IMG/VR virus record: IMGVR_UViG_3300049793_000366
Span: 122,865 to 186,864 of that record
Reading direction: 5' to 3' (one strand)
Length of the DNA: 64,000 bases
From: a virus
Shown: in pieces, positions 1 through 64,000 of the stretch
Position numbering within the stretch: the stretch's first letter is position 1
Layout of the letters: every line of letters begins with the position of its first letter
Made by a program: the position numbers and the translations under genes
Notes under the pieces: generated by a model
The model's database searches: none
Told to the model about the DNA's origin: nothing
The model's input: the letters and a program-made list of their open reading frames with translations, nothing else

Positions 1-353
1 TTAAAGAATAGGTTATAGCTGTATGTCCATGTACCAGTAGTTTCGAAGTCAAGTGAATCACCACCCATAAACTTTAAATCTGGTATTTTGGAAAAAGTAT
101 ATGATAACATTACACCAATTCGCGTAAGTTTATGTTCCCACTTATCTAATATTTTGATAATAGAATCATGTGATTCTACTGAAAGATGTCTTATTTGTAA
201 TTCGTGAAAACGCTGTCTGTCTTTATCGTACTTAACATTATCTCTCTTTATTGATGATTCAACGCCTTGAATATCTTTAAGAATAGATTTCATATATGAC
301 TTAACTAATAACTCATTACTGACTGTCTCGTTAAATGATAGTAGGTGCTTCAT
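1..353 (-). CDS. hypothetical protein, partial (N-terminal ~117 codons; C-terminus lies beyond the window start)
   Basis: ATG on minus strand at ~353 overlapping the TGA of the upstream gene (ATGA overlap). Open frame with protein-like composition runs to position 1. Absent from the ORF track because no stop lies in the window. Confidence 0.45.
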   Translation of the reverse strand, partial: MKHLLSFNETVSNELLVKSYMKSILKDIQGVESSIKRDNVKYDKDRQRFHELQIRHLSVESHDSIIKILDKWEHKLTRIGVMLSYTFSKIPDLKFMGGDSLDFETTGTWTYSYNLFF

Positions 354-808
354 ATTAATTTAGCATTTTTATATCTTACCTTAATGTATTTAAATTCTGG
401 ATGTATAATCTGTGTACTCATTCTTACTGATGAAACACAATCTAAATCTTCTATTTTTCTAACTGCTTTATTTACTGACTTTTCTAGTTCTTCTATATTA
501 GATTCTTTAGTTCCTGATATAATAAATTCATCCTGTATTTTAATTACTGTGGATAGGCTACTCTTATCAATATTATCTTTAACGATGATAGATGTAGTTA
601 ATATATTAGAATGCTCGAATTTTGAGTTATGGTTCATTTCGAATGTTCTTTCTCTATCTACGGTTATACCATCGTCAACCATACCAAAGAATATTTCAAT
701 ACACTCGTTATCTGACATCACACCTGTGACTCCATTGCTATTAAATGATTCAAATAATTTAATGTGCTTCATCAGGTTATACTTTCTTTTCAAAGATGTA
801 TAAGTCAT
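350..808 (-). CDS. hypothetical protein
   Basis: 152 aa ORF with diverse composition. The fully overlapping + strand ORF 345..803 is low-complexity and GTG-started. An alternative start at the internal Met (~772) would abut the stop of the next gene. Confidence 0.5.
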   Translation of the reverse strand: MTYTSLKRKYNLMKHIKLFESFNSNGVTGVMSDNECIEIFFGMVDDGITVDRERTFEMNHNSKFEHSNILTTSIIVKDNIDKSSLSTVIKIQDEFIISGTKESNIEELEKSVNKAVRKIEDLDCVSSVRMSTQIIHPEFKYIKVRYKNAKLI

Positions 809-1745
809 AAATGTTATTACCCTTTATGCGCTTAATCTTCTTTAGTACATCACCAGTTACAGAATCAAGTACTTTATATACACCCAATGTTGTACCGTTG
901 CTTGTCAATACTTTTACAGTATTACCAGTTTGACCTAATGCTCCTAATATTGCGATGAATTTATTACCATAAATACTCTTTAAGAAAGATAATCTCATGT
1001 TAGCAACATCTTTAACTTGTGCTACATAAGCATTTTCAAATGGTTCATTTAAGTCTAATAAAGTATCAGTCTTAGTAACTTTAATAGTTGCGAACTTAGA
1101 ACCTTTCTCAGACATAGTAACATCTTCCTTATTTTGGATTGTTTGTGTCTTAACAAGATTCTGTTGATTTCTTCTAATTTCATTAAAGTCAGCACGAGCG
1201 ATGATACCACCTCTCATACCCTTATCATTCATATTATATCCTTCTGGTGGTAAACGGTAGAAAGATCCGGTAAATGTCATTGATAATATACGGTCTGCTC
1301 TGAATAAACGCCAGATTTTCTTAATATGTGAGTTCTGTGATACAGACCAACCATTTAAGTGATAACCTCTAAGTAAAAGTTTACCCTTTGATGATTTACC
1401 ATATACCATAGGATAGATAACCCTCTCGTGACCAGCAAAGTGCTTATCTTTTTCACCCTTATAGTTAATAAGGAAAATCATACCGTATTTAATAGCTCTG
1501 ATTAATATATCAGGATTGAATTTAATTGGTTCGTTTACTGGAATATCTTTAAAGATGGCTACATCATTTAATGAGAATCGAGGTACGAAAGATGTATCTT
1601 CAATTAAATCATTATAGTTTTCCCTTAATACAAACTCAAGTGGCTTTTTAACAGAATTATACACTGGTGGTTGCCAAGTATCTTCAAGCTTATTAAGAGC
1701 TTCGTTTGTTTTCTTTATAAAGGATTCTTTGTTATTATCAACCAT
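777..1745 (-). CDS. hypothetical protein
   Basis: 322 aa ORF with no antisense competitor and a TAA stop. Confidence 0.55.
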   Translation of the reverse strand: MVDNNKESFIKKTNEALNKLEDTWQPPVYNSVKKPLEFVLRENYNDLIEDTSFVPRFSLNDVAIFKDIPVNEPIKFNPDILIRAIKYGMIFLINYKGEKDKHFAGHERVIYPMVYGKSSKGKLLLRGYHLNGWSVSQNSHIKKIWRLFRADRILSMTFTGSFYRLPPEGYNMNDKGMRGGIIARADFNEIRRNQQNLVKTQTIQNKEDVTMSEKGSKFATIKVTKTDTLLDLNEPFENAYVAQVKDVANMRLSFLKSIYGNKFIAILGALGQTGNTVKVLTSNGTTLGVYKVLDSVTGDVLKKIKRIKGNNIYDLYIFEKKV

Positions 1746-1777
1746 GTGTTATATATTAATTTCACCATGACCAAAAA

Positions 1778-1809
1778 CAAAAAAAGAGACCCATAAGGTC
1801 TCTTTTCTG
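1778..1809 (-). terminator. rho-independent terminator (bidirectional, stronger for minus strand)
   Basis: GAGACC-CATAA-GGTCTC hairpin flanked by an A-run upstream and TTTTCTG downstream. Sits immediately downstream of the minus-strand lipoprotein ORF. Confidence 0.55.
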
Positions 1810-1828
1810 TAAGTATCGCGATTAACGA

Positions 1829-2002
1829 TTACTTTGTAGTGTCAACTGCTGTTGTAGTTGAACAAGCTGCTGTTGTGTCAACGGCAACTACTGCTGAATC
1901 AACTGCTGTTGAATCAGTCTTTGGAGCTTCAGCTTCCGTAGTGCTACCACCACAAGATGCAAGAACTACTACAAAGCCAAGTGCTAAGAATAAATTTTTC
2001 AT
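1829..2002 (-). CDS. small lipoprotein (57 aa)
   Basis: Minus-strand ORF MKNLFLALGFVVVLASCGG... has a signal peptide plus lipobox (LASC). The antisense + ORF 1839..2069 is GTG-started and T/V/A low-complexity. Confidence 0.45.
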   Translation of the reverse strand: MKNLFLALGFVVVLASCGGSTTEAEAPKTDSTAVDSAVVAVDTTAACSTTTAVDTTK

Positions 2003-2075
2003 AATTTGTTTTGTTTTATTGTTTTTTAATTATTGTTTGAGTAGTATATATAAAGATGAACATCTTTAGTTTAGT

Positions 2076-2837
2076 GTGTTTTTGAAAAAAATTAAAATAA
2101 TATATACATTTATGAAGCAGAAGATTGAAAACCGAAAACAGCTAAATGACTTTTTCAAAAAAGTAAACGAAGAAGTTGATAAGTATCTTATTGAACATCA
2201 AATCAAACCAAGTAGACTTGCTAAGTATATTATCAGTAATGGTGGGATAGATAAGTTTGTTGAAGAGATTGGACTATCTGAAATTGATGGTATAAATAAA
2301 GTTGTTGACCAGGTTCTTAAATCAAGAGTTCATATGGAAAGGGATGGTATTATGAAGTTTGAGTCATTCAGACTAAATGAAGATGCTGTTGTAACTGGAC
2401 CCAGCCTATTGACAGTAGATGTATTATTTGATACAATCGGTAAGGCTACTATTGAACACGAGAAGATATTAGGGGATTACTTTGATACATCACTTGGTCA
2501 CATAGAAGAATTTAATGCTTTAAAACATCTTTATATCGTTGATTCAACAGAAGGTAAGTATTATGCTTATGCCTTCACTGATAGTGATATGGACACAATG
2601 TTCAATAACATTAAAGAGTTCGTATATAACAACATACCACTTGAGGTAGAAGTTAAACTAACCGCTAATAAGTCAATTAGTATTCCGGTAACAGAAGCGA
2701 ACGTAGAAGCTAAAGTAAATTCTTTGGATGTTACTTCAATATTGGAAGAATTATTTAGTGATTACACGATAGAGAAATTCGATACATCAAGTGATAATCA
2801 CAACGAAGCTATCGTAATCTATAAGAAGAGTAACTAA
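2076..2837 (+). CDS. hypothetical protein
   Basis: 253 aa ORF with TAA stop. Confidence 0.55.
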   Translation: MFLKKIKIIYTFMKQKIENRKQLNDFFKKVNEEVDKYLIEHQIKPSRLAKYIISNGGIDKFVEEIGLSEIDGINKVVDQVLKSRVHMERDGIMKFESFRLNEDAVVTGPSLLTVDVLFDTIGKATIEHEKILGDYFDTSLGHIEEFNALKHLYIVDSTEGKYYAYAFTDSDMDTMFNNIKEFVYNNIPLEVEVKLTANKSISIPVTEANVEAKVNSLDVTSILEELFSDYTIEKFDTSSDNHNEAIVIYKKSN

Positions 2838-3649
2838 TTTTTAGTCACAAACTTAACGTAATTCTTAGTCTCTTTAATGTTTGGAACATTTTCATTTGCT
2901 TCCAATACATTAACTATACCAGCATTATATTCAGATAGTGCTAATTCCCACGCTTTGTCTTCATCGTATTTCTTATTCCACTTATCATACAGAACGTGTA
3001 ATAGATACACGCCTACTTTTATATTATTTTCAGGTGTATGTCCACCAGTCAAATTTAGCTTTTTATAATTTGACGAGAATGTACCAGGCATTATTTGCAT
3101 ATAACCCTTGGCACCAGCAGAGCTTATAGCTTTTGATTTGAACCTATTCTCTTTCCATGCTACGCGAAATAGTATCTTATATGGTACTTCATACTTATCT
3201 GCTTCTTCGAGCATGAGTTCTAAGTGTTCAGTTGGAAACCACTCTGGTATCAATATATTTGACTCATTATAGACTTTATACTTCATATACTCTCGCGTAG
3301 AGAAGAAAGCTGATAAATCCTCAATCGTATTTGTTTTGTTGTAGATGTCAGAGTTTAATGCGTGTATATGGTCATATGAACCAGTTAGCTTAAACTTTAG
3401 ATACTCAATAACTGAGAACGATTGCTTCTGACCGGCTCTATATGATAACCCGATAGATAGCGTGAAAATCAGAAAGCACGTAAGTACAAATCTGTTCTTG
3501 AAGAATAATTTACTGAACTTAGTCAGAGCAAATGGTTCGTTGGCTAAGAATAAAAGAAGATTAGTGAGTGGTTGTGTTACATACCGCTCCACCAAAGGAT
3601 GTCTTTGTCTCATCACCAGTGTATTTATTACTACGTTTAGTTTTTTCAT
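2834..3649 (-). CDS. lytic transglycosylase (SLT domain), membrane-anchored
   Basis: GYMQIMPGTF motif typical of family-1 lytic transglycosylases. N-terminal hydrophobic segment FVLTCFLIFTLSIGLSY. Ends in TAG. Confidence 0.7.
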   Translation of the reverse strand: MKKLNVVINTLVMRQRHPLVERYVTQPLTNLLLFLANEPFALTKFSKLFFKNRFVLTCFLIFTLSIGLSYRAGQKQSFSVIEYLKFKLTGSYDHIHALNSDIYNKTNTIEDLSAFFSTREYMKYKVYNESNILIPEWFPTEHLELMLEEADKYEVPYKILFRVAWKENRFKSKAISSAGAKGYMQIMPGTFSSNYKKLNLTGGHTPENNIKVGVYLLHVLYDKWNKKYDEDKAWELALSEYNAGIVNVLEANENVPNIKETKNYVKFVTKN

Positions 3650-3711
3650 ATTTAATATTCAAAATCTAATATATACAAATATAATATAAAAAACTATATA
3701 TCCAATAAAAT

Positions 3712-4341
3712 ATGAAAAAATTTTCCACAATTACCGGAGTAAAAGTAGGTCAACTACCTGAAAGTAAGCAAGATAATGATGTCCAAGATAATTCGGACAA
3801 TCTTAGATTTATCATAGATTCTATGATAAATAGCTACTTAAAAATCGAGTTTAATGGACCTTATACAACTGAACACTTCCAACAAACTTCTAAAATAGAA
3901 GGTAGAGAGACATTTATTGATGCTCTTATCGGTCTTCTTAAAGAAAAAGAAGTTCAACAACAGATTAAGGTTTTAGAATCATTAAAATCTGATGTTCGTG
4001 ATTGGAAAGCAATTGATGAGAAGATTGATGGATTGAATTTACTATTAGAAAAGCAAACAGCGGGTGATACTGCTAAACATAAGAAAAGAATTGAAGACCT
4101 TTTGAAAAAAGAGGATCCAATTGAAATGGCTAAAATACAAGCATCAAGAATGACAGACGGTGAAAAAGCTCACTATCGTTATCTTATGGCTAAATCTATG
4201 AAAGATTTATCTTCAATGGAAGGACTTTTAAAGAGACTTAAGAAGGATAAAGTTGAACGTACAAAAACTCAAGTGGTTAAATTACTTGAAGAAATCGCGA
4301 ACATCTTTAAATTCAAAGCTGACCAATTAGGATATAAATAA
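3712..4341 (+). CDS. hypothetical coiled-coil protein
   Basis: 209 aa, K/E-rich heptad-like composition. Confidence 0.5.
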   Translation: MKKFSTITGVKVGQLPESKQDNDVQDNSDNLRFIIDSMINSYLKIEFNGPYTTEHFQQTSKIEGRETFIDALIGLLKEKEVQQQIKVLESLKSDVRDWKAIDEKIDGLNLLLEKQTAGDTAKHKKRIEDLLKKEDPIEMAKIQASRMTDGEKAHYRYLMAKSMKDLSSMEGLLKRLKKDKVERTKTQVVKLLEEIANIFKFKADQLGYK

Positions 4342-4352
4342 TATTTAATACT

Positions 4353-4598
4353 ATGATTAAGAAATTTAGCGACTTCGATAAGATAAATGAATCAGCGCCT
4401 ATTGCTGAGTTAGAATCAGCATTTCAACACACTAGTGCGTATGCTGATGCAAGAGCAAAAGTAAAGGCAATAACAGATGAGTTAGAATTTAAATTTCACG
4501 ACTTCTGTGAGCAAAACGGTCACCCAGGTGCCGAAGGTGACAATGACTGTGAGATGACATTCAATAACATCTTAATGGAACTTGTAAGTAGATACTAA
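4353..4598 (+). CDS. hypothetical protein
   Basis: 81 aa ORF abutting its neighbours. Confidence 0.45.
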   Translation: MIKKFSDFDKINESAPIAELESAFQHTSAYADARAKVKAITDELEFKFHDFCEQNGHPGAEGDNDCEMTFNNILMELVSRY

Positions 4599-4600
4599 TT

Positions 4601-5080
4601 ATGAAGCATCTTAAACGTTTTAATGAAGCCATTGAGAAATTTAAGTATTCAAAAAAGGATATAGAAGACGCATATAAGTTTGTAAATGTTTATGCAAGGT
4701 CTGCTAGATTTGAACCAGAGTTCGATGCTGAAACTTACTATTACGATAAGATAGGAACACCAAATTCATTTACATATTTAGAAAAGAATCAGAAAACATC
4801 GGGTGGTGGTAAGGTTAAATCTGCTAATATAGTGGCTTATGATAAAAAAGGTAAATTGGTTGGGTTATTAAGTATTTCATTAACTGAACCAGTTGGAGCA
4901 TTTAAAATCGTAGTAGCCGAAGATTCTGCCCGAAAAGGATGGGGATTAAAACTATTAGATGAAGCAGAAAAAAGAGGGTTTGATATGGTTAACTATATGA
5001 AAAACAATACGTTCACTCACTCCGGAAGACGCTTATGCGAAAAATGGTTGGAAATAAAATTAGAAAAATTTGAACTTTAG
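4601..5080 (+). CDS. hypothetical protein, possible GNAT-fold acetyltransferase
   Basis: SARKGWGLKLLDEAEKRG resembles GNAT motif A (R/Q-x-x-G-x-G/A). This is a weak call. Stop is TAG followed immediately by TAA. Confidence 0.4.
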   Translation: MKHLKRFNEAIEKFKYSKKDIEDAYKFVNVYARSARFEPEFDAETYYYDKIGTPNSFTYLEKNQKTSGGGKVKSANIVAYDKKGKLVGLLSISLTEPVGAFKIVVAEDSARKGWGLKLLDEAEKRGFDMVNYMKNNTFTHSGRRLCEKWLEIKLEKFEL

Positions 5081-5183
5081 TAAATTTTTTACTATATTTG
5101 TATTATGATTACAACAATGAACACAAACTTACTCCTATTAGCAGACTCATAAACGTGCCTGACTGATAAACTATTATATCTAC

Positions 5184-5216
5184 CCTTGGCACCAAAAATG
5201 TCAAGGGTTTTTTATT
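5184..5216 (+). terminator. rho-independent terminator
   Basis: CCCTTG...CAAGGG hairpin followed by TTTTTT. Confidence 0.55.
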
Positions 5217-5238
5217 TTAAAAATTAATTATACAAACA

Positions 5239-6504
5239 ATGAAAGAAGAAAAATATATCGCAGTAATGTTTCCTTACCCATCTGGTAGCGGATTGCACAT
5301 AGGTCACTTTTATAACTATGCTATAATCGATTCATATTGTCGTTATTGGCGATATAAGGGAGTTAATGTATTTCAGCCATTTGGTTATGATTCATTTGGC
5401 TTGCCTGCTGAGAATTACGCGAAGAAAGTAGGTCGAGATCCTAAAGATGTTACATATGAAAACATCGAGAGGTTCAGAGCGCAAATGGATAAGATGGACA
5501 CTCAATATGAAGAGAAGTTGATAACATCTGACCCTTCTTACCAGAAATGGACTCAGTGGTTGTTCACTAAATTGAAAGAACACGGTTTGGTTTATAAAGC
5601 TAAAGGGGATGTGAATTACTGCCCTTCTTGTGAGACAGTATTGGCTCGTGAACAGGTTAAGAATGATAAGTGTGATAGATGTTCATCTGTTGTTGAAACC
5701 AGAAGCTTGGAGCAGTGGTATTTTAAGATAACTGCTTATAAAGACCGTTTGATTAAAAACTTGGATAAGATTGATTATCCACAAAGTACGATTAATGCTC
5801 AAAGAGCTTGGTTGGAGAATTTGCACGATTGGTGTGTTTCAAGACAACGTAGTTGGGGTTGCCCTATTCCAATAGAGGGTGAAACTGATACATTGGACAC
5901 ATTTGTAGATTCATCATTCTATTATATCAGATATTGCGACCCATATAATGACAACGAAATTTGTGCTAAAGATAAGTACAAACAAGTTGATGTTTATGTA
6001 GGTGGTAATGAACACGCTTGTATGCATTTGATTTACGCGAGGTTCATCAATATGTTCTTGTATGATATTGGTGTTGTCTCAGAAGAAGAACCATTTAAAA
6101 GAGTAATACATCAAGGTATGATTTTGAACAATGGTGCTAAAATGGCTAAATCGACTGGTAATGTTATTAATCCAGATGATTATAACTCTGATGAATTGAA
6201 ATTTTATTTGATGTTCATTGGTCACTATTTCGATGGTGGTTCTTGGTCTGACCAAAACATATCTGGTATTAAACGCTTTGTCAATAGATTTAAAGAATGG
6301 ATGTCGAGAGAGGGTGATGAAACGATTGACTTGGTTAAGTTTAAAGAAACTGTATTTGGTTATACAGAAGCTTTTAAATTCAATAAGGTTGTTAGTGAAT
6401 TCATGGTGTTGGTAAATCAGAACAGAACTAAAAATATCACAAAGGAATGTAAGAAGGAGATTGTTGATATTATTAAGATTTATATGCCATCAATAGAGGT
6501 ATAA
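5239..6504 (+). CDS. leuS: leucyl-tRNA synthetase-like protein, minimised (catalytic core only; no CP1 editing domain, truncated C-terminus)
   Basis: HIGH motif (FPYPSGSGLHIGHFYNY) and KMSKS variant (AKMAKSTGN). N-terminal ~220 aa are colinear with E. coli LeuRS (QPFGYDSFGLPAE, KITAYKDRL). The sequence then passes directly to CVSRQRSWGCPIPI where CP1 normally inserts. Only 421 aa. Confidence 0.8.
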   Translation: MKEEKYIAVMFPYPSGSGLHIGHFYNYAIIDSYCRYWRYKGVNVFQPFGYDSFGLPAENYAKKVGRDPKDVTYENIERFRAQMDKMDTQYEEKLITSDPSYQKWTQWLFTKLKEHGLVYKAKGDVNYCPSCETVLAREQVKNDKCDRCSSVVETRSLEQWYFKITAYKDRLIKNLDKIDYPQSTINAQRAWLENLHDWCVSRQRSWGCPIPIEGETDTLDTFVDSSFYYIRYCDPYNDNEICAKDKYKQVDVYVGGNEHACMHLIYARFINMFLYDIGVVSEEEPFKRVIHQGMILNNGAKMAKSTGNVINPDDYNSDELKFYLMFIGHYFDGGSWSDQNISGIKRFVNRFKEWMSREGDETIDLVKFKETVFGYTEAFKFNKVVSEFMVLVNQNRTKNITKECKKEIVDIIKIYMPSIEV

Positions 6505-6535
6505 GAAAAAACCCACTCAATTGAGTGGGTTTTTA
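6505..6535. terminator. bidirectional rho-independent terminator
   Basis: A-run, then CCCACTCAA-TTGAGTGGG hairpin, then TTTTT, between convergent genes. Confidence 0.6.
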
Positions 6536-6536
6536 A

Positions 6537-6722
6537 TTAAGCTTCAGTTTTCTTAGCCTGTACATCATTTCTAACTTCTTTAAGAAGTTTGATTATGTCT
6601 TGAGCTTGTTTCCTTACTCGTGTTCCAGCGGCTTTATTACCTTTAATAAAAGTCTTTTCATAGTCTTCTTTTAATGAAGATACAAGTTCAACAAGCTTGT
6701 CGTACTTATCTAAGTTATCCAT
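6537..6722 (-). CDS. histone H1-like small basic DNA-binding protein (Bacteroidetes type)
   Basis: 61 aa. KGNKAAGTRVRKQAQDIIKLLKEVR matches the conserved core of Bacteroidetes histone H1-like proteins. Confidence 0.45.
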   Translation of the reverse strand: MDNLDKYDKLVELVSSLKEDYEKTFIKGNKAAGTRVRKQAQDIIKLLKEVRNDVQAKKTEA

Positions 6723-6777
6723 ACTAAATGTTTATTTTTTGTACAGTATATATTAAAACTACTGCCCTCTAAACACT

Positions 6778-7617
6778 TTAATAGTAATTAACAACTAAAA
6801 TTTCTTGCGAATCACCAACGTTTTTGCGTCTTGCTACTTTTTCGTAGTCATAACTAAGGTTCATTACAGTGTATTTCGATAATCTTTCCATAAAAGGATT
6901 TGGTACACCTTTGTGTATTGAAACACCACTAAAGGCGAATCTGATACCTCGTGCGTCTAAATCATCAATTGTGTCGTATAGTTGATTCTCTAATTCCTTT
7001 GACCAGAAAGCATTATAACCAGCTTCCGTTCCAATATAAGGTGGGTCAAAATAAACAAAGTCATTCTTTTTTGGCGGGTTTATAGCCAAGAGGTCAACAA
7101 ATGATAAATTGGTGAATTCAATATTTTTAGTGCTAAGTGCGTGACAGTATTTACGAATTTTTTGTATAGTGCTTTCATTGATGGCTCTTTTCCCCCATGT
7201 CTGGTTGAATTCAAATTTTTTATTAAATCGCATAAGATTATTTGTACAAGAAGAAACCAACGAGAAAAATTGATACGGATCTTTAGTCTGATTGAATTCT
7301 GCCCTTAATTTAACGAATTCTTCTTGTGAGTCTTTATCGATTTTAGATTCTAATATTTTCAATATTTCATCTTCAACAGTTTTTGTTTGTCCTGCCCTTT
7401 GTAGATTAATATAGAATTCTATTAGTGGTGTGATGATATCATTTGCTATAACCTTGTCGTAGCAACAATTTATACTAACGGCTAAACCACCAGCAAATAA
7501 ATCATAGAATTTATCAACCCCATTTGGATGAGGAAAGATAGTTAATAACTGGTTCATAAGTCTATCTTTAGAACCAGTATAATTTGTAGGTGGCTTAAGA
7601 AATCCTTGACTTATCAT
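6778..7617 (-). CDS. dam: DNA adenine methyltransferase (Dam-like N6-MTase)
   Basis: SAM motif YDLFAGGLAVS (FxGxG) and catalytic DPPY (FVYFDPPYIG). Confidence 0.8.
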   Translation of the reverse strand: MISQGFLKPPTNYTGSKDRLMNQLLTIFPHPNGVDKFYDLFAGGLAVSINCCYDKVIANDIITPLIEFYINLQRAGQTKTVEDEILKILESKIDKDSQEEFVKLRAEFNQTKDPYQFFSLVSSCTNNLMRFNKKFEFNQTWGKRAINESTIQKIRKYCHALSTKNIEFTNLSFVDLLAINPPKKNDFVYFDPPYIGTEAGYNAFWSKELENQLYDTIDDLDARGIRFAFSGVSIHKGVPNPFMERLSKYTVMNLSYDYEKVARRKNVGDSQEILVVNYY

Positions 7618-8035
7618 CTTTTCTCTTTTTAGTCATTAATTCATCAAGGTCTTTCACGATTAACATACGTTTCTCATGTTCACAACCTCTTAATTTTCTT
7701 TCCATCTCAGTGTCAAATGCTTCACATAGCTCAGAGCCGGTATTACTTGATACATCAACATCATAGATATTGTGTTTATTACTTTCATCGATAACGGTCA
7801 TTATATAACCATTGGATGAACTGTAAAGCATTATTAATAGCTCACCGTTGCGTATGTGCCTTTTGCTGGTTTTAATAGAGCAGATAAGCTCTGATTCTGA
7901 ATCTTTTACGTATAATTTGAAAAGTTCATATGCTTTCTTCTGAAGCATATTCATACCATCTTTCTTTGGTAGGTTCCAGGAAAAGAATCTTCTGGAACTA
8001 ACCATGAATTTTGATAACTTGTAATTTAAGCTCAT
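7595..8035 (-). CDS. hypothetical protein
   Basis: 146 aa ORF with TAA stop. Confidence 0.5.
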   Translation of the reverse strand: MSLNYKLSKFMVSSRRFFSWNLPKKDGMNMLQKKAYELFKLYVKDSESELICSIKTSKRHIRNGELLIMLYSSSNGYIMTVIDESNKHNIYDVDVSSNTGSELCEAFDTEMERKLRGCEHEKRMLIVKDLDELMTKKRKDDKSRIS

Positions 8036-8036
8036 T

Positions 8037-9167
8037 TTAGTATATGTTAAAGTATGACTTAATGGTTTCTATTGCACTATCTTTGTCCTTCGCGAAGTAT
8101 CTTGAAGAACCGGACACTCTTAATATCTTCAAAGAGGTCAAAAGTTTAGTAAATTCTTGAACATCTCTGTTTAAAAGTATAAATCCGTTGGTTCTACACA
8201 TATCAGAAATAGCCTTATTGGATGGTACTCTGTCATTTACCTTAGTTTCGTTCAAGTAAAGAATTTCTAAAATAGCTGAGAATTGACTCCATTTTTGATA
8301 ATTAGGGTCTCTGTCTAATTTCTGCTTCATATCTGAATATGAACGCCATTTATAATATTTGTTAAAATATACACCAACTAAGATAATAATCTCAATCAAA
8401 GTAGATATTATGATGAACATGAATGAATTGTTGCTATTCTCGGACTTTTTATTATCCGCATCTTTGATAAGATTTGCTTCGTGTGTTGTAATCTTATCAG
8501 CTAATTCTTTCTTAACATCATTTTCTTTACCTTCACTTTTTGTTACCTCAGTGCGTAAATCATCCTTTTCCTTCTTAAGGTCACGTATTCTTTGTCGCTG
8601 TTGATAAGTTAATGGGCTTGATGCTTCTAAATCTGTTTGTTCTTTATCTTTTACTTCAATCTTAGATTTATATCCTTTAATTTCTTTTTCGATATCATCA
8701 ATCTTAACATTATATACAGTAGTTAATGAATCTTTAAATTGTGTGATGTTGCTTTTTGCTTGCTCTTCAATAAGAGCAGATTTTGATGAGAATTCTTTTG
8801 CTCCGTTTAGTGAGCAGTAAAAAGAGAATGATATTACCAGTAAACTAAATAATACAAGGTTTAGCACTTCTTTTTTCAGAAGATTTTTAAATCTTAAATA
8901 CTCCATTGAAAACTTATCGAATATATCACGTTTTAGTAGTTCTAAGCCACCAAGTAATATTACTGATATAATCATCACTATTGTTTGGTTCGACTCGGAA
9001 ACAGCGTTTGTGATGATTTTGGATATGAAAAAGAAAGCAAGAAATATAGAAGCAACATTTCCAAATATTGATAGAAATAATAAGACGCGATTAATCATCT
9101 TATATGACTTGTTAAAGTCTTGCTTCTTTATCTGAGTTTCTAAATCCTTAAATTCGTTAATGTTCAT
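8037..9167 (-). CDS. hypothetical membrane protein with coiled-coil region
   Basis: Several hydrophobic helices (FLAFFFISKIITNAV, MIISVILLGG) and a K/E-rich central segment. Confidence 0.5.
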   Translation of the reverse strand: MNINEFKDLETQIKKQDFNKSYKMINRVLLFLSIFGNVASIFLAFFFISKIITNAVSESNQTIVMIISVILLGGLELLKRDIFDKFSMEYLRFKNLLKKEVLNLVLFSLLVISFSFYCSLNGAKEFSSKSALIEEQAKSNITQFKDSLTTVYNVKIDDIEKEIKGYKSKIEVKDKEQTDLEASSPLTYQQRQRIRDLKKEKDDLRTEVTKSEGKENDVKKELADKITTHEANLIKDADNKKSENSNNSFMFIIISTLIEIIILVGVYFNKYYKWRSYSDMKQKLDRDPNYQKWSQFSAILEILYLNETKVNDRVPSNKAISDMCRTNGFILLNRDVQEFTKLLTSLKILRVSGSSRYFAKDKDSAIETIKSYFNIY

Positions 9168-9502
9168 TATTTATCTTTCTTTTTTGGGATAATTAACTTA
9201 CCCATAAGTCTTTCTCTGAAAGTTAGCTTTCTACTAACTACTTCGTTATTTTCTTTTTTCAAATCCTCTATTTCGGTATTCTTTTCCGTCAAAATCCTAT
9301 CGATATATTCTTTAAGATTTTTCAATTCATCCTTCACTGTGTCAGAGTCGTGTTTTAAACTTTGTTGTTTGGCATTCAATAGCCTGTAAAAAAATCTAAA
9401 CTTATGAAGTAAATACTTATATTCTTCTGCGGTAAAAATGTCTTCAAACTCTGATGTTAAAAAGAAGTTCATTAATTCCTCGTCTGTTAATTCTGTATTC
9501 AT
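9167..9502 (-). CDS. hypothetical coiled-coil protein
   Basis: 111 aa ORF abutting its neighbours. Confidence 0.5.
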   Translation of the reverse strand: MNTELTDEELMNFFLTSEFEDIFTAEEYKYLLHKFRFFYRLLNAKQQSLKHDSDTVKDELKNLKEYIDRILTEKNTEIEDLKKENNEVVSRKLTFRERLMGKLIIPKKKDK

Positions 9503-9523
9503 AGTCGATATATATTTGTTTTA

Positions 9524-10627
9524 CTAGTACCCAATCTCGTTATCTGGTGCTTGTTCTTTTAAGCCCTTTACAACATCGACAACTCTTGCTGGATTCTTGT
9601 ATGTTTTATTTTTACCTAAGAATTTACTCAATTCATTAGCCTTTTCAACATCCAATTCTTCAAACTGAATGTCTGCTACAATTGAGTTACAATCCATGTA
9701 TTCATTTGTTATATCGTCTGAATCCTCAGTATTTGTTATCAATATGATATGTACATTTAAATGGTCTGATAGTATACCATCAACCAACTGTTTAATATTA
9801 TTGATAGACATACTAAGTCTATAATGTTGATGTTCAGTAAACATATCACAATCATCCAATAATATTATTGAATTATTATTTCTTTCTAAGAAAGTTAGAA
9901 ACTCAGGACTATTGATGGTAGCATCAATCATCACTGATGGTACGTATATTACTTGTTTTTCAACCTGAGTAGTGATATAGCTTGCGAAATTGGTTTTACC
10001 AGTTCCTCTTTCTCCCCATAATACAGTCAGTCCACGAGGTAACTTATTGATTTGTTTAATTAGCTTATTAGCTTGTGTTATAACATCATCATTATAGTAA
10101 TACTCAATGTTCTCTTTATCGGTCTGTGTTTTAAAAGGACTTAGTTCATAACCGTTCGCACCTATTCTTAGGTAGAAGTTTTTCTCTTGTGAACCACTCT
10201 CTGGTGCCAAGATAGCACTATCGAATTTATGTATAAGTTTAGTAAGTTCTTCACTATTAACCTTTGTGTGATTATAGAATACCGTAAAATTTGTTATCAC
10301 TCTTTCATCTTCTTCTGCTGAATCTAATTCAAGGAAAGAAAGATATAAATCATCGCTTAATTTAACGCAATATTTATTATTGAATATAAATCTATCACCA
10401 TCAGGTATAATCTCTGATGTTTTGTTTATATTTTTATCAGTTGATTCAAATTCATCTGTTATAATACCCCATACGGCAGGGGCATCAAATTGAGAGTAAA
10501 ATACCAATTTACTTGGTCGTAAACCAAACTCATGTGTAATAAAGAGGAAATCATTCACGTCAACATCATCCTTTGTGACATTGATGTTTAGATTGTATTC
10601 TTTATTTGTGTTCTGTTGAGACTTCAT
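9524..10627 (-). CDS. P-loop ATPase
   Basis: Walker A LWGERGTGKTNF and Walker B IILLDDCD in the C-terminal half. Stop is TAG then TAA. Confidence 0.65.
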   Translation of the reverse strand: MKSQQNTNKEYNLNINVTKDDVDVNDFLFITHEFGLRPSKLVFYSQFDAPAVWGIITDEFESTDKNINKTSEIIPDGDRFIFNNKYCVKLSDDLYLSFLELDSAEEDERVITNFTVFYNHTKVNSEELTKLIHKFDSAILAPESGSQEKNFYLRIGANGYELSPFKTQTDKENIEYYYNDDVITQANKLIKQINKLPRGLTVLWGERGTGKTNFASYITTQVEKQVIYVPSVMIDATINSPEFLTFLERNNNSIILLDDCDMFTEHQHYRLSMSINNIKQLVDGILSDHLNVHIILITNTEDSDDITNEYMDCNSIVADIQFEELDVEKANELSKFLGKNKTYKNPARVVDVVKGLKEQAPDNEIGY

Positions 10628-10843
10628 CTAAAAATGAGTTTATTTTTTAATATATACATAAAAATGTACATTTCTACAAATGGAAAAACACATTAGTGGA
10701 ATATTAATTGCCAATAACTACTTAACTAAGTGTAAGTTGGAGGATTCTAATATAGAATTGGCGAGAAGGCTTCTATCGTTTAAGATAAAAGAAGCTTTGG
10801 CGGCTCTACATTCGAATACTCAACAAAGTAAGAAGGCAAAAAG

Positions 10844-11056
10844 TTAGATTTGAGGACCCTCAATCACTTGTGGACCGTCAACTCCTGGAATGCCTGGGAT
10901 TGTTGTTGGGTTGTCAAACTTACCACTTTCCTTTTCTCTTCTAATTAGTTCTTCAATAAAATTCTTTTGCGCTTTCATGTAAGCGTTTTTCTCTTGCTTT
11001 AAACGTTCATTACGTTTAGCAACTTTCTTTCTGTGTTCTTTTCTATTTTTTCCCAT
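10844..11056 (-). CDS. small basic protein
   Basis: 70 aa with a K/R-rich N-terminus and a Pro/Gly tail. Confidence 0.4.
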   Translation of the reverse strand: MGKNRKEHRKKVAKRNERLKQEKNAYMKAQKNFIEELIRREKESGKFDNPTTIPGIPGVDGPQVIEGPQI

Positions 11057-11110
11057 ACACTTTTATGTATTTTTATAGGGTTATATAACAAAGAAAGTTA
11101 GAAGTTGAAG

Positions 11111-14100
11111 TTAGTAGTTGAAAATAAAATCATAACCACCATTATCTTCGAGCCATTGTTCCAGCTCTTCTCGATTCAAGTCTCTGAGCTGTCTACCATC
11201 GGACGTTTTAATCTCAAATATAAAGTCATAATTTGATCCGAGTGAATTATTCTCACCCTCGTCACCAGTAAGCACTAATTTATCAAAGTCAATATCAGCG
11301 ATGTTACTGCTTTCTGGACCAGTATCAGTCATACCACCACTCAATACTTGCATAATTTCCTCTAATGTCATGTCATCCTGGTGTTTCTTACACAATTTTA
11401 TATGTGGTGCTTTTAATATAGCAGCTAATCCCAGTAATGCCCATACAAAGTCAATAAATCCGTTAATTATGGCTTCAATTAAACATAATATGGCATTCAA
11501 GAAGTATAGTGGTTGTTTTAACAACGTTTTAAACTGTGCTTTATTCACTTTGAATAGCTTAGGTATAAACACGATGTCAATAACTTCACTCAAGTCGAAA
11601 ATATAATCATCTGGTAAGTTCTTAAGGTCTTTAACCCATCCTGTAAATTTAGGAATATCGAATTTAATACCAATAAGAGCCAATAGATTCATAGGGTCGA
11701 AAAATTCCATAATCCATTTAAAGCTTAAGAATTCTTTTAATTTACTGACTAAGTTACCAGGATTAAGCTCCTTAAAGAAGTTCATTATATACTCAATAAT
11801 ACCAAAGATAATTTTCAATGGTGTTGTAATTAAGCTTAATAATAAATTAAATAATGGGTGTGGATAGATAGAGAATTTCTTTCTAAGTTTATCGATTTTA
11901 TCTCTTATTAATTTATTACCTCTATCTTTCTTTTGTGCTTCTTCATATAAATCAAGAGCTTGTTGAGCCATATTAGGGTCATCTGGATTGTTGTTTATTA
12001 AATCATCAGCTTGTTTAACCATTGTAGCTATTTCCTCTGATAGATAAGTATATTCATAGTCAATACCATCAACAAATTTACCAGTTGAATACCATTCGGT
12101 TATAACGTCATCGTAGTGTAAACCATTTATGTCAGCACTATATTGTTGTGAACCATTTATACTAGTAGCTTGAGCATTATTATTTGCGTTTGTACCCGCT
12201 TCTTTTATACCGGCTAAATCTTTTAGGTTATCATTTATGAATTTATCAAAAGCGTCCACATCTGGATCTTTTAGTAGTTTAAATATCAAAGTCAACGGTG
12301 GTTTTTTATCGAATAACGCGAATAATTCCCACTTAATACCAAATACAACAGATAAGAATTTAACAGCCGCAGAACCATCCCAAATGAATTTTGGAACACC
12401 AGTTTCAGGATGTATATGAATCCAGTTACTTGCTGGTGTACTCTTAATTTTATTAGTTAAGTCTTTGATATATTTCTCTTTCTGCTTAATATTACCAGCT
12501 AAGTCAGCTTGTTTTATTTTAGCAACATATGTTGGTATCGCTTTAACAGCTTTCTTAAATTCTGGTCCAAATATTTCAAAGTTTTCACCCAATTTCTCTG
12601 TTAGAATATCAAATAAGAAACTAGCGGGATTCTTTATTAAATCCATTAACTGCTTAATCTTAGGAATAAGCTTAGTCATTATATCTGATAAAATAGATAA
12701 GAAAACCTTAACGCCACCAATAGCGTGTGGTCTTTTATACCACATTGGACTTCCACCGCCTCCACCGCCACCTTGATTACCACCACCTGTACTTGGTTCA
12801 CCAGGATTAGCTTCCGGTAAAACTGCTTCTATTAAATAGATTGTTTCTAAGTCATCTTCGTTTGTAGGATATCTGAATATTTGAAATGGGTTTGGTTCTC
12901 CATACCCAGGTGTTTTTAATTCGGATGGTGCGGATGGTATCGCAAACTTAGAAGTAGCATAAGGATCCCCAACTTTAAGAAAGTTATTTGTAACTTGATT
13001 ACCAGCTATAATTTGACCAGAAGGAATATCTGCTGTTACTCTTATTGCATTAACTGGTAAATCACTAATATTTGTTGTTATCGTGGGTGTTTGTATATTA
13101 TTTATACTGACAACTTTTCTCTTATTCATAAGAGGTGATATTGGCCCCTTGTATGATTGCCATTTGACGATAGTATTAGAATCGGTGTAGAATGTGAATC
13201 CATTTGCTGTGTGATTCATATTAGGAACACCAACTTCACTTAATGTAGTTGTTACATATGTTTTCTTAACAGTATCACCTTGTGTTAATTTATAGTTGTT
13301 GAGTGTTACTGAATTGTTTTGATTTAAAGTAGCAACAGTCCAATTAGCTGATACAGTACCCCATGTTGATGGTTTTGTGTTAGTAGTTGTTCCATCATCA
13401 AAATAATATGTGATGACTTTACCGATACTTGAACCAGAACCAACTTTAATAGTTGTAACAGTTTTACCGCTAACTAGTGGTGTTGATAATTGTGCAACTG
13501 AATATGTACCACCAGATACATCTTGTTCTGCTGATGGTGAACCACCAGTTAAGTCATACTTTCTATATTCCCAGTTATCACCGATTTTTTTAATTTCATT
13601 AAATCTTAATCCATCATAGAAACTAAATTGTGTAAAGTCTGATGGTGCTGTTCTTGCCCATACATCAATATTAAAGGTTTTGTCATAATCAAGATTTCTC
13701 TGAAAGTTTAACCCAATATTATCATAAGATACGGAAGTAACATTATACGATGATTGTGTTGCTACTTCTGGGAATGTTTTATATTTTTCAAATAACGTTA
13801 TATCAAATGGTTTGTTATCAGACATTGATATATCATGTGAGTTATGTACAAATCTTAATATTGTAGCTGATTTCTCTGGTGTATTTTGTAAAGTATCATA
13901 AGTAATATTAAATGTAGTATCTACTTTTATAATTCTCATCTCATAATCACCTTCTGGGTCAATCAATAGTGGTTTACCGCCTATTACTTTTTCAACTGGC
14001 ATGAATGGTTGCTTAGGTACTTTTCCTAAGTTGTATTGTGATATTATATTACCAGGAATCCCAGGTAAAAACCCACCAGTTGATATAGCATCTAATTGTT

Positions 14101-15484
14101 TTTCAGATTCAGATGCATCAAATTTAGATAGTACAAAAGACCTTGCTTCTGCCTTTCTTGAAGGGAAATCGCTCACTACTTTGTTTCTAACTAACTTATC
14201 AAAATTAGTATCAGGCTTCGCCGCATCTACTTTTAGATTAACGAATTTATGTATGAAGTTTTTATACTCAACGATTTGACTACCTGTGAAATATTTCTCA
14301 TAGTTACCACCTGGATTCTCTGGGTCATCAGGCATATCATCACCATTGTCATCTTTCTTCTTTACTCTCTCCCAAGAACGAGGGTCATTTTCATATTTAG
14401 GTCCAGGATAATTTATACTAGATTCTCTATCACCCCAGTTTGATTTCCACCACCACACTGTTGGTCCCACAAAGCCGAATTGCCCGTACCATTTACCACT
14501 TTGTTCTAACCAAGATGGAGCCGCCATTGGCGAACCGTTAGAGTCAAATACTGCTAATACAATATTTTCAGGAAAGTCTTCTGTTGGATTGTCTTCATCT
14601 AATCCTAAGTCACCGTCTCCTACAACACCATCTAAATCTTCGAGACTTATACCACCTAAAAATTGAACAATATCATGATATGTTGTTTCATAATCTATAC
14701 CGTTTAATTTCTTACCAGTGGAATATACCTCTGATATAGTTTCATACTCCGCTTCATAGCCAGTGGTATCTACTGCACCATTTTGTGTTGATGGTAATTC
14801 GTCATTTAGTGATTCATCACCACCAGTTCCGGTATTGTTAGTGTTATTAGCATTACCAGCAGAGCTTGGAATACCACCCTTGACTTGTAAGTTTGATAAC
14901 TTACTTAATTTCTCTTGTAATAGAGATTTATCATAGTTAATCGCTCTTGGGTTTTTCTTTGGTCTAAGTCCTTTTGGTTTTGCTGGGTTTGTATAATCCA
15001 ATGGCACCGAAAGTCTTGCCGCACAATCTTCTAATTTAGCAAGAATACCAACGAAAATTTTAACAATTTCCATATATGGTTTTTGCGATTCAAATATGGC
15101 TTTAATAGCTGTCTTCTCAAGAGCTTTTAACCCCATGAAGTTATCAGCAGAAGTAAGAGAAATATCTCCTTCTGGTACAGAAATTTTACCGTTTGATTTA
15201 ACGTAAGATTTAGGATCCTTAGCCATCTTAGAGTTACTAACACTTTCGAAAATCTTAAGTGATTCTAAGCTTGGTGGTTTAGCCATACCTCTGGCTACCA
15301 TTTGCTTCTTAAGTGTATCAGCGATTCCAAGTTCACCGTTTGCGAACTTAACCAAATATGAAATATCTGGAATTAATAGAATAGGCTTACTTTTATCCTT
15401 ACCATCTGATGGCGGACCTGTAATTGCTTGTGTAAGCGGTAATGGTATTTTCGGTTGTAACGGTAAGTGAAATTCTATTGGCAT
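11111..15484 (-). CDS. giant virion-associated protein (1457 aa), possibly tape-measure or internal/ejected protein
   Basis: Very long ORF with hydrophobic helical segments near the C-terminus and a poly-Gly linker (GGGNQGGGGGGGS). No catalytic motif recognised. Confidence 0.55.
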   Translation of the reverse strand: MPIEFHLPLQPKIPLPLTQAITGPPSDGKDKSKPILLIPDISYLVKFANGELGIADTLKKQMVARGMAKPPSLESLKIFESVSNSKMAKDPKSYVKSNGKISVPEGDISLTSADNFMGLKALEKTAIKAIFESQKPYMEIVKIFVGILAKLEDCAARLSVPLDYTNPAKPKGLRPKKNPRAINYDKSLLQEKLSKLSNLQVKGGIPSSAGNANNTNNTGTGGDESLNDELPSTQNGAVDTTGYEAEYETISEVYSTGKKLNGIDYETTYHDIVQFLGGISLEDLDGVVGDGDLGLDEDNPTEDFPENIVLAVFDSNGSPMAAPSWLEQSGKWYGQFGFVGPTVWWWKSNWGDRESSINYPGPKYENDPRSWERVKKKDDNGDDMPDDPENPGGNYEKYFTGSQIVEYKNFIHKFVNLKVDAAKPDTNFDKLVRNKVVSDFPSRKAEARSFVLSKFDASESEKQLDAISTGGFLPGIPGNIISQYNLGKVPKQPFMPVEKVIGGKPLLIDPEGDYEMRIIKVDTTFNITYDTLQNTPEKSATILRFVHNSHDISMSDNKPFDITLFEKYKTFPEVATQSSYNVTSVSYDNIGLNFQRNLDYDKTFNIDVWARTAPSDFTQFSFYDGLRFNEIKKIGDNWEYRKYDLTGGSPSAEQDVSGGTYSVAQLSTPLVSGKTVTTIKVGSGSSIGKVITYYFDDGTTTNTKPSTWGTVSANWTVATLNQNNSVTLNNYKLTQGDTVKKTYVTTTLSEVGVPNMNHTANGFTFYTDSNTIVKWQSYKGPISPLMNKRKVVSINNIQTPTITTNISDLPVNAIRVTADIPSGQIIAGNQVTNNFLKVGDPYATSKFAIPSAPSELKTPGYGEPNPFQIFRYPTNEDDLETIYLIEAVLPEANPGEPSTGGGNQGGGGGGGSPMWYKRPHAIGGVKVFLSILSDIMTKLIPKIKQLMDLIKNPASFLFDILTEKLGENFEIFGPEFKKAVKAIPTYVAKIKQADLAGNIKQKEKYIKDLTNKIKSTPASNWIHIHPETGVPKFIWDGSAAVKFLSVVFGIKWELFALFDKKPPLTLIFKLLKDPDVDAFDKFINDNLKDLAGIKEAGTNANNNAQATSINGSQQYSADINGLHYDDVITEWYSTGKFVDGIDYEYTYLSEEIATMVKQADDLINNNPDDPNMAQQALDLYEEAQKKDRGNKLIRDKIDKLRKKFSIYPHPLFNLLLSLITTPLKIIFGIIEYIMNFFKELNPGNLVSKLKEFLSFKWIMEFFDPMNLLALIGIKFDIPKFTGWVKDLKNLPDDYIFDLSEVIDIVFIPKLFKVNKAQFKTLLKQPLYFLNAILCLIEAIINGFIDFVWALLGLAAILKAPHIKLCKKHQDDMTLEEIMQVLSGGMTDTGPESSNIADIDFDKLVLTGDEGENNSLGSNYDFIFEIKTSDGRQLRDLNREELEQWLEDNGGYDFIFNY

Positions 15485-15506
15485 TCAATATATATTCCAA
15501 AAGAAC

Positions 15507-16886
15507 TTACTCCTGAGGTTTAGACATCTCGGAAATTGTAAAGTTAAAATCATCCGCTAAAGTAAATTTATACTTAGCTGATAACTTACCAGACATCTCA
15601 CCACCAGTGAACATAACGTGAATATCTAAAGTAATAAATTGTTTATTATCCAATTCTAATATAATATTGAATTTGAAATCATTGTTATCCTCTTCAACAG
15701 TGTCAACCGTTAATTTAACGTGATAGTCAAACTTAGCAGTAATTCTATCATAGTTATCTCTGAAAAATTTACGAGATGGTAATCTATAAAATACGTTACC
15801 GTTGTTACCTGAATAATAGATATCTCTATCTAAACAACCAAGTTTATTTACAACAGTTTTAACTAACTTCATTTTAATTCTACCGTCTGCTAATTTAAGA
15901 CCATCTTCAAGTCTTGTAATATCCTCTGATGAATCTTTTTTAAGAGTTTCAGTAAGAGCGTGTTCTAATATCTTAGAGTTAAGAATTAATATCTTTCTTT
16001 CTGTCCATTCCTTTTCAGTAGTAGCAGCGTCTTTTAAAAATTTATCCTTTTCTTTCCAAATTTCTGTAAGTAAATCTGAAAACTGTAATATGTTCTGGTC
16101 AAGTGAACGGAAAAATTCACCTAAATGTTGAAATTGTCTATCTCTGTGTTTGATTGCGAATAACCCAAAGTAGGTCATTGAATCAATTCTCTGTGGGTCA
16201 ATAAATTTCTCAATCATTTGACGAGCCTCTGAGTTACCACCTTCATAAATTAATTTAACCCATTCCTGTGCTAACTTATCCCATTTAGGCATATATGTCT
16301 CGTGAAATAATATTTCCATTGGTTGTGCTAATAAATCTTCTGCGAAATTAGCGAATGATGCAGACTTAGATAGGTTTAAATTCTTATTTACGAAAACTGA
16401 ATATTGTCTACCATCATGTGTTTCGATGATGATATCTTCATTATTCTCTTTTGTCTTATTTGGTCCCAACCAGTAAACAGCTTTAACCATTTCTTCTCTT
16501 AGCTTCTCATCTAATAATAATTTATCATAGATATTACGAGCGGTAATACGAGCATTTATTAATTTATTCCAGTCTCTTTCAACATTAAAGTCAACTGAGC
16601 TAAATTCTCCATTTATTTTACCTAAGTTATCATCTTCAACACATTTACCATCTACAACGGCACCTAGCATTAGTCTATTTTTAGCATATACTAAGTTTTT
16701 TAAATCGTTTAAGAATACAGAAGAATCCTCTGTATAGCGACCTTTAATACCCTTGTCGAGTAGATTGTCAAGAAAGTTAGGATTGATAATAAGCATAGCT
16801 ACGCAAAGTTCAGTAACTATATTAGAGTTATTGTATTTGTATTCTTTAGCTTCTTTAAATAGGGAGTATTGCTTTAACCATTTCAT
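15507..16886 (-). CDS. hypothetical protein
   Basis: 459 aa ORF. Confidence 0.6.
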   Translation of the reverse strand: MKWLKQYSLFKEAKEYKYNNSNIVTELCVAMLIINPNFLDNLLDKGIKGRYTEDSSVFLNDLKNLVYAKNRLMLGAVVDGKCVEDDNLGKINGEFSSVDFNVERDWNKLINARITARNIYDKLLLDEKLREEMVKAVYWLGPNKTKENNEDIIIETHDGRQYSVFVNKNLNLSKSASFANFAEDLLAQPMEILFHETYMPKWDKLAQEWVKLIYEGGNSEARQMIEKFIDPQRIDSMTYFGLFAIKHRDRQFQHLGEFFRSLDQNILQFSDLLTEIWKEKDKFLKDAATTEKEWTERKILILNSKILEHALTETLKKDSSEDITRLEDGLKLADGRIKMKLVKTVVNKLGCLDRDIYYSGNNGNVFYRLPSRKFFRDNYDRITAKFDYHVKLTVDTVEEDNNDFKFNIILELDNKQFITLDIHVMFTGGEMSGKLSAKYKFTLADDFNFTISEMSKPQE

Positions 16887-16910
16887 GCTACTATATATAA
16901 ATTATTTGAT

Positions 16911-17432
16911 TTATAATATCTCTTGTGCGTGTTTTTGTAGATTATCAATTAAATTCTGTAAATCCACATCACTCATAGTAAATGGACCATTTTTAATGAT
17001 GTATTTCATTTCACTTTTACTTTCAACAACTTCGAAGTCAAAGTTTTCCAACCTTAGTTTCTGCTCAACCTTGTCAAATAGTTTCGGCTCTTTCTTATAG
17101 ATAGACCATTCCTGATTAGTTAAGTTTTTCATAACCTCTTCGATATCATTGTTTCCAATTGATATAACAACACCTCTTTTAAATAATGGAAGTCTTACGA
17201 TAGTTTGTTCAGTATCAAACTTACTTGTGAACATCAGCTTATAATCCTTCCGAAAACCACGCATATGTAGTGTATTAAGTGGATTACCTCTTTCATACAT
17301 TATATCATCAACTATTACATCATAACCTAAATCGATGACCTCTTGGAAGATGTCTTTTATCACATCAGTTGTTAAGTCATTACTGCGGTTAACTATTGAT
17401 TCATATAACCTAAATGGTTTCAAGTATTTCAT
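16911..17432 (-). CDS. hypothetical protein
   Basis: 173 aa ORF. Confidence 0.55.
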   Translation of the reverse strand: MKYLKPFRLYESIVNRSNDLTTDVIKDIFQEVIDLGYDVIVDDIMYERGNPLNTLHMRGFRKDYKLMFTSKFDTEQTIVRLPLFKRGVVISIGNNDIEEVMKNLTNQEWSIYKKEPKLFDKVEQKLRLENFDFEVVESKSEMKYIIKNGPFTMSDVDLQNLIDNLQKHAQEIL

Positions 17433-17465
17433 ATTTAATATATATTAAAGACTTAATCTAACAAT

Positions 17466-18089
17466 ATGAAATATATAAAAAGGTACAATAATTACAAGGA
17501 GTCAATACAAATAGATACGTCTATGTTTGACTGGAATATCAAGGAATCTTTGTCAATTTGGCAAGATTCTCTTCTTAATTCTATTAATGCTGAAAAGGTA
17601 GATTTTCATGATGCTTTGAAGCTTGATAGACAATTGAAGCTTGACTTAGATTATCTGTCGGATAGTAATTCATTTATAAATTCATTATCCAGTTTAGGGT
17701 TAAAGAAGTCAACAGTTCAAAATACTGATGACTATGAAACCTTACTTAACAAGTCTTGTAAATTCATGCCAATATACACGATTGAATCTAATGAGTTAGA
17801 GAATCCTATGTATATAGCAATTCAGTTTTGGATTGATTCACTATCGAGATGGGATGAAGCGGCTTTGTATCGCGTTAAAGAAGATATGAGAAAGTTTTAC
17901 GATAAGTTGACATCAAAGACTATTGAAATAGTTGATGGTGATAAGAAATACTTATATAAAACTGGTAATGGTGGTAATGATTGGACTCTACAAGGTGGTG
18001 AAGCTACCGAAGAGTTTATGAAGAATCTTAGACAAGAGGAACTACAAGCATTGGTTTCTAATAAAAATATTAGAATTAATATTATATAA
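17466..18089 (+). CDS. hypothetical protein
   Basis: 207 aa ORF. Its stop overlaps the next start (TAATG). Confidence 0.55.
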   Translation: MKYIKRYNNYKESIQIDTSMFDWNIKESLSIWQDSLLNSINAEKVDFHDALKLDRQLKLDLDYLSDSNSFINSLSSLGLKKSTVQNTDDYETLLNKSCKFMPIYTIESNELENPMYIAIQFWIDSLSRWDEAALYRVKEDMRKFYDKLTSKTIEIVDGDKKYLYKTGNGGNDWTLQGGEATEEFMKNLRQEELQALVSNKNIRINII

Positions 18090-18925
18090 TGGGTTTTGAG
18101 AAAAAGATATACATAGATTATAATCTCAATAAGAACCAATTAAAACAGGTTCTATTGGAGAACAATACCTATGATGTTATACCAACTCCGAATTCTGGTG
18201 AAGATAAGGGTCTTATATACTTTGATACCAATTTAAATAGAATTTTAGTTTGGGATGGTGATAACTGGAAGATAGTTCAATACTTAGATGATAGGGATTT
18301 ATCTAACACACAAGATGTTATTGTTGAAAATATATGGGTTGAATCTGATTTAATCCCAACAGTATTAGCAACAGCAAGTTCATCTGATATAGTTGAAGAG
18401 ATAATTGGAACAACTATGTCTTATGTTAGTAATTCCTATTCATTCAGATATAGCATCTCGGAAGATGTTGTACCATCGTCTTATGGTTCATTTTATGAGC
18501 CTGTATTAAAAACATATAATGATATAACTGTTCCCGTTGGGTTTAAAAACTGGACAGTTGAATATGGTTCGGATTTTATACAAGTGACTTTATACGGTGG
18601 GTTTTCAACATCTGGCTCGTATATTATCACACCAACAAACCCACCTAAGCTTGACTATTGGAGATATACTGGTAGAAAAGGTTCGTTCAAATTTATAGGT
18701 GGTTTCACAAACATAATGGAGATTACACCATTATCAATTCCTTATAACTTATTATCACTACCTACTTATGTTAGAAGAGATAATATCGTTTCTCTAACTG
18801 TTAATGGTGTTGTTATATACGAATGGACTTATGATGAGAATACACAAATTATTACAATAGATGAATTTTTACTTGGGTACGCTATAGATGGTACTGATAC
18901 TCTACGAATAGAGTTAAATGTGTAA
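18089..18925 (+). CDS. putative tail fibre or baseplate-associated protein
   Basis: Lies directly upstream of the fibre gene. Ser/Thr/Tyr-rich, beta-rich composition. Position-based call. Confidence 0.4.
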   Translation: MGFEKKIYIDYNLNKNQLKQVLLENNTYDVIPTPNSGEDKGLIYFDTNLNRILVWDGDNWKIVQYLDDRDLSNTQDVIVENIWVESDLIPTVLATASSSDIVEEIIGTTMSYVSNSYSFRYSISEDVVPSSYGSFYEPVLKTYNDITVPVGFKNWTVEYGSDFIQVTLYGGFSTSGSYIITPTNPPKLDYWRYTGRKGSFKFIGGFTNIMEITPLSIPYNLLSLPTYVRRDNIVSLTVNGVVIYEWTYDENTQIITIDEFLLGYAIDGTDTLRIELNV

Positions 18926-18974
18926 AAGATTATTCTTAATAATAATATATAGCTTATAAAAACAAATTTAAAAG

Positions 18975-20855
18975 ATGGCATCAAAAATACATGGTAAGCA
19001 AATTAAAGATACCAGTATCTCGTTAGCTAAAATTAGTCCAATTACTGGTCAAGTTTTAACATTAGCAGGTACAACAAAAATTCAACAAAATGCATTACCA
19101 ACGATTGCAACTGATTTAACCAACAAGCAATATGTTGATTCTGTTGCTGCTGGTTTTGATCCGAAAGCATCTGTAAGAGTTGCCACAACTGGTAATATAA
19201 ACTTAGCGAGTGCGCCTGCTACTATTGATGGTGTTTCGTTATCAAATGGTGATAGAGTTTTAGTTTGGCAACAATCATCTAATACTGAAAATGGTATTTA
19301 TGATTACAATGGTTCTGGTTCAGCGATGACAAGGTCAACTGATATGGATGGTGCGCCAACCTCTGAGGTTTCTACTGGTAATAATACTTTCGTTACAGAA
19401 GGTCCAACTTATCAAGGTAATGGATATGTTGTTATAGCATCTGGTACTTGGTCTGGAAATTTAACTGTTGGTGTTGCTCCGATTGTTTGGACGCAATTTT
19501 CTGGTGCTGGTTCTTTTGTTTGGGGTGATGGTATCTCAAATACTGGTAATAATATTTTTGTGGATTTAGCTGGTGCATCTGGCTTAACATTCTCTGCTAA
19601 TAAGTTGACTGTTGATTCAAATATCGCTGGTAGTGGATTATCATTTTTATCTGGTGTTTTAAACGTAAATACAGGTAGTGGTTTAACTATCACTGCTGAT
19701 AATGTTGTCGTTGATTATAGTACTGTTGGGAATATAATGGGTGGTGCTGGTTTAACAGTATCGGGTAATACTTTAGGTGTTGGTGCTGGTTCTGGTATAT
19801 CTGTTGGTGCTGATTCTGTTGCGGTTGATTATAACACTGTTGGAAATGTGATGGGTGGTGCTGGTTTAACCGTATCAGGAAATACATTAGGTGTTGGATC
19901 TGGAAATACTGGTATATTAGTAACTGCTGATGGTGTTGGTTTATCAATGTCTGTTACAACTGACTCGTCATTATCTTTAATAGCTGATGGTTTAAAATTA
20001 AACAGAACTACATTAGCTAACAATATGTTAGGTTTAGGTACTTCTTCATCTTTAACTGCTTCTGCTGGTAACTTACAAGTTTTAGTAGATGGTACAACAA
20101 TAACAAGAAATGTAAATGGTCAATTAGTAGCGAATGTTACTGATGCTTCAACTCTTGCTGGTGCTGGTTTAACATCATCTGGTAATGTGTTAAATATATT
20201 ATCTGGTAACACTGGTATCTTAGTAACGGCTGATGCTGTTGGTTTATCGATGTCAGCGACAACAGATTCATCATTATCTTTAGTCGGTGATGGTTTAAAC
20301 TTAAATATAACTACATTAGCTACTAACTTAGAGGGTACTGGTTTAACATCAAGTGCTGGTAAGTTAAACGTAGTCACTGGTACTGGTATTACAATATCTG
20401 GTGATGCTATCACAACAAATGCGGCTCTTATTAATACTACTGCTTATTTAAATACAACTAACGTAGCTACTGGTTCATCTGTTCAAGCGGCTTTAAGTGC
20501 TATTGACACTGCATTAGCAATGTTGAGTGGTACAATAGAAACAATTTCTGTTAGTAGTAATCCTACTGGCACATTCTTAGCATCTGTTACAACGCCTGTT
20601 GCTATTAATACGGGTGTTACATACTCAAGATTATCAAGTGGTGAAGCATTTGTTTTTGTAAATGGTGTTAGTTACGGAGTTGGTAATTCTGGTACAGCAT
20701 CAGATTTCTTCTTCGCTGCTACTACATCATATTCTGGTTCATTAACTGCGTCATCTACTGTATATGTGGGTTCATATTTATGGTCTACTGTATCAGCATT
20801 AGGTTTCGACTTAGATACGACAGATGAAGTTCTCGTAAAATATAACGCTTATTAA
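18975..20855 (+). CDS. tail fibre protein with internal repeats
   Basis: 626 aa, Gly/Thr/Ser/Asn-rich. Repeated modules GGAGLTVSGNTLGVG (x2) and NTGILVTAD.VGLSMS.TTDSSLSL..DGL.LN.TTLA (x2). Confidence 0.6.
   Translation: MASKIHGKQIKDTSISLAKISPITGQVLTLAGTTKIQQNALPTIATDLTNKQYVDSVAAGFDPKASVRVATTGNINLASAPATIDGVSLSNGDRVLVWQQSSNTENGIYDYNGSGSAMTRSTDMDGAPTSEVSTGNNTFVTEGPTYQGNGYVVIASGTWSGNLTVGVAPIVWTQFSGAGSFVWGDGISNTGNNIFVDLAGASGLTFSANKLTVDSNIAGSGLSFLSGVLNVNTGSGLTITADNVVVDYSTVGNIMGGAGLTVSGNTLGVGAGSGISVGADSVAVDYNTVGNVMGGAGLTVSGNTLGVGSGNTGILVTADGVGLSMSVTTDSSLSLIADGLKLNRTTLANNMLGLGTSSSLTASAGNLQVLVDGTTITRNVNGQLVANVTDASTLAGAGLTSSGNVLNILSGNTGILVTADAVGLSMSATTDSSLSLVGDGLNLNITTLATNLEGTGLTSSAGKLNVVTGTGITISGDAITTNAALINTTAYLNTTNVATGSSVQAALSAIDTALAMLSGTIETISVSSNPTGTFLASVTTPVAINTGVTYSRLSSGEAFVFVNGVSYGVGNSGTASDFFFAATTSYSGSLTASSTVYVGSYLWSTVSALGFDLDTTDEVLVKYNAY
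19704..19897 (+). repeat. intragenic imperfect tandem duplication (~111-nt period) within the tail fibre gene
   Basis: Two near-identical DNA units encoding VDY.TVGN.MGGAGLTVSGNTLGVG. A second dispersed pair occurs at ~19905-20020 and ~20208-20323. Confidence 0.6.
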
Positions 20856-20856
20856 A

Positions 20857-20890
20857 AACAAAGCCCTCTTAACTAAGAGGGCTTTTTTAT
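20857..20890. terminator. bidirectional rho-independent terminator
   Basis: GCCCTCTTAACTAAGAGGGC hairpin followed by TTTTTT, between convergent genes. Confidence 0.6.
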
Positions 20891-21522
20891 TAGCTTATTT
20901 GTCTTCTTATAAATTCAACTATTAATGAATTCTTAAGTGCATCAGTTGGTGAGTGATACCATTTCCATGTATATGTACTTTCGGTAAATGTAACCTTATC
21001 CTTTAGCTCTACTATTTTTGACTCAAGCTTTTCTATTTCGGTTTCTTCCATCTCATATTGGATGTTTAATTGGTCACATATTCTATAAAGATTGTGTATG
21101 TCTAATTTCTCATAATATTTAGTTGCTTGTATATACAATTCATTCAATCTTTTATCATTGATTTTATCTGGGTGAGTTAACTTAACTATGGCTCTATATA
21201 ATATTTTAAGTCTACCGTCAACTGGTGCTTTTTCTTCCTCTTCAAGTACTTCATCTATTTGTTCATCTATAACAGAAATTTCTTCTGTTTCGGATAATTC
21301 TTGTTTTTTCTTAATTTGGTCAAATATAATATCGATTTTTTGCTGAGTCTTCTTCTCATACAATTCTTTAAGGTCTGGGAATTTAACTAAGAACTCATTT
21401 ACACTTTTAATAAAATCTACATCAATCTCGGATATCAACTCTTGTCGATATTCGCATTCTGATTGTAAATACTCAAACTCCTTAAATGCCTTTTTAAGTT
21501 TAAGCTGTTTTATCTTATCCAT
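20890..21522 (-). CDS. J-domain (DnaJ-like) protein
   Basis: HPD tripeptide in helical context LYRAIVKLTHPDKINDKRLNELY. Acidic coiled-coil N-terminal half. Confidence 0.55.
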   Translation of the reverse strand: MDKIKQLKLKKAFKEFEYLQSECEYRQELISEIDVDFIKSVNEFLVKFPDLKELYEKKTQQKIDIIFDQIKKKQELSETEEISVIDEQIDEVLEEEEKAPVDGRLKILYRAIVKLTHPDKINDKRLNELYIQATKYYEKLDIHNLYRICDQLNIQYEMEETEIEKLESKIVELKDKVTFTESTYTWKWYHSPTDALKNSLIVEFIRRQIS

Positions 21523-21586
21523 ACAGTTTATATATAAATCGCTTCAATCTTTGATGAAATAATATTTAAAATTTAATATATACTTT

Positions 21587-22483
21587 ATGGTAAATAGACT
21601 AGCAGAACCGATTAGAATAATGAATGATTATAGGAATGACTATGAAAAGATGAAAGAAGAATTTTCTAAGTTAGATAATATTACATTATTTAGATTTAAG
21701 AACTACCTTACGAATGGTGGTGATAATCACGTTTTTAGAGATGTTGTGAATAATCTTAAAGAGGTTATTGATGCTAAAATCATCAAGGTTGTAGAGGGTT
21801 TACTTAATGAAGATGATGGTGGTGCTGGTTCTACTGGTACTGCAATGGTTGGTCAAGGTTCTGTATCTGGAATGGGTAATGTTGTTTCAGCACAACCTGG
21901 TGTAGTACCAGGTACATTTGGAACTGATGGTTCTGGTGATATTGGTGTTCCATTCAATGCGATTGGTGGTTCTAAATTAGCACAGAAAATTCCATCTGCT
22001 AAATTTATTCGCGATAGAAGAACTAAAAAGGGTATGTCACATGGTCCAAGAACTGGAAAGCCATCGAGATTAAAACCACCAGTTACAGATTTAAAATATC
22101 TTAAACCAGCTAAAACAACTAAAATAGACGATATGAAACCAAAAAAGGTGATGAGTTATAATGACTTTCAAGTTGATACAATCAGTACTGTAACAAATGT
22201 AAGAGAATCAATAAATGAAGGAGCTGTTAAACACGTAATGATGAATTTACAAGAAATGACAAATGATATCGCTCTATCTAAATTGAAGTCTGTTGAACTT
22301 GGTTTAAAAGATTCTGATTTGCAAACATTATCACAATTTATATCGGATAAAGCATCTGAGATGGTCGAAGATGGTAGTCTTGAACCAGTATTTTCAAAAG
22401 ATATGCCAATTGATATTCTTAGTAAGTCAAAACTTGATACAGTTACGAACTTAGTAAACGATATCTTATTCGGCAGAAAGTAA
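21587..22483 (+). CDS. hypothetical protein with Gly-rich segment
   Basis: 298 aa ORF with a GAGSTGTAMVGQGSVSGMGN stretch. Confidence 0.55.
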   Translation: MVNRLAEPIRIMNDYRNDYEKMKEEFSKLDNITLFRFKNYLTNGGDNHVFRDVVNNLKEVIDAKIIKVVEGLLNEDDGGAGSTGTAMVGQGSVSGMGNVVSAQPGVVPGTFGTDGSGDIGVPFNAIGGSKLAQKIPSAKFIRDRRTKKGMSHGPRTGKPSRLKPPVTDLKYLKPAKTTKIDDMKPKKVMSYNDFQVDTISTVTNVRESINEGAVKHVMMNLQEMTNDIALSKLKSVELGLKDSDLQTLSQFISDKASEMVEDGSLEPVFSKDMPIDILSKSKLDTVTNLVNDILFGRK

Positions 22484-22548
22484 TCATAATATTTTGAATA
22501 TTCAAACATTTTGCTTATATTTACGTATAAGAAGAAAAAGTGAGTTGA

Positions 22549-23115
22549 ATGACTGAAACTGATTTATCACAAAAGTCTGAAAAAATTATCATCGTTGGTC
22601 CTGCCGCTTCTGGTAAAGACTATCTTATACAATATTGCATTGAACACGGATTAAAGCGCGGAATGAAATGGACAACACGACCATCACGAAAGGGTGAAGT
22701 GGAAGGTGTTGATTATCATTTTGTTAACGACTCCAAATTTGAAAATATGATTACTGAATGTAGATTTCACGAGTGGCAAACTTTTGAAGTTACTGAAAGA
22801 GGTCATAAGAAGACTTGGTACTATGGTTCTACTTGGGAAGATTTCGATGAAGGGCAAGTTTTTATAAAAACACCAGCCGCCGTAGAAAAATTAACCGATG
22901 AACAACGAAAAAGATGCTTTATCGTTTATTTAGATATACCATTAGAGGTTAGGAGAAATAGGTTAATTGAACGTTTAAACACATTGGATGATACTGATTC
23001 ATTCGAAAGAAGAATAAGCGGTGATAATAAAGACTTTGAAGATTTTAAAGATTATGATATGCGAATACAGGATCCGGATTTTGATGCTGATATGATATTA
23101 GGATTTCTTAACTAA
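22549..23115 (+). CDS. gmk: guanylate kinase
   Basis: P-loop GPAASGKDYLI and Gmk signature TTRPSRKGEVEGVDYHFV, colinear with E. coli Gmk. Confidence 0.7.
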   Translation: MTETDLSQKSEKIIIVGPAASGKDYLIQYCIEHGLKRGMKWTTRPSRKGEVEGVDYHFVNDSKFENMITECRFHEWQTFEVTERGHKKTWYYGSTWEDFDEGQVFIKTPAAVEKLTDEQRKRCFIVYLDIPLEVRRNRLIERLNTLDDTDSFERRISGDNKDFEDFKDYDMRIQDPDFDADMILGFLN

Positions 23116-23145
23116 AACAAAAGCCCTCACTGAGGGCTTTTTTAA
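23114..23145. terminator. bidirectional rho-independent terminator
   Basis: GCCCTCACTGAGGGC hairpin followed by TTTTTT. Confidence 0.6.
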
Positions 23146-23427
23146 TTATTTCTTATTTCGTTTACTTTCCACTACTTCATCACCAATTACGGGTCTTCTT
23201 AATGTATCAGAAGTCGGTGGTGCTGTATTTCTTCTTCTATAAGCGTTTGTATTTACTGGAATTGTTTCTTCCTGTGAACAACAAACATCACAACATTCAC
23301 CCTTACCACATTCCTCACAATCGCAATTTTTACAAGAGCTTTCAGCTCCCTCTGGTTGTTCATCGTCTACCGGAATTCTATCCGCATCGATGAAAAAGAA
23401 TTCGTTAAACGATTTGAGTTTTTTCAT
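23146..23427 (-). CDS. small Cys-rich protein
   Basis: CKNCDCEECGKGECCDVCCSQEE cluster in a 93 aa ORF. Confidence 0.45.
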   Translation of the reverse strand: MKKLKSFNEFFFIDADRIPVDDEQPEGAESSCKNCDCEECGKGECCDVCCSQEETIPVNTNAYRRRNTAPPTSDTLRRPVIGDEVVESKRNKK

Positions 23428-23483
23428 AGTGGTGTTTTATTTCTTTTATATATTAAAGATTTATGAAAGAAAATCCTTTTTCC

Positions 23484-24179
23484 TTACTGATTCCGGCGCA
23501 TTATTTCTTTTTTTATAAAAGTTAATATCATTTTTCTACTTTTGCGTTCTATGTGTTGTTTAAAAATAAATTTAACTCTATCATTGTTGTTATACCAACC
23601 ATACCAGTTATCATTTATCTTATCAATGTGTTTATTGAGTGTGATTAACTGACCACGCGAAAGTGATGAAACATCAATTATCAATCCAGTATTTGTCTTA
23701 ACGATATTTAGCATTTCTGCTCTAATTGATGAATTATAGATGCTTGTAGCGTTCCTATGTACACGAGACTGAAAGGAAATTAAATCCTCATTAACATCAG
23801 ATGCATCTTCTATATCAATGTGTATGACATCTACGGTAATATTATCCAATTTAAAATCAACATACGTTTTTCCTAAATCCGCTTGTAATCTTTTACTACA
23901 TGATTTAACAACTGTTACTAATTCGGTAATCTCATCAAGTTCATTAACGGACAGCCCTCGATAATCATCTTTTATTCGTCTGAATTCCAGCCTATAACAG
24001 GGTTTATATCCGTTTTTAGGGTTGCATTCGTGTTCTATTCTATATCCCAAGTCTCGCCCGTAGTATTTATAGACATCTTCTGATAATTCGAAGCCGCTAT
24101 CGATTAATGAGTAGAATATTTCCTCAAAATATGAGTTATTTTTGATATGGTCTTTTGTCCATAAGTCTATTGTGTCCAT
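23484..24179 (-). CDS. hypothetical protein
   Basis: 231 aa ORF. Confidence 0.55.
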   Translation of the reverse strand: MDTIDLWTKDHIKNNSYFEEIFYSLIDSGFELSEDVYKYYGRDLGYRIEHECNPKNGYKPCYRLEFRRIKDDYRGLSVNELDEITELVTVVKSCSKRLQADLGKTYVDFKLDNITVDVIHIDIEDASDVNEDLISFQSRVHRNATSIYNSSIRAEMLNIVKTNTGLIIDVSSLSRGQLITLNKHIDKINDNWYGWYNNNDRVKFIFKQHIERKSRKMILTFIKKEIMRRNQ

Positions 24180-24219
24180 GATTCGTTGTATGAAATTTGG
24201 TAGTTAATGTTTTTTATAG

Positions 24220-24227
24220 TATATTTG
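24220..24227 (+). promoter_or_regulatory. Bacteroidetes-type -7 promoter element (TAnnTTTG)
   Basis: TATATTTG about 20 nt upstream of the 24247 start codon. Confidence 0.35.
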
Positions 24228-24246
24228 TGTACTAAAAGTTCTAAGA

Positions 24247-24873
24247 ATGATAAAAGTTGGATTAACTGGTAATAGATATTCTGGTAAAAAAACAGTAGCT
24301 AAGTATTTTAAATCGCTTGGTGTGCCTGTGTTTGACGCTGATGTGGTGATGAAATTCATCATAAATTATAATACTCAAATATTTAAAAAAATTAAACAAG
24401 AGTTCGGGGAAAATATTTCGAATTTGGGTTTAATTGATACTCAGAGGTTTGATAGCGATGTTAAAATGAATAAGCTAATTGACCTGATTGAGTTTGATAT
24501 GTGGGAATCGTACAGTAGATGGTTGGTGAAAAATAGCGATGCGCCTTATACGATTTTTAAATCATCAATTTTATTTGAGAGAAATCTGAAAAGAAGTTTC
24601 GATAAGACGATAAATGTCTTCTGTCCTGCGAAGGTTCGCTCTGAGAGATATGCGAATGACTCGATAGCAGGGATTAGTAAGTGGACTGTACTTGAGATTA
24701 TGAAGCAAGAAATGGATGAATATGAGAAAAACGTATTGTCAGACTTCATTATACACAATTATGATGCTATATCACCAATTGATAATCAGGTTAATTTTAT
24801 CCACAAAGATTTAATTGAACTGGATGGGTCAAGTAAAAAGAAGTCAGACGAATTTGAAACTATTTTACCTTAA
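24247..24873 (+). CDS. coaE: dephospho-CoA kinase-like P-loop kinase
   Basis: VGLTGNRYSGKKTVAKYFKSLGVPVFDADVV is colinear with the CoaE N-terminus (LTGGIGSGKSTVA..G..VIDADII). Confidence 0.55.
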   Translation: MIKVGLTGNRYSGKKTVAKYFKSLGVPVFDADVVMKFIINYNTQIFKKIKQEFGENISNLGLIDTQRFDSDVKMNKLIDLIEFDMWESYSRWLVKNSDAPYTIFKSSILFERNLKRSFDKTINVFCPAKVRSERYANDSIAGISKWTVLEIMKQEMDEYEKNVLSDFIIHNYDAISPIDNQVNFIHKDLIELDGSSKKKSDEFETILP

Positions 24874-25075
24874 TCATGAAGTTTTTACCCTCTTCAACTT
24901 TACCCTTAAGTGTGTTCAATGCCTTGCTAATCATGGCTTTATCCACCTCTGTGTATATGTCTGGGTTAGCACAAGCGATGTCTATCGCGCTAATTAATAT
25001 GTTAACTGCTGTAGTTGGAGTAATATCCTTGTCTAAAATCTCAACTATTGCTTCTTGTTTAGTTACTGCGTCCAT
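24860..25075 (-). CDS. hypothetical small protein
   Basis: 71 aa. More protein-like than the two overlapping + strand ORFs, but a weak call. Confidence 0.3.
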   Translation of the reverse strand: MDAVTKQEAIVEILDKDITPTTAVNILISAIDIACANPDIYTEVDKAMISKALNTLKGKVEEGKNFMIKVK

Positions 25076-25163
25076 AATAAATTTAAAATTTTCAGTATAT
25101 ATAATTTTTAGTGCAATTCATGCAACATCATGATATACTTAATACTCTTATAATTAGTTAAAA

Positions 25164-25805
25164 ATGGTTGGATATATTTTAATAGGCTTAGTTGTTGTCG
25201 GACTGACAATCGGACTTTGTAAGTATTGTGGTTATAATCCCTTTGCTAAGAAGAAAACTCAAACTAAATTAGTCTCTGTTACCAATGAACAAGGTGAAGA
25301 GGTTATAGTTAAAGTTGAAGTAAAAGAAGAAGTGAAGAAGTATATGAAAATAGAAGAGTTTGATGTGAAGAAAGAAACTGCTCAGTTATTTTCAAACACA
25401 TTCTATTCGATAATGAATGAAGCGGGTTGGAAAATGTCTCATTGGTACGACAGTATTAAATTTGAGAAAGAAGACAAGACTCGTCCGATAAGAAAATGGT
25501 GTACTTATACTAAAACCCATGTTAATGAGTTTTTAAAATTATGTGTTGAGGTAAATTACGAATTTAACCACAAGACTGGTCTAATGAGTATGAAGAAGAC
25601 CGAGTTAGAGTGTGATACTAAATACACATTCGAGGGTGAATATGATGAAGAATTTGTCGATTATATTTATAATTGCTATTATGCTCATAAAACCGCTGAA
25701 AACAAGCAGAAACAAGACGCATTTGATAATTCATGTAGAACCATAAACAGCATTTTAGGGAAAACTGTTGAACGTGGTAGTAAACTTAATGAACTTTTGA
25801 AATAA
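25164..25805 (+). CDS. hypothetical protein with N-terminal transmembrane anchor
   Basis: MVGYILIGLVVVGLTIGL at the N-terminus. 213 aa. Confidence 0.55.
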   Translation: MVGYILIGLVVVGLTIGLCKYCGYNPFAKKKTQTKLVSVTNEQGEEVIVKVEVKEEVKKYMKIEEFDVKKETAQLFSNTFYSIMNEAGWKMSHWYDSIKFEKEDKTRPIRKWCTYTKTHVNEFLKLCVEVNYEFNHKTGLMSMKKTELECDTKYTFEGEYDEEFVDYIYNCYYAHKTAENKQKQDAFDNSCRTINSILGKTVERGSKLNELLK

Positions 25806-25813
25806 AATAAGTA

Positions 25814-26143
25814 ATGTATTTATTAGTGCTAATACTGGGTAGTATTTTAGGGATAATTCTCTATAAGAAAGTCCCTGTATGGTTACATCACTACAAACCA
25901 GTTTTTTTCCCACCGAGAAAAACATATGAAATTCAATTCAGACTTACTTGGTTATCACAGCCAAGTATATTCACCACTGATTTAAATGGTGATTTAGTTA
26001 AAACGAAGCCAATTACTGTTAGAATTACTGCTGACTCAGAACATGACGCATTGATGTATTTAAACGAATTGATTTTACAAGAAACTAAACCTGACTTGAT
26101 AGCAATTAAAGAAGCAGATGAACAGGTTCAAGTTAATAATTGA
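25814..26143 (+). CDS. hypothetical protein with N-terminal TM helix
   Basis: 109 aa with TGA stop. Confidence 0.5.
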   Translation: MYLLVLILGSILGIILYKKVPVWLHHYKPVFFPPRKTYEIQFRLTWLSQPSIFTTDLNGDLVKTKPITVRITADSEHDALMYLNELILQETKPDLIAIKEADEQVQVNN

Positions 26144-26318
26144 TGCTTTATCAAGTCTCATTATCCCAAATGATGAAATAAGAAAATTAGCGCATAATCG
26201 TGCCGCTAAATGCTCAGAATGTCCTTTCAATAAACATAATTTCTGTACAGAATGTAAATGTTTTATTCCATTAAAAATACTCTCAAAAAGAGATAGATGT
26301 CCTATTGACAAATGGTAA
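26118..26318 (+). CDS. small zinc-ribbon-like protein
   Basis: CSECP...CTECKC...C pattern in 66 aa. Confidence 0.4.
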   Translation: MNRFKLIIDALSSLIIPNDEIRKLAHNRAAKCSECPFNKHNFCTECKCFIPLKILSKRDRCPIDKW

Positions 26319-26644
26319 AAATTCGTGATGCGTTTAATATAACGGGTAGAGGTATAGTCATTGTCGTTGATTCATTTGTTAAATGGGTACACGGTGATGA
26401 ATTAGTAATCATATTGGAGGACAGATACTTACATTATAAATTAACTGGTATAGAAAGCTTTACTCGAATGTCTGGTGTAAATGATGATTCAACCAAGAAT
26501 GGATTTTTATTAAAACCAATTGATGCTAATTTTTATTTAGGTCTGAATTCAATTGAAAAGAAGAAATACACTACTTCGCTTATTGGTAAAGAGATTATAG
26601 CAAAAGCCGAGTTAAGAAATCATAAATTAAATAATTTGCTATAA
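26312..26644 (+). CDS. hypothetical protein
   Basis: 110 aa ORF. Confidence 0.5.
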   Translation: MVKIRDAFNITGRGIVIVVDSFVKWVHGDELVIILEDRYLHYKLTGIESFTRMSGVNDDSTKNGFLLKPIDANFYLGLNSIEKKKYTTSLIGKEIIAKAELRNHKLNNLL

Positions 26645-26662
26645 ACTTGCAAATTAGATATA

Positions 26663-27301
26663 ATGTCCGTATATTTGTATATGGAAAAACATAATAAACT
26701 TCAGATTTCGCTTCGCTATTGGTTATTGGGTATAGCTCAAGAAAACCCAGAATACTACAAATGTATTGAAGCGATGGAATTTGCTTCTAAATTCCATAGT
26801 GGTAAAAGAAAAGATGGTGTAACTCCTGAGTTTACACATCAGTTGACAATCGCGCATTATATCCGAACAATCAAAAACTCTTTGATGTTTCCTGCTGACA
26901 CAATTACAACGGTTTTCTTACACGATGTACCAGAAGATTATGATGTTGCCATTCCAGAAATACAAAATCTTTTCGGTGAAAGAGTAGCACACTCTACGTG
27001 GTTACTTACAAAATTTCACAAAGGAGTTAAGAAAACTGATGAAGTCTACTTCGGTGATATGGCTAAAGATCCAATCGCATCAATTGGTAAAGGTGGTGAT
27101 AGAATGCACAATCTTCAAAGTATGGTTGGAGTGTTTACTATACCTAAGCAAAAAGACTATGTGAAAGAAGCAGAGGATAAAATTAAACCTATGATGAAAG
27201 AAGCACGTAGATTGTTTCCTCAGCAAGAATTAGCGTATGAAAATACTAAACTAATTATCAATTCACAGATTGAATTAATCAAAGCTACCTGGGTTAAATA
27301 A
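26663..27301 (+). CDS. small alarmone hydrolase (Mesh1/SpoT-like HD-domain (p)ppGpp hydrolase)
   Basis: KFHSGKRKDGVTPEFTHQLTIAHYI (H..Q.RK.G.P...H), FLHDVPEDYDV (HD) and GDRMHNL are colinear with the Mesh1/SpoT hydrolase domain. The start may be the second ATG at 26681. Confidence 0.7.
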   Translation: MSVYLYMEKHNKLQISLRYWLLGIAQENPEYYKCIEAMEFASKFHSGKRKDGVTPEFTHQLTIAHYIRTIKNSLMFPADTITTVFLHDVPEDYDVAIPEIQNLFGERVAHSTWLLTKFHKGVKKTDEVYFGDMAKDPIASIGKGGDRMHNLQSMVGVFTIPKQKDYVKEAEDKIKPMMKEARRLFPQQELAYENTKLIINSQIELIKATWVK

Positions 27302-27840
27302 TGAAGCCGAATTTAAATACAATCTCAATAGAGATACTTAAATCATTAGAACCTACCATAAAGGAGTTAGTGAAGCAACCTGAGATTTGGAATACACTTG
27401 ATGTAGATTATTTCCCACCTCGTGTTGAAAGACTCTATACTGACTATGATGGGTATCGTATCTATTTACACTATATCCACCCAACAGATAAGCCTTGTCT
27501 ATTTCACAAACACAGATGGCCTGCCGCATTTAAGCAAGTAGCTGGTGCGTATGAAATGGGTATCTCATATAGCGAAAAAGAAATTACATCAGATGAAGCA
27601 TATGACTTACCAATTTTAGCAAGATTCATTATTGGTATCAACTCTTACTATGAAATGACACAGACTGATTGTTTACATTTTGTTAGTCCTAAGGGTGAGT
27701 ATTCAGCGAGTATTATGATTACACCAAAGGATAAATATCCGGAGGCTGAATTCAGAAAAGAAGTTTTGGATAGAAAATTAGAAACATTTAGTGAACTTCG
27801 TAAGGTTACTTTACTACAATTCTTTAGTAAGGCAATTTAA
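27301..27840 (+). CDS. hypothetical protein
   Basis: 179 aa ORF. Confidence 0.55.
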   Translation: MKPNLNTISIEILKSLEPTIKELVKQPEIWNTLDVDYFPPRVERLYTDYDGYRIYLHYIHPTDKPCLFHKHRWPAAFKQVAGAYEMGISYSEKEITSDEAYDLPILARFIIGINSYYEMTQTDCLHFVSPKGEYSASIMITPKDKYPEAEFRKEVLDRKLETFSELRKVTLLQFFSKAI

Positions 27841-27844
27841 TTAA

Positions 27845-28075
27845 GTGGAGTTAACTGAGAAACAATTCGAAATACTATACGAAGCGACAGATTGGCATTT
27901 GAAATTCTATAAGACTTATTCAAATGACCCACCAACCTATGCTGAATTACTTAGATTGAATCATCAGAAAATTACAGACATTATTGAGGATGATATGAGT
28001 GAAGATGATATCACTTACTATCTCAATAAGATGAAGGATAATTATACAAATTTATACAATAGTTACAATACATGA
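27845..28075 (+). CDS. hypothetical protein
   Basis: 76 aa ORF. Confidence 0.45.
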   Translation: MELTEKQFEILYEATDWHLKFYKTYSNDPPTYAELLRLNHQKITDIIEDDMSEDDITYYLNKMKDNYTNLYNSYNT

Positions 28076-28500
28076 TTTTAAAACTAATATATTATTTAAT
28101 CTCACTACCTGTTCTGCTACACGAACATAATAGATTATTGTCCGGTAAATCTGACACCAAGCAATTGAAATCGGAAGTAGAATTGCTATCTGATATGAAT
28201 AAAAAGGGTGGTACTCTTGGTTCGATGAATGGTGCTGAGAAATCGATAGCAAAATCAATACTATATAAAATTTTATTTCAAATAACCTATATTATATGGG
28301 TTGTCGTTGGTCTAATGACCTTTAATTGGTGGATATTTACTATCATACTTCTTATGTCTCAAATACCTAAGAAGAGTACTGTGGCTGTACGTTTGGATGC
28401 CGCGCTGACTATAATTATGGTCGTTTTTGCTATATTGAATACCTATGTTTATAAAATAGATGTAACTTTTTACATAAAAACATGGCTCGGACTTTTTTAA
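28072..28500 (+). CDS. hypothetical membrane protein
   Basis: Three or four hydrophobic helices. Confidence 0.5.
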   Translation: MILKLIYYLISLPVLLHEHNRLLSGKSDTKQLKSEVELLSDMNKKGGTLGSMNGAEKSIAKSILYKILFQITYIIWVVVGLMTFNWWIFTIILLMSQIPKKSTVAVRLDAALTIIMVVFAILNTYVYKIDVTFYIKTWLGLF

Positions 28501-28527
28501 TTAGAATTAAATACATATCTTTGTAGT

Positions 28528-29016
28528 ATGAATACGTTTAAATTTAAAGAACCGTTTGTTGGAATTTTAGTGGGTCCACCGCTATCAGGTAAGTCCACAT
28601 GGCTTCGCGAGAATTTTGACGCTTCTGAAATAGTTATTATTTCTCGTGACCAAATTGTTTTGGACGTATATGGTTCTAACAATTACTCCGATGCTTTTAA
28701 TAATGTAAATCAGAAAGATGTAGATAGACAACTAATTGAAAATATCACTGATGCATCTAAAGGCACAAAAAACGTTATCATTGATATGACTCATATGTCC
28801 TCTAAAAGACGTAGATATAACCTCTCACATTTTCCGAATCACTATAAAGTAGCTTTCCTTTTCCCTATCTTGGATGAAGTTGAATATGCTCGTAGAAATG
28901 AAATGCGTAGACTTGAAGAGAATAAATGGATACCTGAACACGTAATCAAGAATATGATTTCTAGCTATCAACCAATTAAAGAAGAAGAAGGATTTAATAA
29001 AGTTATTTCAATATGA
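28528..29016 (+). CDS. P-loop kinase, polynucleotide kinase-like
   Basis: N-terminal P-loop ILVGPPLSGKSTWLRENF resembles the T4 Pnk kinase domain N-terminus. Confidence 0.5.
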   Translation: MNTFKFKEPFVGILVGPPLSGKSTWLRENFDASEIVIISRDQIVLDVYGSNNYSDAFNNVNQKDVDRQLIENITDASKGTKNVIIDMTHMSSKRRRYNLSHFPNHYKVAFLFPILDEVEYARRNEMRRLEENKWIPEHVIKNMISSYQPIKEEEGFNKVISI

Positions 29017-29462
29017 AGAAGAAAAGAATATACATAGACATGGATGGTGTTTTGTGTGATTTCTATGGTGCTGCACGAAAAGCATTAAAAGAAAACCCAA
29101 AACAACCATTTCCTCAAGCACAGTGGGGATTTTTCCTTAAGCTTAAACCAATTGATGGTGCGCTTGAAGCATTTAATTACTTATTCGAAAATTATGATGT
29201 TTGGATCTTAACCAGACCATCTACACGTAATGTTAATTGCTATACAGAAAAAGCACAATGGGTTTGGGACCACTTAGGTGAGAAAGCAGTTGATAAGCTT
29301 ATTCTATCATGTGATAAGAATTTATTAAAGGGTGATTATTTGATTGATGATAATCACTGGGATTTTGAAGGGGAGCATATTCATTTCAATACTGAAAAAT
29401 TTCCTAACTGGGAAACAGTAGTTAAGTATATAGATTCTTCTTGTAAACAACAATTAAATTAA
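29013..29462 (+). CDS. HAD-family 5'(3')-deoxyribonucleotidase-like phosphatase
   Basis: IYIDMDGVLCDF (HAD motif I DxDG) and DYLIDDN (motif IV), colinear with the NT5C family. Confidence 0.65.
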   Translation: MKKKRIYIDMDGVLCDFYGAARKALKENPKQPFPQAQWGFFLKLKPIDGALEAFNYLFENYDVWILTRPSTRNVNCYTEKAQWVWDHLGEKAVDKLILSCDKNLLKGDYLIDDNHWDFEGEHIHFNTEKFPNWETVVKYIDSSCKQQLN

Positions 29463-29468
29463 TTAACC

Positions 29469-29660
29469 TGGCGAGGTGGTGAAAGTAGACACTGGTGTTA
29501 TCTGTTAACCAATTGTAGAGAGCCGAAAGATGGGAAGCATTGACTTACTATTCGGGTAGCTTTAATAAACAGACGGAAAGACATTGGTCTTTTATTATCG
29601 AAAGATAGTTGCGAAGGAAACAACACAAATGCGGGTTCAAGCCCTGCTCTCGTCACAAAA
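29469..29660 (+). ncRNA. candidate structured RNA or tRNA 3'-half-like element (T-arm plus acceptor 3' strand)
   Basis: About 200-nt ORF-free, relatively GC-rich island. GCGGG-TTCAAGC-CCTGC resembles a T-arm with a 7-nt T-loop, followed by TCTCGTC-A. GGCGAGG at 29469-75 can pair with that strand including G-U wobbles. No canonical D or anticodon arm could be built. Confidence 0.25.
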
Positions 29661-29669
29661 AATAACAAC

Positions 29670-30071
29670 ATGGCAAACGCATGGATTCATTCAGTATCAT
29701 CAGTTAGAAAGTTTGGCGGTAAGCCAGAAGATTATTTAGAAATTCATCGTAAAATGGATTGTTCTAAATCGTATATTTCTGATAATCGACACAGAGCATT
29801 AACACATACAATGTTTTGGGTTAATGAGGTAATGGTTCCTCTATTTGGTTATACAATGACTAATAGTGATAACCGCGTAATTGCTGTCAAGGATATATGT
29901 GAAAGACATATACTCGAAGATTTCCATATGAAATTTATTCCCACCGCACAAGATTATCTTGAACACATGGAGTTCAAAGATTGGATGCAAAATGGTGTTA
30001 AAGGACACCCATCTTCTTATAATAAGCTTGCTGAAAAGAATGCTGAAAAAGAGAAAGAGACAACCGATTAA
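29670..30071 (+). CDS. hypothetical protein
   Basis: 133 aa ORF. Confidence 0.55.
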   Translation: MANAWIHSVSSVRKFGGKPEDYLEIHRKMDCSKSYISDNRHRALTHTMFWVNEVMVPLFGYTMTNSDNRVIAVKDICERHILEDFHMKFIPTAQDYLEHMEFKDWMQNGVKGHPSSYNKLAEKNAEKEKETTD

Positions 30072-30073
30072 TT

Positions 30074-30523
30074 GTGCATAAAGAACTACAGACCCTACTA
30101 CAAACCGATACTATACTTGTACGTAGGTTATCATACCGTAAAGTATTAATAGAGTATTCCGTGCCTGTTTTAGTAGAGGGTTCATCCGAACCTATTGAAC
30201 AGGTTTATATAAAACTTCGCTATCAGATAGCTCCTGAGTTTTTAGATTCAGAGAGTCAGTCTATTCTTCCCGTATCTCAAATCAGATGCTTGATAAAGGA
30301 TAAGTCCTATGACTATCCAATGCGTAATATTAATGGACGCTGGGGTGTCAAAAGAACAACAGTTAAATGTATTCAAACTTTGAATAAAACAATAAGTTTA
30401 GGAAATGTCCTTTATGTTCTAAACTTTTTTCCAACTGAATATCAAATAGTTACGCAAGAGTCGGTCAATCGAGTGACAACTAAGTTAAGAGAAATTCATT
30501 TAAGTAGATTATTAACCTCTTAA
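30074..30523 (+). CDS. hypothetical protein
   Basis: 149 aa ORF. Confidence 0.55.
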   Translation: MHKELQTLLQTDTILVRRLSYRKVLIEYSVPVLVEGSSEPIEQVYIKLRYQIAPEFLDSESQSILPVSQIRCLIKDKSYDYPMRNINGRWGVKRTTVKCIQTLNKTISLGNVLYVLNFFPTEYQIVTQESVNRVTTKLREIHLSRLLTS

Positions 30524-30533
30524 CAAATCTAAC

Positions 30534-30983
30534 ATGAACGTAACAGACGAATTAAAAAAGCTGAATGAAGAATTTGTGCAACAGAAAAAAGAGTTAATGC
30601 TTCGAACAAGAGTTTTATTCGATAAGGCATTAATTGAAGTATTTGATAAGCACGAAGGACTTGAATCATTTGGTTGGACACAGTACACTCCGTATTTCAA
30701 TGATGGTGATGAATGTACTTTCAGCGCACATACAGATTATCTCTACATCAATGGTGTAAACGAAGATGATATGGACGACATCAGTGAGAAAACATATGAC
30801 TACACAAGTGGTAAGAGATTACCGAATGAAAAATATAATAGCGCGAAAGCCGCTATGATTAGTGAAATTAAATCTATCCTTAATACTGTTGATGAGGAAT
30901 TCTTAAAAGAGACGTATAATGACCATGTTAAGGTCACTATTACTCGTGAGGGTTCATCTGTTACGAATTATAGACATGATTAG
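30534..30983 (+). CDS. hypothetical protein
   Basis: 149 aa ORF ending in TAG. Confidence 0.55.
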   Translation: MNVTDELKKLNEEFVQQKKELMLRTRVLFDKALIEVFDKHEGLESFGWTQYTPYFNDGDECTFSAHTDYLYINGVNEDDMDDISEKTYDYTSGKRLPNEKYNSAKAAMISEIKSILNTVDEEFLKETYNDHVKVTITREGSSVTNYRHD

Positions 30984-31046
30984 TGGTGTAACCGAAAAAC
31001 CGAAGAGTAGGAAATTAACAATTAAACAATTTAAAACAAAAACAAA

Positions 31047-32969
31047 ATGCACAGTATCTTAGATTTTATGAGCAATTATTGGTGGATTGGAGCTATTTTA
31101 TTAGCACTGGTTGCCTACAAATTAATTTTCCGTTTATTCGGTATCGTTATGATACCTGAGGATAAAATTGGATTAGTTACAAAGAAGTTTGTTTTACTTG
31201 GCGCGGATAAATCATTACCCGATGGTAGGATTATCGCAACTAAAGGTGAAGCAGGTTTTCAAGCAAAAGCAATGGCACCGGGTATTTATTTCTGGATGTG
31301 GCCATGGCAATATGAAATCGATATGCAAGGTTTCGTATTAATTCCTGAGGGTAAAATTGGTTTAGTGGCTGCGAGAGACGGTGTTGTACCTCAAAATGGT
31401 AGAATACTTGGTCGTAAAGTATCTTGTGATAACTTCCAAGATAGTGAGCAGTTCTTAACTAATGGTGGACAGAAAGGTCGTCAGTCGGCATATCTTGTTG
31501 CTGGTTCTTACCGTATCAATACACACTTATTTGAAGTGTCTGTTGTTGACCAGGTTAAGATTAATGAGAACATGGTGGGTATTGTTACTACTCTTGATGG
31601 TGAGCCTCTTGATGATGGACAAATCGCTGCTAAAGTAAATGAAGCAGGGCATAATAAGTTCCAAAACTTTGATGTGTTTCTTGAGAATGGTGGACAAAGA
31701 GGTTTACAACAAGACGTAATTCTTGCTGGTACTTATAACATCAATCCTTGGGCTGTTCAGATTGAAGAAGTTCCAATGACAAGTATCGCAATTGGATTTG
31801 TTGGTGTTGTTATCTCTTATGTAGGTAGCGAAGGACAAGATGTATCTGGTACTGCTTTCAAACATGGTAACATCGTTAGTAAAGGACAGAAGGGTGTTTG
31901 GAATGAACCATTAGGTCCAGGAAAATATCCTATCAATACATATGCTTATCGCATTGAAGTTGTTCCAACAACAAACCTTGTATTAAACTGGGCAAGCGCG
32001 AGAACTGAATCACACAACTTAGATAAGAACTTAAGTACTATCACAGTACGTTCTAAAGATGGTTTCCCATTCAATTTAGATGTGTCTCAAATTATTCACA
32101 TTCCAATGACAGAAGCACCTAAAGTAATTGCGCGATTTGGTGCTATGCAAAACTTAGTTTCTCAAGTACTTGAGCCAACTATTGGTAACTATTTCCGTAA
32201 CTCTGCTCAAGATTCAGATGTAATCTCTTTCTTAAGCTCTCGTAAAGAGCGTCAGGAGTCTGCTAAACAGCATATCTCTAAAGTTCTTGAAGAGTATAAC
32301 GTTCACGCTGTTGATACGCTTATAGGTGATATTACACCTCCTGAGTCACTTATGAAAACTCTTACTGACCGTAAGATTGCTGAAGAGCAAAAAGTAACAT
32401 ATGAAACTCAGCGTAAAGCACAAATCGAGCGTCAATCTTACGAGAAAGAAAATGCTGTTGCTGATATGCAAAAGGATGTAGTTAAAGCTGACCAGTCAGT
32501 ATTAATTGCTGATAAAACTGCTCAAGCTTCTATTAAGCAAGCAGAAGGTAATGCTAAGTCAGTAGAGCTTAACGCTAATGCTGATGCGAATGCTACTAAA
32601 TTACGTGCTGGTGCCGAAGCAGAAAGAATTACCTTAACTGGTAATGCCGAAGCAGAAAGAACATTAGCGATTGGTAAGTCTAACGCAGAAGCTTATAAAC
32701 TTGCTGTTGAAGCAATGGGTGAAGAAAACTTTACTCGCCTTAAAGTAACAGAAGCTATTGGTATTAATAAAGTACAGGTAATTCCTAACGTACTTATCAA
32801 TGGTGGTGGTAACGGAAGCGGTTCATTAGAAGGTATGATGAGCCTTCAAATGATGGAAATGATGAGCGAAAAGGGTTACTTAAATAAAAAAGACATCAAG
32901 GATGTCAAAGAAGTAACATCTAAAGCTGTTGTTGAAGAGAAAGCAGAAGACGACAAGAAGAAGAAGTAA
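31047..32969 (+). CDS. flotillin-like SPFH/band-7 domain membrane protein
   Basis: N-terminal TM helix WWIGAILLALVAYKLIF. Central SPFH-like region. C-terminal Ala/Glu-rich coiled coil (AEAERITLTGNAEAERTLAIGKSNAEAYKLA) ending in GGGNGSG, as in YqiK/flotillin. Confidence 0.6.
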   Translation: MHSILDFMSNYWWIGAILLALVAYKLIFRLFGIVMIPEDKIGLVTKKFVLLGADKSLPDGRIIATKGEAGFQAKAMAPGIYFWMWPWQYEIDMQGFVLIPEGKIGLVAARDGVVPQNGRILGRKVSCDNFQDSEQFLTNGGQKGRQSAYLVAGSYRINTHLFEVSVVDQVKINENMVGIVTTLDGEPLDDGQIAAKVNEAGHNKFQNFDVFLENGGQRGLQQDVILAGTYNINPWAVQIEEVPMTSIAIGFVGVVISYVGSEGQDVSGTAFKHGNIVSKGQKGVWNEPLGPGKYPINTYAYRIEVVPTTNLVLNWASARTESHNLDKNLSTITVRSKDGFPFNLDVSQIIHIPMTEAPKVIARFGAMQNLVSQVLEPTIGNYFRNSAQDSDVISFLSSRKERQESAKQHISKVLEEYNVHAVDTLIGDITPPESLMKTLTDRKIAEEQKVTYETQRKAQIERQSYEKENAVADMQKDVVKADQSVLIADKTAQASIKQAEGNAKSVELNANADANATKLRAGAEAERITLTGNAEAERTLAIGKSNAEAYKLAVEAMGEENFTRLKVTEAIGINKVQVIPNVLINGGGNGSGSLEGMMSLQMMEMMSEKGYLNKKDIKDVKEVTSKAVVEEKAEDDKKKK

Positions 32970-32989
32970 TAAACTTCAATAATTATATT

Positions 32990-33024
32990 AAAACCCTTAG
33001 ATAGAAATATCTAAGGGTTTTTTA
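32990..33024 (+). terminator. rho-independent terminator
   Basis: CCCTTAG...CTAAGGG hairpin followed by TTTTTT. Confidence 0.6.
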
Positions 33025-33038
33025 TTTATATATACATC

Positions 33039-33404
33039 ATGGCATTTATTAACTTCACAGCAGGACCAATCGTTGTACTACCTAACTTGAGACCATTCGT
33101 ATCTAAATTGAGTAGTATACCAGTATTAATTGATGATGCTGTTAACTATACTGACGCAGAAAAGAACAGAATAGGAGAGATTGTAACTAGATTAGCATCA
33201 CTTGATGAATACGTAAGTGGTAGTGATGTTATATTTGATTTAGAGAATATTGCTGTACTGAGTGTAGATCCAAACGAGCTTTATAATCCAACTAGGGAAA
33301 CAGTATTGTTACTATTTGAATCTATATGTGATACTTCTGGTTATCCTTATAAGGATGAAGTTATGGATGGCGTTAATGATTTATATACAATATTAACACA
33401 ATAA
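33039..33404 (+). CDS. hypothetical protein
   Basis: 121 aa ORF. Confidence 0.5.
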   Translation: MAFINFTAGPIVVLPNLRPFVSKLSSIPVLIDDAVNYTDAEKNRIGEIVTRLASLDEYVSGSDVIFDLENIAVLSVDPNELYNPTRETVLLLFESICDTSGYPYKDEVMDGVNDLYTILTQ

Positions 33405-33443
33405 AAAAACCCTCAAGTATTTCTACTGAGGGTTTTAATTTTT
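33403..33443. terminator. bidirectional rho-independent terminator
   Basis: A-run, then CCCTCAAGTATTTCTACTGAGGG hairpin, then a T-run, between convergent genes. Confidence 0.55.
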
Positions 33444-33458
33444 AATCTTAATGGAATT

Positions 33459-34562
33459 TTATCCCATTGTTAAGAAGATTTTTCTGTTTAATCTATCAAC
33501 AGCAAGTACTTTAACTTGGATGTCTTGACCAGCAGAGAATTGTTTGGTGTTACTGAACTTTTCAACTTCTGATGTGTGAATTAAACCGATTGTCTCTTCG
33601 TCAAGGTTAACAAGAACACCAAATGCTTTGTTATCTTTAACTTTACCTTTGAACTTCTGTCCAACTTTGATACCATCCCAAAGTGATTCTTTTAGAATCT
33701 GGGTAAGAATAATCTTATCCTTGATGATTTCTTTTACGTAGAAGTCAACTGCTGTTCCAGCTTGAATTTGGTCAATTTTATCAGCCCATTCAGGATTGAT
33801 GTTTGATTTGTGAATCATACCAGTTAAACATTCGTTGAATTCGACGAACACACCGAATGGAGTAGTTCCAGTTACGTGTCCTGTGTAAACAGACTCAGCA
33901 TCTAACTTCTTAATCTCTTTTGGTATTAAAGATTGTAAGTATTTTTTGCGAGATACTATATACGTTCCTTTCTCGTCTGAAAAAGACTCCACCATAACGT
34001 TGAATGTTTTACCAACAATAACGCTTGGGTCATGTAGCTTGTTAACACCAGCTAAAGTGTTTGGCATGAATGCCGGGATTGTAACACCGTTGTATAGAAT
34101 ATCTAAATCATATCCAGCTGGGTTAAGTTCTTTAACTTTTGCTTCAACGAAGTCAGTAGATTCTAACGATTGTAACCCTAAGTGAATCGCTTGTTCATAA
34201 ATAGCTGAAATGCTACCTTTAATGAAGAATGGATTTTCTTGTTGGTCTGTTACTAACACGTCAATGTATTGACCATGTTTTAAATTTTGAGTATAAGAAA
34301 GTTCTTTCTTATTTGATTCAACACGAAGATAATCTTTATATCCAATATCGAATACTAAATATTCGTTGGTTGTTTCGATAAACTTTGCGTTGGTAATTTC
34401 ACCAGTCTTCGGCAAAACAAATTTGCCCAATTGGTAGAGCTTTAACATTTGCTCTGCATAAGGTTCAGTACAATAAAGTACATAACCGTCTTTTGTTTTT
34501 CTTGGTTTCTTAGACCACTCAAAAACATCTTTAAATTCTGCGTTTCCGTAGGTTTCTGTCAT
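33459..34562 (-). CDS. multi-S1-domain RNA-binding protein (ribosomal protein S1-like)
   Basis: C-terminal canonical S1 fold signature GKVKDNKAFGVLVNLDEETIGLIHTSEV...VKVLAVDRLNRKIFLT. Further S1-like repeats (GHVTGTTPFGVFVEFNECLTGMIHKS; GKTFNVMVESFSDEKGTYIVSRK). Confidence 0.6.
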   Translation of the reverse strand: MTETYGNAEFKDVFEWSKKPRKTKDGYVLYCTEPYAEQMLKLYQLGKFVLPKTGEITNAKFIETTNEYLVFDIGYKDYLRVESNKKELSYTQNLKHGQYIDVLVTDQQENPFFIKGSISAIYEQAIHLGLQSLESTDFVEAKVKELNPAGYDLDILYNGVTIPAFMPNTLAGVNKLHDPSVIVGKTFNVMVESFSDEKGTYIVSRKKYLQSLIPKEIKKLDAESVYTGHVTGTTPFGVFVEFNECLTGMIHKSNINPEWADKIDQIQAGTAVDFYVKEIIKDKIILTQILKESLWDGIKVGQKFKGKVKDNKAFGVLVNLDEETIGLIHTSEVEKFSNTKQFSAGQDIQVKVLAVDRLNRKIFLTMG

Positions 34563-34615
34563 TTATTTAATTTTTAAAAGGTTATAAATGTTATAATGAA
34601 TGTGATGTTGAAAGT

Positions 34616-35017
34616 TTAGAGTTTTTTTATATTATGTTTCATCATGTAGTCTCTTATGCGAACAGCATCTTCATACCTCTCATCGCTAAGAGCCTTTGAT
34701 AGCTTATCATTCAGCTCTTTTTCGAGTTGTTCAATAGATAGTTTATTATTTTTTTCATTAACTATAATTGATTGATAATGTTCATTGATACCAGTGATAT
34801 CATATAAAGTTTGGTTCTCAAATTCTTCTGCTATCTTATCGAGTTCCTTCTGGTCAAGCTCATTCAGCTTGGTGGAACTTAAAATTTTATCCAGGAATTT
34901 TTTATTAAATGAATTATTATCTAATAAAAATTTAGCTAAATGATTGGGTCTATTTCTAAACATCTTTAATAGCAAAACTAAATTTCGATATACTTTATCG
35001 TTTCTGTCTCCGTCCAT
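34616..35017 (-). CDS. hypothetical protein
   Basis: 133 aa ORF. Confidence 0.5.
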   Translation of the reverse strand: MDGDRNDKVYRNLVLLLKMFRNRPNHLAKFLLDNNSFNKKFLDKILSSTKLNELDQKELDKIAEEFENQTLYDITGINEHYQSIIVNEKNNKLSIEQLEKELNDKLSKALSDERYEDAVRIRDYMMKHNIKKL

Positions 35018-35053
35018 AATATTTATATCAAAAATTTATACTTGGTTTACTAC

Positions 35054-35743
35054 TTATGCTCTTTCAAAATATACGTTGTAATAATAACTGAATGTAAACT
35101 CGCTACTCGGTTTCTCTTGTTGGAATCTAAGTGTCAACTTTTTCTTATCATAAGTTATCTCAGATTCCATTTTTTGTAAAACTAATCCTGGGTCTTCTGC
35201 ACCAGCATCATATTGAATTTGAAATCTTCTTATATTCTGTGATTTTAAATCCGTGTATTTAACGAATAACTCTACTGATTTGAATACATATCTTGACCAC
35301 AGATTATATTCGATGTAGTCATTTATAGAAATGTTTACATTATTATTAATGGTCTGATTGTTTGGTATTCCTTCGAAAGTTCTTGCTTCTTTTAATTTAG
35401 CAAAGATGTATTCAAATAGCAATGATTTTAAATCTATATCAATTATCCATTTAGTGAATTTATCCTTATCTGATGGTGATTGTGTTGGATTTAACTGAAT
35501 AACGTGTCTATCCTTTTTAGATATTGGTTCACTATATACAATAGGGTCTAAGGCAGATTCGACTACCGCATCCATCTGTTCGCCATTTGCGTTTTGATAG
35601 TAAATTACGTTACTGTTTTTAATACCAATAACATCTTCAACGTCAACCATTTTAGAACCAAAGAATGAACGTAGCTCAATCATGTTGTAAGTACCGTTTG
35701 TTTCGGTATATGTAAACTCTGGTGATATATAATTTCTTCTCAT
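35054..35743 (-). CDS. hypothetical protein (structural module)
   Basis: 229 aa, immediately downstream of two giant structural ORFs. Confidence 0.5.
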   Translation of the reverse strand: MRRNYISPEFTYTETNGTYNMIELRSFFGSKMVDVEDVIGIKNSNVIYYQNANGEQMDAVVESALDPIVYSEPISKKDRHVIQLNPTQSPSDKDKFTKWIIDIDLKSLLFEYIFAKLKEARTFEGIPNNQTINNNVNISINDYIEYNLWSRYVFKSVELFVKYTDLKSQNIRRFQIQYDAGAEDPGLVLQKMESEITYDKKKLTLRFQQEKPSSEFTFSYYYNVYFERA

Positions 35744-35744
35744 G

Positions 35745-38700
35745 TTATAAACTTTGATTAGTGTTGCTATTTGATTGTGCTATTTGATTGACAACACTTT
35801 TTTGTGTCGGATCAGCTTCATCACATTCTATATAGTATTTATTATCCCATGTGCTTTTGAATATAAAATAGTGTTTGAAGCCATAGCCATATTCATCAAT
35901 CATTGGATAGATAGATTTTAAATCCTTAGCATCCTTTAGTTTAAGTATATTCTTCTTTCTGTTTATTTTTGAGAATTTTCTCTCTTTCATAATACCGAAA
36001 TTAGATAAGCTTGTATCAAATTTGCAATTGTGGTTATCTACCTTATTGAATAGTTCGATATCATAGAATATAGGCATATAATATCCACTGAATCTATATA
36101 GACTCGTAGTTGTTAGATTTTTAAGCCCGTGAATATTATCAACTACTAAATTATCACCTTTGTGTTGGATTATATTTGTAGCTAATGGTATATCATTATA
36201 GTAGTTTAATTCATTAGTAGATTTAACTGTACCTTTGTCTAATAAGAATTTTGCTTTAATTAAATTTTTATTTGGTGATACGGGTTCAACCTTATATGAG
36301 TTCAACTTCGTGGTTACTTGGTCTGGTGCTTCTGCTAATAATATAACAGGTAAATTAGTCCAATTGTATGATTGTGTTGCACCATCGATGTAGTATTTAA
36401 TCGTATCGCTGAATCCATACTTCTCACTCACATTATTCATATAGTTGATGAAGTTATTAGCAGTAAGTTTTGAGAATAATTCATTATATAAATCATCCCT
36501 CTCCTTATTCTTAATAGAAGTATAGGTGTTGTCATTTATGTAGATATGAAGAAGAATTTCCTTATTCTTGTTGTTTATATACATATTGATACCATTCTCT
36601 AATGTTGAGTTAGAAGTAGGTGATGTACAATAGTAATATCTACTATTGAATTTAATAATATTATTATTCGTTATACTATATGGTAGTGTTGTATCATCAA
36701 CCAATGAGTATTCACGAGTCCAAGATGCATTAGTTCCTGGTTCATCAAGATACGAACCAACTAACCTCCATAATATATCATTATGAACAGCGTATTTACC
36801 ATTCAATGCTACAATTGCTGGTGGTGTTATTTTACTCCATAATATTACCTTGTTCCATTTAAGTGTAGATGTCGGTAATGTATTATCTACTCTCCAAGAT
36901 TTAGATGTGAGTGGATAAGAACGGTTTGTCGATTTAAGTGACCTATAATATTCACCATTGAATATAATATATTCATTAGCATTGTAGTTTTGCTTTGGAT
37001 TCCAGAAGCTAACTGTACCAGCACTATATGAATAGTAATCACCGTGGTGATATACTGCGCTATCATAAACCACTGTTGGTGATAATGTATAAGTCTTGGT
37101 TGGATTCCATAATATAGATGTTATACCACTTATAGTTCCCCAAGATACCGTACCATTTGTATATCCAACATCTGTTGTTAATAGTGGTGTGAATAATGAT
37201 TGTGGTCCAACGGTTGTAGTAAGTGTTGAATTATTAAGTGTTGGGCTACCTGGATATACAGACATATTTGTTAGTGTATATGGTGTAGAACCTACGTAGA
37301 CGAATACAATGTCATTAAATATAAACTTCTCACCGAATGTGTATTCTTCTTCTTGATTAAACTGTGAGAATGTTTCCCATGTTAATTCATTCTTTATTGG
37401 AAATACAGACCCAGTTGCCGAATCAGCCATTAGTACGGAGAATTTATATCCTTCGTAATCATTTGTTGATTTAGTTATGATTGAATCAATAGACCCATTT
37501 TTAATAATTAGCTTATCAACATCATATAGATAAAACTTAATACCCTTAAATACTGTGTGATTAGTTATGACTGAATCCTTTGCGTTAAATCTTGAATACT
37601 TTTTAGTATTTCTAATAGTAGAACCACTATCTAATATTTCCTTCTTATCAAATAGAGAAGCGAAATAAGATATCGTACCAGAGTATGTACCTTGATATGC
37701 CCATGTAGCCGCAGTAGCAGCTATTCCAGTGAAGAATAAATCAGGATTAAATGTAAAAGAATCTATGTTTTTATTACTATCTAATATCTGTACGTGTAAA
37801 CTTTGCTCAACATAAGATGTTGTTGATGAATTTATTGTATAGAAATAATCTAAATTATTTTCCATACGTATAGGTCTTGTTTCATATACATTAGCAACCC
37901 TATTAAAGTCATCAGCTATAAATGAATTATTCAAACGATATTCCTCATCAAAATGAGAGTTTGAATGTTGATATCCCCATTTTGTTGACGTGATATTCTT
38001 TCTCCATAGTGAGTTAAGTTCATTATTGTGAACTTCAAATAACTCACCAGTAGCGATGTATTCAGATGATGTTGGTATATGTACTAATTCTTTATTAAAT
38101 ACATACTCACTAAGTCTTTGTGGGTACTCAAGTGAATCTATATCCTTAGAATATAATTTTAATTGTTGTGTATCGGTAAGTGAATCTGATTTTTCATATT
38201 CAAATTTCGAAAAGTTTGTATCAATGATAGATGTTTCAAAATCCTTAATATCAGAAAAGTAAACCTTGTATATTTTAAATACTGGTGGTTGATGGTCTTT
38301 ATCGATAATTAATGGTATAACCGTTTTATAAGCTGGGTCACCCTCGTTTATATAATATTCGAATGTTAATTCAGTAGATTTGAATCCATAATCAGATTGT
38401 ATGTGTAGAGATCCATTACTATCAACTCTTATTACGTGCCATTTATCATCTATCTCAATGACAAATAAATCACAGTTCTTAGCTTCGTTTATAAATTTAT
38501 TATAACTAGCTTGATTATTAACGAAAGTTAGTATGTTGCTTGAATCAACATTTATAATATTAGCATCTATTATACCTTCTAATCCAGATAAATCTAAATC
38601 AGATATAATTCTGTAATTTACAACGTTTAATAGTTGTAATTCATCAGTAGCTAAACCTTTTCTTGACTTAGTTCTTTTGTTTAATCTACGTGTATTTGTG

Positions 38701-39707
38701 AATTTCTCTACCTTATAAAAGATACCATTTATTTCAACATATGTATTCTCTGTCCACCCACCTACGAATGGATCTCCACCCTCTGACTCACTTATTATAT
38801 TACCCGCCGTGATAACTGTACCAGTTACTAATTTCTGAGCTTTATATGGTGACACTGAAAGAAATTCTTCTAATTTTTCAATATAAAATCCGAAGTATCT
38901 GTTTATTGACCATTTTCTTAAAGCCTTTGGTGTAGCTGGTGTATCATTGAATAAGAAACTAAAGTTTACTATATTTGGAAATACAACTTTATTGTTTCTA
39001 TAACCATCTGTGATAAGCGACTCGAATGAATGAAATGTTTGCTCAGTAGATATAGTCTCATCTAAGAAAAAAGACTTAGAACAATATCCACCTGATTCAT
39101 ATTCAATACCATTCCACTTAGAGAATTCTAAAGTTCTCCAATCTATTTCAAATGGTGCTGTTGGAAATGATGCATCGTCAACGAAGTTTCTTTTAATCCA
39201 TTCACCAACATTTGTTTTAGGAGTTAAGTCGAAAACAGTGACACATTTAAACTTATCTAATATCTCTGTCTTGAAATTATCCTTAGTTAAGTTTATAATA
39301 CCAGGACCATCTACTCTGAAAATAATGAAATTTTCCGGAATAGAAGACGGGTCTATATACAAAGGCGCAAAGCATTCAAATTCTTCTTGATAGAATGTAT
39401 CAGAGATATACTTACATCCCATTTGATATATGTCATCAAACTGATGCTCGAACGTGTTAAACATTTTATCGGCATCGTCTTCATATTTAACTTTGAAGGC
39501 AACATCAGCGGGTGTGTTCTTGTAAAAAAACGGAACCAATTCATTAAAGAAGTTATCCTTATTGAATAGTACGTGTTTATATTTAGAAGCACATAGTTCA
39601 GGACTTGATTCAATTGATTCTAAGTATAATGAATAACTTGCTGTTACTATTACTTTAGCATTTGTTGAAAGTGCTGGGTTTGCTCTAATTACCGAAAATG
39701 ATTTCAT
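35745..39707 (-). CDS. giant structural protein (1320 aa), putative tail or baseplate component
   Basis: Very long ORF rich in Asn/Ser/Thr/Tyr, beta-rich. No enzymatic motif recognised. Confidence 0.55.
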   Translation of the reverse strand: MKSFSVIRANPALSTNAKVIVTASYSLYLESIESSPELCASKYKHVLFNKDNFFNELVPFFYKNTPADVAFKVKYEDDADKMFNTFEHQFDDIYQMGCKYISDTFYQEEFECFAPLYIDPSSIPENFIIFRVDGPGIINLTKDNFKTEILDKFKCVTVFDLTPKTNVGEWIKRNFVDDASFPTAPFEIDWRTLEFSKWNGIEYESGGYCSKSFFLDETISTEQTFHSFESLITDGYRNNKVVFPNIVNFSFLFNDTPATPKALRKWSINRYFGFYIEKLEEFLSVSPYKAQKLVTGTVITAGNIISESEGGDPFVGGWTENTYVEINGIFYKVEKFTNTRRLNKRTKSRKGLATDELQLLNVVNYRIISDLDLSGLEGIIDANIINVDSSNILTFVNNQASYNKFINEAKNCDLFVIEIDDKWHVIRVDSNGSLHIQSDYGFKSTELTFEYYINEGDPAYKTVIPLIIDKDHQPPVFKIYKVYFSDIKDFETSIIDTNFSKFEYEKSDSLTDTQQLKLYSKDIDSLEYPQRLSEYVFNKELVHIPTSSEYIATGELFEVHNNELNSLWRKNITSTKWGYQHSNSHFDEEYRLNNSFIADDFNRVANVYETRPIRMENNLDYFYTINSSTTSYVEQSLHVQILDSNKNIDSFTFNPDLFFTGIAATAATWAYQGTYSGTISYFASLFDKKEILDSGSTIRNTKKYSRFNAKDSVITNHTVFKGIKFYLYDVDKLIIKNGSIDSIITKSTNDYEGYKFSVLMADSATGSVFPIKNELTWETFSQFNQEEEYTFGEKFIFNDIVFVYVGSTPYTLTNMSVYPGSPTLNNSTLTTTVGPQSLFTPLLTTDVGYTNGTVSWGTISGITSILWNPTKTYTLSPTVVYDSAVYHHGDYYSYSAGTVSFWNPKQNYNANEYIIFNGEYYRSLKSTNRSYPLTSKSWRVDNTLPTSTLKWNKVILWSKITPPAIVALNGKYAVHNDILWRLVGSYLDEPGTNASWTREYSLVDDTTLPYSITNNNIIKFNSRYYYCTSPTSNSTLENGINMYINNKNKEILLHIYINDNTYTSIKNKERDDLYNELFSKLTANNFINYMNNVSEKYGFSDTIKYYIDGATQSYNWTNLPVILLAEAPDQVTTKLNSYKVEPVSPNKNLIKAKFLLDKGTVKSTNELNYYNDIPLATNIIQHKGDNLVVDNIHGLKNLTTTSLYRFSGYYMPIFYDIELFNKVDNHNCKFDTSLSNFGIMKERKFSKINRKKNILKLKDAKDLKSIYPMIDEYGYGFKHYFIFKSTWDNKYYIECDEADPTQKSVVNQIAQSNSNTNQSL

Positions 39708-39710
39708 TTA

Positions 39711-42700
39711 TTATAATGATATGTTTTGTCCTGTTGGTAGGTTCGAAAGATTCTTTTGAACAGCTACTTTATTTCTACTTAAATTGAACTTAATTGTAAA
39801 CGTGAATGGTCTATTTTCAGCTTCATTTTCTAAGAAGAACTTTAACTTTTTAATATGTTTAACTGTTTGTGTAACGTTATTTAATACGATATACTTGTAG
39901 TTATTACCAGTTCCAGCATTCGGATCCAATGAATTCATCTTGAAATAGATATTGATTGGAATATTGATTGCGTTATTAGGACCACCTGGTACTGTGTGTA
40001 CTTTATCTGAATTAGTTTCAACTAATTTATCTAAGTCTTGAACTACTGGATGAATTGTTGTTAGTAATTTAGTTGTACTTGATACTGACACTGAATTCTC
40101 AACCCATTTACTTGTTTCAAGTAATGATGTATTTGAATTATTAAATGATAGTAAAGTAGTTTCAGAATAACCAATATTATATTCAGTAGATGCTAATGCT
40201 GGTACAATTGAATTGTTAGCATTTGTAGTAAATGCATTTCCAATATTATCAGCCAATTTAGTAACTGTTGATGTATCTTCGATTGTAGAGTAATTAACTG
40301 ACCAAGCAAACTGATTGTTCTTCTGTGTTAATGTTTTACCAGTTGTATTTGAAAACAATAGCTGATTTAATTCATTTACCCAGAAGATTTGAGGAGCCGC
40401 TGTGTTATATAACTCAGTACTTGTATTGTATATTCTACTTGATAATAATCCAAGTGGTGATTCAACTGATTTATTCTCAATCTTTAATAGGAAATCTTTA
40501 ATTACATAAATGTTGTTTTGATAAACACGTCCTGTTGGTACACCAGTATCACTGAATGTATCTAAGTAGTCTTCACACTCAACGTTGAATGTTATTTCAG
40601 AGTTATTCTTGATAACAAATGGTTGGTTATTTCTAAACATAGTTATTACAAGCTCACCCTTAGCACGTTTAATCTTCTCTTCTAAAGCGATTACTCTGTC
40701 TTGAAGAGATTTTAAATATCCGTGTAAGTCAATAGCAGTACCGTTATCATCTTTGAAACCAGATAAAATACTATCAGAACTTGTTACATATGTTTTATTT
40801 CCAACAACAGTGATACCATCTAATATTGTTGATAAACCTCTCGCATCAAGCTCAGATTGCATTCTAACTTTAAGCTCTTCTTGTGTAGCTTCTTTTAAAA
40901 TGAATTGGTCATCAGCCATAACATCATTTAAATCATCTGGGAAATCCAGTGATATGATTTGTGACCAATCAGATTCTACCGGAGATTCTGGCCAACCAAC
41001 TTCTGAAATTGATTTAATTCTTATTTCAACTCTTTCATTTGGTGAAATAGGAATATCTAACTGATTGATATTTGGAGTATCAGCATCAGAAACATCCTCT
41101 ATTGTCCATGAGTATTGTTTAGTTTTAGGATCCTGAATTCTTTTTCTAGCATCCGTTTTAATTTCTTTCCAATTTGAAAAGGCACCAGTTTTAATATTCT
41201 CACCATTTTTTACTGGCTTAAGTTTGAATGTTGTAGTAGTTGGCTCCTTACCATCTTTTGTTGTGTATTTATATTGTATTCTAAACTGAACAATTTCTTG
41301 AGGCTTAGTACCACGAGTTATAATTGCATCAGGAATAGTCCAGAATCCTCTTATGGAGAACTTCGGAGATTGCTTGCCTATACTTGTAGTCTTAGATATA
41401 TCTAATATATCCTTTACTAACGATGATTGTAAAGAAAGCTTTGATTCCTTTTGCTTTTGTAATTTATCTACTTCTAATTCGAATTGTTTTCTTTGTGCAT
41501 CAGATGTGAATCGAGTAACCTTTATTTGCTTATTCTTAGCAATTAATGAATCCGAAATTTGTTGAATTTCAGACTTTAAGTTTTTCTGTTCATTGTGCTT
41601 TGTCTTAATTAGATTACCATTTGGTGTATCTGTTAAGTGTTTATTTATTTGAACTACTTTAAAGTTATCAGCATTTAATGTTGGTGCTGGTGGCGTACCC
41701 GCTAATTGATTTGGTATCTTCTTAGCAACTAAGTCTTTTAATACTTCACCATAGTCATATACATTTTCAGTATAGAATTGTTCCATTGACTTACCATTGT
41801 TTGGGTCTTCTGAATTCAATCTAAGGTCATTAGTCCAATATCCAGTACCAAGACTCCAATCCTTAGCCAATAAGTGATTATCAGCATTTAGTGGCTTAAC
41901 GAAAACCACATTTCTCTCATCATATCCTACTGATATTTTAACGTTTTTATTAAAAACAACAGGTGAATATACTTTAAGCGTACCGATACCTACTGCAATC
42001 GGTTGTAAACCTTCAACTCTTTCAAATCTAACTCTGAAATTAGAAGCAAGTGTTGATACTTCAACCACTTTATATCTTGTTGTAGATATGTCTACATTAA
42101 CGATAACTTCGTCACCGTGTGCTAATTGTCTGATTTCATTTGTACCAGTAACTAAGTAGTCAATAGTATCTAAGTGATACCATAACTTTCTATTAAGTGT
42201 ATCTTGTTCTACTTTTATAACAGTGAATAAACCGTTGTATAATAATTCATTTGGGTCTAAGTCGAAGATTTGCTCATCGTAATTAGGTTCATTTGGACTT
42301 GTGATACCAGGTGTTGTTCTGTGCCAACGGTCAAACTCGTCTATTTTAATAGCAGTCTGCCCTCTGAATAATGTATTGAATGAATTTAAAGCAGATTGTC
42401 CTAAGTTGGTAAGATTACCCGCGTCATCCTTAGCGAATTCAACAATATATCTTCTAACTTGACACTTTCTAACATTATTTTCTATTTTACCATTTAAATC
42501 AATGATTATATTTAGCATTGGGTTTAGTAAACCATCAAAAATCCAGTTTTTGTTGGTAACAAAGGAACTTACTACGTTTAGTGAACCGATAGTAGCAGGC
42601 TCTCGGTTTAAATCAGCAGTAATTATCTTCTTAAATTTATTATTAGCTGGTTGTATAATAGATCCAGCAGAATCGATAGAATATAGGGTATTGATATTGT

Positions 42701-42911
42701 TGTTTAATCTATCAATTTCGGACTTTAAAAATCCAATGGTTGGTAGGTTAAATTGTCTCAAAACGCCATTCTCATCAGTTATTTTTACACTGATTGAGTT
42801 TTCTGTTGTTGTTACTAAATCGTTTAGTTTAGATAGTAATTCTACCGCATTGCGGTTATAACTTATGATTTGTTCTGCTACGGTTGTAAAGGAATTTCTT
42901 ATTGTTGACAT
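39711..42911 (-). CDS. giant structural protein (1066 aa), putative tail or baseplate component
   Basis: Very long ORF with a central coiled-coil segment (QKQKESKLSLQSSLVKD). No enzymatic motif recognised. Confidence 0.55.
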   Translation of the reverse strand: MSTIRNSFTTVAEQIISYNRNAVELLSKLNDLVTTTENSISVKITDENGVLRQFNLPTIGFLKSEIDRLNNNINTLYSIDSAGSIIQPANNKFKKIITADLNREPATIGSLNVVSSFVTNKNWIFDGLLNPMLNIIIDLNGKIENNVRKCQVRRYIVEFAKDDAGNLTNLGQSALNSFNTLFRGQTAIKIDEFDRWHRTTPGITSPNEPNYDEQIFDLDPNELLYNGLFTVIKVEQDTLNRKLWYHLDTIDYLVTGTNEIRQLAHGDEVIVNVDISTTRYKVVEVSTLASNFRVRFERVEGLQPIAVGIGTLKVYSPVVFNKNVKISVGYDERNVVFVKPLNADNHLLAKDWSLGTGYWTNDLRLNSEDPNNGKSMEQFYTENVYDYGEVLKDLVAKKIPNQLAGTPPAPTLNADNFKVVQINKHLTDTPNGNLIKTKHNEQKNLKSEIQQISDSLIAKNKQIKVTRFTSDAQRKQFELEVDKLQKQKESKLSLQSSLVKDILDISKTTSIGKQSPKFSIRGFWTIPDAIITRGTKPQEIVQFRIQYKYTTKDGKEPTTTTFKLKPVKNGENIKTGAFSNWKEIKTDARKRIQDPKTKQYSWTIEDVSDADTPNINQLDIPISPNERVEIRIKSISEVGWPESPVESDWSQIISLDFPDDLNDVMADDQFILKEATQEELKVRMQSELDARGLSTILDGITVVGNKTYVTSSDSILSGFKDDNGTAIDLHGYLKSLQDRVIALEEKIKRAKGELVITMFRNNQPFVIKNNSEITFNVECEDYLDTFSDTGVPTGRVYQNNIYVIKDFLLKIENKSVESPLGLLSSRIYNTSTELYNTAAPQIFWVNELNQLLFSNTTGKTLTQKNNQFAWSVNYSTIEDTSTVTKLADNIGNAFTTNANNSIVPALASTEYNIGYSETTLLSFNNSNTSLLETSKWVENSVSVSSTTKLLTTIHPVVQDLDKLVETNSDKVHTVPGGPNNAINIPINIYFKMNSLDPNAGTGNNYKYIVLNNVTQTVKHIKKLKFFLENEAENRPFTFTIKFNLSRNKVAVQKNLSNLPTGQNISL

Positions 42912-43024
42912 TTCTTCCTGCTAATTTTTTATTATATATAAAAAAAATATGGTTATGTACCATAGTTGGAATCGCTATTTGTGTGGATTTCGCCATTTGG
43001 ATTTTTTTGCTTATATTTGTAATT

Positions 43025-43342
43025 ATGGACAAATCTTGGTCATTAAAGAATAAGCGTGATATTGAAAATTTATTCAGTAAGGGTAAATCATATACATCTG
43101 GTTGCATTGTAGCCAGATATGTGGACTCGACTGAAACTAAGTTTCTATTCGCTGTTAGTACCCGTCTGTATAAGCGCGCCAATAAGAGAAATAGAGTTAA
43201 GAGGTTGATGCGTGTTGCTGTTGCTGAGATAAAGAATACGGTAGTCAACAAACACGTTGCTTTTATCTATATAGATACTGATATTAAATCATTAAGTGAT
43301 ATAAAAAATAGCATAGCTGGTCTTAAATGTCTGAACCCTTAG
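43025..43342 (+). CDS. rnpA: ribonuclease P protein component (RnpA)
   Basis: RNR motif region VSTRLYKRANKRNRVKRLMRVAV (A-x-x-RNR-h-KR). N-terminal SLKNKRDIENLFSKGKS is colinear with Bacteroidetes RnpA. About 105 aa from the internal Met; the 5' extension of the track ORF (42902) overlaps the upstream gene. Ends in TAG. Confidence 0.7.
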   Translation: MDKSWSLKNKRDIENLFSKGKSYTSGCIVARYVDSTETKFLFAVSTRLYKRANKRNRVKRLMRVAVAEIKNTVVNKHVAFIYIDTDIKSLSDIKNSIAGLKCLNP

Positions 43343-43650
43343 AGCGGATTAAATATGATATATTGTCGGATATGCTGATTGATATGCTGTCCATCGAAGA
43401 GTCATTTTATACCAAACATAAAGATAAACCATCGGTTAATTATGAGATAGTTAAACAATCTTGTAGGTTCAATATTGATGATAATGGAAAGAAGTCATTT
43501 GTTACATCCCTTAGTTCGTTGTATAAACACACTAAAAACTATGGGGCTAAACTACATAATCGAGGATTATATCATTTAAATGAAGAAGAGATAGAAATTG
43601 ATATTGATAAAAGAATAAATAGAGCTTACAATCTCAATAGATTATTATGA
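43327..43650 (+). CDS. hypothetical protein
   Basis: 107 aa ORF. Confidence 0.5.
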   Translation: MSEPLERIKYDILSDMLIDMLSIEESFYTKHKDKPSVNYEIVKQSCRFNIDDNGKKSFVTSLSSLYKHTKNYGAKLHNRGLYHLNEEEIEIDIDKRINRAYNLNRLL

Positions 43651-43997
43651 TAAAGATAGCATTAAATATTGGATATAGTAGCCCTAATTTTGGTGGCTCG
43701 ATACTGAATACCTTCCCATTTATGTGGGAATTTAATTCGGTTAGAGAGTGCTTTGACTGGATTAGAACACAAGCATTCAATTTTCTTACTTGGTCATATC
43801 ATCAACACGTACCTAAATCCTCTATGTGCTTATATTTATACATGGAAGATGAAGAGAATTTCTGGGAATATAAAATAATGTGTGCTAATATCAGAGAGTA
43901 TAAAGCTATTATGTCATACACCAGAGAAGACATTGAGGTTAAAATGAGGGAATCTACAATTGATAGTATTTTAATTGAAGAGAAAACAAATGATTAA
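43647..43997 (+). CDS. hypothetical protein
   Basis: 116 aa ORF. Confidence 0.5.
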   Translation: MIKIALNIGYSSPNFGGSILNTFPFMWEFNSVRECFDWIRTQAFNFLTWSYHQHVPKSSMCLYLYMEDEENFWEYKIMCANIREYKAIMSYTREDIEVKMRESTIDSILIEEKTND

Positions 43998-44017
43998 TAA
44001 AAATATATAACAATCCG

Positions 44018-44374
44018 ATGATAAGAAGTAAAATACTAAACTCTACATCACCAAAAGACTTAACGACTGATGGTAAACAGGTTGAATTAGTAACAATAGG
44101 ACTTTTTAGTACTACGACACAATTGTGGAAGTACTATGTTTGTTCAGTTGTTGGTAGTAACAATAATTATAAAATGACTACTGATTTACATACGTTTGCT
44201 TCCACTGCTACGAATGATAACGTTGAGAGCTATGGTAAGCAATTTAAAACAGTAGATGAAGCTAAGAAGTTTATAGATAACTTCAGAGATAAGTGGGAAA
44301 CAGGTTCGAATGAACCAAAGCAAGAAGTCCGAGACGCTAAGATTAAGGATATTCTACAAGAAACAGAAAATTAA
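44018..44374 (+). CDS. hypothetical protein
   Basis: 118 aa ORF. Confidence 0.5.
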   Translation: MIRSKILNSTSPKDLTTDGKQVELVTIGLFSTTTQLWKYYVCSVVGSNNNYKMTTDLHTFASTATNDNVESYGKQFKTVDEAKKFIDNFRDKWETGSNEPKQEVRDAKIKDILQETEN

Positions 44375-44376
44375 AT

Positions 44377-44718
44377 ATGTCAGAATCAAGAAAAGCATTT
44401 GAAAACACAATATCAGTTATACCTGATGGATTAGTAGATAAAAAAGCATTAATGGAAAAGACTTCCGTTTTTTGGGATTTCCAGGATTATGTAATGGCTA
44501 AATACAGCCTTACTGAAAAGGAATCAGAAGAAAAATTTAAATCTTATATTTTTACAAAGATGGCGGCTACACCAGAAAAGATGTCTGACCCATCTGCTTA
44601 TCTTGAGCATTTGCGTTTATACGCAGTAGAGTGTGGATTTACCAGTCCAGATAAGCTAGTAGAAGGTTTTCAGTATATGACTGACCTAAATGCTAAGATT
44701 AAAATGAGCGAAGATTAA
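44377..44718 (+). CDS. hypothetical protein
   Basis: 113 aa ORF. Confidence 0.5.
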   Translation: MSESRKAFENTISVIPDGLVDKKALMEKTSVFWDFQDYVMAKYSLTEKESEEKFKSYIFTKMAATPEKMSDPSAYLEHLRLYAVECGFTSPDKLVEGFQYMTDLNAKIKMSED

Positions 44719-44734
44719 CATTTTTTTAGAAAAA

Positions 44735-44768
44735 TATTTGCACAATCAAAAAAAGTGTTTTATATTTG
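44735..44768 (+). promoter_or_regulatory. promoter-like region with TATTTGCACAAT box and TATATTTG (-7 type) element
   Basis: TATTTGCACAAT (44735-44746) recurs verbatim at 48230-48241. TATATTTG lies at 44761-44768. Confidence 0.35.
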
Positions 44769-44893
44769 CAGAGTAAACAATTATTAATATATAAACTATA
44801 AACAAAAAACAAAACAACATGAAGTAGATTAACAACAAAAACGAAACCAAGCTGGTAACTGTAACCAGAGCTGATATAGCTCCTGGGTATCAA

Positions 44894-45184
44894 GTGGTTC
44901 AATCAGCACATTCAATTGCCGATTTCGCGGCTGAATTTCCACAAATTTTCTCCCAGTGGAAGATGGAGTCAAACTCTATCATTTGTCTTTCTGTGAAAGA
45001 TGAACAAGAATTACTAAAACTGTACGATAAGTTAAGAACGCAAGGTGTCTCTGTGGTCAAATTTTTTGAACCCGATATTGACGCTGATACTTCTATTTGC
45101 CTATATGGCACCCCAGAAGTTAGAAAGAAATTATCTAGCCTTCCATTGTCTTTGCGTACAAAAGAATCAGTATTAACAAACTAA
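44894..45184 (+). CDS. PTH2-family peptidyl-tRNA hydrolase (minimal GTG-started ORF; homology extends upstream)
   Basis: VQSAHSIADFA...SIICLSVKDEQELLKLYDKLRTQGVSVVKFFEPDID is colinear with the PTH2 core. The in-frame upstream codons KLVTVTRADIAPGY also match the PTH2 N-terminus, but contain no ATG/GTG/TTG. ATG-AAG-TAG lies at 44819-44827. Confidence 0.55.
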   Translation: MVQSAHSIADFAAEFPQIFSQWKMESNSIICLSVKDEQELLKLYDKLRTQGVSVVKFFEPDIDADTSICLYGTPEVRKKLSSLPLSLRTKESVLTN

Positions 45185-45235
45185 AAATCAAACAACATGA
45201 AAACAACTCACGATTTGTAGATTACATTCAAAGAA

Positions 45236-45796
45236 TTGCTCAGTGATATGAAGAACTGTGAGCAGACCAAAGGTCAGTCAGTTCTACAACATGGTATTTC
45301 TGTAAAGAACTACTTCTTTGATTTAATCAATCATTTAAAACATGGTACACCACTTAAATATACGTGGAAGTTACCGGATTGGGTCTATGAAAACAAAGAC
45401 CAATTATTATCGAGTCTACCTAATGATAGGACTCTAAAACTCTACACCATTCTACATGATTGTGGTAAGCCATATTCTCGTGTAGTTGATAGTGATGGAA
45501 AAGTACACTTCCCTAATCACGCTGAGATATCCTATCAAACATTCAAAAATCTTTATGATGATCCTATTGCCTCTTTTTTAATTAAAAGTGACATGGATAT
45601 ACACACCCTAAAATCTGATGGTGTTGAAGAATTTTCTAAAAATCCATATGCCTTAACGTTATTGTTGAGTGGCTTAGCCGAAATTCATTCAAATGCTCAG
45701 ATGTTTGGTGGTATAGATTCCACGTCCTTTAAAATTAAGTGGAAATGCATCAATCAAAGAGGTAAGCAAATTATTAATCAATTAAACAAAAAATAA
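45236..45796 (+). CDS. HD-domain phosphohydrolase
   Basis: H (LQHGISV), HD (ILHDCGKP) and H..H (HFPNHAE) motifs in order. Confidence 0.45.
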   Translation: MLSDMKNCEQTKGQSVLQHGISVKNYFFDLINHLKHGTPLKYTWKLPDWVYENKDQLLSSLPNDRTLKLYTILHDCGKPYSRVVDSDGKVHFPNHAEISYQTFKNLYDDPIASFLIKSDMDIHTLKSDGVEEFSKNPYALTLLLSGLAEIHSNAQMFGGIDSTSFKIKWKCINQRGKQIINQLNKK

Positions 45797-45807
45797 AAAC
45801 AGAAATC

Positions 45808-46164
45808 ATGAAAACAACAGAACAAATCAAAACAGAAGTAGTTAATTATTTAACAAGAACATCACAACACTTATTTACTGATACGAAAGGTAGCTTTTAT
45901 AAAGTATTCGTTGACGGTGATAACTTCATTGTTATCAAAGACGATAAGACAACCGTGTATGACATTAATAAGTACATCCAGTGGTACGCACAGCATACTG
46001 AGTGTGTAGTGAAGCATTTATTATTTTTAATCCCATCATATTCATATGTTGGATCTTTAAAAGATAATAATACAAACAAGTTAAAGTCAATTCCATATTT
46101 CAAAGCTATGCGAGAAAAGCATACTGAAATTTTAGCAGAAATGAAAAAACAAACAGCTAAGTAA
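45808..46164 (+). CDS. hypothetical protein
   Basis: 118 aa ORF. Confidence 0.5.
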   Translation: MKTTEQIKTEVVNYLTRTSQHLFTDTKGSFYKVFVDGDNFIVIKDDKTTVYDINKYIQWYAQHTECVVKHLLFLIPSYSYVGSLKDNNTNKLKSIPYFKAMREKHTEILAEMKKQTAK

Positions 46165-46165
46165 T

Positions 46166-46693
46166 ATGAAGTTACAAGAGTGGCAATCGAAAATGCTTAC
46201 CAATCCAAATGTGCGAGTGAAGGAATTCCTCGCACACTATGGGATTGATAAAATAAGCAAGATGGATGAATTTACCTTTAAGCACAGCTTATCTCATCAT
46301 ACTAAATTTTCATATGATGAACAGTGTCAATTTTGGATGGATAAAGTATTTGAGTGTGTTTATTATGTAGATTATTCAAATCCTGATTTACTGAGTCATT
46401 TTCTAATCTATGATGATGGTGAATATTGGGTATTCGAAAATAAAATGGGAAGAGCCAGTTATTGTGTATATCGACTAGACCATAGACATATTGAATATGA
46501 TGATAGGGTTGATAAATACACATTTATTGCTAATTGGAAACGTCAAATAGAGACGACATTTTATATCAGATTATATGATGTTGAGTTTGCACATCAGTTT
46601 CTTGAAAATATACTTGATAGAAGAGTAGAGTTTAAAAAAGACTACGTGCGTTCACTTAAAAGAAATGAAAAACTTAAAAATATTTTAAAATGA
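46166..46693 (+). CDS. hypothetical protein
   Basis: 175 aa ORF. Confidence 0.5.
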   Translation: MKLQEWQSKMLTNPNVRVKEFLAHYGIDKISKMDEFTFKHSLSHHTKFSYDEQCQFWMDKVFECVYYVDYSNPDLLSHFLIYDDGEYWVFENKMGRASYCVYRLDHRHIEYDDRVDKYTFIANWKRQIETTFYIRLYDVEFAHQFLENILDRRVEFKKDYVRSLKRNEKLKNILK

Positions 46694-47115
46694 GAGAATT
46701 GATAAGAGACTATAAACTGAATAGGGATAACTATAAACAAATGGAGGGTAAATATAAAAGGGCTAAGAGCAATTTATCCGATAGAATATTGAGTGTTATA
46801 AAAATAATGCACGATATTGAATATAAAGAAATTAAAAAATTAGAATCAGATAAGAAAACATATCTGAATGCTTTTCCTCGATGGAGTGGAAATCCAAATT
46901 TAATTGACCTTGATTCGGTTAGTATTAAGGATGATATGATGAAGGTTAGATATGGATTTCACTACTCGTATAGTTGTGGCGATGAAGAATCTTGGCATTC
47001 GATTAAAATTCCGATTAGTTATTTCAATCTTAATTATAAGGAACTAAATAGCATACACACTGAATTTTCAATAGCAAGAGTATTGAAAATCTACAATGAT
47101 AAAAATAAAATTTAA
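46690..47115 (+). CDS. hypothetical protein
   Basis: 141 aa ORF. Confidence 0.5.
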   Translation: MRELIRDYKLNRDNYKQMEGKYKRAKSNLSDRILSVIKIMHDIEYKEIKKLESDKKTYLNAFPRWSGNPNLIDLDSVSIKDDMMKVRYGFHYSYSCGDEESWHSIKIPISYFNLNYKELNSIHTEFSIARVLKIYNDKNKI

Positions 47116-47117
47116 TA

Positions 47118-47963
47118 ATGAGATATATTGATAACCGATACTGTATAGGTAAAGTAAGAAGACTATTTAAAGAAGCTCCTGAGTCACTGAAAGACTGTGT
47201 TGTAGAGTTTTGTAGAATATTAGAAGAAGTGAAAGCTAGTTGTGGCGAACCAAGTTATAGTATTAAAGAAGACTTCTTTAAAATATGGTCTGGGTACTAT
47301 AATAGAAAAACTGAATTTATGATTCTTAGACATAAAACAATATTCACAAAAGAATCATTTGAGTTAAAGGTCGAGTTTAAATTCAACAAAGAGGTTGGTT
47401 ATAAAAAATATAGTTGGGAGGATAGATACCAAGCGGCTAAGGATATTTCGGAGTGGCAAAACAAACCAGATGCCTTACCACCAGATGAATCTTTCAGGGA
47501 GACGATTAGAGGATATAATGAGTATGGTACGGATTGGAGTAGTTACTGTTGTAATGAAGTTTCAAAGAAATGTATAGAGAAAGCACTAACATTATACGAT
47601 GAGTTTTGTTTTTTACGTGAGTATGGATTTTCAATATCAACGTATGCGGTTGCTGATGGTGGTCACGCATACAAGAGACCGCCTGATACATCTCGTTCTG
47701 GTGTTACTATGACTATTTCATATCAAAATAAAGATTTGGAAATTGAATTATCTGAATATAATGGTGTAATGACAGTTGAGACTATGCTTATAACTGAGGG
47801 TTGGAATGAAGAGAAGAATCAACACGAGAATGAGTACTACCAGCACTATGACAGCGAAGGTGGTGAAAATATCAATTCATATTCGGACATTAAACCATAT
47901 ATTGATATTATGGCACCTGGTGTATTACGAGGCCAGAAATTAGAGGACATTTTAGGTAATTAA
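47118..47963 (+). CDS. hypothetical protein
   Basis: 281 aa ORF. Confidence 0.55.
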   Translation: MRYIDNRYCIGKVRRLFKEAPESLKDCVVEFCRILEEVKASCGEPSYSIKEDFFKIWSGYYNRKTEFMILRHKTIFTKESFELKVEFKFNKEVGYKKYSWEDRYQAAKDISEWQNKPDALPPDESFRETIRGYNEYGTDWSSYCCNEVSKKCIEKALTLYDEFCFLREYGFSISTYAVADGGHAYKRPPDTSRSGVTMTISYQNKDLEIELSEYNGVMTVETMLITEGWNEEKNQHENEYYQHYDSEGGENINSYSDIKPYIDIMAPGVLRGQKLEDILGN

Positions 47964-48013
47964 CATCCGAATGTTTATAATTATTGGATTATGATAAACT
48001 GTGACATACAATT

Positions 48014-48220
48014 TTGATATATATTTACATAATGAGACTTTTTAGACTAAAGAAAAAATTTAAAAAAGAAGACAAGACTTCCGTGTACTGTTTACAGGAG
48101 CGTAAGTTTTTTGTCTGGGTAACTATTGAGGAAATTGCTGATAAAGAGCAAGCTAAGAGAGCCATCGCTGAAACCAGAGAAGGTGCTTTTTATAGCTGGT
48201 TGCTAAAGAGTCCAAAATAG
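48014..48220 (+). CDS. hypothetical small protein
   Basis: 68 aa ending in TAG. Weak call. Confidence 0.35.
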   Translation: MIYIYIMRLFRLKKKFKKEDKTSVYCLQERKFFVWVTIEEIADKEQAKRAIAETREGAFYSWLLKSPK

Positions 48221-48222
48221 TT

Positions 48223-48262
48223 AAGTCCGTATTTGCACAATACGTTAAAAGTCCGTATATTT
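48223..48262 (+). promoter_or_regulatory. direct repeat AAGTCCGTAT(A)T x2 plus TATTTGCACAAT box upstream of pncB
   Basis: AAGTCCGTAT at 48223-32 and 48249-58, 26 bp apart. GTCCGTATAT also occurs at ~26665 upstream of or within the start of the ppGpp hydrolase gene. Confidence 0.35.
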
Positions 48263-48282
48263 ACGTCAAATTGTAAATTCAT

Positions 48283-49482
48283 ATGATAATTCAGTCACTT
48301 CTCGATTTAGACTATTACAAACTAACAATGGGTCAATTAGCTTTCTTAAGCTTCCCTGATGTTGAAATTGAAGCCGCCTTTAAAAACAGAAAATCAAATA
48401 TTCGATTAGCGGATATTATCCCGGTTGACCGATTGATATCCGAACTCAATCATGTTAGAACTCTGGTTCTTAGTAAAGAACAGTTAAAGTTCGTTGAAAA
48501 ACAGGGCATATTTAAGCCAGAATACCGAGAGTATCTATATCAGATAAACCGTAGCAATCCTCTATCCGAAGTACGAGTAGAGGTTGTTGATGGTCAATTT
48601 GATGTGAGAACAAAGGGTAAATGGCCTAATGCCATTTTGTGGGAAACAATAGTATTAGCTGTTATTAACGAGCTATATTATGAGTATAAATACCCAAATC
48701 TCTCTTATGATGAGGGTCTTACTAGACTTGCGAATAAGATTAAAATTCTTAAAAAGCATCCACAAATTAAATTCTCTGACTTCGGTACTCGAAGAAGAGC
48801 ATCAAGAACATGGCAAGCACTTGTTGTTAATAAATTAAGACAAGCATTACCTAATCAGTTTCTTGGAACATCGAATGTTCAGTTGGCTATGGATTATAAC
48901 ATAACTCCAATTGGAACATTCGCACATGAAATGCCAATGGTTGCTTCTGGTGTTTGGTATGATACTGATGTTGAATTAAAAGCATCACATGGTAGAGTAC
49001 TTGATATGTGGTATGAGTTATATGATGTTAAATTATCAATTGCTCTTACTGATACATTTGGAACCAAATTCTTCTTTGAAGACTTCGTAGACCGCGCACC
49101 AGTTTGGAATGGTTTACGACACGATTCTGGTGATCCATTTGAATTTGGTCATAAAGTATTAGCTTACTACGCATCACTGGGTATTGATTCTAAAACAAAA
49201 ACTATTGTGTTTAGTGATGGTTTGGATTTAGATATCATCATCCGACTCGAAGCAATATTTGGTAAATTAATTAAATGCGTTTTCGGTTGGGGTACGACTC
49301 TGACAAATGACATTGGGTATGAAACATTATCTATTGTTATGAAAGCCATCCGTGCTAATGGTAATGAATTGGTTAAGCTTTCTGATAACTTAAATAAAGC
49401 TACTGGTTCCGATGCTACTAAATCTCGATACATTAGTGTATTTGGGTATGACAATCAAAAGCGTGAAGAGTGTGTAGTCTAA
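48283..49482 (+). CDS. pncB: nicotinate phosphoribosyltransferase
   Basis: Colinear with E. coli PncB: SLLDLDYYKLTM, FGTRRRAS, GLRHDSGDPFEFG, IVFSDGLDLD, VKLSDN. Confidence 0.85.
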   Translation: MIIQSLLDLDYYKLTMGQLAFLSFPDVEIEAAFKNRKSNIRLADIIPVDRLISELNHVRTLVLSKEQLKFVEKQGIFKPEYREYLYQINRSNPLSEVRVEVVDGQFDVRTKGKWPNAILWETIVLAVINELYYEYKYPNLSYDEGLTRLANKIKILKKHPQIKFSDFGTRRRASRTWQALVVNKLRQALPNQFLGTSNVQLAMDYNITPIGTFAHEMPMVASGVWYDTDVELKASHGRVLDMWYELYDVKLSIALTDTFGTKFFFEDFVDRAPVWNGLRHDSGDPFEFGHKVLAYYASLGIDSKTKTIVFSDGLDLDIIIRLEAIFGKLIKCVFGWGTTLTNDIGYETLSIVMKAIRANGNELVKLSDNLNKATGSDATKSRYISVFGYDNQKREECVV

Positions 49483-49508
49483 TAAGTAAAACCTAAAAAC
49501 AAAAACAC

Positions 49509-49808
49509 ATGGAATATAACGGTCAAACAAAAAAGGAATACGAGAAAAACTTCACACGTATTCGTGATATTATCACTAAGGCTGATGGTGATAAGGAAAA
49601 AGCTCTTCGACTTGCTAAAACACAAGCAGACAGAATAGAAGATGAATATAAAGCAATCAATCGTTCAAATGCCGCAGTAAAGCTTGGACATGAGTGGTTA
49701 GCTGACCCTTTCTTCGAAAGAGCTTATGAGCTTGGTGCTGTGGGTAAAATGGAGTACCGCGAATACAAGCTTAAGAAATTATTTGAAATGCAAGAAGAAG
49801 GAGCCTAA
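49509..49808 (+). CDS. hypothetical protein
   Basis: 99 aa ORF. Confidence 0.5.
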   Translation: MEYNGQTKKEYEKNFTRIRDIITKADGDKEKALRLAKTQADRIEDEYKAINRSNAAVKLGHEWLADPFFERAYELGAVGKMEYREYKLKKLFEMQEEGA

Positions 49809-50011
49809 TGAGACAGCAGATTCTTAAATACTTACCTATTAAAATTGCAATATTATTCTCTTTTATTACTGTGCCTCTTATCGCAGCAATATTCGTTAAT
49901 AGTGTTGTAATTTCTTACTTAATTGGTGCTATTTTTTTCGGTTTGCTACTGTTAGTTTACTATATAGTGAAGGGAAGGAAATCTCACCCAGAATTAAAAA
50001 ATAAAATTTGA
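49808..50011 (+). CDS. small membrane protein
   Basis: Two hydrophobic helices in 67 aa. Confidence 0.45.
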   Translation: MRQQILKYLPIKIAILFSFITVPLIAAIFVNSVVISYLIGAIFFGLLLLVYYIVKGRKSHPELKNKI

Positions 50012-50012
50012 A

Positions 50013-50270
50013 ATGAAAGAAGTAAGAATTCTATTAACGGAAGAAACATTCACACTTTTGTGTAAGCAGGGCTATGTTGCATATAAGAATAATATGTTTA
50101 GCGTATCTCAGATAAACATCACAAAAGCCGACTTGGAGAAGTTGATAAGCGGTGATATCATCGATAAACCACAGGATGGTGTTGACTTTAAAATTGCGTT
50201 AATGGATATCGGTTATGATAGGATTTTACCAATAATTAAACGTTCACCATTCTATGGTAATTCTATATAA
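50013..50270 (+). CDS. hypothetical protein
   Basis: 85 aa ORF. Confidence 0.45.
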   Translation: MKEVRILLTEETFTLLCKQGYVAYKNNMFSVSQINITKADLEKLISGDIIDKPQDGVDFKIALMDIGYDRILPIIKRSPFYGNSI

Positions 50271-50535
50271 AAATTTAGTATTTTGTTCAAGTATATATGG
50301 TACTAAACTGACTGGTAGAAAGGATGTGAAATTTTTAGAAGTACATTATGGTAGCGATAAAGATTTTATTGAAAAGTATCAGAAAATTTACCCAAATCAT
50401 CGAAAGGGAATATTCTTAGATGCTAGAAAACCTGTACCGAGAGATTTCAGACTCGATGTTGAACATATGATTAAGTCAGACCCACTGTTAATTCAAACAA
50501 TTCGTGATTTAAAGCTTGAAGAGTTATGTCAATAG
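50254..50535 (+). CDS. hypothetical protein
   Basis: 93 aa ORF ending in TAG. Confidence 0.45.
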   Translation: MVILYKNLVFCSSIYGTKLTGRKDVKFLEVHYGSDKDFIEKYQKIYPNHRKGIFLDARKPVPRDFRLDVEHMIKSDPLLIQTIRDLKLEELCQ

Positions 50536-50906
50536 AAGAGAAAATATTCATATATGGGTTTATGTTTATTATGCTTGGTGTTCTATACTTCATCGGATTT
50601 TTTATACGTGACTATAAACAAAAGTATCTACGTAATAAAAGAATGCAGAGGTTGAATTGGAATAAGGTATTGAAAATATTCGCGTGTGTTACTGGATTTT
50701 GTTTACTTGGTTCTATCAACAATAAAATGTTTACTTGGTATGAAGCTCCGATAATGGGATTTACTATCACTGCTGTGATTTTGTTTGCTGGTATATTTAG
50801 ACCAGAGAATGATACAAATGAGTATAAACAATTCGATAATCCTGAGTTTAAGGTATATGAGAAAGCACATCAGAGAGATAGAAAAATTAAAGATATTTTA
50901 AAATGA
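50526..50906 (+). CDS. hypothetical membrane protein
   Basis: Three hydrophobic helices in 126 aa. Confidence 0.5.
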   Translation: MSIEEKIFIYGFMFIMLGVLYFIGFFIRDYKQKYLRNKRMQRLNWNKVLKIFACVTGFCLLGSINNKMFTWYEAPIMGFTITAVILFAGIFRPENDTNEYKQFDNPEFKVYEKAHQRDRKIKDILK

Positions 50907-51457
50907 AGGTAGGATTATTCTTTGGGTCATTTAACCCAATACACTTAGGTCACTTAGAGATTGCTGAGAAATCAGCTAAATATGTAGATGAAGTTTGGTT
51001 CATTGTTTCACCTCACAATCCATTTAAGGATCCGAGTATGTTGATAAACCAAACTTCTCGATTAGAAATGGTTAAGTTAGCCGTTGAGTCTACACCGCAT
51101 TATAAAGTTAGTGATGTTGAATTTAATTTACCAACACCTACGAGAACTCATGTTACTTTAGAAAAATTAATCGAAGAACACGAGCATGAATTTTTATTGA
51201 TATTTGGTTCTGATTGTGTGAATACATTACACACATGGGAAAGAGGTGATTGGATTTTAGAAACATTTCCTATCATCGCATTTAAGAGAGAATCTGAGGA
51301 TGTAAATCCTGAAATTTATAAAAAGTTAATATCAGAAACTCATATATCATCTACGATAATACGAAATAATATTATAAATGGTTTGCCGGTTGATAGTCTT
51401 CTACCAACTTTAGTTGAGCAATACATATATAATAATGGATTATGGTCACACAAGTAA
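50903..51457 (+). CDS. nadD: nicotinate/nicotinamide mononucleotide adenylyltransferase
   Basis: GSFNPIHLGHL (HxGH nucleotidyltransferase motif) and C-terminal ISSTIIR motif. Confidence 0.8.
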   Translation: MKVGLFFGSFNPIHLGHLEIAEKSAKYVDEVWFIVSPHNPFKDPSMLINQTSRLEMVKLAVESTPHYKVSDVEFNLPTPTRTHVTLEKLIEEHEHEFLLIFGSDCVNTLHTWERGDWILETFPIIAFKRESEDVNPEIYKKLISETHISSTIIRNNIINGLPVDSLLPTLVEQYIYNNGLWSHK

Positions 51458-51711
51458 ATAAAGTACTACACTTTGATAATTCGAGAATAGAACTATCGCA
51501 AACTGGTCTTTGTTTTACTGCCTTTTTCTACACGAATGATAGCGAGAAACCTTGTTTTCATTTTAAATTTTATTCGGATGGAAAGTCGATAATTGAGGAT
51601 TTTAAGAAGGAAGCTCGTAACTATATGTCAACCAGTATATTGACTGATTTTATCAACAAAAACCCTGATGTATTACGGACAATTAATTTTGATAATTTAA
51701 TTGTTAATTGA
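51442..51711 (+). CDS. hypothetical protein
   Basis: 89 aa ORF. Confidence 0.45.
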   Translation: MVTQVNKVLHFDNSRIELSQTGLCFTAFFYTNDSEKPCFHFKFYSDGKSIIEDFKKEARNYMSTSILTDFINKNPDVLRTINFDNLIVN

Positions 51712-51730
51712 GAAAAAGTTTGTATATTTG
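51701..51730 (+). promoter_or_regulatory. Bacteroidetes-type promoter (TTG -33 element, 19-nt spacer, TATATTTG -7 element)
   Basis: TTG at 51701-03 and TATATTTG at 51723-30, about 35 nt upstream of the pncA start. Confidence 0.4.
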
Positions 51731-51765
51731 TAATTGATTAATGGACACTAAAAACCAAAACATAT

Positions 51766-52383
51766 ATGTTTAAATTAAAACCAAATACTCGTTCATTGTT
51801 CTGGAATGTTGACACTCAAGTTGACTTCATGAATTCAGAAGGTAAGTTATACGTTACTGACGCAGAACAAATCAAAGACACTTTAGCAAAAATAACCAAG
51901 TTCGCTAAAGACAACAATGTTCAGGTTGTTAATACTGCTGATTGGCATTATGCTGATTCTGCTGAGTTATCCGAAACACCTGATTTTATAAATACCTTCC
52001 CACCACACTGTATGGCTAATACGCCTGGTGCTGAGTTGATACCGGAAACAAAACCAGAAAAGTATGATTCTATCATTGATTGGAAAAATCCAAAATGTGA
52101 TATTAAAACTGACTCTACAAACTTTTTAGTCTTGAAAGATAAGTTTGATGTCTTCACTGGAAATCAGTTCACTAAAAGATTAATTGATGCTTTAAACCCA
52201 GATGTTGTTTACGTCTATGGTGTAGCTACAAATGTCTGTGTTGACTGTGCTGTTAACGGTTTACTTGATAACGGTTATAAAGTGGTTGTGTTTGAAGATG
52301 CTATTAAAGAGCTTCCAAATATACCATCACCAATACAAAATTGGATAGACAAAGGAGCAGAAATTATTAAATTCACAAACTAA
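51766..52383 (+). CDS. pncA: nicotinamidase (isochorismatase family)
   Basis: Isochorismatase-fold layout: N-terminal D..Q.DF, conserved Lys region (VLKDKFDVF), catalytic Cys in GVATNVCVDCAV. Confidence 0.75.
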   Translation: MFKLKPNTRSLFWNVDTQVDFMNSEGKLYVTDAEQIKDTLAKITKFAKDNNVQVVNTADWHYADSAELSETPDFINTFPPHCMANTPGAELIPETKPEKYDSIIDWKNPKCDIKTDSTNFLVLKDKFDVFTGNQFTKRLIDALNPDVVYVYGVATNVCVDCAVNGLLDNGYKVVVFEDAIKELPNIPSPIQNWIDKGAEIIKFTN

Positions 52384-52395
52384 AATATAAATACT

Positions 52396-53250
52396 ATGAA
52401 TACGAAAAAAGTATCAAATCACATCACCAATTGGTTAAAAGATTTTGCATTAAATACTAAACAAAACGGTTACGTTATCGGAGTATCTGGTGGAATTGAC
52501 TCCGCAGTTGTTTCGACACTATGCGCCCGTACTGGATTACCACTTATTGTTGTGAGTATGCCTATTCATCAAGAAGCTAATCAAGTTTCTCGCGCACAAG
52601 AGCATATGGATTGGTTGAAAAAAAATTATCCAAATGTAACACAGTTTGAATTTGACTTAACATCAGTTTATGATTCATTCGTAACTAAGTTAGATGGTAA
52701 AACACATTTTATTTCAAAGCCTGAGCATGATACACAGGTTGCTGATAAAATGTTCTTAACACTTGCGAATACTCGCTCTCGTTTGAGAATGACAACACTT
52801 TATTCACTTGCCGGATTAAACAATATGCTTGTTGCTGGTACTGGTAATAAAGTAGAAGACTTTGGTGTAGGATTCTTCACTAAGTATGGTGATGGTGGAA
52901 TTGATGTATCACCAATCGGTGAGTTGATGAAATCTGAGGTATACATATTGGGTGCTGAATTAGGTATAAACCAAGCAATACTTTCAGCAAGACCTACTGA
53001 TGGTCTTTGGGATGATGGTAGAACAGATGAAGACCAAATTGGTGCTACTTATGATGAACTTGAGTGGGCTATGGGTGTTCAAGAAGAATTGGGAAATAAT
53101 CCTGAGACTTTATACGAAATGAACGAAAGACAAACGATAGTGTGGAATATTTATTTGTCTCGACACACCGCTAACTCACATAAAATGCAAATGCCACCAG
53201 TTTGCTCATTAAAAGGAATTAAATATGATGAAGAAGTTGTTGCACAGTAA
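52396..53250 (+). CDS. nadE: NH3-dependent NAD+ synthetase
   Basis: PP-loop GVSGGIDSAV and GFFTKYGDGGIDVSPIG, colinear with E. coli NadE. Confidence 0.85.
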   Translation: MNTKKVSNHITNWLKDFALNTKQNGYVIGVSGGIDSAVVSTLCARTGLPLIVVSMPIHQEANQVSRAQEHMDWLKKNYPNVTQFEFDLTSVYDSFVTKLDGKTHFISKPEHDTQVADKMFLTLANTRSRLRMTTLYSLAGLNNMLVAGTGNKVEDFGVGFFTKYGDGGIDVSPIGELMKSEVYILGAELGINQAILSARPTDGLWDDGRTDEDQIGATYDELEWAMGVQEELGNNPETLYEMNERQTIVWNIYLSRHTANSHKMQMPPVCSLKGIKYDEEVVAQ

Positions 53251-53596
53251 TCTATCTGGTGTTGAGAACACCAGTGATTTAAATTATGTTTTTTCTTTAA
53301 TTAGAAAGGCATCAAATTCAATCGAAAGAACTGCTTTAATAAAAAAAGCATTGAAACTTAATGAAGAGGTTGGTGAATTATCAGCAGAAGTTTTAAGAGA
53401 AGATGGTTATAAAGACAGCACTTATACGAAAGAAGAAATTCGTAGAAGAATAATCGAAGAGGCAGTTGATTCATTAGTTATGATTGGTGATATTCTAAAC
53501 GATGTTAAAGCAACCGATTCTGAAATAATTGACTGCACCGAAGATGCTGTTACGAAATGGTTGACTAAACTCGATGAGAAGAAGAATAAAGTCTGA
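53225..53596 (+). CDS. MazG-like nucleotide pyrophosphohydrolase domain protein
   Basis: EEVGELSAEVL...EEAVDSLVMIGDIL matches the all-alpha NTP-PPase (MazG/HisE) E-x-x-E...E-x-x-D motif pair. Confidence 0.5.
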   Translation: MMKKLLHSNLSGVENTSDLNYVFSLIRKASNSIERTALIKKALKLNEEVGELSAEVLREDGYKDSTYTKEEIRRRIIEEAVDSLVMIGDILNDVKATDSEIIDCTEDAVTKWLTKLDEKKNKV

Positions 53597-53822
53597 GTGG
53601 CGTAGTGAGACTAAAAATCTCACAGAGATTGGATATCTTCAACACACCATCAATACGGTGAATGATATGATAGCAGAGACAGAGGTGTTGGTTGATAGAT
53701 TGCTCGATAAGGGTGAATTAACTGACGTTGACCGTCTTATGCTTAGAGAATTGGAAGAATATAAAGTAGGATTAAGAGAGTTAAAAGCTCAAGGAATAAA
53801 AAATTTAAAAGAAGCACTATGA
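53574..53822 (+). CDS. hypothetical protein
   Basis: 82 aa. The 5' end overlaps the previous gene, so the true start is probably an internal Met. Confidence 0.4.
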   Translation: MRRRIKSEWRSETKNLTEIGYLQHTINTVNDMIAETEVLVDRLLDKGELTDVDRLMLRELEEYKVGLRELKAQGIKNLKEAL

Positions 53823-54226
53823 AAAAATTAACAGCTTATGTTGTATTCGAAAAGGGGTACGAGTACAATGACGAAATTTATCACTTACCTGATGTAAGCG
53901 GTGGTGATCCAAAGAGAGTAACATTCTCAAAAGAAGATGCTAAGAATCTTATTACTGTGTTGAGCAGAGATTCATTCAGAGGATTGGATATTGGTAATTA
54001 TACATATGACCTAAAAGATGTAGTTGATGAAATATCTCTAAAAGAGATATTCAAAATCAATAAGTGGAAATGGGATGAAGATAATTTAACTGTTCCTGAG
54101 AAAGCAACCGATGAACAAATCGATGAGGTTATGAAATTTATTGATTTACAGTTTTATGACTTTCAGGAAGTTGAAATGGATATTGCATCAATGCGTAATG
54201 CAAAAATAGAAATAGTAGAAAGCTAA
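53819..54226 (+). CDS. hypothetical protein
   Basis: 135 aa ORF. Confidence 0.5.
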   Translation: MKKLTAYVVFEKGYEYNDEIYHLPDVSGGDPKRVTFSKEDAKNLITVLSRDSFRGLDIGNYTYDLKDVVDEISLKEIFKINKWKWDEDNLTVPEKATDEQIDEVMKFIDLQFYDFQEVEMDIASMRNAKIEIVES

Positions 54227-54762
54227 TGAATTTTAAAAATAAACCGAACCATTGTATTAGTACTGAGAATGGTCAAGTGTGGGTGTCTCGTTCGGTAGCA
54301 GTAGTGGTTACTACCTTACTACGATGTAATGATGAATTATATGCGCTTATGATTAAGCGTGGTGAGAGCGTTCATGCTTCGGGTAAATGGTGTATGCCTT
54401 GTGGTTACTTAGATTGGGATGAAACCGCGTCTGAGTGTGCTGTTAGAGAGATTTGGGAAGAATCTGGATTAGATGTTCTGGGTCTATCTAAATCTGAAAT
54501 TGAACATAATGGTTTACATAATGTGTGGGATTTAAATACTAATCCTGACTTAAATGATAGTCAAGATGTAGCTCTTCATTATTCAATAATAATATCTTCT
54601 GATAACTTTCCTAAGCTTAGTGATGAAAATGCCGAAGAGAATGAGGTAGTTGGCCTTGCGTGGGTTAAACTTTCTGAACTTGGTGAATATAACTTAGCAT
54701 TCCGTCACGACGAAAGAATAAAAAAGTTTTTGGATTACTATGAGAAGATTAAAGTTAAATAA
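54226..54762 (+). CDS. Nudix hydrolase
   Basis: Nudix box GKWCMPCGYLDWDETASECAVREIWEESGLDV (G-x5-E-x7-REUxEExGU). Confidence 0.7.
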   Translation: MNFKNKPNHCISTENGQVWVSRSVAVVVTTLLRCNDELYALMIKRGESVHASGKWCMPCGYLDWDETASECAVREIWEESGLDVLGLSKSEIEHNGLHNVWDLNTNPDLNDSQDVALHYSIIISSDNFPKLSDENAEENEVVGLAWVKLSELGEYNLAFRHDERIKKFLDYYEKIKVK

Positions 54763-54916
54763 TGAGAATGCAAGAGTAGGCGGTGTATGCGCTGGTCTTG
54801 GTGAATACTTCAATATTGATCCTGTTTGGTTTAGATTGCTTTTTGTAATTGGTTTTTTTACACCAATGATTCCTGCCGTGTTGACTTATATAATAATATT
54901 GATAGTTTTAGATTAA
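54740..54916 (+). CDS. PspC-domain small membrane protein (58 aa; not in ORF track)
   Basis: MRRLKLNNENARVGGVCAGLGEYFNIDPVWFRLLFVIGFFTPMIPAVLTYIIILIVLD is a PspC domain (GVCAGLGEYF...RL.F). Overlaps the Nudix gene 3' end by ~23 nt in another frame. Confidence 0.55.
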   Translation: MRRLKLNNENARVGGVCAGLGEYFNIDPVWFRLLFVIGFFTPMIPAVLTYIIILIVLD

Positions 54917-54917
54917 C

Positions 54918-55355
54918 ATGGAAATTTTAAATAGAAGAGCATATTACGATTATAGCATCATAGAACATTATGAAGCGGGTATTATGTTGACTGGTTCGGA
55001 GATAAAGTCAATACGAGGTGGTGAAGCAAACTTAAATGAAGCATATGTATTCATCAATAACGGCGAGGTATTCGTTAAGAATATGTACATTTCTAAATTT
55101 GAACAATCTTCATATTTGAACCATGAAGAAAAGCGTGATAGAAAATTATTACTTTCTAAAACTCAAATTTTAAAAATTGAAAAATATCTACAAACAAAAG
55201 GTACTGTGATTATACCGATAAAAGTATTTTTCAGCAAACGCTGGGCAAAACTAAAAATCGGAGTTGGTCGTGGTAAGAAAACCTACGATAAGAGAGAATC
55301 GATAAAAGAAAGAGAATCAAAAAGAGAATTGTCTCGACTGAACTCGAAAGTATAG
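54918..55355 (+). CDS. smpB: SsrA-binding protein SmpB
   Basis: Colinear with E. coli SmpB: NRRAYYDY, EAGIMLTGSEIKSIRGGEANL, GEVFV, KLKIGVGRGKKTYDKRESIKERE. Stop is TAG then TAA. Confidence 0.8.
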   Translation: MEILNRRAYYDYSIIEHYEAGIMLTGSEIKSIRGGEANLNEAYVFINNGEVFVKNMYISKFEQSSYLNHEEKRDRKLLLSKTQILKIEKYLQTKGTVIIPIKVFFSKRWAKLKIGVGRGKKTYDKRESIKERESKRELSRLNSKV

Positions 55356-55380
55356 TAAATATTTAGTTTTTTATATGTGA

Positions 55381-55408
55381 AACCGATGTCTAAAGCATCG
55401 GTTTTTTC
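55381..55408 (+). terminator. rho-independent terminator after smpB
   Basis: AACCGATG-TCTAAAG-CATCGGTT hairpin followed by TTTTT. Confidence 0.55.
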
Positions 55409-55466
55409 TTTATTGGATAAAATAAATAATATATACTCCATATATAAAAACAAGACCCATAGCACT

Positions 55467-56192
55467 ATGCCGAATTTAGAAGAGATACTTAATATGATCC
55501 AAAATCATGGAATTTTTACCACAATTTTATTTTTAGTTGGTATTGGATTTTGGGGTTTAATGAAAACAGCTTGGTTTAGTGATTTGGTTTCTAAATTTGG
55601 AGATGCACTTATTGGAAAACTTTTTAAGAAAAAAAAGCACAATGATTTAGTTGCGATTACTGAAGTGGAAATAATTAACCACGATATATTTAACTATATT
55701 GACTTGTGGCAATTCTCTATAATTCCAACTCTTAACTTTTCAACTGACTACAGAACCGTAGTATTTAGAAAGTATCTTAAAATATACTTACAGAAGCATA
55801 AAGAAAACTTAAGCAAGTTCATTACTGATGCTAAGTATAAAGATATGCCCGAATCTGAGCTTTGGAAGAGCTTTCTTCAATTGATTAATGATATTATTCA
55901 TGATTATGAGAAAGAGATGTCACACCAAGGAATTCCAGATGTAATCATCGAGAAGATGAAAGTTAAGAATAATGATACATTATCTCTTACTATTGATTTG
56001 ATTGAGGGTATTTGTAACTCACAATTCTATGGTTCTGAGAATAACTTACTAAAAGTCTATTCTATATTGAATATTATGTTATCTATACTTGAGAATACTG
56101 TCTCTGGTTCAGCCAATGTTTGTAACTCTATTAATGGTCAATTAGCAGGGTTGGAGATGGATGGACGAAAAGAACCGGATTCAAATCACTAA
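55467..56192 (+). CDS. hypothetical membrane protein (start re-called; track ORF begins at GTG 55377)
   Basis: The ATG at MPNLEEILNMIQ lies after the smpB terminator. The GTG-started 5' extension would encode the terminator hairpin itself. Confidence 0.45.
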   Translation: MPNLEEILNMIQNHGIFTTILFLVGIGFWGLMKTAWFSDLVSKFGDALIGKLFKKKKHNDLVAITEVEIINHDIFNYIDLWQFSIIPTLNFSTDYRTVVFRKYLKIYLQKHKENLSKFITDAKYKDMPESELWKSFLQLINDIIHDYEKEMSHQGIPDVIIEKMKVKNNDTLSLTIDLIEGICNSQFYGSENNLLKVYSILNIMLSILENTVSGSANVCNSINGQLAGLEMDGRKEPDSNH

Positions 56193-56236
56193 GACAGGGT
56201 GCTATTTAATATATAAAAAATAAACAACAAACAGCT

Positions 56237-56575
56237 ATGATTAAAGAAAACATTAATAAAATCGACCACGAACTAAAAGGTTTATTCGAAAACGTTACGA
56301 TTGAAGAAAAATCTGATAGAAATAGATTCTATTTTGAAATTAAGGTTTCTGGTTGTAAGCTGGATGAATCCCTGAGTGCTTGTGAAGTATCATTTCAAAT
56401 CGATAAAGGTGATTTGACTGGTAAAGAAATTAAGTGGAATTATTGGGCTAACCCTAAAACACAAGAATATCAAGTACCTCGCTTATCTCACGTTGACTAT
56501 ATCACAAAGGATATATCAGATGTTGTAATGAAGGGTAGATTAGATGCTGACTATTTGAGCGGCTTAAAAAAATAA
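56237..56575 (+). CDS. hypothetical protein
   Basis: 112 aa ORF. Confidence 0.5.
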   Translation: MIKENINKIDHELKGLFENVTIEEKSDRNRFYFEIKVSGCKLDESLSACEVSFQIDKGDLTGKEIKWNYWANPKTQEYQVPRLSHVDYITKDISDVVMKGRLDADYLSGLKK

Positions 56576-56584
56576 CTATAAATA

Positions 56585-58303
56585 GTGAATCTTAGTGAAA
56601 TTACATATAGTAAAGTTAGAGCGGAAATAGAAACGTACTTAAAAGACACCTATAATAAGGCTGGTGTTTTATTTTCACCTGCTTCGCCGTATGGTCAAAT
56701 ATTGAATGTGATGGAGAGTTTATATCAATATTCATTCCTTTACTTAAAGAACTCTATTAATCAATTCGACCTTAGCTTACCAAACTCTAATAATAAAAAG
56801 ATTATTAGAAATGCTGCTATTTTCGCAGGACACATACCTGGTCGCTCTATATCTGCTACTGGAACACTTAGATTTCACTTAAAGTCTGATATTGATATTG
56901 AAAAAGAAATACCTGGAAATAGAATAACATTATTTGATAAGACAGCTATTAAGAATAAACAAAATGGTTTAGAATATATCATTAATCTTGGTGCTGAGAA
57001 AATATCATATAAAGTATCACCGGGATTTCAATTCTTCGCGAGTCTTACACAAGGTAAGTGGGACACCCAGATTTTAACTGGTAGTGGTCAACAAAATCAA
57101 ACATTCCAGATTAATAATCCTGGTGGTCAAAAGGAGATTGAGAATTTCAATATCACTGTGACTGTAAATGGTGACTTATGGGTGGTTAAAAAGCATCTAT
57201 ATGATATGTTACCAGATGAGAACGCTTGTGTTGTTAGAACAGGGTTTAATGGTGGTATAGACGTTATATTTGGTAATGGTGGCTTCGGTGCTATTCCAAC
57301 TTTAGGAGCTGAAATAAAAGTGTCGTATATTATAACTGATGGTTCGAGAGGATCTATTTTCAGAAGAACATTAAATGATTGGAAGATATTGGATAATGTT
57401 ATGGATGGATTTGGAAACACTATCGACTTAGCTAAGATATTTGACATCTATATACACACTGACATTAACTTTGGTGCTGATTCAGAGTCAATTCAATTTA
57501 CAAAAAATGTATTACCAATCGTAAGTAATAACTTCGTACTTGGTTTACCTCAGCAATATGCTTATGAAATTAAGAAGCTGGGAGTATTCTCACATATAAA
57601 TGCATATGAAAAAGATGGTGTAATACACGTTGTTGCTACACCGAATATTAAAGTATTTAAAAATCAGAATGCTAATTACTTTACAGTTGATAAGAGAGCA
57701 TTTGAATTAGATACTTATGAGAAGATTAAGATTGATAAGTATCTTAGAACTGCTGGTAATATACAATTAACAAGAAAGTATAAGATAGTAGCACCAGTTT
57801 TATCATATTATATTATGAACGTATTTGTTATAACATATTCTGATTCAATTGATGATAATGTTAATAATCAAATCTATGATAAGGTATCTGAATACTTCTT
57901 AAATTTAAGTCGTTTGAATAGAATACCAAAACTTGATTTAATAAAAGAGTTATCATCGATTGATGATATACACTCTGTTGATATTCAATTTGTATCGAAG
58001 AAGAATGAAGATTATCACAAGTCTAATAAGATAAATGATGCCAATAGACGTAATCAATTCGCTGCTAAAGGCGCATTGCGTTTAAGCAGACCTTTCATTG
58101 GATATGATAAGAGTAAAGTTCTTGGTATAGATCCAGTCATGGGTGATATTATGTATGATAGTGAAGAGCTACCAATTATCAGAGGTGGTTGGTATGATAG
58201 AAACAATATTTATTACTCAGATAACGTAACATCAAGTGGATTCAGCTCAGTTAATATTATTAAAAAGGGAGTGGTTGATGCTAAACAAAGACCTAAATTC
58301 TAA
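56585..58303 (+). CDS. hypothetical protein (GTG start)
   Basis: 572 aa. No upstream ATG in frame (a TAA lies 2 codons upstream). Confidence 0.55.
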   Translation: MNLSEITYSKVRAEIETYLKDTYNKAGVLFSPASPYGQILNVMESLYQYSFLYLKNSINQFDLSLPNSNNKKIIRNAAIFAGHIPGRSISATGTLRFHLKSDIDIEKEIPGNRITLFDKTAIKNKQNGLEYIINLGAEKISYKVSPGFQFFASLTQGKWDTQILTGSGQQNQTFQINNPGGQKEIENFNITVTVNGDLWVVKKHLYDMLPDENACVVRTGFNGGIDVIFGNGGFGAIPTLGAEIKVSYIITDGSRGSIFRRTLNDWKILDNVMDGFGNTIDLAKIFDIYIHTDINFGADSESIQFTKNVLPIVSNNFVLGLPQQYAYEIKKLGVFSHINAYEKDGVIHVVATPNIKVFKNQNANYFTVDKRAFELDTYEKIKIDKYLRTAGNIQLTRKYKIVAPVLSYYIMNVFVITYSDSIDDNVNNQIYDKVSEYFLNLSRLNRIPKLDLIKELSSIDDIHSVDIQFVSKKNEDYHKSNKINDANRRNQFAAKGALRLSRPFIGYDKSKVLGIDPVMGDIMYDSEELPIIRGGWYDRNNIYYSDNVTSSGFSSVNIIKKGVVDAKQRPKF

Positions 58304-58305
58304 AT

Positions 58306-58560
58306 ATGCTATACGAAGATAAAGACATACCAGAGCTTCATTATATGAAGCACAGACATGATAACGTTAAGGGTACGCATAATTGGTGGGACACTATTTT
58401 AAGAAAGAACATCTCATCTTATATGTATAACAATAGTTTGATGGAGAAATATTTGGATAAATTGCAAAAACCTTTGACATTATTCTTCGACCAACACAAT
58501 ATTATAAAGAATTTTAAGAATTATATAGTAGATAAGTATCATTATAAGCATCCCGACTAA
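58306..58560 (+). CDS. hypothetical protein
   Basis: 84 aa ORF. Confidence 0.45.
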   Translation: MLYEDKDIPELHYMKHRHDNVKGTHNWWDTILRKNISSYMYNNSLMEKYLDKLQKPLTLFFDQHNIIKNFKNYIVDKYHYKHPD

Positions 58561-58638
58561 ACATAAGTCGAAAAAGTAATAAAATAGAGGTATACATTTT
58601 AATATATAATTAATAATAAAAAATAAGATAAATCGAAG

Positions 58639-59325
58639 ATGCTTAGAAAACCAAGCGAGGGAAATAGAAAAATTGATGGGTTTAAGAAATTTACCGAGTT
58701 GAAAGGCGGTAAAGCTAAATCTTCTAAAGAGGCTGATGAATTTGAAGCTGAAATGGAAGAGCAACCTCTTGATGGTAGTGAGCTTCCTGGTAATCCAAAC
58801 TTACCAGAAGAAACTTCATACACTCAAGGTAAGAAACCTTCTACTAAGAGTCCTAAGAGTATGTCTACTAAGCCAATCCAACCTGAGGAATTCGAAGGTG
58901 AAGATGATGACGATGATGACGATGAAGAGTTAAACGAAGATACCAAAGTTAGAATGATTGGTAAAGTTGCTAAATTCCCTAAAAAGGTAAAAGCATCTAA
59001 AGCGTATAACTTCCTTGAGAACGTAAAGATTTCTAAAAATTCTATTTGGTACATTATGGTTGAGAAACAAGATAATGAACTTCAAATGGTTAAGTATAAT
59101 TATAAAAAAGGTGTTGATTTAGTTAAGTTTGTTAACGAATTAAAGGGCTTTTATATTAGTAAATATGGTAAAATGAATAAAGATTTACCTAAGATACTTG
59201 AGAAAATAGAAGTTGATGGTACAGATAAGTATTCAACAATTAAAAATATCCCTTTAATCGAGTTGGGTGGTCGAAAGCTTATCGGCATCATCACTGAAGA
59301 CTTAATTAAGTTATTAAGTAAATAA
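58639..59325 (+). CDS. hypothetical protein with poly-acidic tract
   Basis: EGEDDDDDDDEELNED run with a Lys-rich N-terminus. Confidence 0.5.
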   Translation: MLRKPSEGNRKIDGFKKFTELKGGKAKSSKEADEFEAEMEEQPLDGSELPGNPNLPEETSYTQGKKPSTKSPKSMSTKPIQPEEFEGEDDDDDDDEELNEDTKVRMIGKVAKFPKKVKASKAYNFLENVKISKNSIWYIMVEKQDNELQMVKYNYKKGVDLVKFVNELKGFYISKYGKMNKDLPKILEKIEVDGTDKYSTIKNIPLIELGGRKLIGIITEDLIKLLSK

Positions 59326-59328
59326 TTT

Positions 59329-59356
59329 TAAAACCCTCTATTGAGGGTTTTTTTAT
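59329..59356 (+). terminator. rho-independent terminator
   Basis: CCCTCTATTGAGGG hairpin followed by TTTTTTT. Confidence 0.6.
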
Positions 59357-59375
59357 GAAATAAAAGTAACAGAAA

Positions 59376-59639
59376 ATGCAAGAAGTATTAGAGAAAGTAG
59401 CAGAAGAAATTAAAAGACCTAAGAGTAGGAGAAGAAAAAAGGTAGTAAGGCTCATCACACCGGAGTTGATATCTGATATTGAGTCTGAGATAATAAAGAT
59501 TGATTATTACTTAACTGGTAAATGCATACAGTTGCGTGGTAAGGGTTATCGTCCAAACGATGCTGATGAAGACCAACCAAAAAGACTCAGGTTAGAATAT
59601 TTAAGGGAGTTGAGGTTGAGGCTAATGCAATTGTCGTAA
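59376..59639 (+). CDS. small basic protein
   Basis: 87 aa, Arg/Lys-rich. Confidence 0.45.
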   Translation: MQEVLEKVAEEIKRPKSRRRKKVVRLITPELISDIESEIIKIDYYLTGKCIQLRGKGYRPNDADEDQPKRLRLEYLRELRLRLMQLS

Positions 59640-59993
59640 TTTATAATCACGTATATTGTCTAATCCAACTATCAATTCATTACCACTATACGTGACACCG
59701 TTTGATAGTACAAATGTTGCGTTATCATTATTTGAATCTTCATTTAGTGTAAGCTTTGAGTGGCTTATTCGATGGTCAAGTAAACCCTTATCATTATAGA
59801 ACATTTCAACGGATACCTTGTTGTTACAATTTATATTGGTTGCTGACGGGTCAATCATACTTTGTGCAATTTTATCAAAACCATCTGGTAGAGTTAATTC
59901 AATTGACATCATGAGGCGTTTGTTTTCTATCGTGAATACTTCGCCAGTTTCTTTAACTAAAGCCTGTTCTTTATTTTCCATCGATATAAACAA
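59622..59993 (-). CDS. hypothetical protein
   Basis: 123 aa ending in TAG. Its 3' end overlaps the convergent gene by ~18 nt. Confidence 0.45.
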   Translation of the reverse strand: MFISMENKEQALVKETGEVFTIENKRLMMSIELTLPDGFDKIAQSMIDPSATNINCNNKVSVEMFYNDKGLLDHRISHSKLTLNEDSNNDNATFVLSNGVTYSGNELIVGLDNIRDYKLRQLH

Positions 59994-60195
59994 TTTCTGG
60001 GTTATCTTGTGGTTTCCATCTACGTAGTGATACTATCTTGTCTGGTTCGTTAAATACACGAGCATCTGAGACTTTATCTGTCCAAATTGGACCATCTGAT
60101 TTTAGCCCAGCAAAATACATAGCATCTTTATTCATAATCCAAAAGTCTCGTTTTGGTTCTGATACTATATTAACTTTTAATTTATACTTAGACAC
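59971..60195 (-). CDS. hypothetical protein
   Basis: 74 aa ORF. Confidence 0.45.
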   Translation of the reverse strand: MSKYKLKVNIVSEPKRDFWIMNKDAMYFAGLKSDGPIWTDKVSDARVFNEPDKIVSLRRWKPQDNPEIVYIDGK

Positions 60196-61209
60196 TTATT
60201 CAGCGAATGAAAGGTTAAGCTGTTCGATTGATTGTTTCTCTTCAAGACTAATAATAGCCCTTGCTATCATTTTGTCGCATGATATAACGTGTAACTTGTC
60301 GGATTGTTTATTAACAGCTATTGTGTCTGATATAATCAATTCAGTTAATACAGAAGAGTTAAGATTCTCGATAGCATTTCCGGATAGAATACCATGTGTA
60401 GCAATAGCACGTACTGACCTAGCACCATTTTCCATTACCAACTCACTTGCTTTCTTTAAAGTACCTAATGTATCAGCCATATCATCTATGATAACAACAT
60501 TGCGGTCTTTTACATCAGCACCCATTAATTCCATTGAATGAATTTCATTTGGTTTAACTCGGCGTTTATTTATCTGAGCGAAGTGTGCTTCTGGGAAATA
60601 TTTAGCAAAGTCTAATGCTCTTTTTACACCACCTTGGTCTGGTGACATTATTGTTAGATTTTCAAGAGCAAGTGACTTGATGTAGTTTGTGAAAATTTTA
60701 CCACCATTTAAGTGAATAACTGGTATGTTGAAGAATCCTTGAATTGCAGATGCGTGTAAATCAATTGTGATGATTCGTGTTGCTCCACCTCTTTCATAGG
60801 CATCAGCCATAACCCTTGCTCCAATTGATGAACGAAGGTGGTCTACCTTATCTTGACGTGAGTAACCATAATATGGTGTCACGAGTGTTATTTCTTTAGC
60901 ACCAGCTCTTTTAGCAGCATCTAATATCAACATAGTTTCCACGATAGAATCAGAAGAACTTGTTGTTTGTATAATATAGATATCTTTACCACGCACAGAC
61001 TCATTGAAAGTTGGGAATATCTCACCATCTTTGAATTTCTCAATCTTTAAATCACCAAGACCCGTACTTTGTGGTGTCAGTAGACTTGTAGCTTGTTGCG
61101 ACAATACGATTTTATTAATACTATCAGCGAGTGATTCGCTTGATGTTCCAGAAAAAATAGTGAATGTGTTCATAATAGTGGTATTAATTTTTTGATGAAA
61201 TGTTTTCAT
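60196..61209 (-). CDS. prs: ribose-phosphate pyrophosphokinase (PRPP synthetase)
   Basis: Colinear with E. coli Prs: FKDGEIF, YYGYSRQDK, IITIDLHASAIQGFFNIPVIHL, PRPP-binding loop VVIIDDMADTLGTL. Confidence 0.85.
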   Translation of the reverse strand: MKTFHQKINTTIMNTFTIFSGTSSESLADSINKIVLSQQATSLLTPQSTGLGDLKIEKFKDGEIFPTFNESVRGKDIYIIQTTSSSDSIVETMLILDAAKRAGAKEITLVTPYYGYSRQDKVDHLRSSIGARVMADAYERGGATRIITIDLHASAIQGFFNIPVIHLNGGKIFTNYIKSLALENLTIMSPDQGGVKRALDFAKYFPEAHFAQINKRRVKPNEIHSMELMGADVKDRNVVIIDDMADTLGTLKKASELVMENGARSVRAIATHGILSGNAIENLNSSVLTELIISDTIAVNKQSDKLHVISCDKMIARAIISLEEKQSIEQLNLSFAE

Positions 61210-61705
61210 TTAATAAAGAATTAAGTGTTATATCTCTATATACAGCTTGTAGTGTTGATTCATATACTTCATCATCATAAATGAATGTATCTGGTTTTAT
61301 AAATTGTGCTAGCTTTAATCCTCTGTACATAAACCCATTTGTAGTTAATTCCGGGTCTTCTTCTGTCAATACGAATGGTATGCTAATTGTGAATGATTCT
61401 ATGGTTATGTCAGATGGGTATATTGCTGGTAGTGATGGAAATCCTGTATTTGAACTGAAAAAGAAATATGATGCTTCTGTGCTTTTTGGTGTTGAAAATA
61501 TTGTATTGGTGTGTATTGGTGTGTTGTTGAAGCTTAGTGTGATACTCAGCGGATAACCTTCTGGTGTTTTTATAAATTTAGATTTGAAGTTCTTATCTAT
61601 TTCTTTAAAAATACCATCTTTGATTACAAGTTCAGTTAGGTCGATTTCCTCACTGGTTCTGTAAACGTCAATACTTACTGTTTTATAATTATATTTTCTC
61701 GTCAC
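61184..61705 (-). CDS. hypothetical protein
   Basis: 173 aa ORF. Confidence 0.5.
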   Translation of the reverse strand: MTRKYNYKTVSIDVYRTSEEIDLTELVIKDGIFKEIDKNFKSKFIKTPEGYPLSITLSFNNTPIHTNTIFSTPKSTEASYFFFSSNTGFPSLPAIYPSDITIESFTISIPFVLTEEDPELTTNGFMYRGLKLAQFIKPDTFIYDDEVYESTLQAVYRDITLNSLLNENISSKN

Positions 61706-62054
61706 TTAGAACTTCATTAAGTTTGTTTCCTCTGTAAATTGACTTATTTGGTTTAGTCGTTTTATATATCTTATTAAGCCAAGTACCTAAGTCTAAAGCT
61801 TGTCTTGAATTATAATAATGTGAAGACCTCTCGCTATAAAATTTGCTATGAATATCTTCTTGTTCATGTTCCTCGAAAGAGTCCCACCATACAGGATCTA
61901 TTAGCATTTTAACCTGAGTACCAAATGTTTTTAATTGCCTTTTCTTCTCACGTCTTCTCGCTCTATCATTATGATATTGAGAATCTTCGTTGTCTTGCTT
62001 TTCTCTCCAACGTTGTACTTGAGGTTCATTTAAATATCTGTTATTTTTCATCAT
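61689..62054 (-). CDS. hypothetical basic protein
   Basis: 121 aa, Arg/Lys/Glu-rich N-terminus. Confidence 0.5.
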   Translation of the reverse strand: MMKNNRYLNEPQVQRWREKQDNEDSQYHNDRARRREKKRQLKTFGTQVKMLIDPVWWDSFEEHEQEDIHSKFYSERSSHYYNSRQALDLGTWLNKIYKTTKPNKSIYRGNKLNEVLSDEKI

Positions 62055-62685
62055 TCAGTTTTGCTTTTTTCCAATTTTTAGTCCAGTGAACATCTGTTTG
62101 TACGTGTCCTTTTCTTACCCACTTCATAACACTTGTTGAAAAATCATCGTTGTGAAATGCGTCAGCTTTTCTTATAACAATACCTTCTCTTTTTCCACCA
62201 AGTATAGACTCTTTTTGTGATAACTCTTCTACGGTGCTTCTGAGTTCTTTCTCATTGGTGATAATACCATTGAAGAGTACGGGTGTTGTCGGAAGGTCTA
62301 AAAGAAATGAATATTCTTCAACAGTAGACCATGGTACCCATATTTCACCATCGCGTACACCGAACATATAAAAATATGATTTTAGATTTGAATATTCGAT
62401 AGAGTGTATACCATACATATTCTCACCGAAGATGTAAGTATCTAAATCTATTGAAAGTTTTATGCGTTGCCATATATCCCACATTGGTCTATCCCAAGCA
62501 TTTTCGGAGTGAGCGGCATGAGAACGTCCGAATACACCGTATCTTTCAAGTGTTGTGTTGGAGCCATCAAGTTTTTCAGTTATGATAACTGGTATATTCA
62601 ATAGTGAATCTACTGAATGTGAAATACGGTCATCCGATGTAGCACCGGGTGAGAACGGTAAGTGGTATGTTCTTGCGTATTTCAT
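62041..62685 (-). CDS. ATP-dependent RNA ligase (Rnl2-like nucleotidyltransferase domain)
   Basis: Motif I EKLDGSN (KxDG), motif III IFGENMYG, motif IV REGIVIRK and motif V VMKWVRKGH, in the same order and spacing as the T4 Rnl2 NTase domain. Confidence 0.6.
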   Translation of the reverse strand: MKYARTYHLPFSPGATSDDRISHSVDSLLNIPVIITEKLDGSNTTLERYGVFGRSHAAHSENAWDRPMWDIWQRIKLSIDLDTYIFGENMYGIHSIEYSNLKSYFYMFGVRDGEIWVPWSTVEEYSFLLDLPTTPVLFNGIITNEKELRSTVEELSQKESILGGKREGIVIRKADAFHNDDFSTSVMKWVRKGHVQTDVHWTKNWKKAKLNDEK

Positions 62686-62748
62686 AGAACAAATATACGG
62701 AAAAACTATTAATTAACCAAGAATTATGGACAATAAAAAAAGACGCAA

Positions 62749-62982
62749 TTAAGCGTCTTTTTCTAATATTTCTGATAATCTTCTATCTCTATCTTCAAGT
62801 CTCTCTTCTATTATCCGTAACCTATCCGCTGCATTTCTATCCATAATTTCATACCAAGTGCCTGATTTATAGCTCATTACACGCTCTGATTTTATATCAA
62901 AGTAACAATCACCGTCCACTGGATTCGTGGGTTGTGATTGGTGGAATGTAACATCCACGAGTGTATAATCACTAATAGACAT
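62749..62982 (-). CDS. hypothetical protein
   Basis: 77 aa ORF. Confidence 0.45.
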   Translation of the reverse strand: MSISDYTLVDVTFHQSQPTNPVDGDCYFDIKSERVMSYKSGTWYEIMDRNAADRLRIIEERLEDRDRRLSEILEKDA

Positions 62983-63631
62983 TTCCTAATCCACCGCTTT
63001 GTGGACCTCCTGTTTGCTTTGGTGTGTCCATTTGAATTACAGCACGAGGTTCTGGTTTAAGTTCAACTGTGCCTGTTTCTTCATCCCATTTAACATCAGC
63101 CTTGTAGTCATTTATGATGGTTTGAACATCATCAGTTTGTGTGCTTTCATCAGTGCTTTCATTATTGTAGATGATTTCACCTAATGATGCTGGTGAATAG
63201 TTTATAGACTTTAATACTTTGTTGTCTTTGGTTCTGAATACAATGAATCTACCTTCTGATTCTTCTATGTGTGCTTCAGTGTTATCCTTCTGTTTATAAA
63301 ACTCAACTGTTTTTTGTGCTTCTTCTCGTGTCTCACAAGATTTGCTCATGTTGCTTCTGTGTACTTCATCGGATAATGCTGGGAATTTATTACCTAATCC
63401 AAATTCTAATACAGCACCGCTTAAAACATATTGTAAGTCAGCTAAGGCATCTGCAATTTCGATGATGTTGTAGTTATTAATTGCTTCTTTTAACTCATCT
63501 AATTCTTCTTGTAAAAGACTAACACGTAAGTCACATCTGTCCTGTGGTGGTATTTGTGGTGTATCTAAGATTGGAGCCTTGTTCGTCTTATGAAACTCAG
63601 CTACCTGATTGAGTGTGTCTAATTTATCCAT
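62972..63631 (-). CDS. MazG-like nucleotide pyrophosphohydrolase domain protein
   Basis: LLQEELDELKEAI...IEIADALADLQYVL matches the MazG/HisE-type EExxE...E/DxxD helical motifs. Ends TAG then TGA. Confidence 0.5.
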   Translation of the reverse strand: MDKLDTLNQVAEFHKTNKAPILDTPQIPPQDRCDLRVSLLQEELDELKEAINNYNIIEIADALADLQYVLSGAVLEFGLGNKFPALSDEVHRSNMSKSCETREEAQKTVEFYKQKDNTEAHIEESEGRFIVFRTKDNKVLKSINYSPASLGEIIYNNESTDESTQTDDVQTIINDYKADVKWDEETGTVELKPEPRAVIQMDTPKQTGGPQSGGLGNVY

Positions 63632-63685
63632 TTCTATTTATTGATTTTAATATATAATATCACAAAAATTCAATAAAGTTTACTT

Positions 63686-64000
63686 ATGTCTAAATATATC
63701 AGAAGCTTCGAAAACCACAGACTTTCTTCAATAGAAGATAGAGCTATTGATAAATTTATCAATGAAGGTTGGTTAGATGACCAAATGAAAACAGCATCAG
63801 CAGCTATAAAAGGATATTTGGGACAAATTACTGCTCCTTTCAAGAGTGTTATTAAAGATATTAGAAAGGGTATGGATAATGAGAAGATAAAAACTTCATT
63901 ATCAAACTCACTTGACAACGCATTTAAGAATGCTAATAAGTCAGTGGATGCTATTAAAGACGAAGCAGATTTAGCTAAGATTGTACCAGACTTTCAGGGT
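63686..64000 (+). CDS. hypothetical protein, partial (continues beyond the window end)
   Basis: ATG at ~63686 (MSKYIRSFENHRL...) is open to the window end with protein-like composition. The antisense track ORF 63670..63918 is low-complexity. Confidence 0.45.
   Translation, partial: MSKYIRSFENHRLSSIEDRAIDKFINEGWLDDQMKTASAAIKGYLGQITAPFKSVIKDIRKGMDNEKIKTSLSNSLDNAFKNANKSVDAIKDEADLAKIVPDFQG

Follow-up and report, generated by a model that had tools for sequence, protein, structure and literature searches.

Gene order and gene starts at the locus

The window, a 64-kb stretch of viral DNA (64,000 nucleotides), is part of a huge bacteriophage genome of roughly 710 kb. We found no DNA-level similarity, near or distant, between the window and deposited phages, and the closest deposited genomes to this phage are 635-642-kb 'uncultured phage' records. 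The window encodes a P-loop kinase and, directly downstream, a HAD phosphatase (Table 1); both open reading frames, their motifs and the ATGA overlap between them are as a sequence-only reading of this DNA had described them. The pair sits in a co-directional block, with the HD hydrolase gene upstream of the kinase and the Band-7 gene as the last gene. No strong terminator was found between the kinase and the Band-7 gene, and a strong one follows the latter. Further genes in the window encode SmpB, a Nudix hydrolase, a class-I aminoacyl-tRNA-synthetase-like protein, a full NAD salvage set and PRPP synthetase.

Table 1. Features of the locus, with coordinates in the window.
Feature	Position	Strand	Details
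Promoter-like site	26636-26664		At the HD hydrolase gene
RelA/SpoT-type HD hydrolase (small-alarmone-hydrolase-like)	26663-27301	+	HD_4 3.8e-8; NCBIfam spoT_relA 8e-13
Kinase ORF	28528-29016	+	162 aa; GPPLSGKSTW = residues 16-25
ATGA stop/start overlap, kinase/HAD	29013-29016	+	Kinase TGA 29014-29016; HAD ATG 29013-29015
HAD phosphatase ORF	29013-29462	+	149 aa; DMDGVL = residues 9-14, DYLIDDN = residues 108-114
tRNA-Leu-like shell with 115-nt insert (29502-29616)	29470-29656	+	ARAGORN, intron option
DUF6915 protein	29670-30071	+	133 aa; PF21866 6.6e-35
phrog_9564/10375-like protein	30534-30983	+	149 aa; PHROG 2.6e-18
SPFH/Band-7 (flotillin-like) membrane protein	31047-32969	+	640 aa; Band_7 9.9e-24
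Intrinsic-terminator-like hairpin, strong	32990-33021	+	14-bp stem and T run; closes the block
RNA-ligase nucleotidyltransferase domain	62041-62685	-	214 aa; motif I EKLDGSN; PF09414 1.2e-25

The two genes had also been called translationally coupled, which over-reads the overlap. A greedy gene map of the 64-kb window has 77 same-strand junctions, of which 6 show a 4-nt overlap and 25 an overlap of any kind; start/stop overlaps are thus common in the window, and the one between kinase and HAD is weak evidence for coupling. The public JGI call for the HAD gene starts at Met10 and gives a 140-aa protein, which would cut off the nucleophile Asp9. As Asp9 is invariant in 28 homologues, the longer, overlapping ORF has the correct start, and at least one public record gives this mini-cap NT5C gene a wrong one.

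Families and active sites of the kinase and the phosphatase

The kinase matched AAA_33 in Pfam (6e-17), PHROG 505, 'polynucleotide kinase' (5e-17), and in NCBIfam one model only, bacterial Pnkp (2.9e-5). Its best solved relative by sequence is Pnkp1 of the Pnkp1-Rnl-Hen1 repair complex (5.7e-7), after which T4 Pnk (E 0.14) and the kinase of C. thermocellum Pnkp rank with marginal E-values. A Pnk-fold P-loop domain is present, and fold comparison placed it in the Pnk clade. The protein is a stand-alone, single-domain P-loop kinase of the Pnk/PSTK clade. A JGI protein encoded on a contig of 711,805 bp has an identical sequence. Its family comprises 840 matches, mostly of 161-165 aa, on contigs of up to 711 kb; this 'predicted kinase' family of huge phages, with more than 800 proteins, can be named Pnk-like.

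The key residues are the P-loop K22/S23, the catalytic D41 in an SRD motif, D86-x-T88, the lid arginines R123/R127 and a C-terminal EGF; among 24-28 homologues, K22/S23, S39-R40-D41, D86, T88, K93, R95, R123, N124, R127 and the EGF are invariant. The catalytic Asp, the P-loop Lys/Ser and the lid Arg are common to the window kinase and T4 Pnkp (PDB 1ltq/1ly1), with D41 aligned to T4 D35 and R123/R127 to T4 R122/R126. In contrast, the position of T4 Arg38, which is an Arg in both Pnkp1 and T4 Pnk, is occupied by V44, and by V, L, M or I in all aligned members of the kinase family. In T4 Pnk, Arg38 contacts the 3' phosphate of the acceptor's 5'-terminal nucleotide, and acceptor binding must therefore differ in the window kinase. 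Bacterial Pnkp has a conserved Arg after the catalytic Asp, which is absent from the 162-aa window kinase; moreover CthPnkp (Clostridium thermocellum, 4gp6) and Capnocytophaga Pnkp1 (4xrp) either include metallophosphoesterase and ligase domains or associate with Rnl/Hen1, whereas the window kinase lies beside a HAD protein.

We propose that the P-loop K22/S23 and the lid R123 and R127 would hold the NTP, and that Asp41 most likely primes the 5'-OH of an acceptor, which is probably RNA, to receive the phosphoryl group. The protein is probably an RNA (polynucleotide) 5'-kinase. Distant homologues (~30% identity) immediately follow an RNA ligase gene in two phages, Ruegeria phage RpAliso, where the two genes overlap by 4 nt, and Bacillus phage vB_BcoS-136. 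The kinase homologue of Xanthomonas phage XacN1 precedes a methyltransferase and a metallophosphoesterase. For the Pnkp/Rnl-style repair pathway that had been suggested for this phage, the kinase thus holds up, in its Pnk-clade fold, in its Pnkp1, T4 Pnk and CthPnkp relatives and in homologues that neighbour RNA ligases.

The phosphatase part of that suggestion does not stand in the form in which it was put. It matched Pfam NT5C (PF06941) at 9.5e-14 (52.1 bits, cut-off 24.8) and the PDB sequences of human cdN/mdN at ~1e-17, and cdN/mdN were also its closest folds, in agreement with its earlier placement in the 5'(3')-deoxyribonucleotidase family. T4 Pnkp was not among the best 60 fold matches. 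HAD motifs I-IV are present, with D9/D11 (motif I), T67/S70, K102/K106 and D112/D113 invariant or nearly so, and an NPxQxYPQxQWGFF segment is likewise conserved among the homologues. F17, the Phe after DMDGVLxD (F/Y across the family), and the invariant F41, which is the second Phe in GFF, correspond in the alignment to the Phe residues of cdN/mdN that sandwich the base.

The human enzymes have a full cap, whereas ~28 cap residues (cdN ~40-67) have no counterpart in the window protein, a segment that in mdN/cdN includes the base/sugar-specificity loop. The model contains one cap helix (17-27) and short turns where cdN/mdN have a full helical cap, so that the active site is predicted to be more open. 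Judged by these features, the protein is a 'mini-cap' NT5C enzyme, which should still bind a nucleoside phosphate in its more open site. It differs from the Pnkp-type phosphatase, a fused C-terminal HAD domain with a DxDGT motif: kinase and phosphatase are fused in T4 Pnkp, whereas the window kinase is unfused and its HAD neighbour is of the NT5C type.

Asp9 would attack the phosphate, yielding an aspartyl-phosphate intermediate, with Asp11 as acid/base, D112/D113 holding Mg2+ and F17 and F41 stacking on the nucleobase. The most likely substrates would be free (deoxy)nucleoside 5'- or 3'-monophosphates, as for the cdN/mdN relatives. We consider that the protein, on balance, probably acts as a mononucleotidase, and that a role as an RNA-end phosphatase is rather doubtful. 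A mini-cap NT5C enzyme with probable mononucleotide substrates would mean that the pair is not a true split T4-type Pnkp. Set against this, NT5C enzymes (cdN/mdN) also hydrolyse 3'-phosphates, and the missing cap segment would open the active site, perhaps far enough for the end of a polymer to enter.

The mini-cap NT5C family contains more than 880 proteins. The longer homologues that were checked carry short uncharacterised tails only, and no fusion to a kinase was found among them. In Vibrio phage nt-1, a mini-cap NT5C gene (~40% identical) abuts the SbcD-like gp47 gene, and a gp47/46 DNA-nuclease neighbour is annotated in many of the 49 Vibrio T4-like phage records with a mini-cap NT5C; this setting beside DNA nucleases argues against a split end-healing pair. 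These KVP40-like phages presumably already own a Pnkp. HAD homologues were also found inside tRNA islands (loci L010-L012 and Yersinia phage fHe-Yen9-04), which would favour a link to RNA over separate enzymes; this location may reflect only islands of accessory genes.

Linkage of the pair across related phages

In the closest relatives, a 709-kb NCBI contig and three short contigs with kinases 78-81% identical to that of the window, the two genes are adjacent and overlap by 4 nt; the identical overlap was seen in L016, L017/18 and L019. They are still adjacent at 65% kinase identity (L036-L038), a retention that speaks for a working pair and against independent enzymes. Members of this sub-clade share a block that reads guanylate-kinase-like, CoaE, ..., HD_4, ..., kinase, NT5C, a variable slot, DUF6915, ..., Band_7, bordered by S1 and UVR proteins on the opposite strand, and the Band-7 gene is conserved in L016-19, L027/28 and L036-38.

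Most related huge phages keep the kinase, HAD and DUF6915/Band-7 genes apart, which argues against the split pair. Kinase and HAD lie at 418 kb and 98 kb in LR745206 and at 568 kb and 125 kb in LR756504, and in LR756502 the kinase is present and no HAD copy was detected. Synteny between the window and these three genomes is confined to the kinase and HAD genes themselves, at separate places. In three further kinase loci and seven further HAD loci from IMG/VR, the partner gene was absent within 6 kb; the two genes are unlinked in 15 related loci. In other huge phages, CoaE and DUF6915 are separated by zero to one small gene, with neither kinase nor HAD between them. The CoaE-DUF6915 junction is a variable hot spot, and the adjacency of the pair can thus be explained by shared descent: it is inherited within one huge-phage sub-clade.

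The analysis establishes family, fold, catalytic residues and gene order, and the substrates proposed here are inferred. Our leading explanation, which we hold tentatively, is that kinase and HAD are two real and co-transcribed but separate enzymes of an accessory operon in this ~710-kb phage, a probable RNA kinase beside a probable mononucleotidase, with a split Pnkp as the minority reading. Both proteins are ordinary members of known families, and a functional pairing in RNA repair is not established by the sequence evidence. If the two enzymes are independent, as is more likely, the result is routine annotation.

The sequence-only reading had offered, as its alternative to repair, that the pair adjusts dNMP pools. 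This suits the HAD protein, through its NT5C family and the gp47/46 neighbours in Vibrio T4-like phages. More broadly, both enzymes might act on small nucleotides, where they would run a substrate cycle or selectively filter the pools of dNMPs, NMPs, NAD precursors or alarmones. Several nucleotide-type enzymes lie in the block (guanylate-kinase-like, CoaE-like and HD_4 proteins are among the neighbours), the window holds the NAD salvage and PRPP-synthetase genes, and the variable slot of L025 contains a DUF4406/DUF1937 gene, of families that we take to be nucleoside-deoxyribosyltransferase-like. We nevertheless judge this broader proposal improbable, and favour separate enzymes.

The tRNA-like RNA, the accessory block and a possible role in RNA repair

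Directly 3' of the HAD gene, a 207-nt gap contains a tRNA-like RNA, the least ordinary item of the locus. It comprises a tRNA-Leu-like shell, with an acceptor stem, a 3-bp D stem, a T arm and a degenerate D loop, and an insert in the anticodon loop. Default ARAGORN settings returned no tRNA or tmRNA in the whole window. Both ends of the RNA resemble the tRNA-Leu of L010/L011; the exact ends of the insert are ambiguous, which allows GAA, CAA, CUA or CUG as anticodon. In an alignment of four sequences, the insert is conserved better than the shell, and in the 709-kb relative (L016) the insert is kept and the tRNA shell is lost, with a plain 12-bp stem instead. In L036-L038, an ORF of ~160 aa occupies the slot of the RNA.

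The consensus fold of the four sequences has 96.5% of its cells paired. At six pairs both partners have changed, with three of these pairs falling in a single hairpin, and helix 8 covaries; with four sequences, this covariation signal is suggestive only. The minimum free energy of the RNA taken alone is not significant (z = -1.4). No Rfam family was found at the gathering threshold across the whole window, nor at E-values up to 10 on 29400-29750; an exact-core search of viral and metagenome contigs gave no more copies, and nhmmer over all loci of the comparison recovered the four known copies only. Three other identities were considered and rejected. A tmRNA is contradicted by an acceptor G2-U71 rather than G3-U70 and by the lack of a tmRNA match; a group I intron is ruled out by the size of the insert and the lack of an Rfam match; and relatives differ by 1-4-nt indels, so the insert is non-coding. 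We read the RNA as a structured RNA on a decaying tRNA scaffold, a candidate intron, stable RNA or Band-7 cofactor.

In another reading, the kinase would be tRNA-directed like PSTK and KTI12, or would have the neighbouring tRNA-like RNA as its substrate, with the HAD protein reversing or editing the phosphorylation. This is improbable too: at 162 aa, the kinase has no C-terminal tRNA-binding domain as in PSTK/KTI12, L016 retains both enzymes despite its decayed tRNA shell, and L036-38 have a protein gene where the RNA stands.

Parts of the block recur in unrelated phages. In Sinorhizobium phage phiN3, the order is kinase, hypothetical, 'metallophosphoesterase', hypothetical, DUF6915, phrog_9564-like and 'stomatin/prohibitin', which is the window order with another phosphoesterase, as if one such enzyme had replaced the other in situ. 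The phiN3 homologues of DUF6915 and of ORF 30534-30983 matched at E 1.5e-21 and 4e-8; the hypothetical protein between kinase and metallophosphoesterase, considered as a HAD homologue, is not homologous. In the window, the phrog_9564-like gene is the next but one after DUF6915, and the two proteins are conserved partners. Using tblastn, we found a phrog_9564-like gene immediately after DUF6915 in phiN3, B23 and LukeCage, and ~0.7-1.5 kb after it, with one or two ORFs between, in L025/26 and L029/30. In cyanophage B23, the kinase lies ~2 kb upstream of the DUF6915 pair, and in Bacillus phage Tsamsa a PF09414-like ligase lies two genes ahead of DUF6915. Streptomyces phages also have DUF6915 homologues close to tRNAs and a Ro-like protein; in phage LukeCage, DUF6915 stands between the Ro-like protein and a tRNA array.

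These clusters bear on the chief rival to separate enzymes, a split end-healing pair in which the kinase would act on 5'-OH RNA and the open-cap HAD on 3' (or 2') phosphates, with the PF09414 ligase sealing, as part of a larger RNA-repair/tRNA-maintenance operon analogous to Band-7/b7a-tRNA. The phiN3 cluster, with the same syntax and a metallophosphoesterase in place of HAD, speaks for this and against separate enzymes, and the B23 and Tsamsa arrangements and the single strong terminator, after Band-7, also favour it. In phiN3, however, 'metallophosphoesterase' is the depositor's name with a sub-threshold Pfam match, and 'stomatin/prohibitin' is the depositor's name with weak similarity to the window Band-7 protein and no Pfam Band_7 match.

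An Rnl2-like RNA ligase had been reported in the window; the PF09414 match and the KxDG nucleotidyltransferase motif uphold an RNA-ligase domain, but the Rnl2 C-terminal domain is absent, the match (32-190) filling nearly all of the 214 aa. No close relative was found among solved structures. The gene lies 33 kb from the pair, on the other strand, flanked by MazG-like and PRPP-synthetase genes; no RNA ligase was found between positions 26 kb and 33.5 kb of the window, and the PF09414 protein at 62 kb is its only one. A PF09414 ligase and the kinase co-occur in LR756502, LR745206, LR756504 and XacN1, which favours the split pair, and are never adjacent. Kinase and ligase thus occur together in all three related complete huge-phage genomes, of which LR756502 yielded no HAD copy.

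In a survey of jumbo phages (Iyer et al. 2021, PMC7824862), these phages are described as combining Pnk, stand-alone HAD phosphatases and ATP-grasp ligases, with two HAD families, one Pnk-fused (printed 'PKN-HAD') and one 'Swiss-army-knife'. Like such RNA-repair sets (Pnk, HAD and Rnl1/Rnl2), our phage has a Pnk-like kinase, a stand-alone HAD, an ATP-grasp-type ligase and NAD salvage, a further point for the split pair. Weighing against it are the NT5C type of the HAD, with base-stacking residues aligned to those of cdN/mdN, its absence from the kinase locus in most relatives, the distance of the ligase and the missing Arg38 equivalent of the kinase. The split pair is accordingly possible but doubtful; the phiN3 parallel, the DUF6915/Band-7 operon and the tRNA-like RNA keep repair alive as a minority view. 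Were it correct, an NT5C nucleotidase would have taken on the dephosphorylation of RNA ends, as a third phage RNA-repair phosphatase besides the Pnkp-type HAD and the metallophosphoesterase. The pair would then also offer a way into the uncharacterised DUF6915/Band-7 genes, a set found repeatedly close to RNA-repair genes of unrelated phages.

Going further, the block 26663-33021 might be one undescribed tRNA/RNA-end maintenance operon with which the phage counters host toxins that attack tRNAs, the ligase acting in trans; we regard this as unlikely. It would join the HD hydrolase, the kinase, NT5C as an RNA 3'-phosphatase, the tRNA-scaffold RNA, DUF6915/phrog_9564 and Band-7 as a scaffold, and the clusters of phiN3, B23 and Tsamsa would be versions of it in which some parts have been exchanged. 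The activities of small alarmone hydrolases include reversal of tRNA CCA pyrophosphorylation (10.1101/2021.04.30.441581), and the RelA/SpoT-type HD hydrolase could similarly strip pyrophosphate from tRNA CCA ends.

The block also has a parallel in the Band-7/b7a-tRNA and Ro/Y-RNA (YrlA) modules predicted by Burroughs & Aravind 2016; as a preprint (bioRxiv 10.1101/312249) presents them, a Band-7 protein and a tRNA-like ncRNA are predicted to aid RNA ligation, which also favours the split pair. The window resembles these modules in holding Band-7, candidate RNA-end enzymes and a possible counterpart of the tRNA-like ncRNA in one block. As described there, however, Band-7/b7a-tRNA modules have an adjacent RtcB ligase and a plain tRNA mimic, whereas the window block has neither RtcB nor another adjacent ligase, and its RNA, 1.4 kb upstream of Band-7, has a tRNA shell that is interrupted by the 115-nt insert, has a degenerate D loop and is lost in L016. 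The linkage was found in one phage sub-clade only.

The tRNA-Leu-like RNA downstream of the phosphatase gene

The HAD phosphatase gene begins at Met10 in the public JGI gene call, a start which would exclude the catalytic nucleophile, Asp9, so that the overlapping ATG (29013) is preferable as the start codon (window 29013-29039 concerned). Downstream of this gene lies a tRNA-Leu-like shell, whose anticodon loop holds a structured, conserved insert of 115 nt. The insert is more conserved than the surrounding shell, which in one close relative retaining the kinase-HAD pair is replaced by a 12-bp stem (L016 6920-7100), and one hairpin of the RNA shows compensatory changes. The RNA was not called by default ARAGORN and had no Rfam match.

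In related huge phages, the calls for many tRNA genes have lengths of 82-90 nt, where tRNAs for the same amino acids normally measure 72-76 nt; several calls were 'tRNA-???', with anticodons of 2 or 4 bases. A 'tRNA-Pseudo' of 119 nt lies near the NT5C-family phosphatase gene of Yersinia phage fHe-Yen9-04. Phage tRNAs with short insertions may be common in these lineages.

Features of the window and of related or comparison phage loci (L numbers)
Feature	Position	Strand	Support
tRNA-Leu-like shell with insert	window 29470-29656, insert 29502-29616	+	
Unusual tRNA calls	L010 4457-4719, 5665-5925; L011; L012 8231-8847; L034 6192-6310		
DUF6915 and phrog_9564-like genes	window 29670-30071 and 30534-30983		
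The same pair elsewhere	L024 9644-9943 and 8978-9487; L033 5001-5820; L031 6001-6315; L032 5001-5633		
RelA/SpoT-type HD hydrolase, small-alarmone-hydrolase-like	window 26663-27301	+	
Phage-encoded SmpB	window 54918-55355	+	Pfam 6e-53
Class-I aminoacyl-tRNA-synthetase-like protein, 421 aa	window 5239-6504	+	Pfam 2e-42
NAD salvage set, PRPP synthetase, MazG-like genes	window 48283-53250, 60196-61209, 62972-63631		

A recurring gene pair

The DUF6915 and phrog_9564-like genes recur together across unrelated phages (Sinorhizobium phiN3, cyanophage B23, Bacillus Tsamsa, Streptomyces LukeCage and huge phages), with neighbours that vary by phage between Pnk-like kinases, an RNA-ligase-like gene, a Ro-like protein, tRNA arrays and Band-7 genes. 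Some DUF6915 proteins carry the JGI label 'cysteinyl-tRNA synthetase'.

Translation-linked and nucleotide genes

The HD hydrolase gene lies within the co-directional block of the kinase and HAD genes, and may be a counter-defence gene, because small-alarmone-hydrolase-type enzymes are reported to undo the pyrophosphorylation that toxSAS toxins add to tRNA CCA ends (10.1101/2021.04.30.441581). Despite the SmpB gene, neither ARAGORN nor Rfam identified a tmRNA gene in the whole 64-kb window. In the relatives L012-L015 the SmpB homologue closely precedes the NT5C gene, adjacent to it in L012 and ~0.65 kb upstream in L013-L015. The synthetase-like protein has a catalytic domain of MetRS/LeuRS type, and is far shorter than cellular enzymes. 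Elsewhere, in the relative LR756504, a 167-aa GGQ-motif protein (L004 5086-5589), release-factor/ArfB-like as judged by eye, follows the kinase homologue at a distance of 600 nt.

Finally, the RNA ligase gene is flanked by PRPP synthetase and MazG-like pyrophosphohydrolase genes, both Pfam-confirmed. The NAD salvage set, comprising NAPRTase-like, NMN adenylyltransferase-like, nicotinamidase-like and NAD synthetase-like genes, all four named from sequence motifs only, appears complete.

Follow-up and report, generated by a model that had tools for sequence, protein, structure and literature searches.

A leucine-type tRNA-like gene with a 115-nt anticodon-loop insert in a phage of the Mahaphage/Lak group

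The closest described counterparts of the locus presented here are the tRNA introns of Lak phages (Devoto et al. 2019, Nat Microbiol), in which "enigmatic" inserts of 79-141 nt interrupt the anticodon loops of tRNA-Phe, Tyr, Thr, and Gly (PMC6784885). These introns have no Rfam hit, intron-less alleles exist, and the interrupted tRNAs are conserved across cohorts (PMC6784885); Crisci et al. 2021 describe the enigmatic introns again (PMC8346664). The phage studied here belongs to the Mahaphage/Lak megaphage group, its large proteins matching Mahaphage and Lak genomes. We analyzed a 64,000-nt stretch of its IMG/VR record (IMGVR_UViG_3300049793_000366, positions 122,865 to 186,864; hereafter the window), which contains a tRNA gene frame interrupted in the anticodon loop by 115 nt. 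As in the Lak cases, the tRNA comes from a related phage clade and is intact except for the insertion in its anticodon loop, the insert length is comparable (115 nt against 79-141 nt), and no Rfam family matches either kind of insert. However, three elements recur among the Lak introns (a nested tRNA-like minihelix composed of a 7-8-bp stem and a GGTTCGAAT-type T arm, preceded by a small hairpin and an A-rich linker), whereas the present insert lacks all of them, with neither a T-arm-like hairpin nor an Rfam tRNA match found inside it. The Lak junction is at 36/37 while four candidate junctions exist here, the body is leucine-type rather than that of tRNA-Phe, Tyr, Thr, or Gly, and no sequence similarity was detected between the Lak introns and this insert. 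Interrupted megaphage tRNAs have been reported once before, and the present gene is a variant without the nested tRNA-like element.

The element occupies most of the interval 29463-29669, between plus-strand ORFs at 29013..29462 (NT5C/HAD) and 29670..30071 (DUF6915), inside a tightly packed co-directional gene block. An earlier note, made from the sequence alone, had described a GC-richer, ORF-free island between the nucleotidase gene and the next ORF, and both parts of that description hold. The only ORF across the interval is a low-quality 57-aa minus-strand frame, rejected as a gene since its peptide is implausible and mirrors the tRNA. GC content is 41.1% versus 32.6% for the whole window, placing the interval in the 99th percentile of 207-nt windows; by part, the tRNA exons have 50-51% GC and the insert 38%. 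No promoter or terminator of its own was found for the tRNA-like gene. A need for a suppressor tRNA was considered and rejected, as the window genes read well in code 11, although a further gene, for a tRNA(CUA), is located immediately beyond the window.

All four tRNA arms, and not merely a 3' fragment, are present on the plus strand at 29470-29655. The 3' end reads as the earlier note had it, with a T arm (29631..29647) made of GCGGG (29631-35), the loop TTCAAGC (29636-42), and CCTGC (29643-47), followed by the acceptor 3' strand TCTCGTC (29648-54) and the discriminator A73 (29655). The T arm resembles the phage tRNA-Leu T arm GCGGGTTCAAGTCCCGC. CCA is not encoded, the bases directly after A73 being CAAAAA. 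The complementary GGCGAGG that the note had seen does exist, although at 29470..29476 rather than at 29469-75; in the ARAGORN intron-mode model it forms seven of seven pairs with 29648-54, two of them G-U. The note had found no buildable D or anticodon arm, but both are there. The D arm (29479..29492; GTG / AAAGTAGA / CAC) is tRNA-Leu-like and has a 3-bp stem and a shortened 8-nt loop having one G in place of the expected G18-G19, and it is separated from the anticodon stem by 2 nt, one more than the canonical spacing. The anticodon stem consists of GTGTT (29495..29499) and AACAC (29622..29626), joined by five Watson-Crick pairs that enclose the insert and correctly placed relative to the D and T arms. 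Two anticodon-loop nucleotides (29500..29501) precede the insert, and GAAAC (29617..29621) follows it, which would be G34-A35-A36-A37-C38 if the junction is 33/34. A short, class I-type variable loop, AAAT (29627..29630), completes the frame. Every stem is intact, with no mismatch besides the G-U pairs, and the usual marks of a tRNA (a 7-bp acceptor stem, a 5-bp T stem, a 7-nt TTCRANY loop abutting the acceptor 3' strand, and a discriminator) are all found. The suggestion of a tRNA or tmRNA 3' fragment marking an attP-like site or integration scar therefore falls, since the 5' acceptor strand, the D arm, and both anticodon-stem strands are present and intact.

The match to a tRNA frame goes well beyond chance. 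ARAGORN in intron mode (-i), a check that the note had proposed, returned exactly one gene in the window, the interrupted tRNA, versus none in 1.9 Mb and then none in 19.2 Mb of Markov-shuffled, composition-matched sequence. When the insert was deleted in silico, the resulting 72-nt tRNA was accepted by default ARAGORN, and the cloverleaf was the minimum-free-energy fold of the spliced sequence. Four adjacent junctions each rebuild a 7-nt loop with U33 and A37, and default ARAGORN calls each product a tRNA; the anticodon would be GAA (33/34), CAA (34/35 only), CUA, or CUG, all equally constructible. The Rfam tRNA model (RF00005) does not bridge the insert, and the gene is missed by standard annotation, whether by default ARAGORN, Rfam, or the bacterial mode of tRNAscan.

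The insert itself (29502..29616 by the ARAGORN boundaries, which may shift by up to 4 nt in the 3' direction) belongs to no recognized intron class. Folding predicts an inner stem CTGTT/AACAG (29502-06 with 29568-72), a hairpin AAAGAC-ATTG-GTCTTT (about 29577-92), and a GNRA hairpin ATTATC-GAAA-GATAGT (about 29594-609), with a folding energy that is not exceptional (z = -1.5). It carries the motif GTAGAGAG at 29515 and three copies of GAAAGA (29525, 29576, and 29600), a repetition with P = 2e-4 in shuffles for a motif picked post hoc. No second copy of the insert was found in the window. The Rfam group I and group II models gave nothing even at E<=10 in a search of 501 nt, and RF00028, which covers the group I core P3-P9, likewise had no match at E<=10 on those 501 nt or at its gathering score window-wide. 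Archaeal and eukaryal bulge-helix-bulge introns, which are protein-spliced, variable in length, and located in or near the anticodon loop, offer another comparison, but inspection of the junctions and predicted folds yielded no drawable bulge-helix-bulge (two 3-nt bulges and a 4-bp helix) at any candidate junction. No tRNA-splicing endonuclease is known from bacteria, nor did the scanned ORFs reveal one.

We tentatively read 29470-29655 as a phage tRNA gene with a leucine-type body whose 115-nt anticodon-loop insert must be spliced, a reading to which we give somewhat less than even weight. This agrees in substance with the note's suggestion of an intron-containing or otherwise unusual tRNA, as the frame is a full cloverleaf with an anticodon-loop insert. 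The RNA would be co-transcribed with the flanking plus-strand genes, its 5' end trimmed by RNase P, and its other end trimmed by a 3' nuclease before CCA is added by the phage CCA-adding-type enzyme. For a role in translation, the insert would have to come out and the halves be joined, giving a 72-nt class I-type tRNA. The most coherent product would be tRNA-Leu(CAA), from junction 34/35, because the frame is leucine-type; position 34/35 is also the site of the classical tRNA-Leu(UAA) group I intron (survey PMC13011429). Since the insert lacks a known ribozyme signature, we rate cutting by some nuclease, followed by healing and sealing by the phage kinase, phosphatase, and RNA ligase, as slightly likelier than self-splicing.

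Candidate processing genes are present on this contig, which encodes RnpA, an RNA ligase, a Pnkp-like kinase, a HAD phosphatase, a 2H-SAK protein, a CCA-adding-type enzyme, and a LeuRS-like protein. RnpA, the RNase P protein (42902..43342, plus strand; PF00825, TIGR00188), would be a phage-supplied helper in 5' processing, and the RNA ligase (62041..62685, minus strand; PF09414) is a candidate sealing enzyme if splicing is by proteins. The kinase-phosphatase pair beside the gene, at 28528-29016 and 29013-29462 respectively, is also present in relatives without the RNA, so it is not specifically linked to it. Among the tRNA and tmRNA interactors that the note had listed, SmpB, RnpA, and a LeuRS-like protein are confirmed in the window, while PTH2 was not seen among the scanned ORFs of at least 120 aa. 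Related phages also have insert-bearing tRNAs, backed by the Rfam tRNA model; a "265-nt intron" called by ARAGORN in LR756502 was discarded as a chimera of two adjacent tRNAs.

The leucine assignment comes from the exons. When its D and T arms were matched against 147 tRNAs from related phages, tRNA-Leu took ranks 1, 2, 3, and 5, and the discriminator is A73, as in tRNA-Leu. The long (class II) variable arm of tRNA-Leu is replaced by the 4-nt AAAT, and a leucine-type body without that arm is unusual. Nevertheless, a class I-type tRNA-Leu(CAA) exists in bacteria and is leucylated: that of Streptomyces coelicolor has a short variable loop and is chargeable by bacterial LeuRS, which fits the predicted 34/35 product, although it is cellular, has an uninterrupted gene, and is likened by type and not by sequence (PMC6614811). 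A giant variable arm and an alternative class II parse were both rejected, there being no acceptable local anticodon hairpin after the D arm. The phage LeuRS-like protein (421 aa; 5239..6504, plus strand; TIGR00396, 393 bits) has neither an editing domain nor a C-terminal domain, and when it is aligned to LeuRS of Thermus thermophilus, residues about 240-417 of the latter have no counterpart. The phage protein may be the cognate enzyme of the tRNA-like gene, and a spliced product would be charged by LeuRS, possibly by this editing-less enzyme. Together, the tRNA-Leu-like exons and the truncated phage LeuRS strengthen the note's link between this locus and the phage tRNA-handling genes as far as LeuRS is concerned.

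Neither a homologue nor an intron-less allele of the gene was found in the collections searched (INPHARED, IMG/VR, JGI metagenomes, GTDB, and related phage loci). Searching INPHARED phages with the region by blastn gave chance matches only, including L004, and exact and gapped exon patterns gave chance matches in IMG/VR (L003 and L014). The 20-mer of the 5' exon occurred in JGI metagenomes only in a chance repeat (L015) and in GTDB genomes only as a chance match within coding sequence (L176), and nhmmer and blastn searches against 1.67 Mb of related phage loci returned nothing. A gapped pattern of three GAAAGA words matched 87 IMG/VR stretches, of which the 80 examined were chance occurrences, none in a tRNA frame. 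The equivalent slot held no tRNA in any of the 62 related IMG/VR loci sampled (loci with the downstream gene). In these loci and in the closest relatives, DUF6915 nearly always has an ORF directly against it, which is a ribosomal L12-like gene in those relatives whose genes were checked one by one. Nor is the present region a remnant of the L12-like gene.

The orphan status of the gene is one reason to ask whether it functions at all. A gene of the tRNA-Leu type that a recent insertion had inactivated, functionless and not yet deleted, would fit its absence from 62 of 62 related loci (the slot holding the L12-like gene where checked), the shortened D loop, the absent splicing signature, and the missing conservation support. 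We nonetheless consider such a dead gene improbable, as all stems are intact apart from G-U pairs, the gene block is one of tightly packed co-directional genes, where useless DNA is normally lost, and comparable interrupted tRNAs are found again in related phages, those of Lak phages being conserved from cohort to cohort (PMC6784885). A miniaturized or degenerate group I-type self-splicing intron, with junction 33/34 (GAA) or 34/35 (CAA), appears slightly more doubtful still. Like known group I introns of bacterial and phage tRNAs, the insert lies within an anticodon loop, here of a leucine-type tRNA as in the classical tRNA-Leu(UAA) case, and the group I rule that U ends the 5' exon and G ends the intron (PMC13011429) holds at 33/34, and only there. 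Group I introns of bacterial tRNAs have been found at 33/34, Phe(GAA) among them, and at 34/35 in Leu. The insert also contains a GNRA hairpin. Two words from the conserved core GUGUAGAGACUUGACGG of an authentic group I intron, that of the phage tRNA-Arg in L184, recur in the insert, first UGUAGAGA and later AGACGG, but here they lie about 50 nt apart rather than adjacent. RF00028 and the other covariance models were silent, as noted above, and neither a P3/P7 pseudoknot nor a G-binding site was found; P3-P7 and P4-P6 are not identifiable, and inspection gave no convincing P1 or P10, the best drawable P1 having four weak pairs (UUAU with GUAG) and P10 two. At 115 nt, the insert falls well short of usual group I sizes and of the group I introns compared here. 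The intron in L184 has 197 nt, and those of Jug phages average approximately 206 nt (PMC12880540).

A close rival, if less probable than splicing in our estimate, is that the molecule of approximately 187 nt is itself the final product, a tRNA-Leu-framed non-coding RNA that is not spliced; the note's option of a small structured regulatory RNA survives in this form. The acceptor, D, and T parts would then attract RNase P and the CCA-adding enzyme, and possibly LeuRS as well, while the 115-nt domain replacing the anticodon loop would carry the function, perhaps by diverting tRNA-targeting nucleases, by binding a protein, or by making a charged RNA that works outside normal decoding. The absence of a known splicing signature and the triple GAAAGA (P = 2e-4 for this post hoc motif) are in keeping with such an RNA, and leucylation by bacterial LeuRS does not need the anticodon arm, which is required only for editing (PMC2377443), a step for which the phage LeuRS has no domain. 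Further evidence comes from a pattern of a Leu-type D arm followed within 12-32 nt by GTAGAGAG, which retrieved 14 IMG/VR loci against roughly 0.1 expected under an assumed collection size. All 14 are tRNA-like frames of 93-190 nt missed by plain ARAGORN, and most are solo, outside tRNA arrays. Several (e.g., L180 and L177) have by inspection no obvious rebuildable anticodon arm, the hand-examined loci keep their frames while their central parts differ widely, and in L184 the element coexists with normal tRNA-Leu genes. The provisional family pattern reads GTGGYGRAA..GTAGACRC, then GTAGAGAG within 12-32 nt, a T arm, an acceptor stem, and A73, with a length well above 90 nt; the window gene matches it with a spacing of 21 nt. 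Because this pattern was self-chosen, the shared motif is partly a product of ascertainment, and membership denotes shared features rather than proven homology. A single compensatory change was noted in the family (a hairpin in L177/L179), and no neighboring gene was found to be conserved across it. Also against an unspliced product, the window gene differs from some family members in having a perfect anticodon stem and a rebuildable canonical loop, and its insert is not unusually structured and has no attachable function.

Such an RNA would have the topology of tmRNA, but with a leucine frame instead of an alanine one. Both ends close an acceptor stem and T arm, a large domain takes the place of the anticodon loop, the frame is that of a synthetase that ignores the anticodon, and SmpB is phage-encoded. 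Typical tmRNA has the alanine-identity pair G3-U70 and no D stem. Here the corresponding pairs are G2-U71 and C3-G70, and the D and anticodon stems are both present; ARAGORN in tmRNA mode and all Rfam tmRNA models were silent, no pseudoknots were recognized, and there is no alanine-rich tag frame, the only open frame ending in ...IIER. The tmRNA option raised by the note is therefore rejected, and, judging from what is known of tmRNA, one would not expect SmpB to accommodate a frame in which the D stem is retained. A broader proposal, which we regard as unlikely on present evidence, is that the RNA is never spliced and is one of an undescribed set of phage leucine-framed tRNA-like RNAs of 93-190 nt, mostly solo, with GUAGAGAG after the D arm. 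On this proposal, the RNAs would keep the parts that RNase P, LeuRS, and the CCA-adding enzyme recognize, with the anticodon region replaced or expanded by a variable domain. Since bacterial LeuRS ignores the anticodon arm for charging and the phage LeuRS is editing-less, such RNAs could be leucylated and serve apart from ordinary decoding. They might act as a leucine-frame counterpart of tmRNA, donate aminoacyl groups for non-ribosomal transfer, or be decoys against tRNA-directed host defenses.

Default ARAGORN also failed to report comparable over-long tRNA-like genes on many other phage contigs. The present locus is a tractable case, since it gives a compact RNA of approximately 187 nt whose ends are defined and encodes RnpA, a CCA-adding-type enzyme, an RNA ligase, and LeuRS alongside. 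If the RNA is spliced, bacteria or their giant phages would remove tRNA introns by a route distinct from both group I and group II splicing, which is the question raised by the 2019 Lak report, and the repair-type ligase, kinase, and phosphatase of this contig would be the obvious candidates. If the RNA is not spliced, the combination of a leucine frame with an editing-less phage LeuRS would point to a new class of chargeable tRNA-like RNAs.

The interval 29463-29669 holds a whole tRNA frame with an insertion, not the 3′ fragment of a tRNA or tmRNA that the earlier note had offered as one option. Plus-strand ORFs flank it, encoding an NT5C/HAD-type nucleotidase upstream (29013..29462) and a DUF6915 protein downstream (29670..30071), and the sole frame across it is a poor 57-aa one on the minus strand, in agreement with its description as a coding-free island; its described GC richness also held (41.1% GC versus 32.6% for the window, the 99th percentile among 207-nt windows). 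With introns allowed, ARAGORN called one gene in the entire 64-kb window, at 29470-29656, whereas default ARAGORN and Rfam made no call there. The called structure includes both the D and the anticodon arms that had been reported as impossible to build in canonical form. Its acceptor stem (GGCGAGG/TCTCGTC) has seven pairs, two of them G-U, and the 5′ strand, previously placed at 29469-75, is present one base rightward at 29470-76. The D arm (GTG/AAAGTAGA/CAC) has a 3-bp stem and an 8-nt loop, the anticodon stem (GTGTT/AACAC) has five Watson-Crick pairs, the variable loop (AAAT) has 4 nt, and the T arm (GCGGG/TTCAAGC/CCTGC) is canonical; together with TCTCGTC and the discriminator, A73, the T arm had been read exactly (29631-29655). 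A 115-nt insert (29502-29616 as called) lies inside the anticodon loop, which makes the earlier suggestion of an unusual or intron-containing tRNA the correct one.

The finding is real. In first-order Markov sequence of the window's composition, ARAGORN with introns allowed returned no genes in 1.9 Mb and again none in 19.2 Mb. The predicted minimum-free-energy fold of the spliced sequence is a cloverleaf, and default ARAGORN calls that sequence a tRNA with any of five adjacent junctions. Non-canonical features are an extra nucleotide (two rather than one) separating the D stem from the anticodon stem, a short D loop with one G at the usual G18-G19 place, and the absence of CCA from the gene. 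A tmRNA does not fit: the molecule lacks G3-U70 but has a D stem, and its sole open frame ends ...IIER.

The window derives from a 185-kb Logan contig carried by a single sample only, and its large proteins are ~41% identical to those of the Mahaphage genomes LR745206 and LR756502 (634-642 kb), with Lak phages matching more distantly. The closest relative keeps the gene order AAA_33 kinase, NT5C, slot, DUF6915 ... Band_7. Checked gene by gene, the slot in relatives is occupied by a 141-165-aa gene with a ribosomal L7/L12 C-terminal-like domain, tight upstream of DUF6915 (loci L006, 2501-2998; L008, 2583-3008; L001, about 2560-3010; L002, about 2560-2997). In nearly all of 62 IMG/VR loci, an ORF lies directly against DUF6915, and none of the 62 has a tRNA upstream of DUF6915. 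A decayed L12-like gene was rejected as the origin of the RNA. The tRNA element is therefore a lineage-specific substitute for the relatives' gene or ORF, set within a dense block of genes that all run the same way. It showed neither a promoter nor a terminator of its own, no homologue was retrieved from any collection searched, and a 20-mer search of metagenomes and genomes gave chance matches only.

Leucine is the isotype to which the body of the molecule points. When the D and T arms were compared with those of 147 predicted tRNAs of related phages, tRNA-Leu took ranks 1, 2, 3 and 5 (for example, GCCTCGGTGGTGGAATTGGTAGTCAC...GCGGGTTCAAGTCCCGC in a relative versus GGCGAGGTGGTGAAAGTAGACAC...GCGGGTTCAAGCCCTGC in the window), and A73 is compatible with leucine identity (PMC2377443). 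Each of four candidate splice junctions restores a loop starting A32-U33 and ending A37-C38: junction 33/34 would give GAA (Phe), 34/35 CAA (Leu), 35/36 CUA (amber suppressor) and 36/37 CUG (Gln). Because the body is of leucine type, we infer that CAA would be the most coherent anticodon. The molecule lacks the long variable arm seen in bacterial tRNA-Leu, but Streptomyces is known to have, and to charge, a class I-type tRNA-Leu(CAA) (PMC6614811).

Interrupted phage tRNAs in general are known, if mechanistically unexplained, as follows from the Lak report and from insert-bearing tRNAs in relatives. Devoto et al. (2019) described "enigmatic introns" that interrupt the anticodon loop in Lak megaphage tRNA-Phe(GAA), Tyr, Thr and Gly and that they believed to be the first known from phage tRNAs; these are 79-141 nt long, lack Rfam matches and are identical across cohorts, and intron-less alleles exist (PMC6784885). 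Shorter inserts (23-52 nt) have been noted in a 595-kb phage, and introns go unmentioned in Al-Shayeb et al. (2020). With support from the Rfam tRNA model, we found a 31-nt anticodon-loop insert in a tRNA of LR756502 (L023 40672-40774) and two adjacent insert-bearing tRNAs at phage locus L085 (5039-5182 and 5246-5424), one with a 72-nt insert after position 37 (52 bits) and the other with a roughly 107-nt insert placed in the variable region (37 bits). LR756502 carries 44 tRNAs in arrays (L023 25274-43327 and L024 3955-25770), and many normally short isotypes there (Lys, Glu, Gln, Asn, Thr) are 79-89 nt long. Common to the Lak introns (Table S6) are a small hairpin, an A-rich linker and, nested within them, a tRNA-like minihelix bearing a GGTTCGAAT T arm, whereas the window insert has none of these elements and no sequence similarity to them; by this comparison it is a new sequence type among interrupted phage tRNAs.

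The predicted fold of the insert contains an inner stem (CUGUU/AACAG) that resembles the anticodon stem of the exons and closes off an irregular hairpin of 61 nt. Also predicted are a pair of short hairpins, including a GNRA one (AUUAUC-GAAA-GAUAGU), and a single-stranded tail; the folding energy is unexceptional (z = -1.5). GAAAGA occurs three times (29525, 29576 and 29600; P = 2e-4 by dinucleotide shuffles for a motif picked post hoc); two copies have a longer common context, C(C/G)GAAAGA ... CAUUG(A/G), and only the third lies within the GNRA hairpin. The window holds no second copy of the insert, and Rfam returned no family for it even at E<=10 in a 501-nt search with lax filters. Inspection, the sole means by which bulge-helix-bulge, P1/P10 and P3/P7 elements were checked, revealed no bulge-helix-bulge motif. 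We consider it unlikely that the insert is a miniaturised group I intron. At the 33/34 junction its boundaries follow the U...G rule, and UGUAGAGA and, further on, AGACGG in the insert are shared with the conserved core (GUGUAGAGACUUGACGG) of a bona fide group I intron that interrupts a phage tRNA-Arg (locus L184). However, those two words sit ~50 nt apart, P1 is drawable with just 4 pairs, no P3/P7 core was found, and 115 nt is far under the ~197-206 nt of the introns compared (197 nt in L184; an average of ~206 nt for group I introns of Jug phages, PMC12880540).

The tRNA element also shares features with a wider, provisional set of long, leucine-framed tRNA-like genes. In both the window and L052, a related locus matched by ARAGORN with introns allowed, GTAGAGAG lies 20-21 nt past a leucine-type D arm. 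Scanning IMG/VR with the pattern GTGGYGRAA N0-3 GTAGACRC N12-32 GTAGAGAG recovered 14 loci (L177-L190; 12 distinct sequences of about six types), against a chance expectation of ~0.1 matches, a rough estimate on an assumed collection size. All 14 have a 93-190-nt tRNA-like frame with a 7-bp acceptor stem, a leucine-type D arm, a T arm and discriminator A, verified programmatically for members with a standard TTCGAAT T loop and by inspection for the variant-frame members (6-bp T stem, TGCAAAT or TGAAAAT loop), which failed the programmatic check. Default ARAGORN found none of the 14, and the Rfam tRNA model scored four at 30-44 bits, with 40-42-nt inserts where alignments were displayed. Most are solo genes with unrelated neighbours, and the L184 element coexists with normal tRNA-Leu genes. 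Among the members examined by hand, central regions are very divergent and some have no obvious rebuildable anticodon arm; one hairpin shows a single compensatory change (L177/L179). The common GTAGAGAG motif is partly ascertainment, because we chose the pattern; that the pattern landed only on over-long tRNA-like frames nevertheless argues for a real, undescribed group, related via descent or function. Further genes of this kind occur in L052, L061 (19489-19582), L074 (16013-16167) and L134 (about 7750-7860). By inspection, the centre of the L184 element can form an H-type pseudoknot (GGCUU/GAGCC + GAAUGU/ACAUUC), and the same contig carries an ochre-suppressor-type tRNA(UUA) (4571-4648), the intron-bearing tRNA-Arg(UCU) (5977-6249; intron in Rfam at 6002-6189) and a GOLLD RNA (7256-7670; 306 bits).

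As claimed earlier, the window encodes RnpA (42902-43342), SmpB (54918-55355, plus strand; PF01668, E = 6e-53) and LeuRS, the last as a truncated LeuRS-like protein of 421 aa (5239-6504, plus strand; TIGR00396, 393 bits). This protein keeps the catalytic core, skips the CP1 editing domain in alignment with T. thermophilus LeuRS and lacks the C-terminal tRNA-binding domain. Neither ARAGORN nor Rfam detected a tmRNA accompanying SmpB in the window plus 20 kb of flanking contig (84 kb total). The contig also carries an RNA-repair-type set: a Pnkp-like AAA_33 kinase and HAD/NT5C phosphatase directly upstream of the tRNA element (28528-29462), an RNA ligase (62041-62685; PF09414) and, outside the window, a 2H-SAK phosphoesterase and a CCA-adding/PcnB-like nucleotidyltransferase (flanking contig L025, 14400-16386). 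Jumbo phages commonly carry repair sets, with or without introns (PMC7824862), and relatives without the RNA also have the kinase-phosphatase pair. Just beyond the window's left edge lies a suppressor tRNA of canonical form (73 nt, anticodon CUA; L025 12908-12980, complement); window genes read well in the standard code despite it, and it may hint at recoding of TAG in other parts of the genome, as in Lak phages. An NAD salvage/synthesis cluster (48283-54762 and 60196-61209) comprises NAPRTase, a cytidylyltransferase-like (NMNAT-type) protein, an isochorismatase-type nicotinamidase, NAD synthase and NUDIX; a PRPP synthetase is encoded as well.

What the analysis shows is the architecture, the statistics, the resemblances and the context. 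As an interpretation of these, we tentatively prefer an interrupted tRNA-Leu-type gene that would be transcribed, processed, spliced and charged, with class I tRNA-Leu(CAA) as the likeliest product. RNase P, 3′ trimming and CCA addition would act before insert removal; for that removal, a nuclease working with the phage's heal-and-seal enzymes seems slightly more likely than an unrecognised ribozyme. Alternatively, though we give this somewhat less credence, the ~187-nt RNA could itself be the end product: a tRNA-like RNA built on a leucine frame, with a tmRNA-like topology. Three points make this alternative plausible: charging by bacterial LeuRS is independent of the anticodon arm (PMC2377443); the editing domain, which does use the arm, is absent from the phage LeuRS; and long, solo RNAs on a leucine frame are found repeatedly in phages. 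A dead gene seems unlikely. Two useful leads emerge: the pairing of this RNA with an editing-less LeuRS, and the wider leucine-framed family.

Follow-up and report, generated by a model that had tools for sequence, protein, structure and literature searches.

A huge-phage protein that appears to derive from ribosomal protein bS1 and could steer host ribosomes

We lean towards reading the minus-strand gene at 33459–34562 of the viral DNA studied here (the window, 64,000 nt in full) as encoding a phage counterpart of ribosomal protein bS1, with an N-terminal anchoring segment followed by domains 1–4 (D1–D4), that would dock on the host 30S subunit and bias initiation towards phage messages. The profile and structure comparisons described below support the view that the whole protein is a bS1 paralogue proper and not just any protein with S1 domains, and it is plausible that a phage could steer host ribosomes through a bS1-like protein of this kind. 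The idea of ribosome hijacking is not new, having been published in 2020 (PMC7162821). What this analysis adds is domain- and residue-level evidence that points to a genuine bS1 derivative in which the uS2 anchor residues appear to be kept.

The open reading frame coincides exactly with the one from which the sequence-only reading had predicted a multi-domain protein resembling ribosomal protein S1, and the Pfam S1 model (PF00575) matches its product with E=4.9e-22. At 367 aa the protein is, as that reading had noted, shorter than bacterial S1, which measures 580–640 aa in 47 Bacteroidota-type bS1 sequences and 557 aa in E. coli. The gene, its parts and the adjoining elements are as follows.

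33406–33436, no strand: candidate bidirectional intrinsic terminator, a hairpin with an A-run and a T-run at its flanks, between convergent genes
33459–34562, minus strand: bS1-like gene, complete, ATG to TAA, 367 aa
33462–33677, minus strand: Domain 4 (residues 296–367), a textbook S1 domain and the best Pfam S1 match, with invariant F314, H329, D356 and R360
33693–33908, minus strand: Domain 3 (residues 219–290), OB3/4/5 class, a canonical S1 domain for RNA binding, with invariant F236, F239 and H251
33939–34166, minus strand: Domain 2 (residues 133–208), OB2 type, with the family-invariant FMPNTLAGxNKL; under the strongest constraint in the protein
34203–34421, minus strand: Domain 1 (residues 48–120), OB1 type, with an IGYKD loop in which Lys76 is the equivalent of E. 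coli Lys43
34422–34562, minus strand: N-terminal segment (residues 1–47), which aligns in global hhalign with the Bacteroidota bS1 helix-loop-helix that contacts uS8 and uS2
34428–34457, minus strand: helix (residues 36–45) with Met39 and Tyr43, the equivalents of Phe5 and Phe9 in the uS2-stacking helix of E. coli bS1
34567–34583, minus strand: leader motif AACCTTTTAAAAATTAA, directly 5′ of the S1 ATG
34616–42911, minus strand: four co-oriented upstream genes (1066, 1320, 229 and 133 aa), forming a clade-conserved block that ends with S1

An AlphaFold2 model built with 84 family sequences (mean pLDDT 79) contains four OB folds, at residues 56–117, 139–204, 226–287 and 303–366, each in the order b1-b2-b3-helix-b4-b5. 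It also has a helix at residues 36–44, and pLDDT is below 60 for residues 1–20. The tandem S1/OB array proposed from the sequence therefore stands, while the count of 'at least three' repeats was an underestimate. The C-terminal repeat, which had been called textbook, is present as described at residues 303–366. Pfam as a whole gives a significant S1 match, but only two stretches pass individually, the better at 299–366, so that a Pfam parse undercounts the domains. No catalytic domain was found in the 367-aa protein by the Pfam search, and viral libraries of the PHROGs and PADLOC type returned nothing useful, PHROGs giving only a marginal 'nuclease' match over the last domain. Models of the single-domain proteins CvfD, GSP13 and YabR, and of the S1 domains of RNases and PNPase, matched only residues 298–366. 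A single-domain S1 regulator or an RNase- or PNPase-type S1 protein was rejected on the grounds that there are three further OB domains and no catalytic domain.

For comparison with cellular bS1, 72 bacterial rpsA genes were recovered from metagenome contigs, and the 47 of Bacteroidota type (580–640 aa) were aligned and set against an alignment of 235 members of the phage family. Global hhalign placed family residues 1–367 on bS1 residues 1–369 of 598 with a probability of 100% (E=1.4e-56), the two being colinear from residue 1. The NCBIfam bS1 models likewise matched in one colinear stretch, residues 38–366 falling on positions 32–373 of 580, and one model reached back to residue 8. Scoring each domain against each bacterial domain gave specific partners for the first two: D1 matched OB1 best (62.8; runner-up 37.7) and D2 matched OB2 best (76.5; runner-up 41.6). 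D3 scored 66.5 with OB5, 52.9 with OB4 and 48.3 with OB3, and D4 scored 81.7 with OB4 and 79.1 with OB5; in the bacterial control matrix OB3, OB4 and OB5 resemble one another. The phage protein would thus combine the bS1-specific ribosome-binding half with two canonical RNA-binding domains. This bears on the comparison of S1 domains 1–2 with domains 3–6 suggested earlier, as D1 and D2 are of the ribosome-binding OB1 and OB2 types and D3 and D4 are of the RNA-binding OB3/4/5 class.

Structure searches agreed. The best match among solved structures was 9zcd_A, with residues 48–364 aligned to chain residues 43–369, a segment that corresponds to OB1–OB4 of E. coli, and the top Foldseek ranks were ribosome-bound bS1 chains (9gut_B, E=2.7e-21). 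When residues 1–132 were searched alone as a single sequence against the PDB, no S1 chain was found, so that profile and structure methods are needed for D1. The curated bS1 cut-offs were missed (120 bits against 524 for the best NCBIfam model and 105 against 577 for TIGR00717), and the protein has four domains rather than the six of the long form, OB5 and OB6 being absent. With the Firmicutes-type four-domain S1 model (PRK06676), whose cut-off is 368 bits, the protein reached 84.3, and the long-form bS1 models scored higher. An attempt to name the donor phylum from the scores of the family HMM failed, Bacteroidota bS1 (245 bits) scoring no better than E. coli (256 bits) or Verrucomicrobia (253 bits).

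The family is large and uniform in size. Clustering at 90% identity gives over 120 clusters, 340–407 aa in length, and there are 128 representatives at 50% identity (E <1e-30), of which nearly all the full-length ones have 345–420 aa. An identical protein is encoded by a contig of 185 kb and by another from the 0.2–1 Mb bin, and its nearest cluster is 93% identical. Homologues are present in LR756500–504 and LR745206, those of LR756502 and LR745206 being 54% identical along the whole protein, and as a three-domain variant in Lak. With the same protein on contigs of at least 185 kb and a relative on one of 709 kb, the source element is a huge phage. Among the phages sampled, S1 is a feature of genomes of at least 460 kb; in cultured Flavobacteriia phages of 170–235 kb there was no S1 match, though the gene for the 1066-aa neighbour is present. 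The phage S1 paralogue proposed by the sequence-only reading is thus borne out by the specific matches of D1 and D2 to OB1 and OB2, by the kept Tyr and Lys anchors described below and by the nature of the element.

Such a sequence could also reflect faulty assembly or binning of a contig that carries a bacterial gene, or a host gene captured recently and now in decay. In cellular genomes there were only four matches in ~185,000 species genomes, all of them on contigs of metagenome bins, and the labelling of those bins as bacteria is what speaks for this explanation. The family members, however, sit beside conserved phage genes on phage contigs of 164–709 kb, and huge-phage genomes that are complete and curated also contain homologues. 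None of the best 150 representatives is a bacterial bS1 of 550–600 aa. The reading frame is intact, its length is conserved and dN/dS is ~0.05, with values against an 89%-identical relative of 0.049 overall and 0.010 in D2, ratios that are approximate because dS is near saturation. The family is essentially absent from cellular genomes and confined to phages, and an origin as bacterial artefact or remnant is so improbable as to be effectively refuted.

In the E. coli ribosome, Phe5 and Phe9 of the N-terminal helix of bS1 stack on uS2 Phe32, Lys43 enters an acidic pocket of uS2, Phe79 stacks on uS2 His18, and Lys117, Phe120 and Phe130 form a patch on OB2 (PMC10123108). These positions were mapped through the alignments of the 235 phage family members, Bacteroidota bS1 and E. 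coli bS1, with the following result.

E. coli Phe5: Leu, Met or Ile in Bacteroidota; Met39 (Leu/Met) in the phage family
E. coli Phe9: Tyr in 91% of Bacteroidota; Tyr43 in 76% of the phage family
E. coli Lys43: Lys in 100% of Bacteroidota; Lys76 in 85% of the phage family, in a common IGYK[SD]D loop
E. coli Phe79: not conserved in Bacteroidota (Lys 55%); not conserved in the phage family (Pro/Asn)
E. coli Lys117: Lys in 100% of Bacteroidota; not conserved in the phage family (Pro148)
E. coli Phe120: Met or Leu in Bacteroidota; Tyr151 in 85% of the phage family
E. coli Phe130: Phe in 100% of Bacteroidota; Phe165 in 98% of the phage family

At the level of sequence, the predicted uS2 anchor, formed by Tyr43 of the helix and Lys76 of the loop, is kept. 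The OB2 loop, which carries the phage-invariant FMPNTLAGxNKL, is unlike that of bacterial OB2.

In F. johnsoniae, a helix-loop-helix of bS1 (residues 4–40) associates stably with uS2 and uS8, and its aromatic helix, FLANFNWHNF, lies on uS8 (PMC13000457). The phage family shares this two-part arrangement at its N-terminus, represented in the window protein by AEFKDVFEWS (residues 8–17) and by a second helix, AEQMLKLYQ (residues 36–44), that matches well. In the first helix, which retains a core of hydrophobic, aromatic and acidic character, position 14 is aromatic in 83% of the family and has acidic flanks, compared with F and W at 98% each in Bacteroidota; the strict F-[DN]-W of Bacteroidota is cut to one aromatic in most of the family. 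Nearest to the bacterial motif (FNWDAYENG) are the window protein (FEW) and Lak-A2 (FNWTPYEDG). Taken alone, the N-terminal segment gave an hhalign probability of 27% in a region of low pLDDT, with a score of 14.9 that exceeded all 150 column shuffles (mean 5.5, maximum 9.3). The Bacteroidia-type first helix that contacts uS8 therefore appears to be only partly conserved.

Conserved anchor residues on a protein that lacks OB5–OB6 and has an altered OB2 (Lys117 to Pro148) could also be the marks of a dominant-negative blocker, which would displace host bS1 at the uS2 site, fail at initiation on host mRNAs and so shut off host translation instead of favouring that of the phage. Overexpressed N-terminal S1 fragments inhibit the translation of canonical mRNAs in E. 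coli, which counts in favour of such a role. A simple blocker would have no need of two intact RNA-binding domains under strong purifying selection, however, and the phage mRNAs, being SD-less and A-rich like those of the host, would need S1 function too. Domains 1–3 of E. coli S1, moreover, keep full initiation activity (PMC3858243). We consider a blocker unlikely.

The S1 gene is separated by a 54-nt gap from a convergent gene, and the hairpin at 33406–33436 sits in this gap. A 93-nt stretch folded across the region has an energy of about −21.6 kcal/mol, and an equivalent hairpin and T-run lie 3′ of the S1 gene in L003, L088, L089 and L090; the hairpin is likely to be a bidirectional intrinsic terminator. 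On the other side of the gene, the leader AACCTTTTAAAAATTAA is common to L003 and the 53%-identical L088 and occurs once in the window, and it might serve as an autoregulatory operator. A search of Rfam around the S1 gene gave nothing significant.

Stop-codon recoding is known in Lak phages. As the cause of a truncated frame here, or of the partial match to Lak, it was rejected: the TAA is followed by the terminator and the Lak homologue is an intact reading frame in the standard code. Under that code the window is 87% coding.

Upstream, the order of a five-gene block (~1060 aa, ~1300 aa, ~230 aa, ~130 aa, then S1) is kept down to 53% identity. The 1066-aa protein matches phrog_29329 (function unknown in PHROGs), the 133-aa protein carries a UVR motif, and no recognisable function was found for the partner proteins of the block. 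S1 may be expressed late with, or packaged with, these giant proteins. The linkage is missing in LR756501, LR756504 and Lak; since it is clade-specific and the partners have no recognisable function, the block does not explain S1, and a functional operon that would do so was rejected. Elsewhere in the window, a second ORF of 367 aa (9524–10627) is unrelated to S1 and looks by eye like a P-loop ATPase, and the gene for the RNase P protein is found ~8.5 kb from S1. Neither a second S1 gene nor a bS21 gene is present in the window.

Host S1 is a cofactor for T4 RegB and for Q-beta replicase. The phage protein might in the same way work off the ribosome, either as an RNA chaperone that is free in the cytoplasm and melts or protects phage RNAs, or as the cofactor of some phage enzyme, be it a nuclease, a polymerase or one that processes RNA. 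Several observations would suit such a role: aromatic, His and Arg positions are invariant in D3 and D4, both S1 domains of the canonical RNA-binding kind, the phage-specific invariant motif of D2 could bind a phage partner, the RNase P protein gene is not far off, and extraribosomal roles of host bS1 with phages are documented (PMC13157829). Q-beta replicase holds S1 by OB1–OB2, and its structures 4q7j and 4r71 are among the fold matches, so that conservation of D1–D2 need not mean ribosome binding. Against this, the N-terminal helix and the D1 loop retain exactly the residues that contact uS2, which a purely free chaperone would not need, and a nuclease or polymerase partner is not consistently adjacent, the neighbour block being clade-specific. 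An off-ribosome role is a serious possibility, though we would not expect it to prove correct.

Bacteroidia ribosomes disregard Shine-Dalgarno (SD) sequences, and the bS1 of F. johnsoniae stimulates initiation on SD-less mRNAs. In the window, an SD core at −22 to −4 precedes only 2 of 72 genes, where random 19-mers would give 4.2 ± 1.8, and the leaders contain 45–60% A compared with 33% genome-wide. No SD sequence was found upstream of the S1 gene itself, where the region is A/T-rich. A scan for sigma-70 promoters returned fewer sites than in shuffled sequence, and TAnnTTTG near starts showed no clear enrichment (10 observed, ~7 expected). The relationship to Lak phages of Prevotella, the neighbour gene common to Flavobacteriia phages and the A-rich SD-less leaders make a Bacteroidetes host plausible but indirectly so. 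The SD-less Bacteroidetes setting proposed earlier for the gene thus holds as far as the leaders are concerned and plausibly for the host, but the family HMM shows no preference for Bacteroidota.

Returning to the phage bS1 that we favour, the mode of action we infer, with ribosome binding and altered mRNA selectivity at its centre, would run as follows. During infection the phage protein would take the bS1 site on host 30S subunits, docking on uS2 through Met39 and Tyr43 of its second N-terminal helix and Lys76 in the loop of domain 1, and the first acidic/aromatic helix may contact uS8 as well, as it does in Bacteroidia. D3 and D4 would catch the A-rich, unstructured, SD-less leaders of phage messages and lead them to the decoding channel. 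By supplementing or replacing host bS1, the protein would tilt initiation towards phage messages. The short form need not be an obstacle: domains 1–3 of E. coli S1 are the minimal protein that can still bind the 30S subunit, dock mRNA and unfold RNA (PMC3858243), so the D1–D4 protein and the D1–D3 protein of Lak can be functionally complete.

More tentatively, the protein could be a virus-owned initiation subunit, docked on uS2 and uS8 of a Bacteroidia-type 30S, whose invariant OB2 surface (FMPNTLAGxNKL) and two-domain RNA arm without OB5/OB6 would confer a different mRNA preference; we regard this fuller version as possible and would not put it higher. If it were true, infected cells would hold virus-programmed ribosomes. 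More generally, a virus that supplied its own bS1 would gain control of the part of the host ribosome chiefly responsible for selecting mRNAs.

Among known systems, the closest are the 'possible rpS1' genes that Al-Shayeb et al. reported in 2020 in huge phages that rarely use SD sequences, for which ribosome hijacking was proposed with the caution that a true rpS1 is hard to confirm (PMC7162821). Those in LR756502, LR745206, LR756501/3, LR756504 and LR756500 belong to the same family (32–54% identity over 85–100% of the length), genes at matching coordinates in LR756502 and LR756504 are annotated 'RNA binding S1 domain protein', and members of the family bear the label 'ribosomal protein S1' at NCBI and JGI. 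The treatment in that paper is generic, without domain-by-domain assignment or analysis of anchor residues (PMC7162821), and the window protein is a new sequence. The question raised in 2020, whether phage 'rpS1' is a true ribosomal protein, can now be put in terms of particular residues (Tyr, Lys) and a particular complex (uS2). The Microcystis jumbo phage PhiMa05 likewise encodes a bS1, proposed to replace the host protein; its gene lies near other ribosomal protein genes, and the authors inferred acquisition from a Vampirovibrio-like host (PMC13157829). There were no PhiMa05 records among the matches to the window protein, and the PhiMa05 bS1 falls outside the megaphage family.

The S1-like protein of the Lak megaphages of Prevotella is homologous over D2–D3 (~39% identity), is colinear with bS1 from OB1 into OB3 and has the same N-terminal layout with a near-canonical FNWxxYEDG. 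It differs in having three OB domains: D1 carries an insertion, and D4 gives way to an acidic C-terminal tail. Bacteroidia bS1 of the F. johnsoniae type (9zcd_A, 591 aa, six OB domains) shares with the window protein the colinear N-terminal segment and OB1–OB4, the Tyr helix and the loop Lys. Identity at the profile level is ~24%, however, and the phage protein lacks OB5, OB6 and the C-terminal tail; its OB2 loops differ, and the F-x-W motif is degenerate in most members of the phage family.

Finally, domains 1–3 of E. coli bS1 (Duval et al. 2013, PMC3858243) have in the phage form a natural analogue, in which the ribosome-binding half is joined to one or two RNA-binding domains; the family amounts to the experimentally minimal functional S1 plus one domain. 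The E. coli construct was engineered by truncating a cellular protein, whereas the phage protein is a conserved, native short form within a viral lineage.

On its 5′ side, the gene for the 367-aa bS1-like protein (S1) is preceded by a block of four genes, which was also found at the S1 loci of four relatives (L003, L088, L089 and L090).

34616-42911, minus strand: four-gene block 5′ of S1, encoding proteins of ~1060, ~1300, ~230 and ~130 aa

The block stays linked to S1 in relatives down to 53% S1 identity; in the published huge-phage genomes LR756501 and LR756504, and in the Prevotella megaphages (Lak), the block and S1 lie apart. The 1066-aa block protein matches phrog_29329; this protein has homologues in jumbo phages of Tenacibaculum, Chryseobacterium and Flavobacterium, and another in Sphingomonas phage PAU (gp264). 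The 133-aa protein contains a UVR motif that scores just above threshold (21.9 bits against a cut-off of 21.5). Two further features lie beyond S1.

31047-32969, plus strand: Band_7/SPFH (flotillin-like) protein, 640 aa
23400-30100: cluster of small genes for nucleotide metabolism (precomputed Pfam matches)

The Band_7/SPFH protein has a hydrophobic segment at its N-terminus, and its position beside the S1 locus is conserved in both L003 and L089. The cluster comprises a CoaE-like kinase, HD_4, an AAA_33 kinase, an NT5C 5′-nucleotidase and DUF6915 (precomputed Pfam), and L003 is syntenic with the window over it.

The S1 start codon is itself preceded by a short conserved motif.

34567-34583, minus strand: leader motif AACCTTTTAAAAATTAA, abutting the S1 start codon on its 5′ side

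The motif has a single copy in the window and is shared by L003 and by L088 (53% identical). No Rfam family matched it. A speculative reading is that it may serve to regulate this one gene, perhaps by autoregulation.

Under the standard code, 87% of the window is coding, and no tRNA genes were found within it. Shine-Dalgarno-like motifs are depleted 5′ of the window genes (2 of 72, where 4.2 ± 1.8 were expected), the leaders being G-poor and strongly A-rich (45–60% A).

43025-43342, plus strand: RNase P protein component, 105 aa (PF00825, E=9.1e-14)

At 51.9 bits the match clears its cut-off of 22.3, and 13 nt 5′ of the gene there is a TATATTTG motif of Bacteroidetes type. The 709-kb relative L003 also has an RNase P protein gene, at 1276-1596. 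The window gene is a further phage-encoded host RNA-processing function. More translation genes were seen near S1 in two relatives.

L089 (254-kb contig), 14816-15280, minus strand: 154-aa protein weakly matching Ribosomal_L12, seven genes from S1
L090 (164-kb contig), 10247-11863, minus strand: class-I Glu/Gln-type tRNA synthetase (PF00749 and PF19269), four genes from S1

An S1-like protein is also encoded by Prevotella phage Lak-A2.

L091 (MK250019.1), ~928-2046 of the locus: S1-like protein, 369 aa, standard code, TAA stop

The protein is built of three OB domains, of which D1 carries an insertion, and D4 is replaced by an acidic C-terminal tail. Its N-terminal FNWTPYEDG is near-canonical when compared with the Bacteroidota bS1 motif.

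Follow-up and report, generated by a model that had tools for sequence, protein, structure and literature searches.

The 64-kb window analysed here, the whole stretch of viral DNA, encodes a genuine homologue of the RNase P protein subunit, RnpA, as judged by profile, motif and predicted fold, and the genome from which it comes is that of a huge phage of ~0.7 Mb of the Mahaphage type. RNase P is a universal and essential ribozyme. The gene, rnpA (43025..43342, + strand, ATG to TAG), encodes 105 aa and belongs to a phage lineage of short RNase P protein subunits. A known family is here found in a new setting, a megaphage genome, and in the literature we found no description of a phage RnpA or of a virus-encoded RNase P subunit. 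The reading that we favour, with a probability of roughly 0.6, is that the protein is a functional, phage-adapted RnpA that would pair with the RNase P RNA of the host and process phage pre-tRNAs.

The product of rnpA matched Pfam PF00825 at 51.9 bits (cut-off 22.3; E 9.1e-14) over profile positions 1-92 of 109, which upholds the original prediction of an RnpA, and PF00825 was matched by all 11 aligned relatives. The TIGR00188 score was 38.0 bits, 0.35 bits below the equivalog cut-off of 38.35, a shortfall that might be expected because this member is trimmed and divergent. A PHROGs scan of the window RnpA returned no significant family. The RNR motif, of the pattern A-x-x-R-N-R-x-K-R-x-x-R, was present in KRANKRNRVKRLMR (residues 50-63, 43172..43213, + strand) on predicted helix alpha2, which spans residues 52-67. 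R51, A52, R55, N56, K59, R60 and R63 were invariant in an 11-sequence alignment. The signature had been predicted to be intact, and its seven residues are indeed all present and invariant apart from R57, which was kept in 10 of the 11 sequences; the exception, MT838814.1, has a bacterial context. In B. subtilis RnpA, the counterparts of the RNR residues are R60, N61, R62, K64, R65 and R68. Bacterial RnpA binds RNase P RNA through the surface of the RNR helix.

The N-terminal third had been described as Bacteroidetes-like, and both the N-terminal and the RNR regions fitted the Bacteroidota alignment. The N-terminal helix region LKNKRDIENLFSKGKS (residues 7-22, 43043..43090, + strand), which includes the conserved F17, shows the Bacteroidota RnpA pattern and aligned with Bacteroidota RnpAs such as LKSKKNIDKLFSDGKS. 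In B. subtilis, F16, F20 and Y34 are the aromatic residues of the central cleft that bind the pre-tRNA 5' leader. F17 of the window RnpA aligns to F20, I13 to F16 and R31 to Y34, and F17 and I13 were near-invariant among the aligned relatives. Unlike B. subtilis RnpA, the phage protein has Ile at the F16 position and Arg or Lys at the Y34 position, where the aromatic residue is instead the neighbouring Y32 (most relatives have Y or W there). The same Ile plus aromatic cleft pattern was seen in Bacteroidota RnpAs.

The window RnpA is small and strongly basic (pI 10.1; 22 K+R vs 9 D+E). An AlphaFold2 model was built from an 8-row alignment (pLDDT 78.5) and gave a predicted alpha-beta-beta-beta-alpha-beta-alpha fold (H10-19, E21-25, E28-34, E39-44, H52-67, E76-82 and H90-103). 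When this model was compared with the PDB using Foldseek, the top 16 matches were all bacterial RNase P proteins, at TM 0.72-0.77 except for the E. coli NMR model 2LJP (0.64), and the rmsd between the predicted model and the best crystal structures was ~2.1-2.6 A. The predicted topology is shared with the RnpAs of B. subtilis (1A6F), T. maritima (1NZ0; holoenzyme 3Q1Q), S. aureus (6D1R) and E. coli (C5, 7UO0). Sequence identity to these structurally characterised RnpAs was only 13-28%, and the phage protein, unlike them, is known from its sequence and a predicted model.

Two other reading frames overlap the gene. The mechanical ORF list held a TTG-started, 146-aa version of the rnpA frame (42902-43342), which adds a hydrophobic in-frame 5' extension (42902..43024, + strand). 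We excluded this extension from rnpA because the PF00825 match starts at residue 1 of the ATG-started protein, a promoter motif sits within the extension, and independent gene callers chose the same ATG. A 131-aa ORF on the antisense strand (42856..43251, - strand) is spurious. The relatives differed mostly at third codon positions of the + frame (47 vs 14 and 10), and the length of the antisense open stretch was unstable among them, from 85 to 140 codons. The dN/dS of rnpA was 0.06-0.15 in comparisons with relatives of 78-83% identity, indicating purifying selection. We checked whether the antisense ORF could be the real gene and conclude that it is not, because selection acts on the sense frame. 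The original prediction had called the extension spurious and had noted the masking antisense ORF; both were in the ORF list and both are artefacts by selection, gene callers and Pfam start. The GC content of rnpA is phage-like, at 34.9% compared to 32.6% for the window.

The assignment of the window to a phage, also part of the original prediction, agrees with several observations. PHROG matches among the window ORFs included baseplate wedge, head decoration and virion proteins, and an identical RnpA is encoded on a 711,805-bp contig (JGI). LR756502.1, a 642-kb Mahaphage genome whose RnpA is 47% identical to that of the window, carries homologues of 53 window ORFs in syntenic blocks. A 59%-identical RnpA was found with the same gene order on the 709,085-bp contig JAWVHH010000009.1, and IMG/VR viral contigs of 242-483 kb encode further RnpA relatives. 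The gene occupies the same position in independent JGI, Logan, ENA and NCBI assemblies. A megablast search of phage records with the 8 kb around rnpA gave no match, and relatives were found only at the protein level. The Mahaphage clade is predicted to infect Bacteroidetes (PMC7162821). The window also encodes a MetRS-like gene and a PTH2-like gene; no capsid or terminase was among the matches of the window ORFs scanned.

About 40 short RnpA clusters (95-106 aa) form a separate lineage, and every member whose context is known comes from a huge or viral contig. A rough NJ tree placed none of the 39 known bacterial RnpAs inside a clade of 45 sequences, most of them 95-106 aa long. Identity within the phage family spans roughly 37-83%. 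The closest cellular matches found were overwhelmingly from Bacteroidota and included Flavobacteriales and Chitinophagaceae RnpAs. The Bacteroidota proteins have a median length of 129 aa (n=39), so the predicted length of ~105 aa stands while the view that this is the right size for an RnpA does not. Four peripheral segments are trimmed relative to Bacteroidota RnpAs, namely the N-terminus, the beta2-beta3 loop, the alpha2-beta4 loop and the C-terminal tail. The phage and Bacteroidota proteins share the profile family (PF00825), the predicted fold, the RNR motif, the N-terminal pattern LKxKKxIDxLFxxGK and a pI of ~10, and some phage members have the string FKRAVDRNRIKRLMRE exactly as it occurs in Bacteroidota proteins. 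In contrast, the identity of phage RnpAs to those of Bacteroidota is at most ~40%, and the phage genes are found outside the rpmH-rnpA-yidD-yidC cluster, in viral genomes with no detectable rnpB.

A collection of 50,697 phage records was searched for RnpA, and only two Mahaphage genomes gave matches free of signs of bacterial contamination. The other matches, among them records labelled as Campylobacter, Listeria, Staphylococcus and Enterococcus phages and 'Bacteriophage sp.', were treated as bacterial DNA. All five such records inspected were marked UNVERIFIED or UNVERIFIED_ORG, and four of the five had rpmH and/or yidD beside rnpA; two more matches were Salmonella chromosome contigs. No RnpA fold was found in the BFVD viral structure library.

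The rnpA gene is preceded by a promoter element, TATATTTG (43012..43019, + strand), which matches TAnnTTTG and ends 5 nt before the ATG. We take TAnnTTTG to be the Bacteroidota-type -7 promoter element, and its distance from the ATG implies that the rnpA transcript would be leaderless or near-leaderless. Among 13 homologous rnpA loci, 11 have the motif ending 4-7 nt ahead of the start codon. It was found within 40 nt upstream of only 5 of the 87 window ORFs (background 2.2%). No canonical -33 TTTG at 19-21 nt from the -7 motif could be made out by eye ahead of the window rnpA, and we claim the -7 element alone. A sigma-70 promoter scan, the consensus of which is unsuited to Bacteroidota, showed no enrichment (11 sites vs 15 expected).

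An AT-rich divergent intergenic region of 113 nt (42912..43024) separates rightward rnpA from a leftward 1066-aa gene. The original prediction placed rnpA immediately after two giant structural genes (35745-39707 and 39711-42911, - strand). The adjacency is correct, but both genes run leftward on the other strand, divergently from rnpA, and no match supports the term structural: for one the sole match was a PHROG of unknown function, for the other there was none, and neither had a Pfam match or a PDB sequence match. Downstream, a 107-aa ORF (43327..43650, + strand) overlaps the end of rnpA by 16 nt and is probably co-transcribed with it, judging from the layout of the sequence. No terminator-like site was found at this junction and no Pfam match for the ORF, and an ORF of similar size was called at the same position in close relatives. 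The downstream ORF differs between two phage subclades, and a conserved partner gene of rnpA was rejected on this ground. The typical bacterial neighbourhood is rpmH-rnpA-yidD-yidC. No L34 or YidD signature was detected at -3 to +4 kb of rnpA in the window and six phage loci, whereas the same scan was positive in the contaminated 'phage' records. A candidate CCA-adding enzyme upstream of rnpA in LR756502.1 was also rejected, its PolyA_pol head-domain match being sub-threshold (E 0.006).

The window was then considered with respect to RNase P RNA and tRNA genes. As predicted, it contains no RNase P RNA, either at Rfam gathering thresholds or at Rfam E<=5, and ARAGORN and Rfam detected no tRNA genes in the 64 kb. 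Nor was an RNase P RNA found within 10 kb of rnpA in eight related loci. The genome-wide search was performed on the complete related genome LR756502.1, the window's own genome being covered over 64 kb. It gave 46 tRNA genes and no RNase P RNA at Rfam gathering thresholds, at which an RNA of very divergent sequence could go undetected. A regular-expression search for CR-I and CR-V motif pairs, which recovered an E. coli control RNA, returned only loose chance pairs with 2+3 mismatches in the window and LR756502.1. Apart from ORF-internal regions and the tRNA clusters, a GC-island scan of LR756502.1 flagged a single island, at 640.2 kb, which was rejected as an RNase P RNA because it is a CTGCCCACCAT tandem repeat. 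Another 536-kb megaphage, scanned with all Rfam models, had only tRNAs and one tmRNA (PMC8172020).

The LR756502.1 tRNA genes are in tight arrays, in which 22 of 44 spacers are <=20 nt and often 1-14 nt, and their 3' CCA is not encoded. The same genome has a GOLLD RNA with a tRNA-like gene 9 nt beyond it. On one IMG/VR contig, L006, rnpA is located within a same-strand array of 16-17 tRNAs. This contig is the single source of a positional link between rnpA and tRNA genes, because the window has no tRNA gene and rnpA of LR756502.1 is ~90 kb from the main tRNA region.

Pairing with host RNA is the most economical reading because LR756502.1 bears rnpA and 46 tRNA genes and has no detectable RNase P RNA. 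The carrier would be a ~0.7-Mb Mahaphage-type megaphage predicted to infect a bacterium of the phylum Bacteroidota. Capture from a host lineage within that phylum is the most likely origin of the gene; the four peripheral segments would then have been lost and the gene inherited within the huge-phage lineage. It would head a rightward transcription unit and have a Bacteroidota-type promoter of its own. The protein would most likely assemble, via its intact RNR helix, with the type-A RNase P RNA of the host, which is the likely partner because the phage lineage appears to be without an RNase P RNA. The holoenzyme pool may thereby be raised or sustained during infection. The main predicted substrates are the phage's own tRNA transcripts, of which a relative has dozens in tight, CCA-less arrays; such arrays would need RNase P to be separated, and 5'-leader binding by the RNase P protein may matter most there. 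Loss of rnpA in E. coli was complemented by every heterologous bacterial RnpA tested (PMC3308948), and rnpA overexpression led to higher holoenzyme levels (PMC11251521).

The possibility that the gene is bacterial DNA, mis-assembled or mis-binned, or a decaying passenger is effectively refuted. Of the remaining RnpA matches in the phage collection, those inspected are indeed UNVERIFIED records, most with a bacterial rpmH-rnpA-yidD context, but the gene studied here recurs at one position in the independent assemblies, has phage-like GC, lacks rpmH and yidD neighbours, shares its flanks with the curated phage genome LR756502.1 and is under strong purifying selection. An RnpA fold could also serve outside RNase P, either as a protein that binds or chaperones RNA in general or in the turnover of mRNA. 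A role in mRNA turnover has been proposed for S. aureus RnpA, the best Foldseek match was an S. aureus RnpA entry with mRNA-degradation activity in its title, the predicted fold is a small and very basic RNA-binding one, and no cognate RNA was found in the phage lineage. This use is nonetheless improbable, since it is precisely the RNR residues, those in contact with RNase P RNA, that are invariant; conservation of this surface across ~37-83% identity argues that selection maintains the interaction with RNase P RNA. We regard it as very improbable that the phage has a complete RNase P of its own, with an RNA too divergent or reduced for the Rfam models. CPR bacteria provide a precedent, as their divergent RNase P RNAs were missed by standard models (PMC8172020), and LR756502.1 was run at gathering thresholds only, with the window's own genome seen over 64 kb. 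However, no RNase P family matched in the window even at E<=5, no convincing CR-I/CR-V pair was found in the window or LR756502.1 while the E. coli control was recovered, the non-coding GC-rich islands of LR756502.1 were all tRNA clusters or the tandem repeat, and none of the eight rnpA-flanking loci had such an RNA.

The RNase P protein subunit sets 5'-leader preferences, and the phage RnpA might displace the host RnpA on the host RNase P RNA and shift substrate preference. Phage RNAs might be preferred as a result, be they pre-tRNAs or, for example, tRNA-punctuated transcripts and GOLLD-tRNA junctions, or the maturation of host tRNAs might be starved. Consistent with such a takeover, the phage RnpAs are a distinct lineage with four peripheral segments shorter than in Bacteroidota RnpAs, the window subclade has diverged around the RNR core (KRANKRNRV vs KRAVDRNRI in Bacteroidota), and RNase P would define the junction at which the GOLLD RNA of LR756502.1 is followed by the tRNA-like gene. 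We consider the takeover unlikely, as no altered-specificity feature was identified and the leader-cleft pattern is like that of Bacteroidota RnpAs; loops are often trimmed when phages carry copies of host genes, without any necessary effect on function, and the present data are the same as under simple supply. Only tentatively do we put forward a virus-host chimeric ribozyme, in which the megaphage RnpA would replace the host protein and retune the enzyme, giving the phage control of RNA maturation or cutting, even with the variant that uses an unrecognised phage catalytic RNA included. Its targets could include the phage's own tRNA arrays, in which no CCA is encoded, as well as tRNA-punctuated transcripts and GOLLD-tRNA junctions.

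Supply of a functional RnpA to host RNase P RNA, the favoured reading, can be compared with known phage systems. The huge-phage translation gene sets (Al-Shayeb et al. 2020, PMC7162821) come from the same kind of genome and are likewise phage copies of host translation and tRNA machinery; LR756502.1, with which the window shares 53 ORFs, is among the Mahaphage genomes of that study. Unlike those sets, rnpA provides one subunit of a ribonucleoprotein, and the RNA subunit is apparently left to the host. The main text of that study has no mention of RNase P, rnpA or ribonuclease P, and the first 200 of its 257 supplementary files contain only the unrelated 'Ribonuclease PH'. If the inferred function is true, megaphages import tRNAs and synthetases and also reinforce the first step of tRNA maturation, with a mixed enzyme of viral protein and host catalytic RNA. 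The phage would then offer a testable system for the interchangeability of RNase P subunits and for whether the supply of tRNAs in infected cells is limited by the protein subunit. At 95-106 aa, the phage RnpAs would represent a naturally minimised version that marks the dispensable parts of the protein.

To our knowledge, phage T4 relies wholly on host RNase P, whereas the megaphage supplies the RNase P protein subunit itself. The tRNA arrays of LR756502.1 have the same layout as the T4 tRNA cluster, the dimeric and multimeric precursors of which have very short spacers and no encoded CCA and need RNase P (PMC11143913). A further likeness is to the theta (HDV-like) ribozymes that adjoin gut-phage tRNAs and are reported as phage-borne elements tied to maturation of the phage's own tRNAs (PMC10879173). 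Those are self-cleaving RNAs beside the tRNA, whereas the phage RnpA would be a trans-acting cofactor, with 5' processing carried out by the host ribozyme.

By sequence and modelled fold, the ORF at window 43025-43342 (+), which runs for 105 codons from an ATG start to a TAG stop, is an rnpA gene. In agreement with the original prediction, Pfam PF00825 matched residues 1-90 of its product with 51.9 bits (E 9.1e-14) against a cut-off of 22.3. The stricter NCBIfam equivalog, TIGR00188, scored 38.0 bits, 0.35 bits below its cut-off, and a single-sequence phmmer search of the PDB returned RNase P proteins only, with weak scores (best E 0.008). In an AlphaFold2 model that drew on eight relatives (mean pLDDT 78.5, pTM 0.71), the predicted fold opens with a helix and three strands, followed by a second helix, a fourth strand and a last helix. 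Without exception, the 16 top-ranked Foldseek matches in the PDB were RNase P proteins of bacteria (S. aureus, T. maritima, B. subtilis and E. coli). TM was 0.72-0.77, apart from an E. coli NMR model at 0.64, and the best crystal structures fitted the predicted fold with an rmsd of ~2.1-2.6 Å. The RNR motif, reported as intact, lies in KRANKRNRVKRLMR (residues 50-63) and aligns to B. subtilis R60-R68. R51, A52, R55, N56, K59, R60 and R63 were invariant across an alignment of 11 relatives, and R57 was kept in 10, the exception being the MT838814.1 sequence, which has a bacterial context. The N-terminal stretch LKNKRDIENLFSKGKS spans residues 7-22, and the protein is strongly basic (pI 10.1). 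In B. subtilis the leader is bound by the aromatic cleft residues F16, F20 and Y34. The first of these is Ile in the phage protein, the second is retained as F17, and the third aligns to Arg/Lys, with an aromatic residue one position on. Bacteroidota RnpAs have the same cleft pattern.

The gene had been described as partly masked by a spurious 5' extension and an antisense ORF. Both are present in the mechanical ORF list, as an in-frame 146-aa version with a TTG start (42902-43342, +) and a 131-aa ORF (42856-43251, -), and both are artefacts. When the window gene was compared with relatives at 83% and 78% protein identity from independent assemblies, third codon positions of the sense frame held most differences (47 versus 14 and 10), and dN/dS for rnpA was 0.06-0.15. 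The antisense open stretch differs in length between relatives. The antisense ORF was therefore rejected as the real gene. The TTG-started extension was rejected because the promoter element TATATTTG falls inside it and the Logan, ENA and NCBI gene callers all choose the same ATG. The gene had also been placed right after two giant structural genes. These do adjoin it, the 1066-aa gene (39711-42911) lying 113 nt away and being preceded by the 1320-aa gene (35745-39707), but both are on the opposite strand and diverge from rnpA rather than preceding it. A structural role for them was not borne out: neither has a Pfam or PDB sequence match, and one matches a PHROG of unknown function.

The element TATATTTG (43012-43019) ends 5 nt 5' of the rnpA ATG and matches TAnnTTTG, the Bacteroidota -7 promoter consensus. 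Among 13 homologous loci, 11 have TAnnTTTG ending 4-7 nt ahead of their start codon, and a twelfth has a one-base variant; within the window, only 5 of 87 ORFs have TAnnTTTG within 40 nt upstream (background 2.2% per 40-nt stretch). This conservation supports the ATG start and a Bacteroidota host, and from it we infer a dedicated promoter that would give a leaderless or nearly leaderless rnpA mRNA. The next ORF downstream (43327-43650) shares 16 nt with the end of rnpA, and a terminator-like site between the two was not found, so rnpA probably heads a multi-gene transcript. The only four other window ORFs of at least 80 aa with TAnnTTTG in those 40 nt are at 24247 and 28528 (+) and at 3649 and 62685 (-). 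In two of them the element ends 4 nt before the ATG, as in rnpA, and these ORFs may be further starts of leaderless transcription units.

The window derives from a phage, as originally described, and from a very large one. PHROG matches among its ORFs include a baseplate wedge subunit, head decoration and virion structural proteins, and its cargo is of the huge-phage type (a MetRS-like catalytic domain, NAPRTase and more NAD-salvage genes, an S1-domain protein and a PTH2-like ORF). Homologues of 53 window ORFs, at 25-72% identity and several in syntenic blocks, were found in LR756502.1, which belongs to a set of 634-642-kb genomes published by Al-Shayeb et al. 2020 (PMC7162821). The Mahaphage clade holds those genomes, and its predicted hosts are Bacteroidetes (PMC7162821). 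A 711,805-bp JGI contig carries an identical RnpA, and a 709,085-bp NCBI contig carries a 59%-identical protein in the same position, between a 1064-aa gene and NAD-salvage genes. The GC content of rnpA (34.9%) is similar to that of the window (32.6%).

A tblastn search of 50,697 phage records with the window protein found only LR756502.1 (47%) and LR745206.1 (45%), both Mahaphage genomes, and one unverified fragment. In IMG/VR, relatives are on six further viral contigs, three of them 242-483 kb. HMMER against 1.84 billion cluster representatives gave 195 matches at E ≤ 0.001; the best ~20 were nearly all 95-106 aa long, several on 125-709-kb contigs. In a rough neighbour-joining tree, the window protein and viral sequences fell in a 45-member clade that contained none of the 39 identified Bacteroidota RnpAs and no reference. 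The nearest cellular relatives found on GTDB contigs (one genome per species) were overwhelmingly from Bacteroidota (Flavobacteriales, Chitinophagaceae, Ferruginibacter) at ~30-40% identity, in a scan somewhat biased by its seeding with RNR-type peptide patterns. Bacteroidota RnpAs have a median length of 129 aa, and relative to them both termini and the β2-β3 and α2-β4 loops are shortened in the phage proteins. PHROGs has no RnpA family, and no RnpA-like fold was found in the BFVD viral structure library.

Bacteroidota and B. subtilis RnpA queries also matched other 'phage' records. All five inspected were marked UNVERIFIED or UNVERIFIED_ORG, four had rpmH and/or yidD beside rnpA (MG065691.1, OR846603.1, MT836169.1 and MT838814.1), and one stretch, from 'Campylobacter phage A11a', had 53% GC. 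By gene context, status and GC these were rejected as bacterial DNA. Two further matches in the phage collection were Salmonella chromosome contigs. The megaphage rnpA loci have no rpmH or yidD neighbours.

No partner RNA had been seen in the window, and Rfam agreed: there was no match at gathering thresholds and no RNase P family match even at E ≤ 5. The window has no tRNA genes. RNase P RNA was absent within 10 kb of rnpA in all eight related loci. The proposed wider search was run on a complete relative, LR756502.1, where all Rfam models at gathering thresholds over all 642,428 bp gave ~45 tRNA matches, one GOLLD RNA and one DUF805b motif, but not a single match to an RNase P RNA class. Two cruder checks, one for paired CR-I and CR-V motifs and one for GC islands outside coding sequence, likewise found nothing. 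Near the end of that record (~640.3 kb; 46296-46390 of its stretch L022), about nine tandem copies of CTGCCCACCAT account for a local GC island. An all-Rfam scan of a different, 536-kb megaphage reported tRNAs and a tmRNA only (PMC8172020).

In LR756502.1, ARAGORN found 46 tRNA genes. They cover 18 amino acids, and almost all of them share a strand and fall into a few clusters. Spacers are at most 20 nt in 22 of 44 neighbour pairs, many only 1-14 nt, and the discriminator is followed by A-rich bases, not CCA. On a 15.7-kb viral contig (IMGVR_UViG_3300031601_003550), an rnpA homologue (9019-9309) with its own TATATTTG element lies within a same-strand array of 16-17 tRNAs (6287-14739). This is a single locus; in LR756502.1 the gene is ~90 kb from the main tRNA region. 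LR756502.1 also has a full-length GOLLD RNA (275 bits; 434685-435174, or 38685-39173 of stretch L018), and a tRNA-like gene with an odd anticodon loop starts 9 nt after it, a junction that RNase P cleavage would set. Nucleotidyltransferase-like genes flank the LR756502.1 rnpA homologue on both sides (6826-7485 and 9822-10460 of stretch L001), one with a weak, sub-threshold PolyA_pol head-domain match (E 0.006) and the other with Polbeta/NTP_transf_2 matches. With no CCA encoded in the phage tRNAs, these two genes may be relevant.

In the best-supported model, to which we assign a probability of about 0.6, the phage RnpA would load onto host RNase P RNA, and RNase P capacity for phage tRNA arrays would be kept or raised during host takeover. 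This reading draws on the intact RNR surface, the missing RNA gene and published work. Bacterial RnpAs can stand in for one another to the extent that every heterologous one tested complemented rnpA loss in E. coli (PMC3308948), and extra rnpA raises the steady-state level of the holoenzyme (PMC11251521). In E. coli, the essential task of RNase P is to separate polycistronic tRNA transcripts (PMC7049720), and the tRNA precursors of T4, closely spaced and CCA-less, are textbook substrates of the enzyme (PMC11143913).

That the phage protein actively reprogrammes substrate choice is unlikely. Less probable again is an RNA-binding role independent of RNase P. A very divergent RNase P RNA could evade the Rfam models and motif checks used, and the chance that the phage has such an undetected RNA is slightly smaller still. 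An assembly artefact is highly improbable, as the gene recurs in independent assemblies. The window RnpA clearly belongs to a known protein family; its setting is new, and its lineage is distinct and trimmed. Automatic pipelines already name it 'ribonuclease P protein component' on the 711,805-bp contig. Our full-text literature search found no paper describing or discussing an RNase P protein encoded by a phage. None is mentioned in the main text of Al-Shayeb et al. (PMC7162821), and in 200 of the 257 supplementary files, the first ones, an unrelated 'Ribonuclease PH' was the sole match.

Other window genes were also of note. An NAD+ salvage/synthesis block (48283-53250) comprises NAPRTase (48283-49482), an NMNAT-like cytidylyltransferase (50903-51457), an isochorismatase/nicotinamidase-like gene (51766-52383) and NAD synthase (52396-53250); its order is kept in close relatives, with a Macro-domain gene after NAPRTase. 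The PTH2-like ORF (44894-45184, +; 96 aa, GTG start) scored 29.6 bits for peptidyl-tRNA hydrolase PTH2 against a cut-off of 23 and lacks the first ~23 profile positions. It is uncalled in Logan, ENA and NCBI relatives yet conserved in LR756502.1 (58% over 53 aa), and could be either a remnant or a small gene that annotation has overlooked. A 421-aa protein (5239-6504, +), far shorter than full MetRS, amounts to the catalytic domain of a class-I (Met-type) aminoacyl-tRNA synthetase and nothing more. A 367-aa protein (33459-34562, -) with a C-terminal S1 RNA-binding domain (78.5 bits) is conserved in LR756502.1 and the 709-kb relative. Directly 5' of an SPFH/Band-7 gene (31047-32969) is a DUF805b-like RNA motif (30983-31013, +; 27.4 bits, below the gathering score of 35.6), and in LR756502.1 a DUF805b motif that reaches the gathering score is 5' of the homologous gene (46751-46785 of stretch L016).
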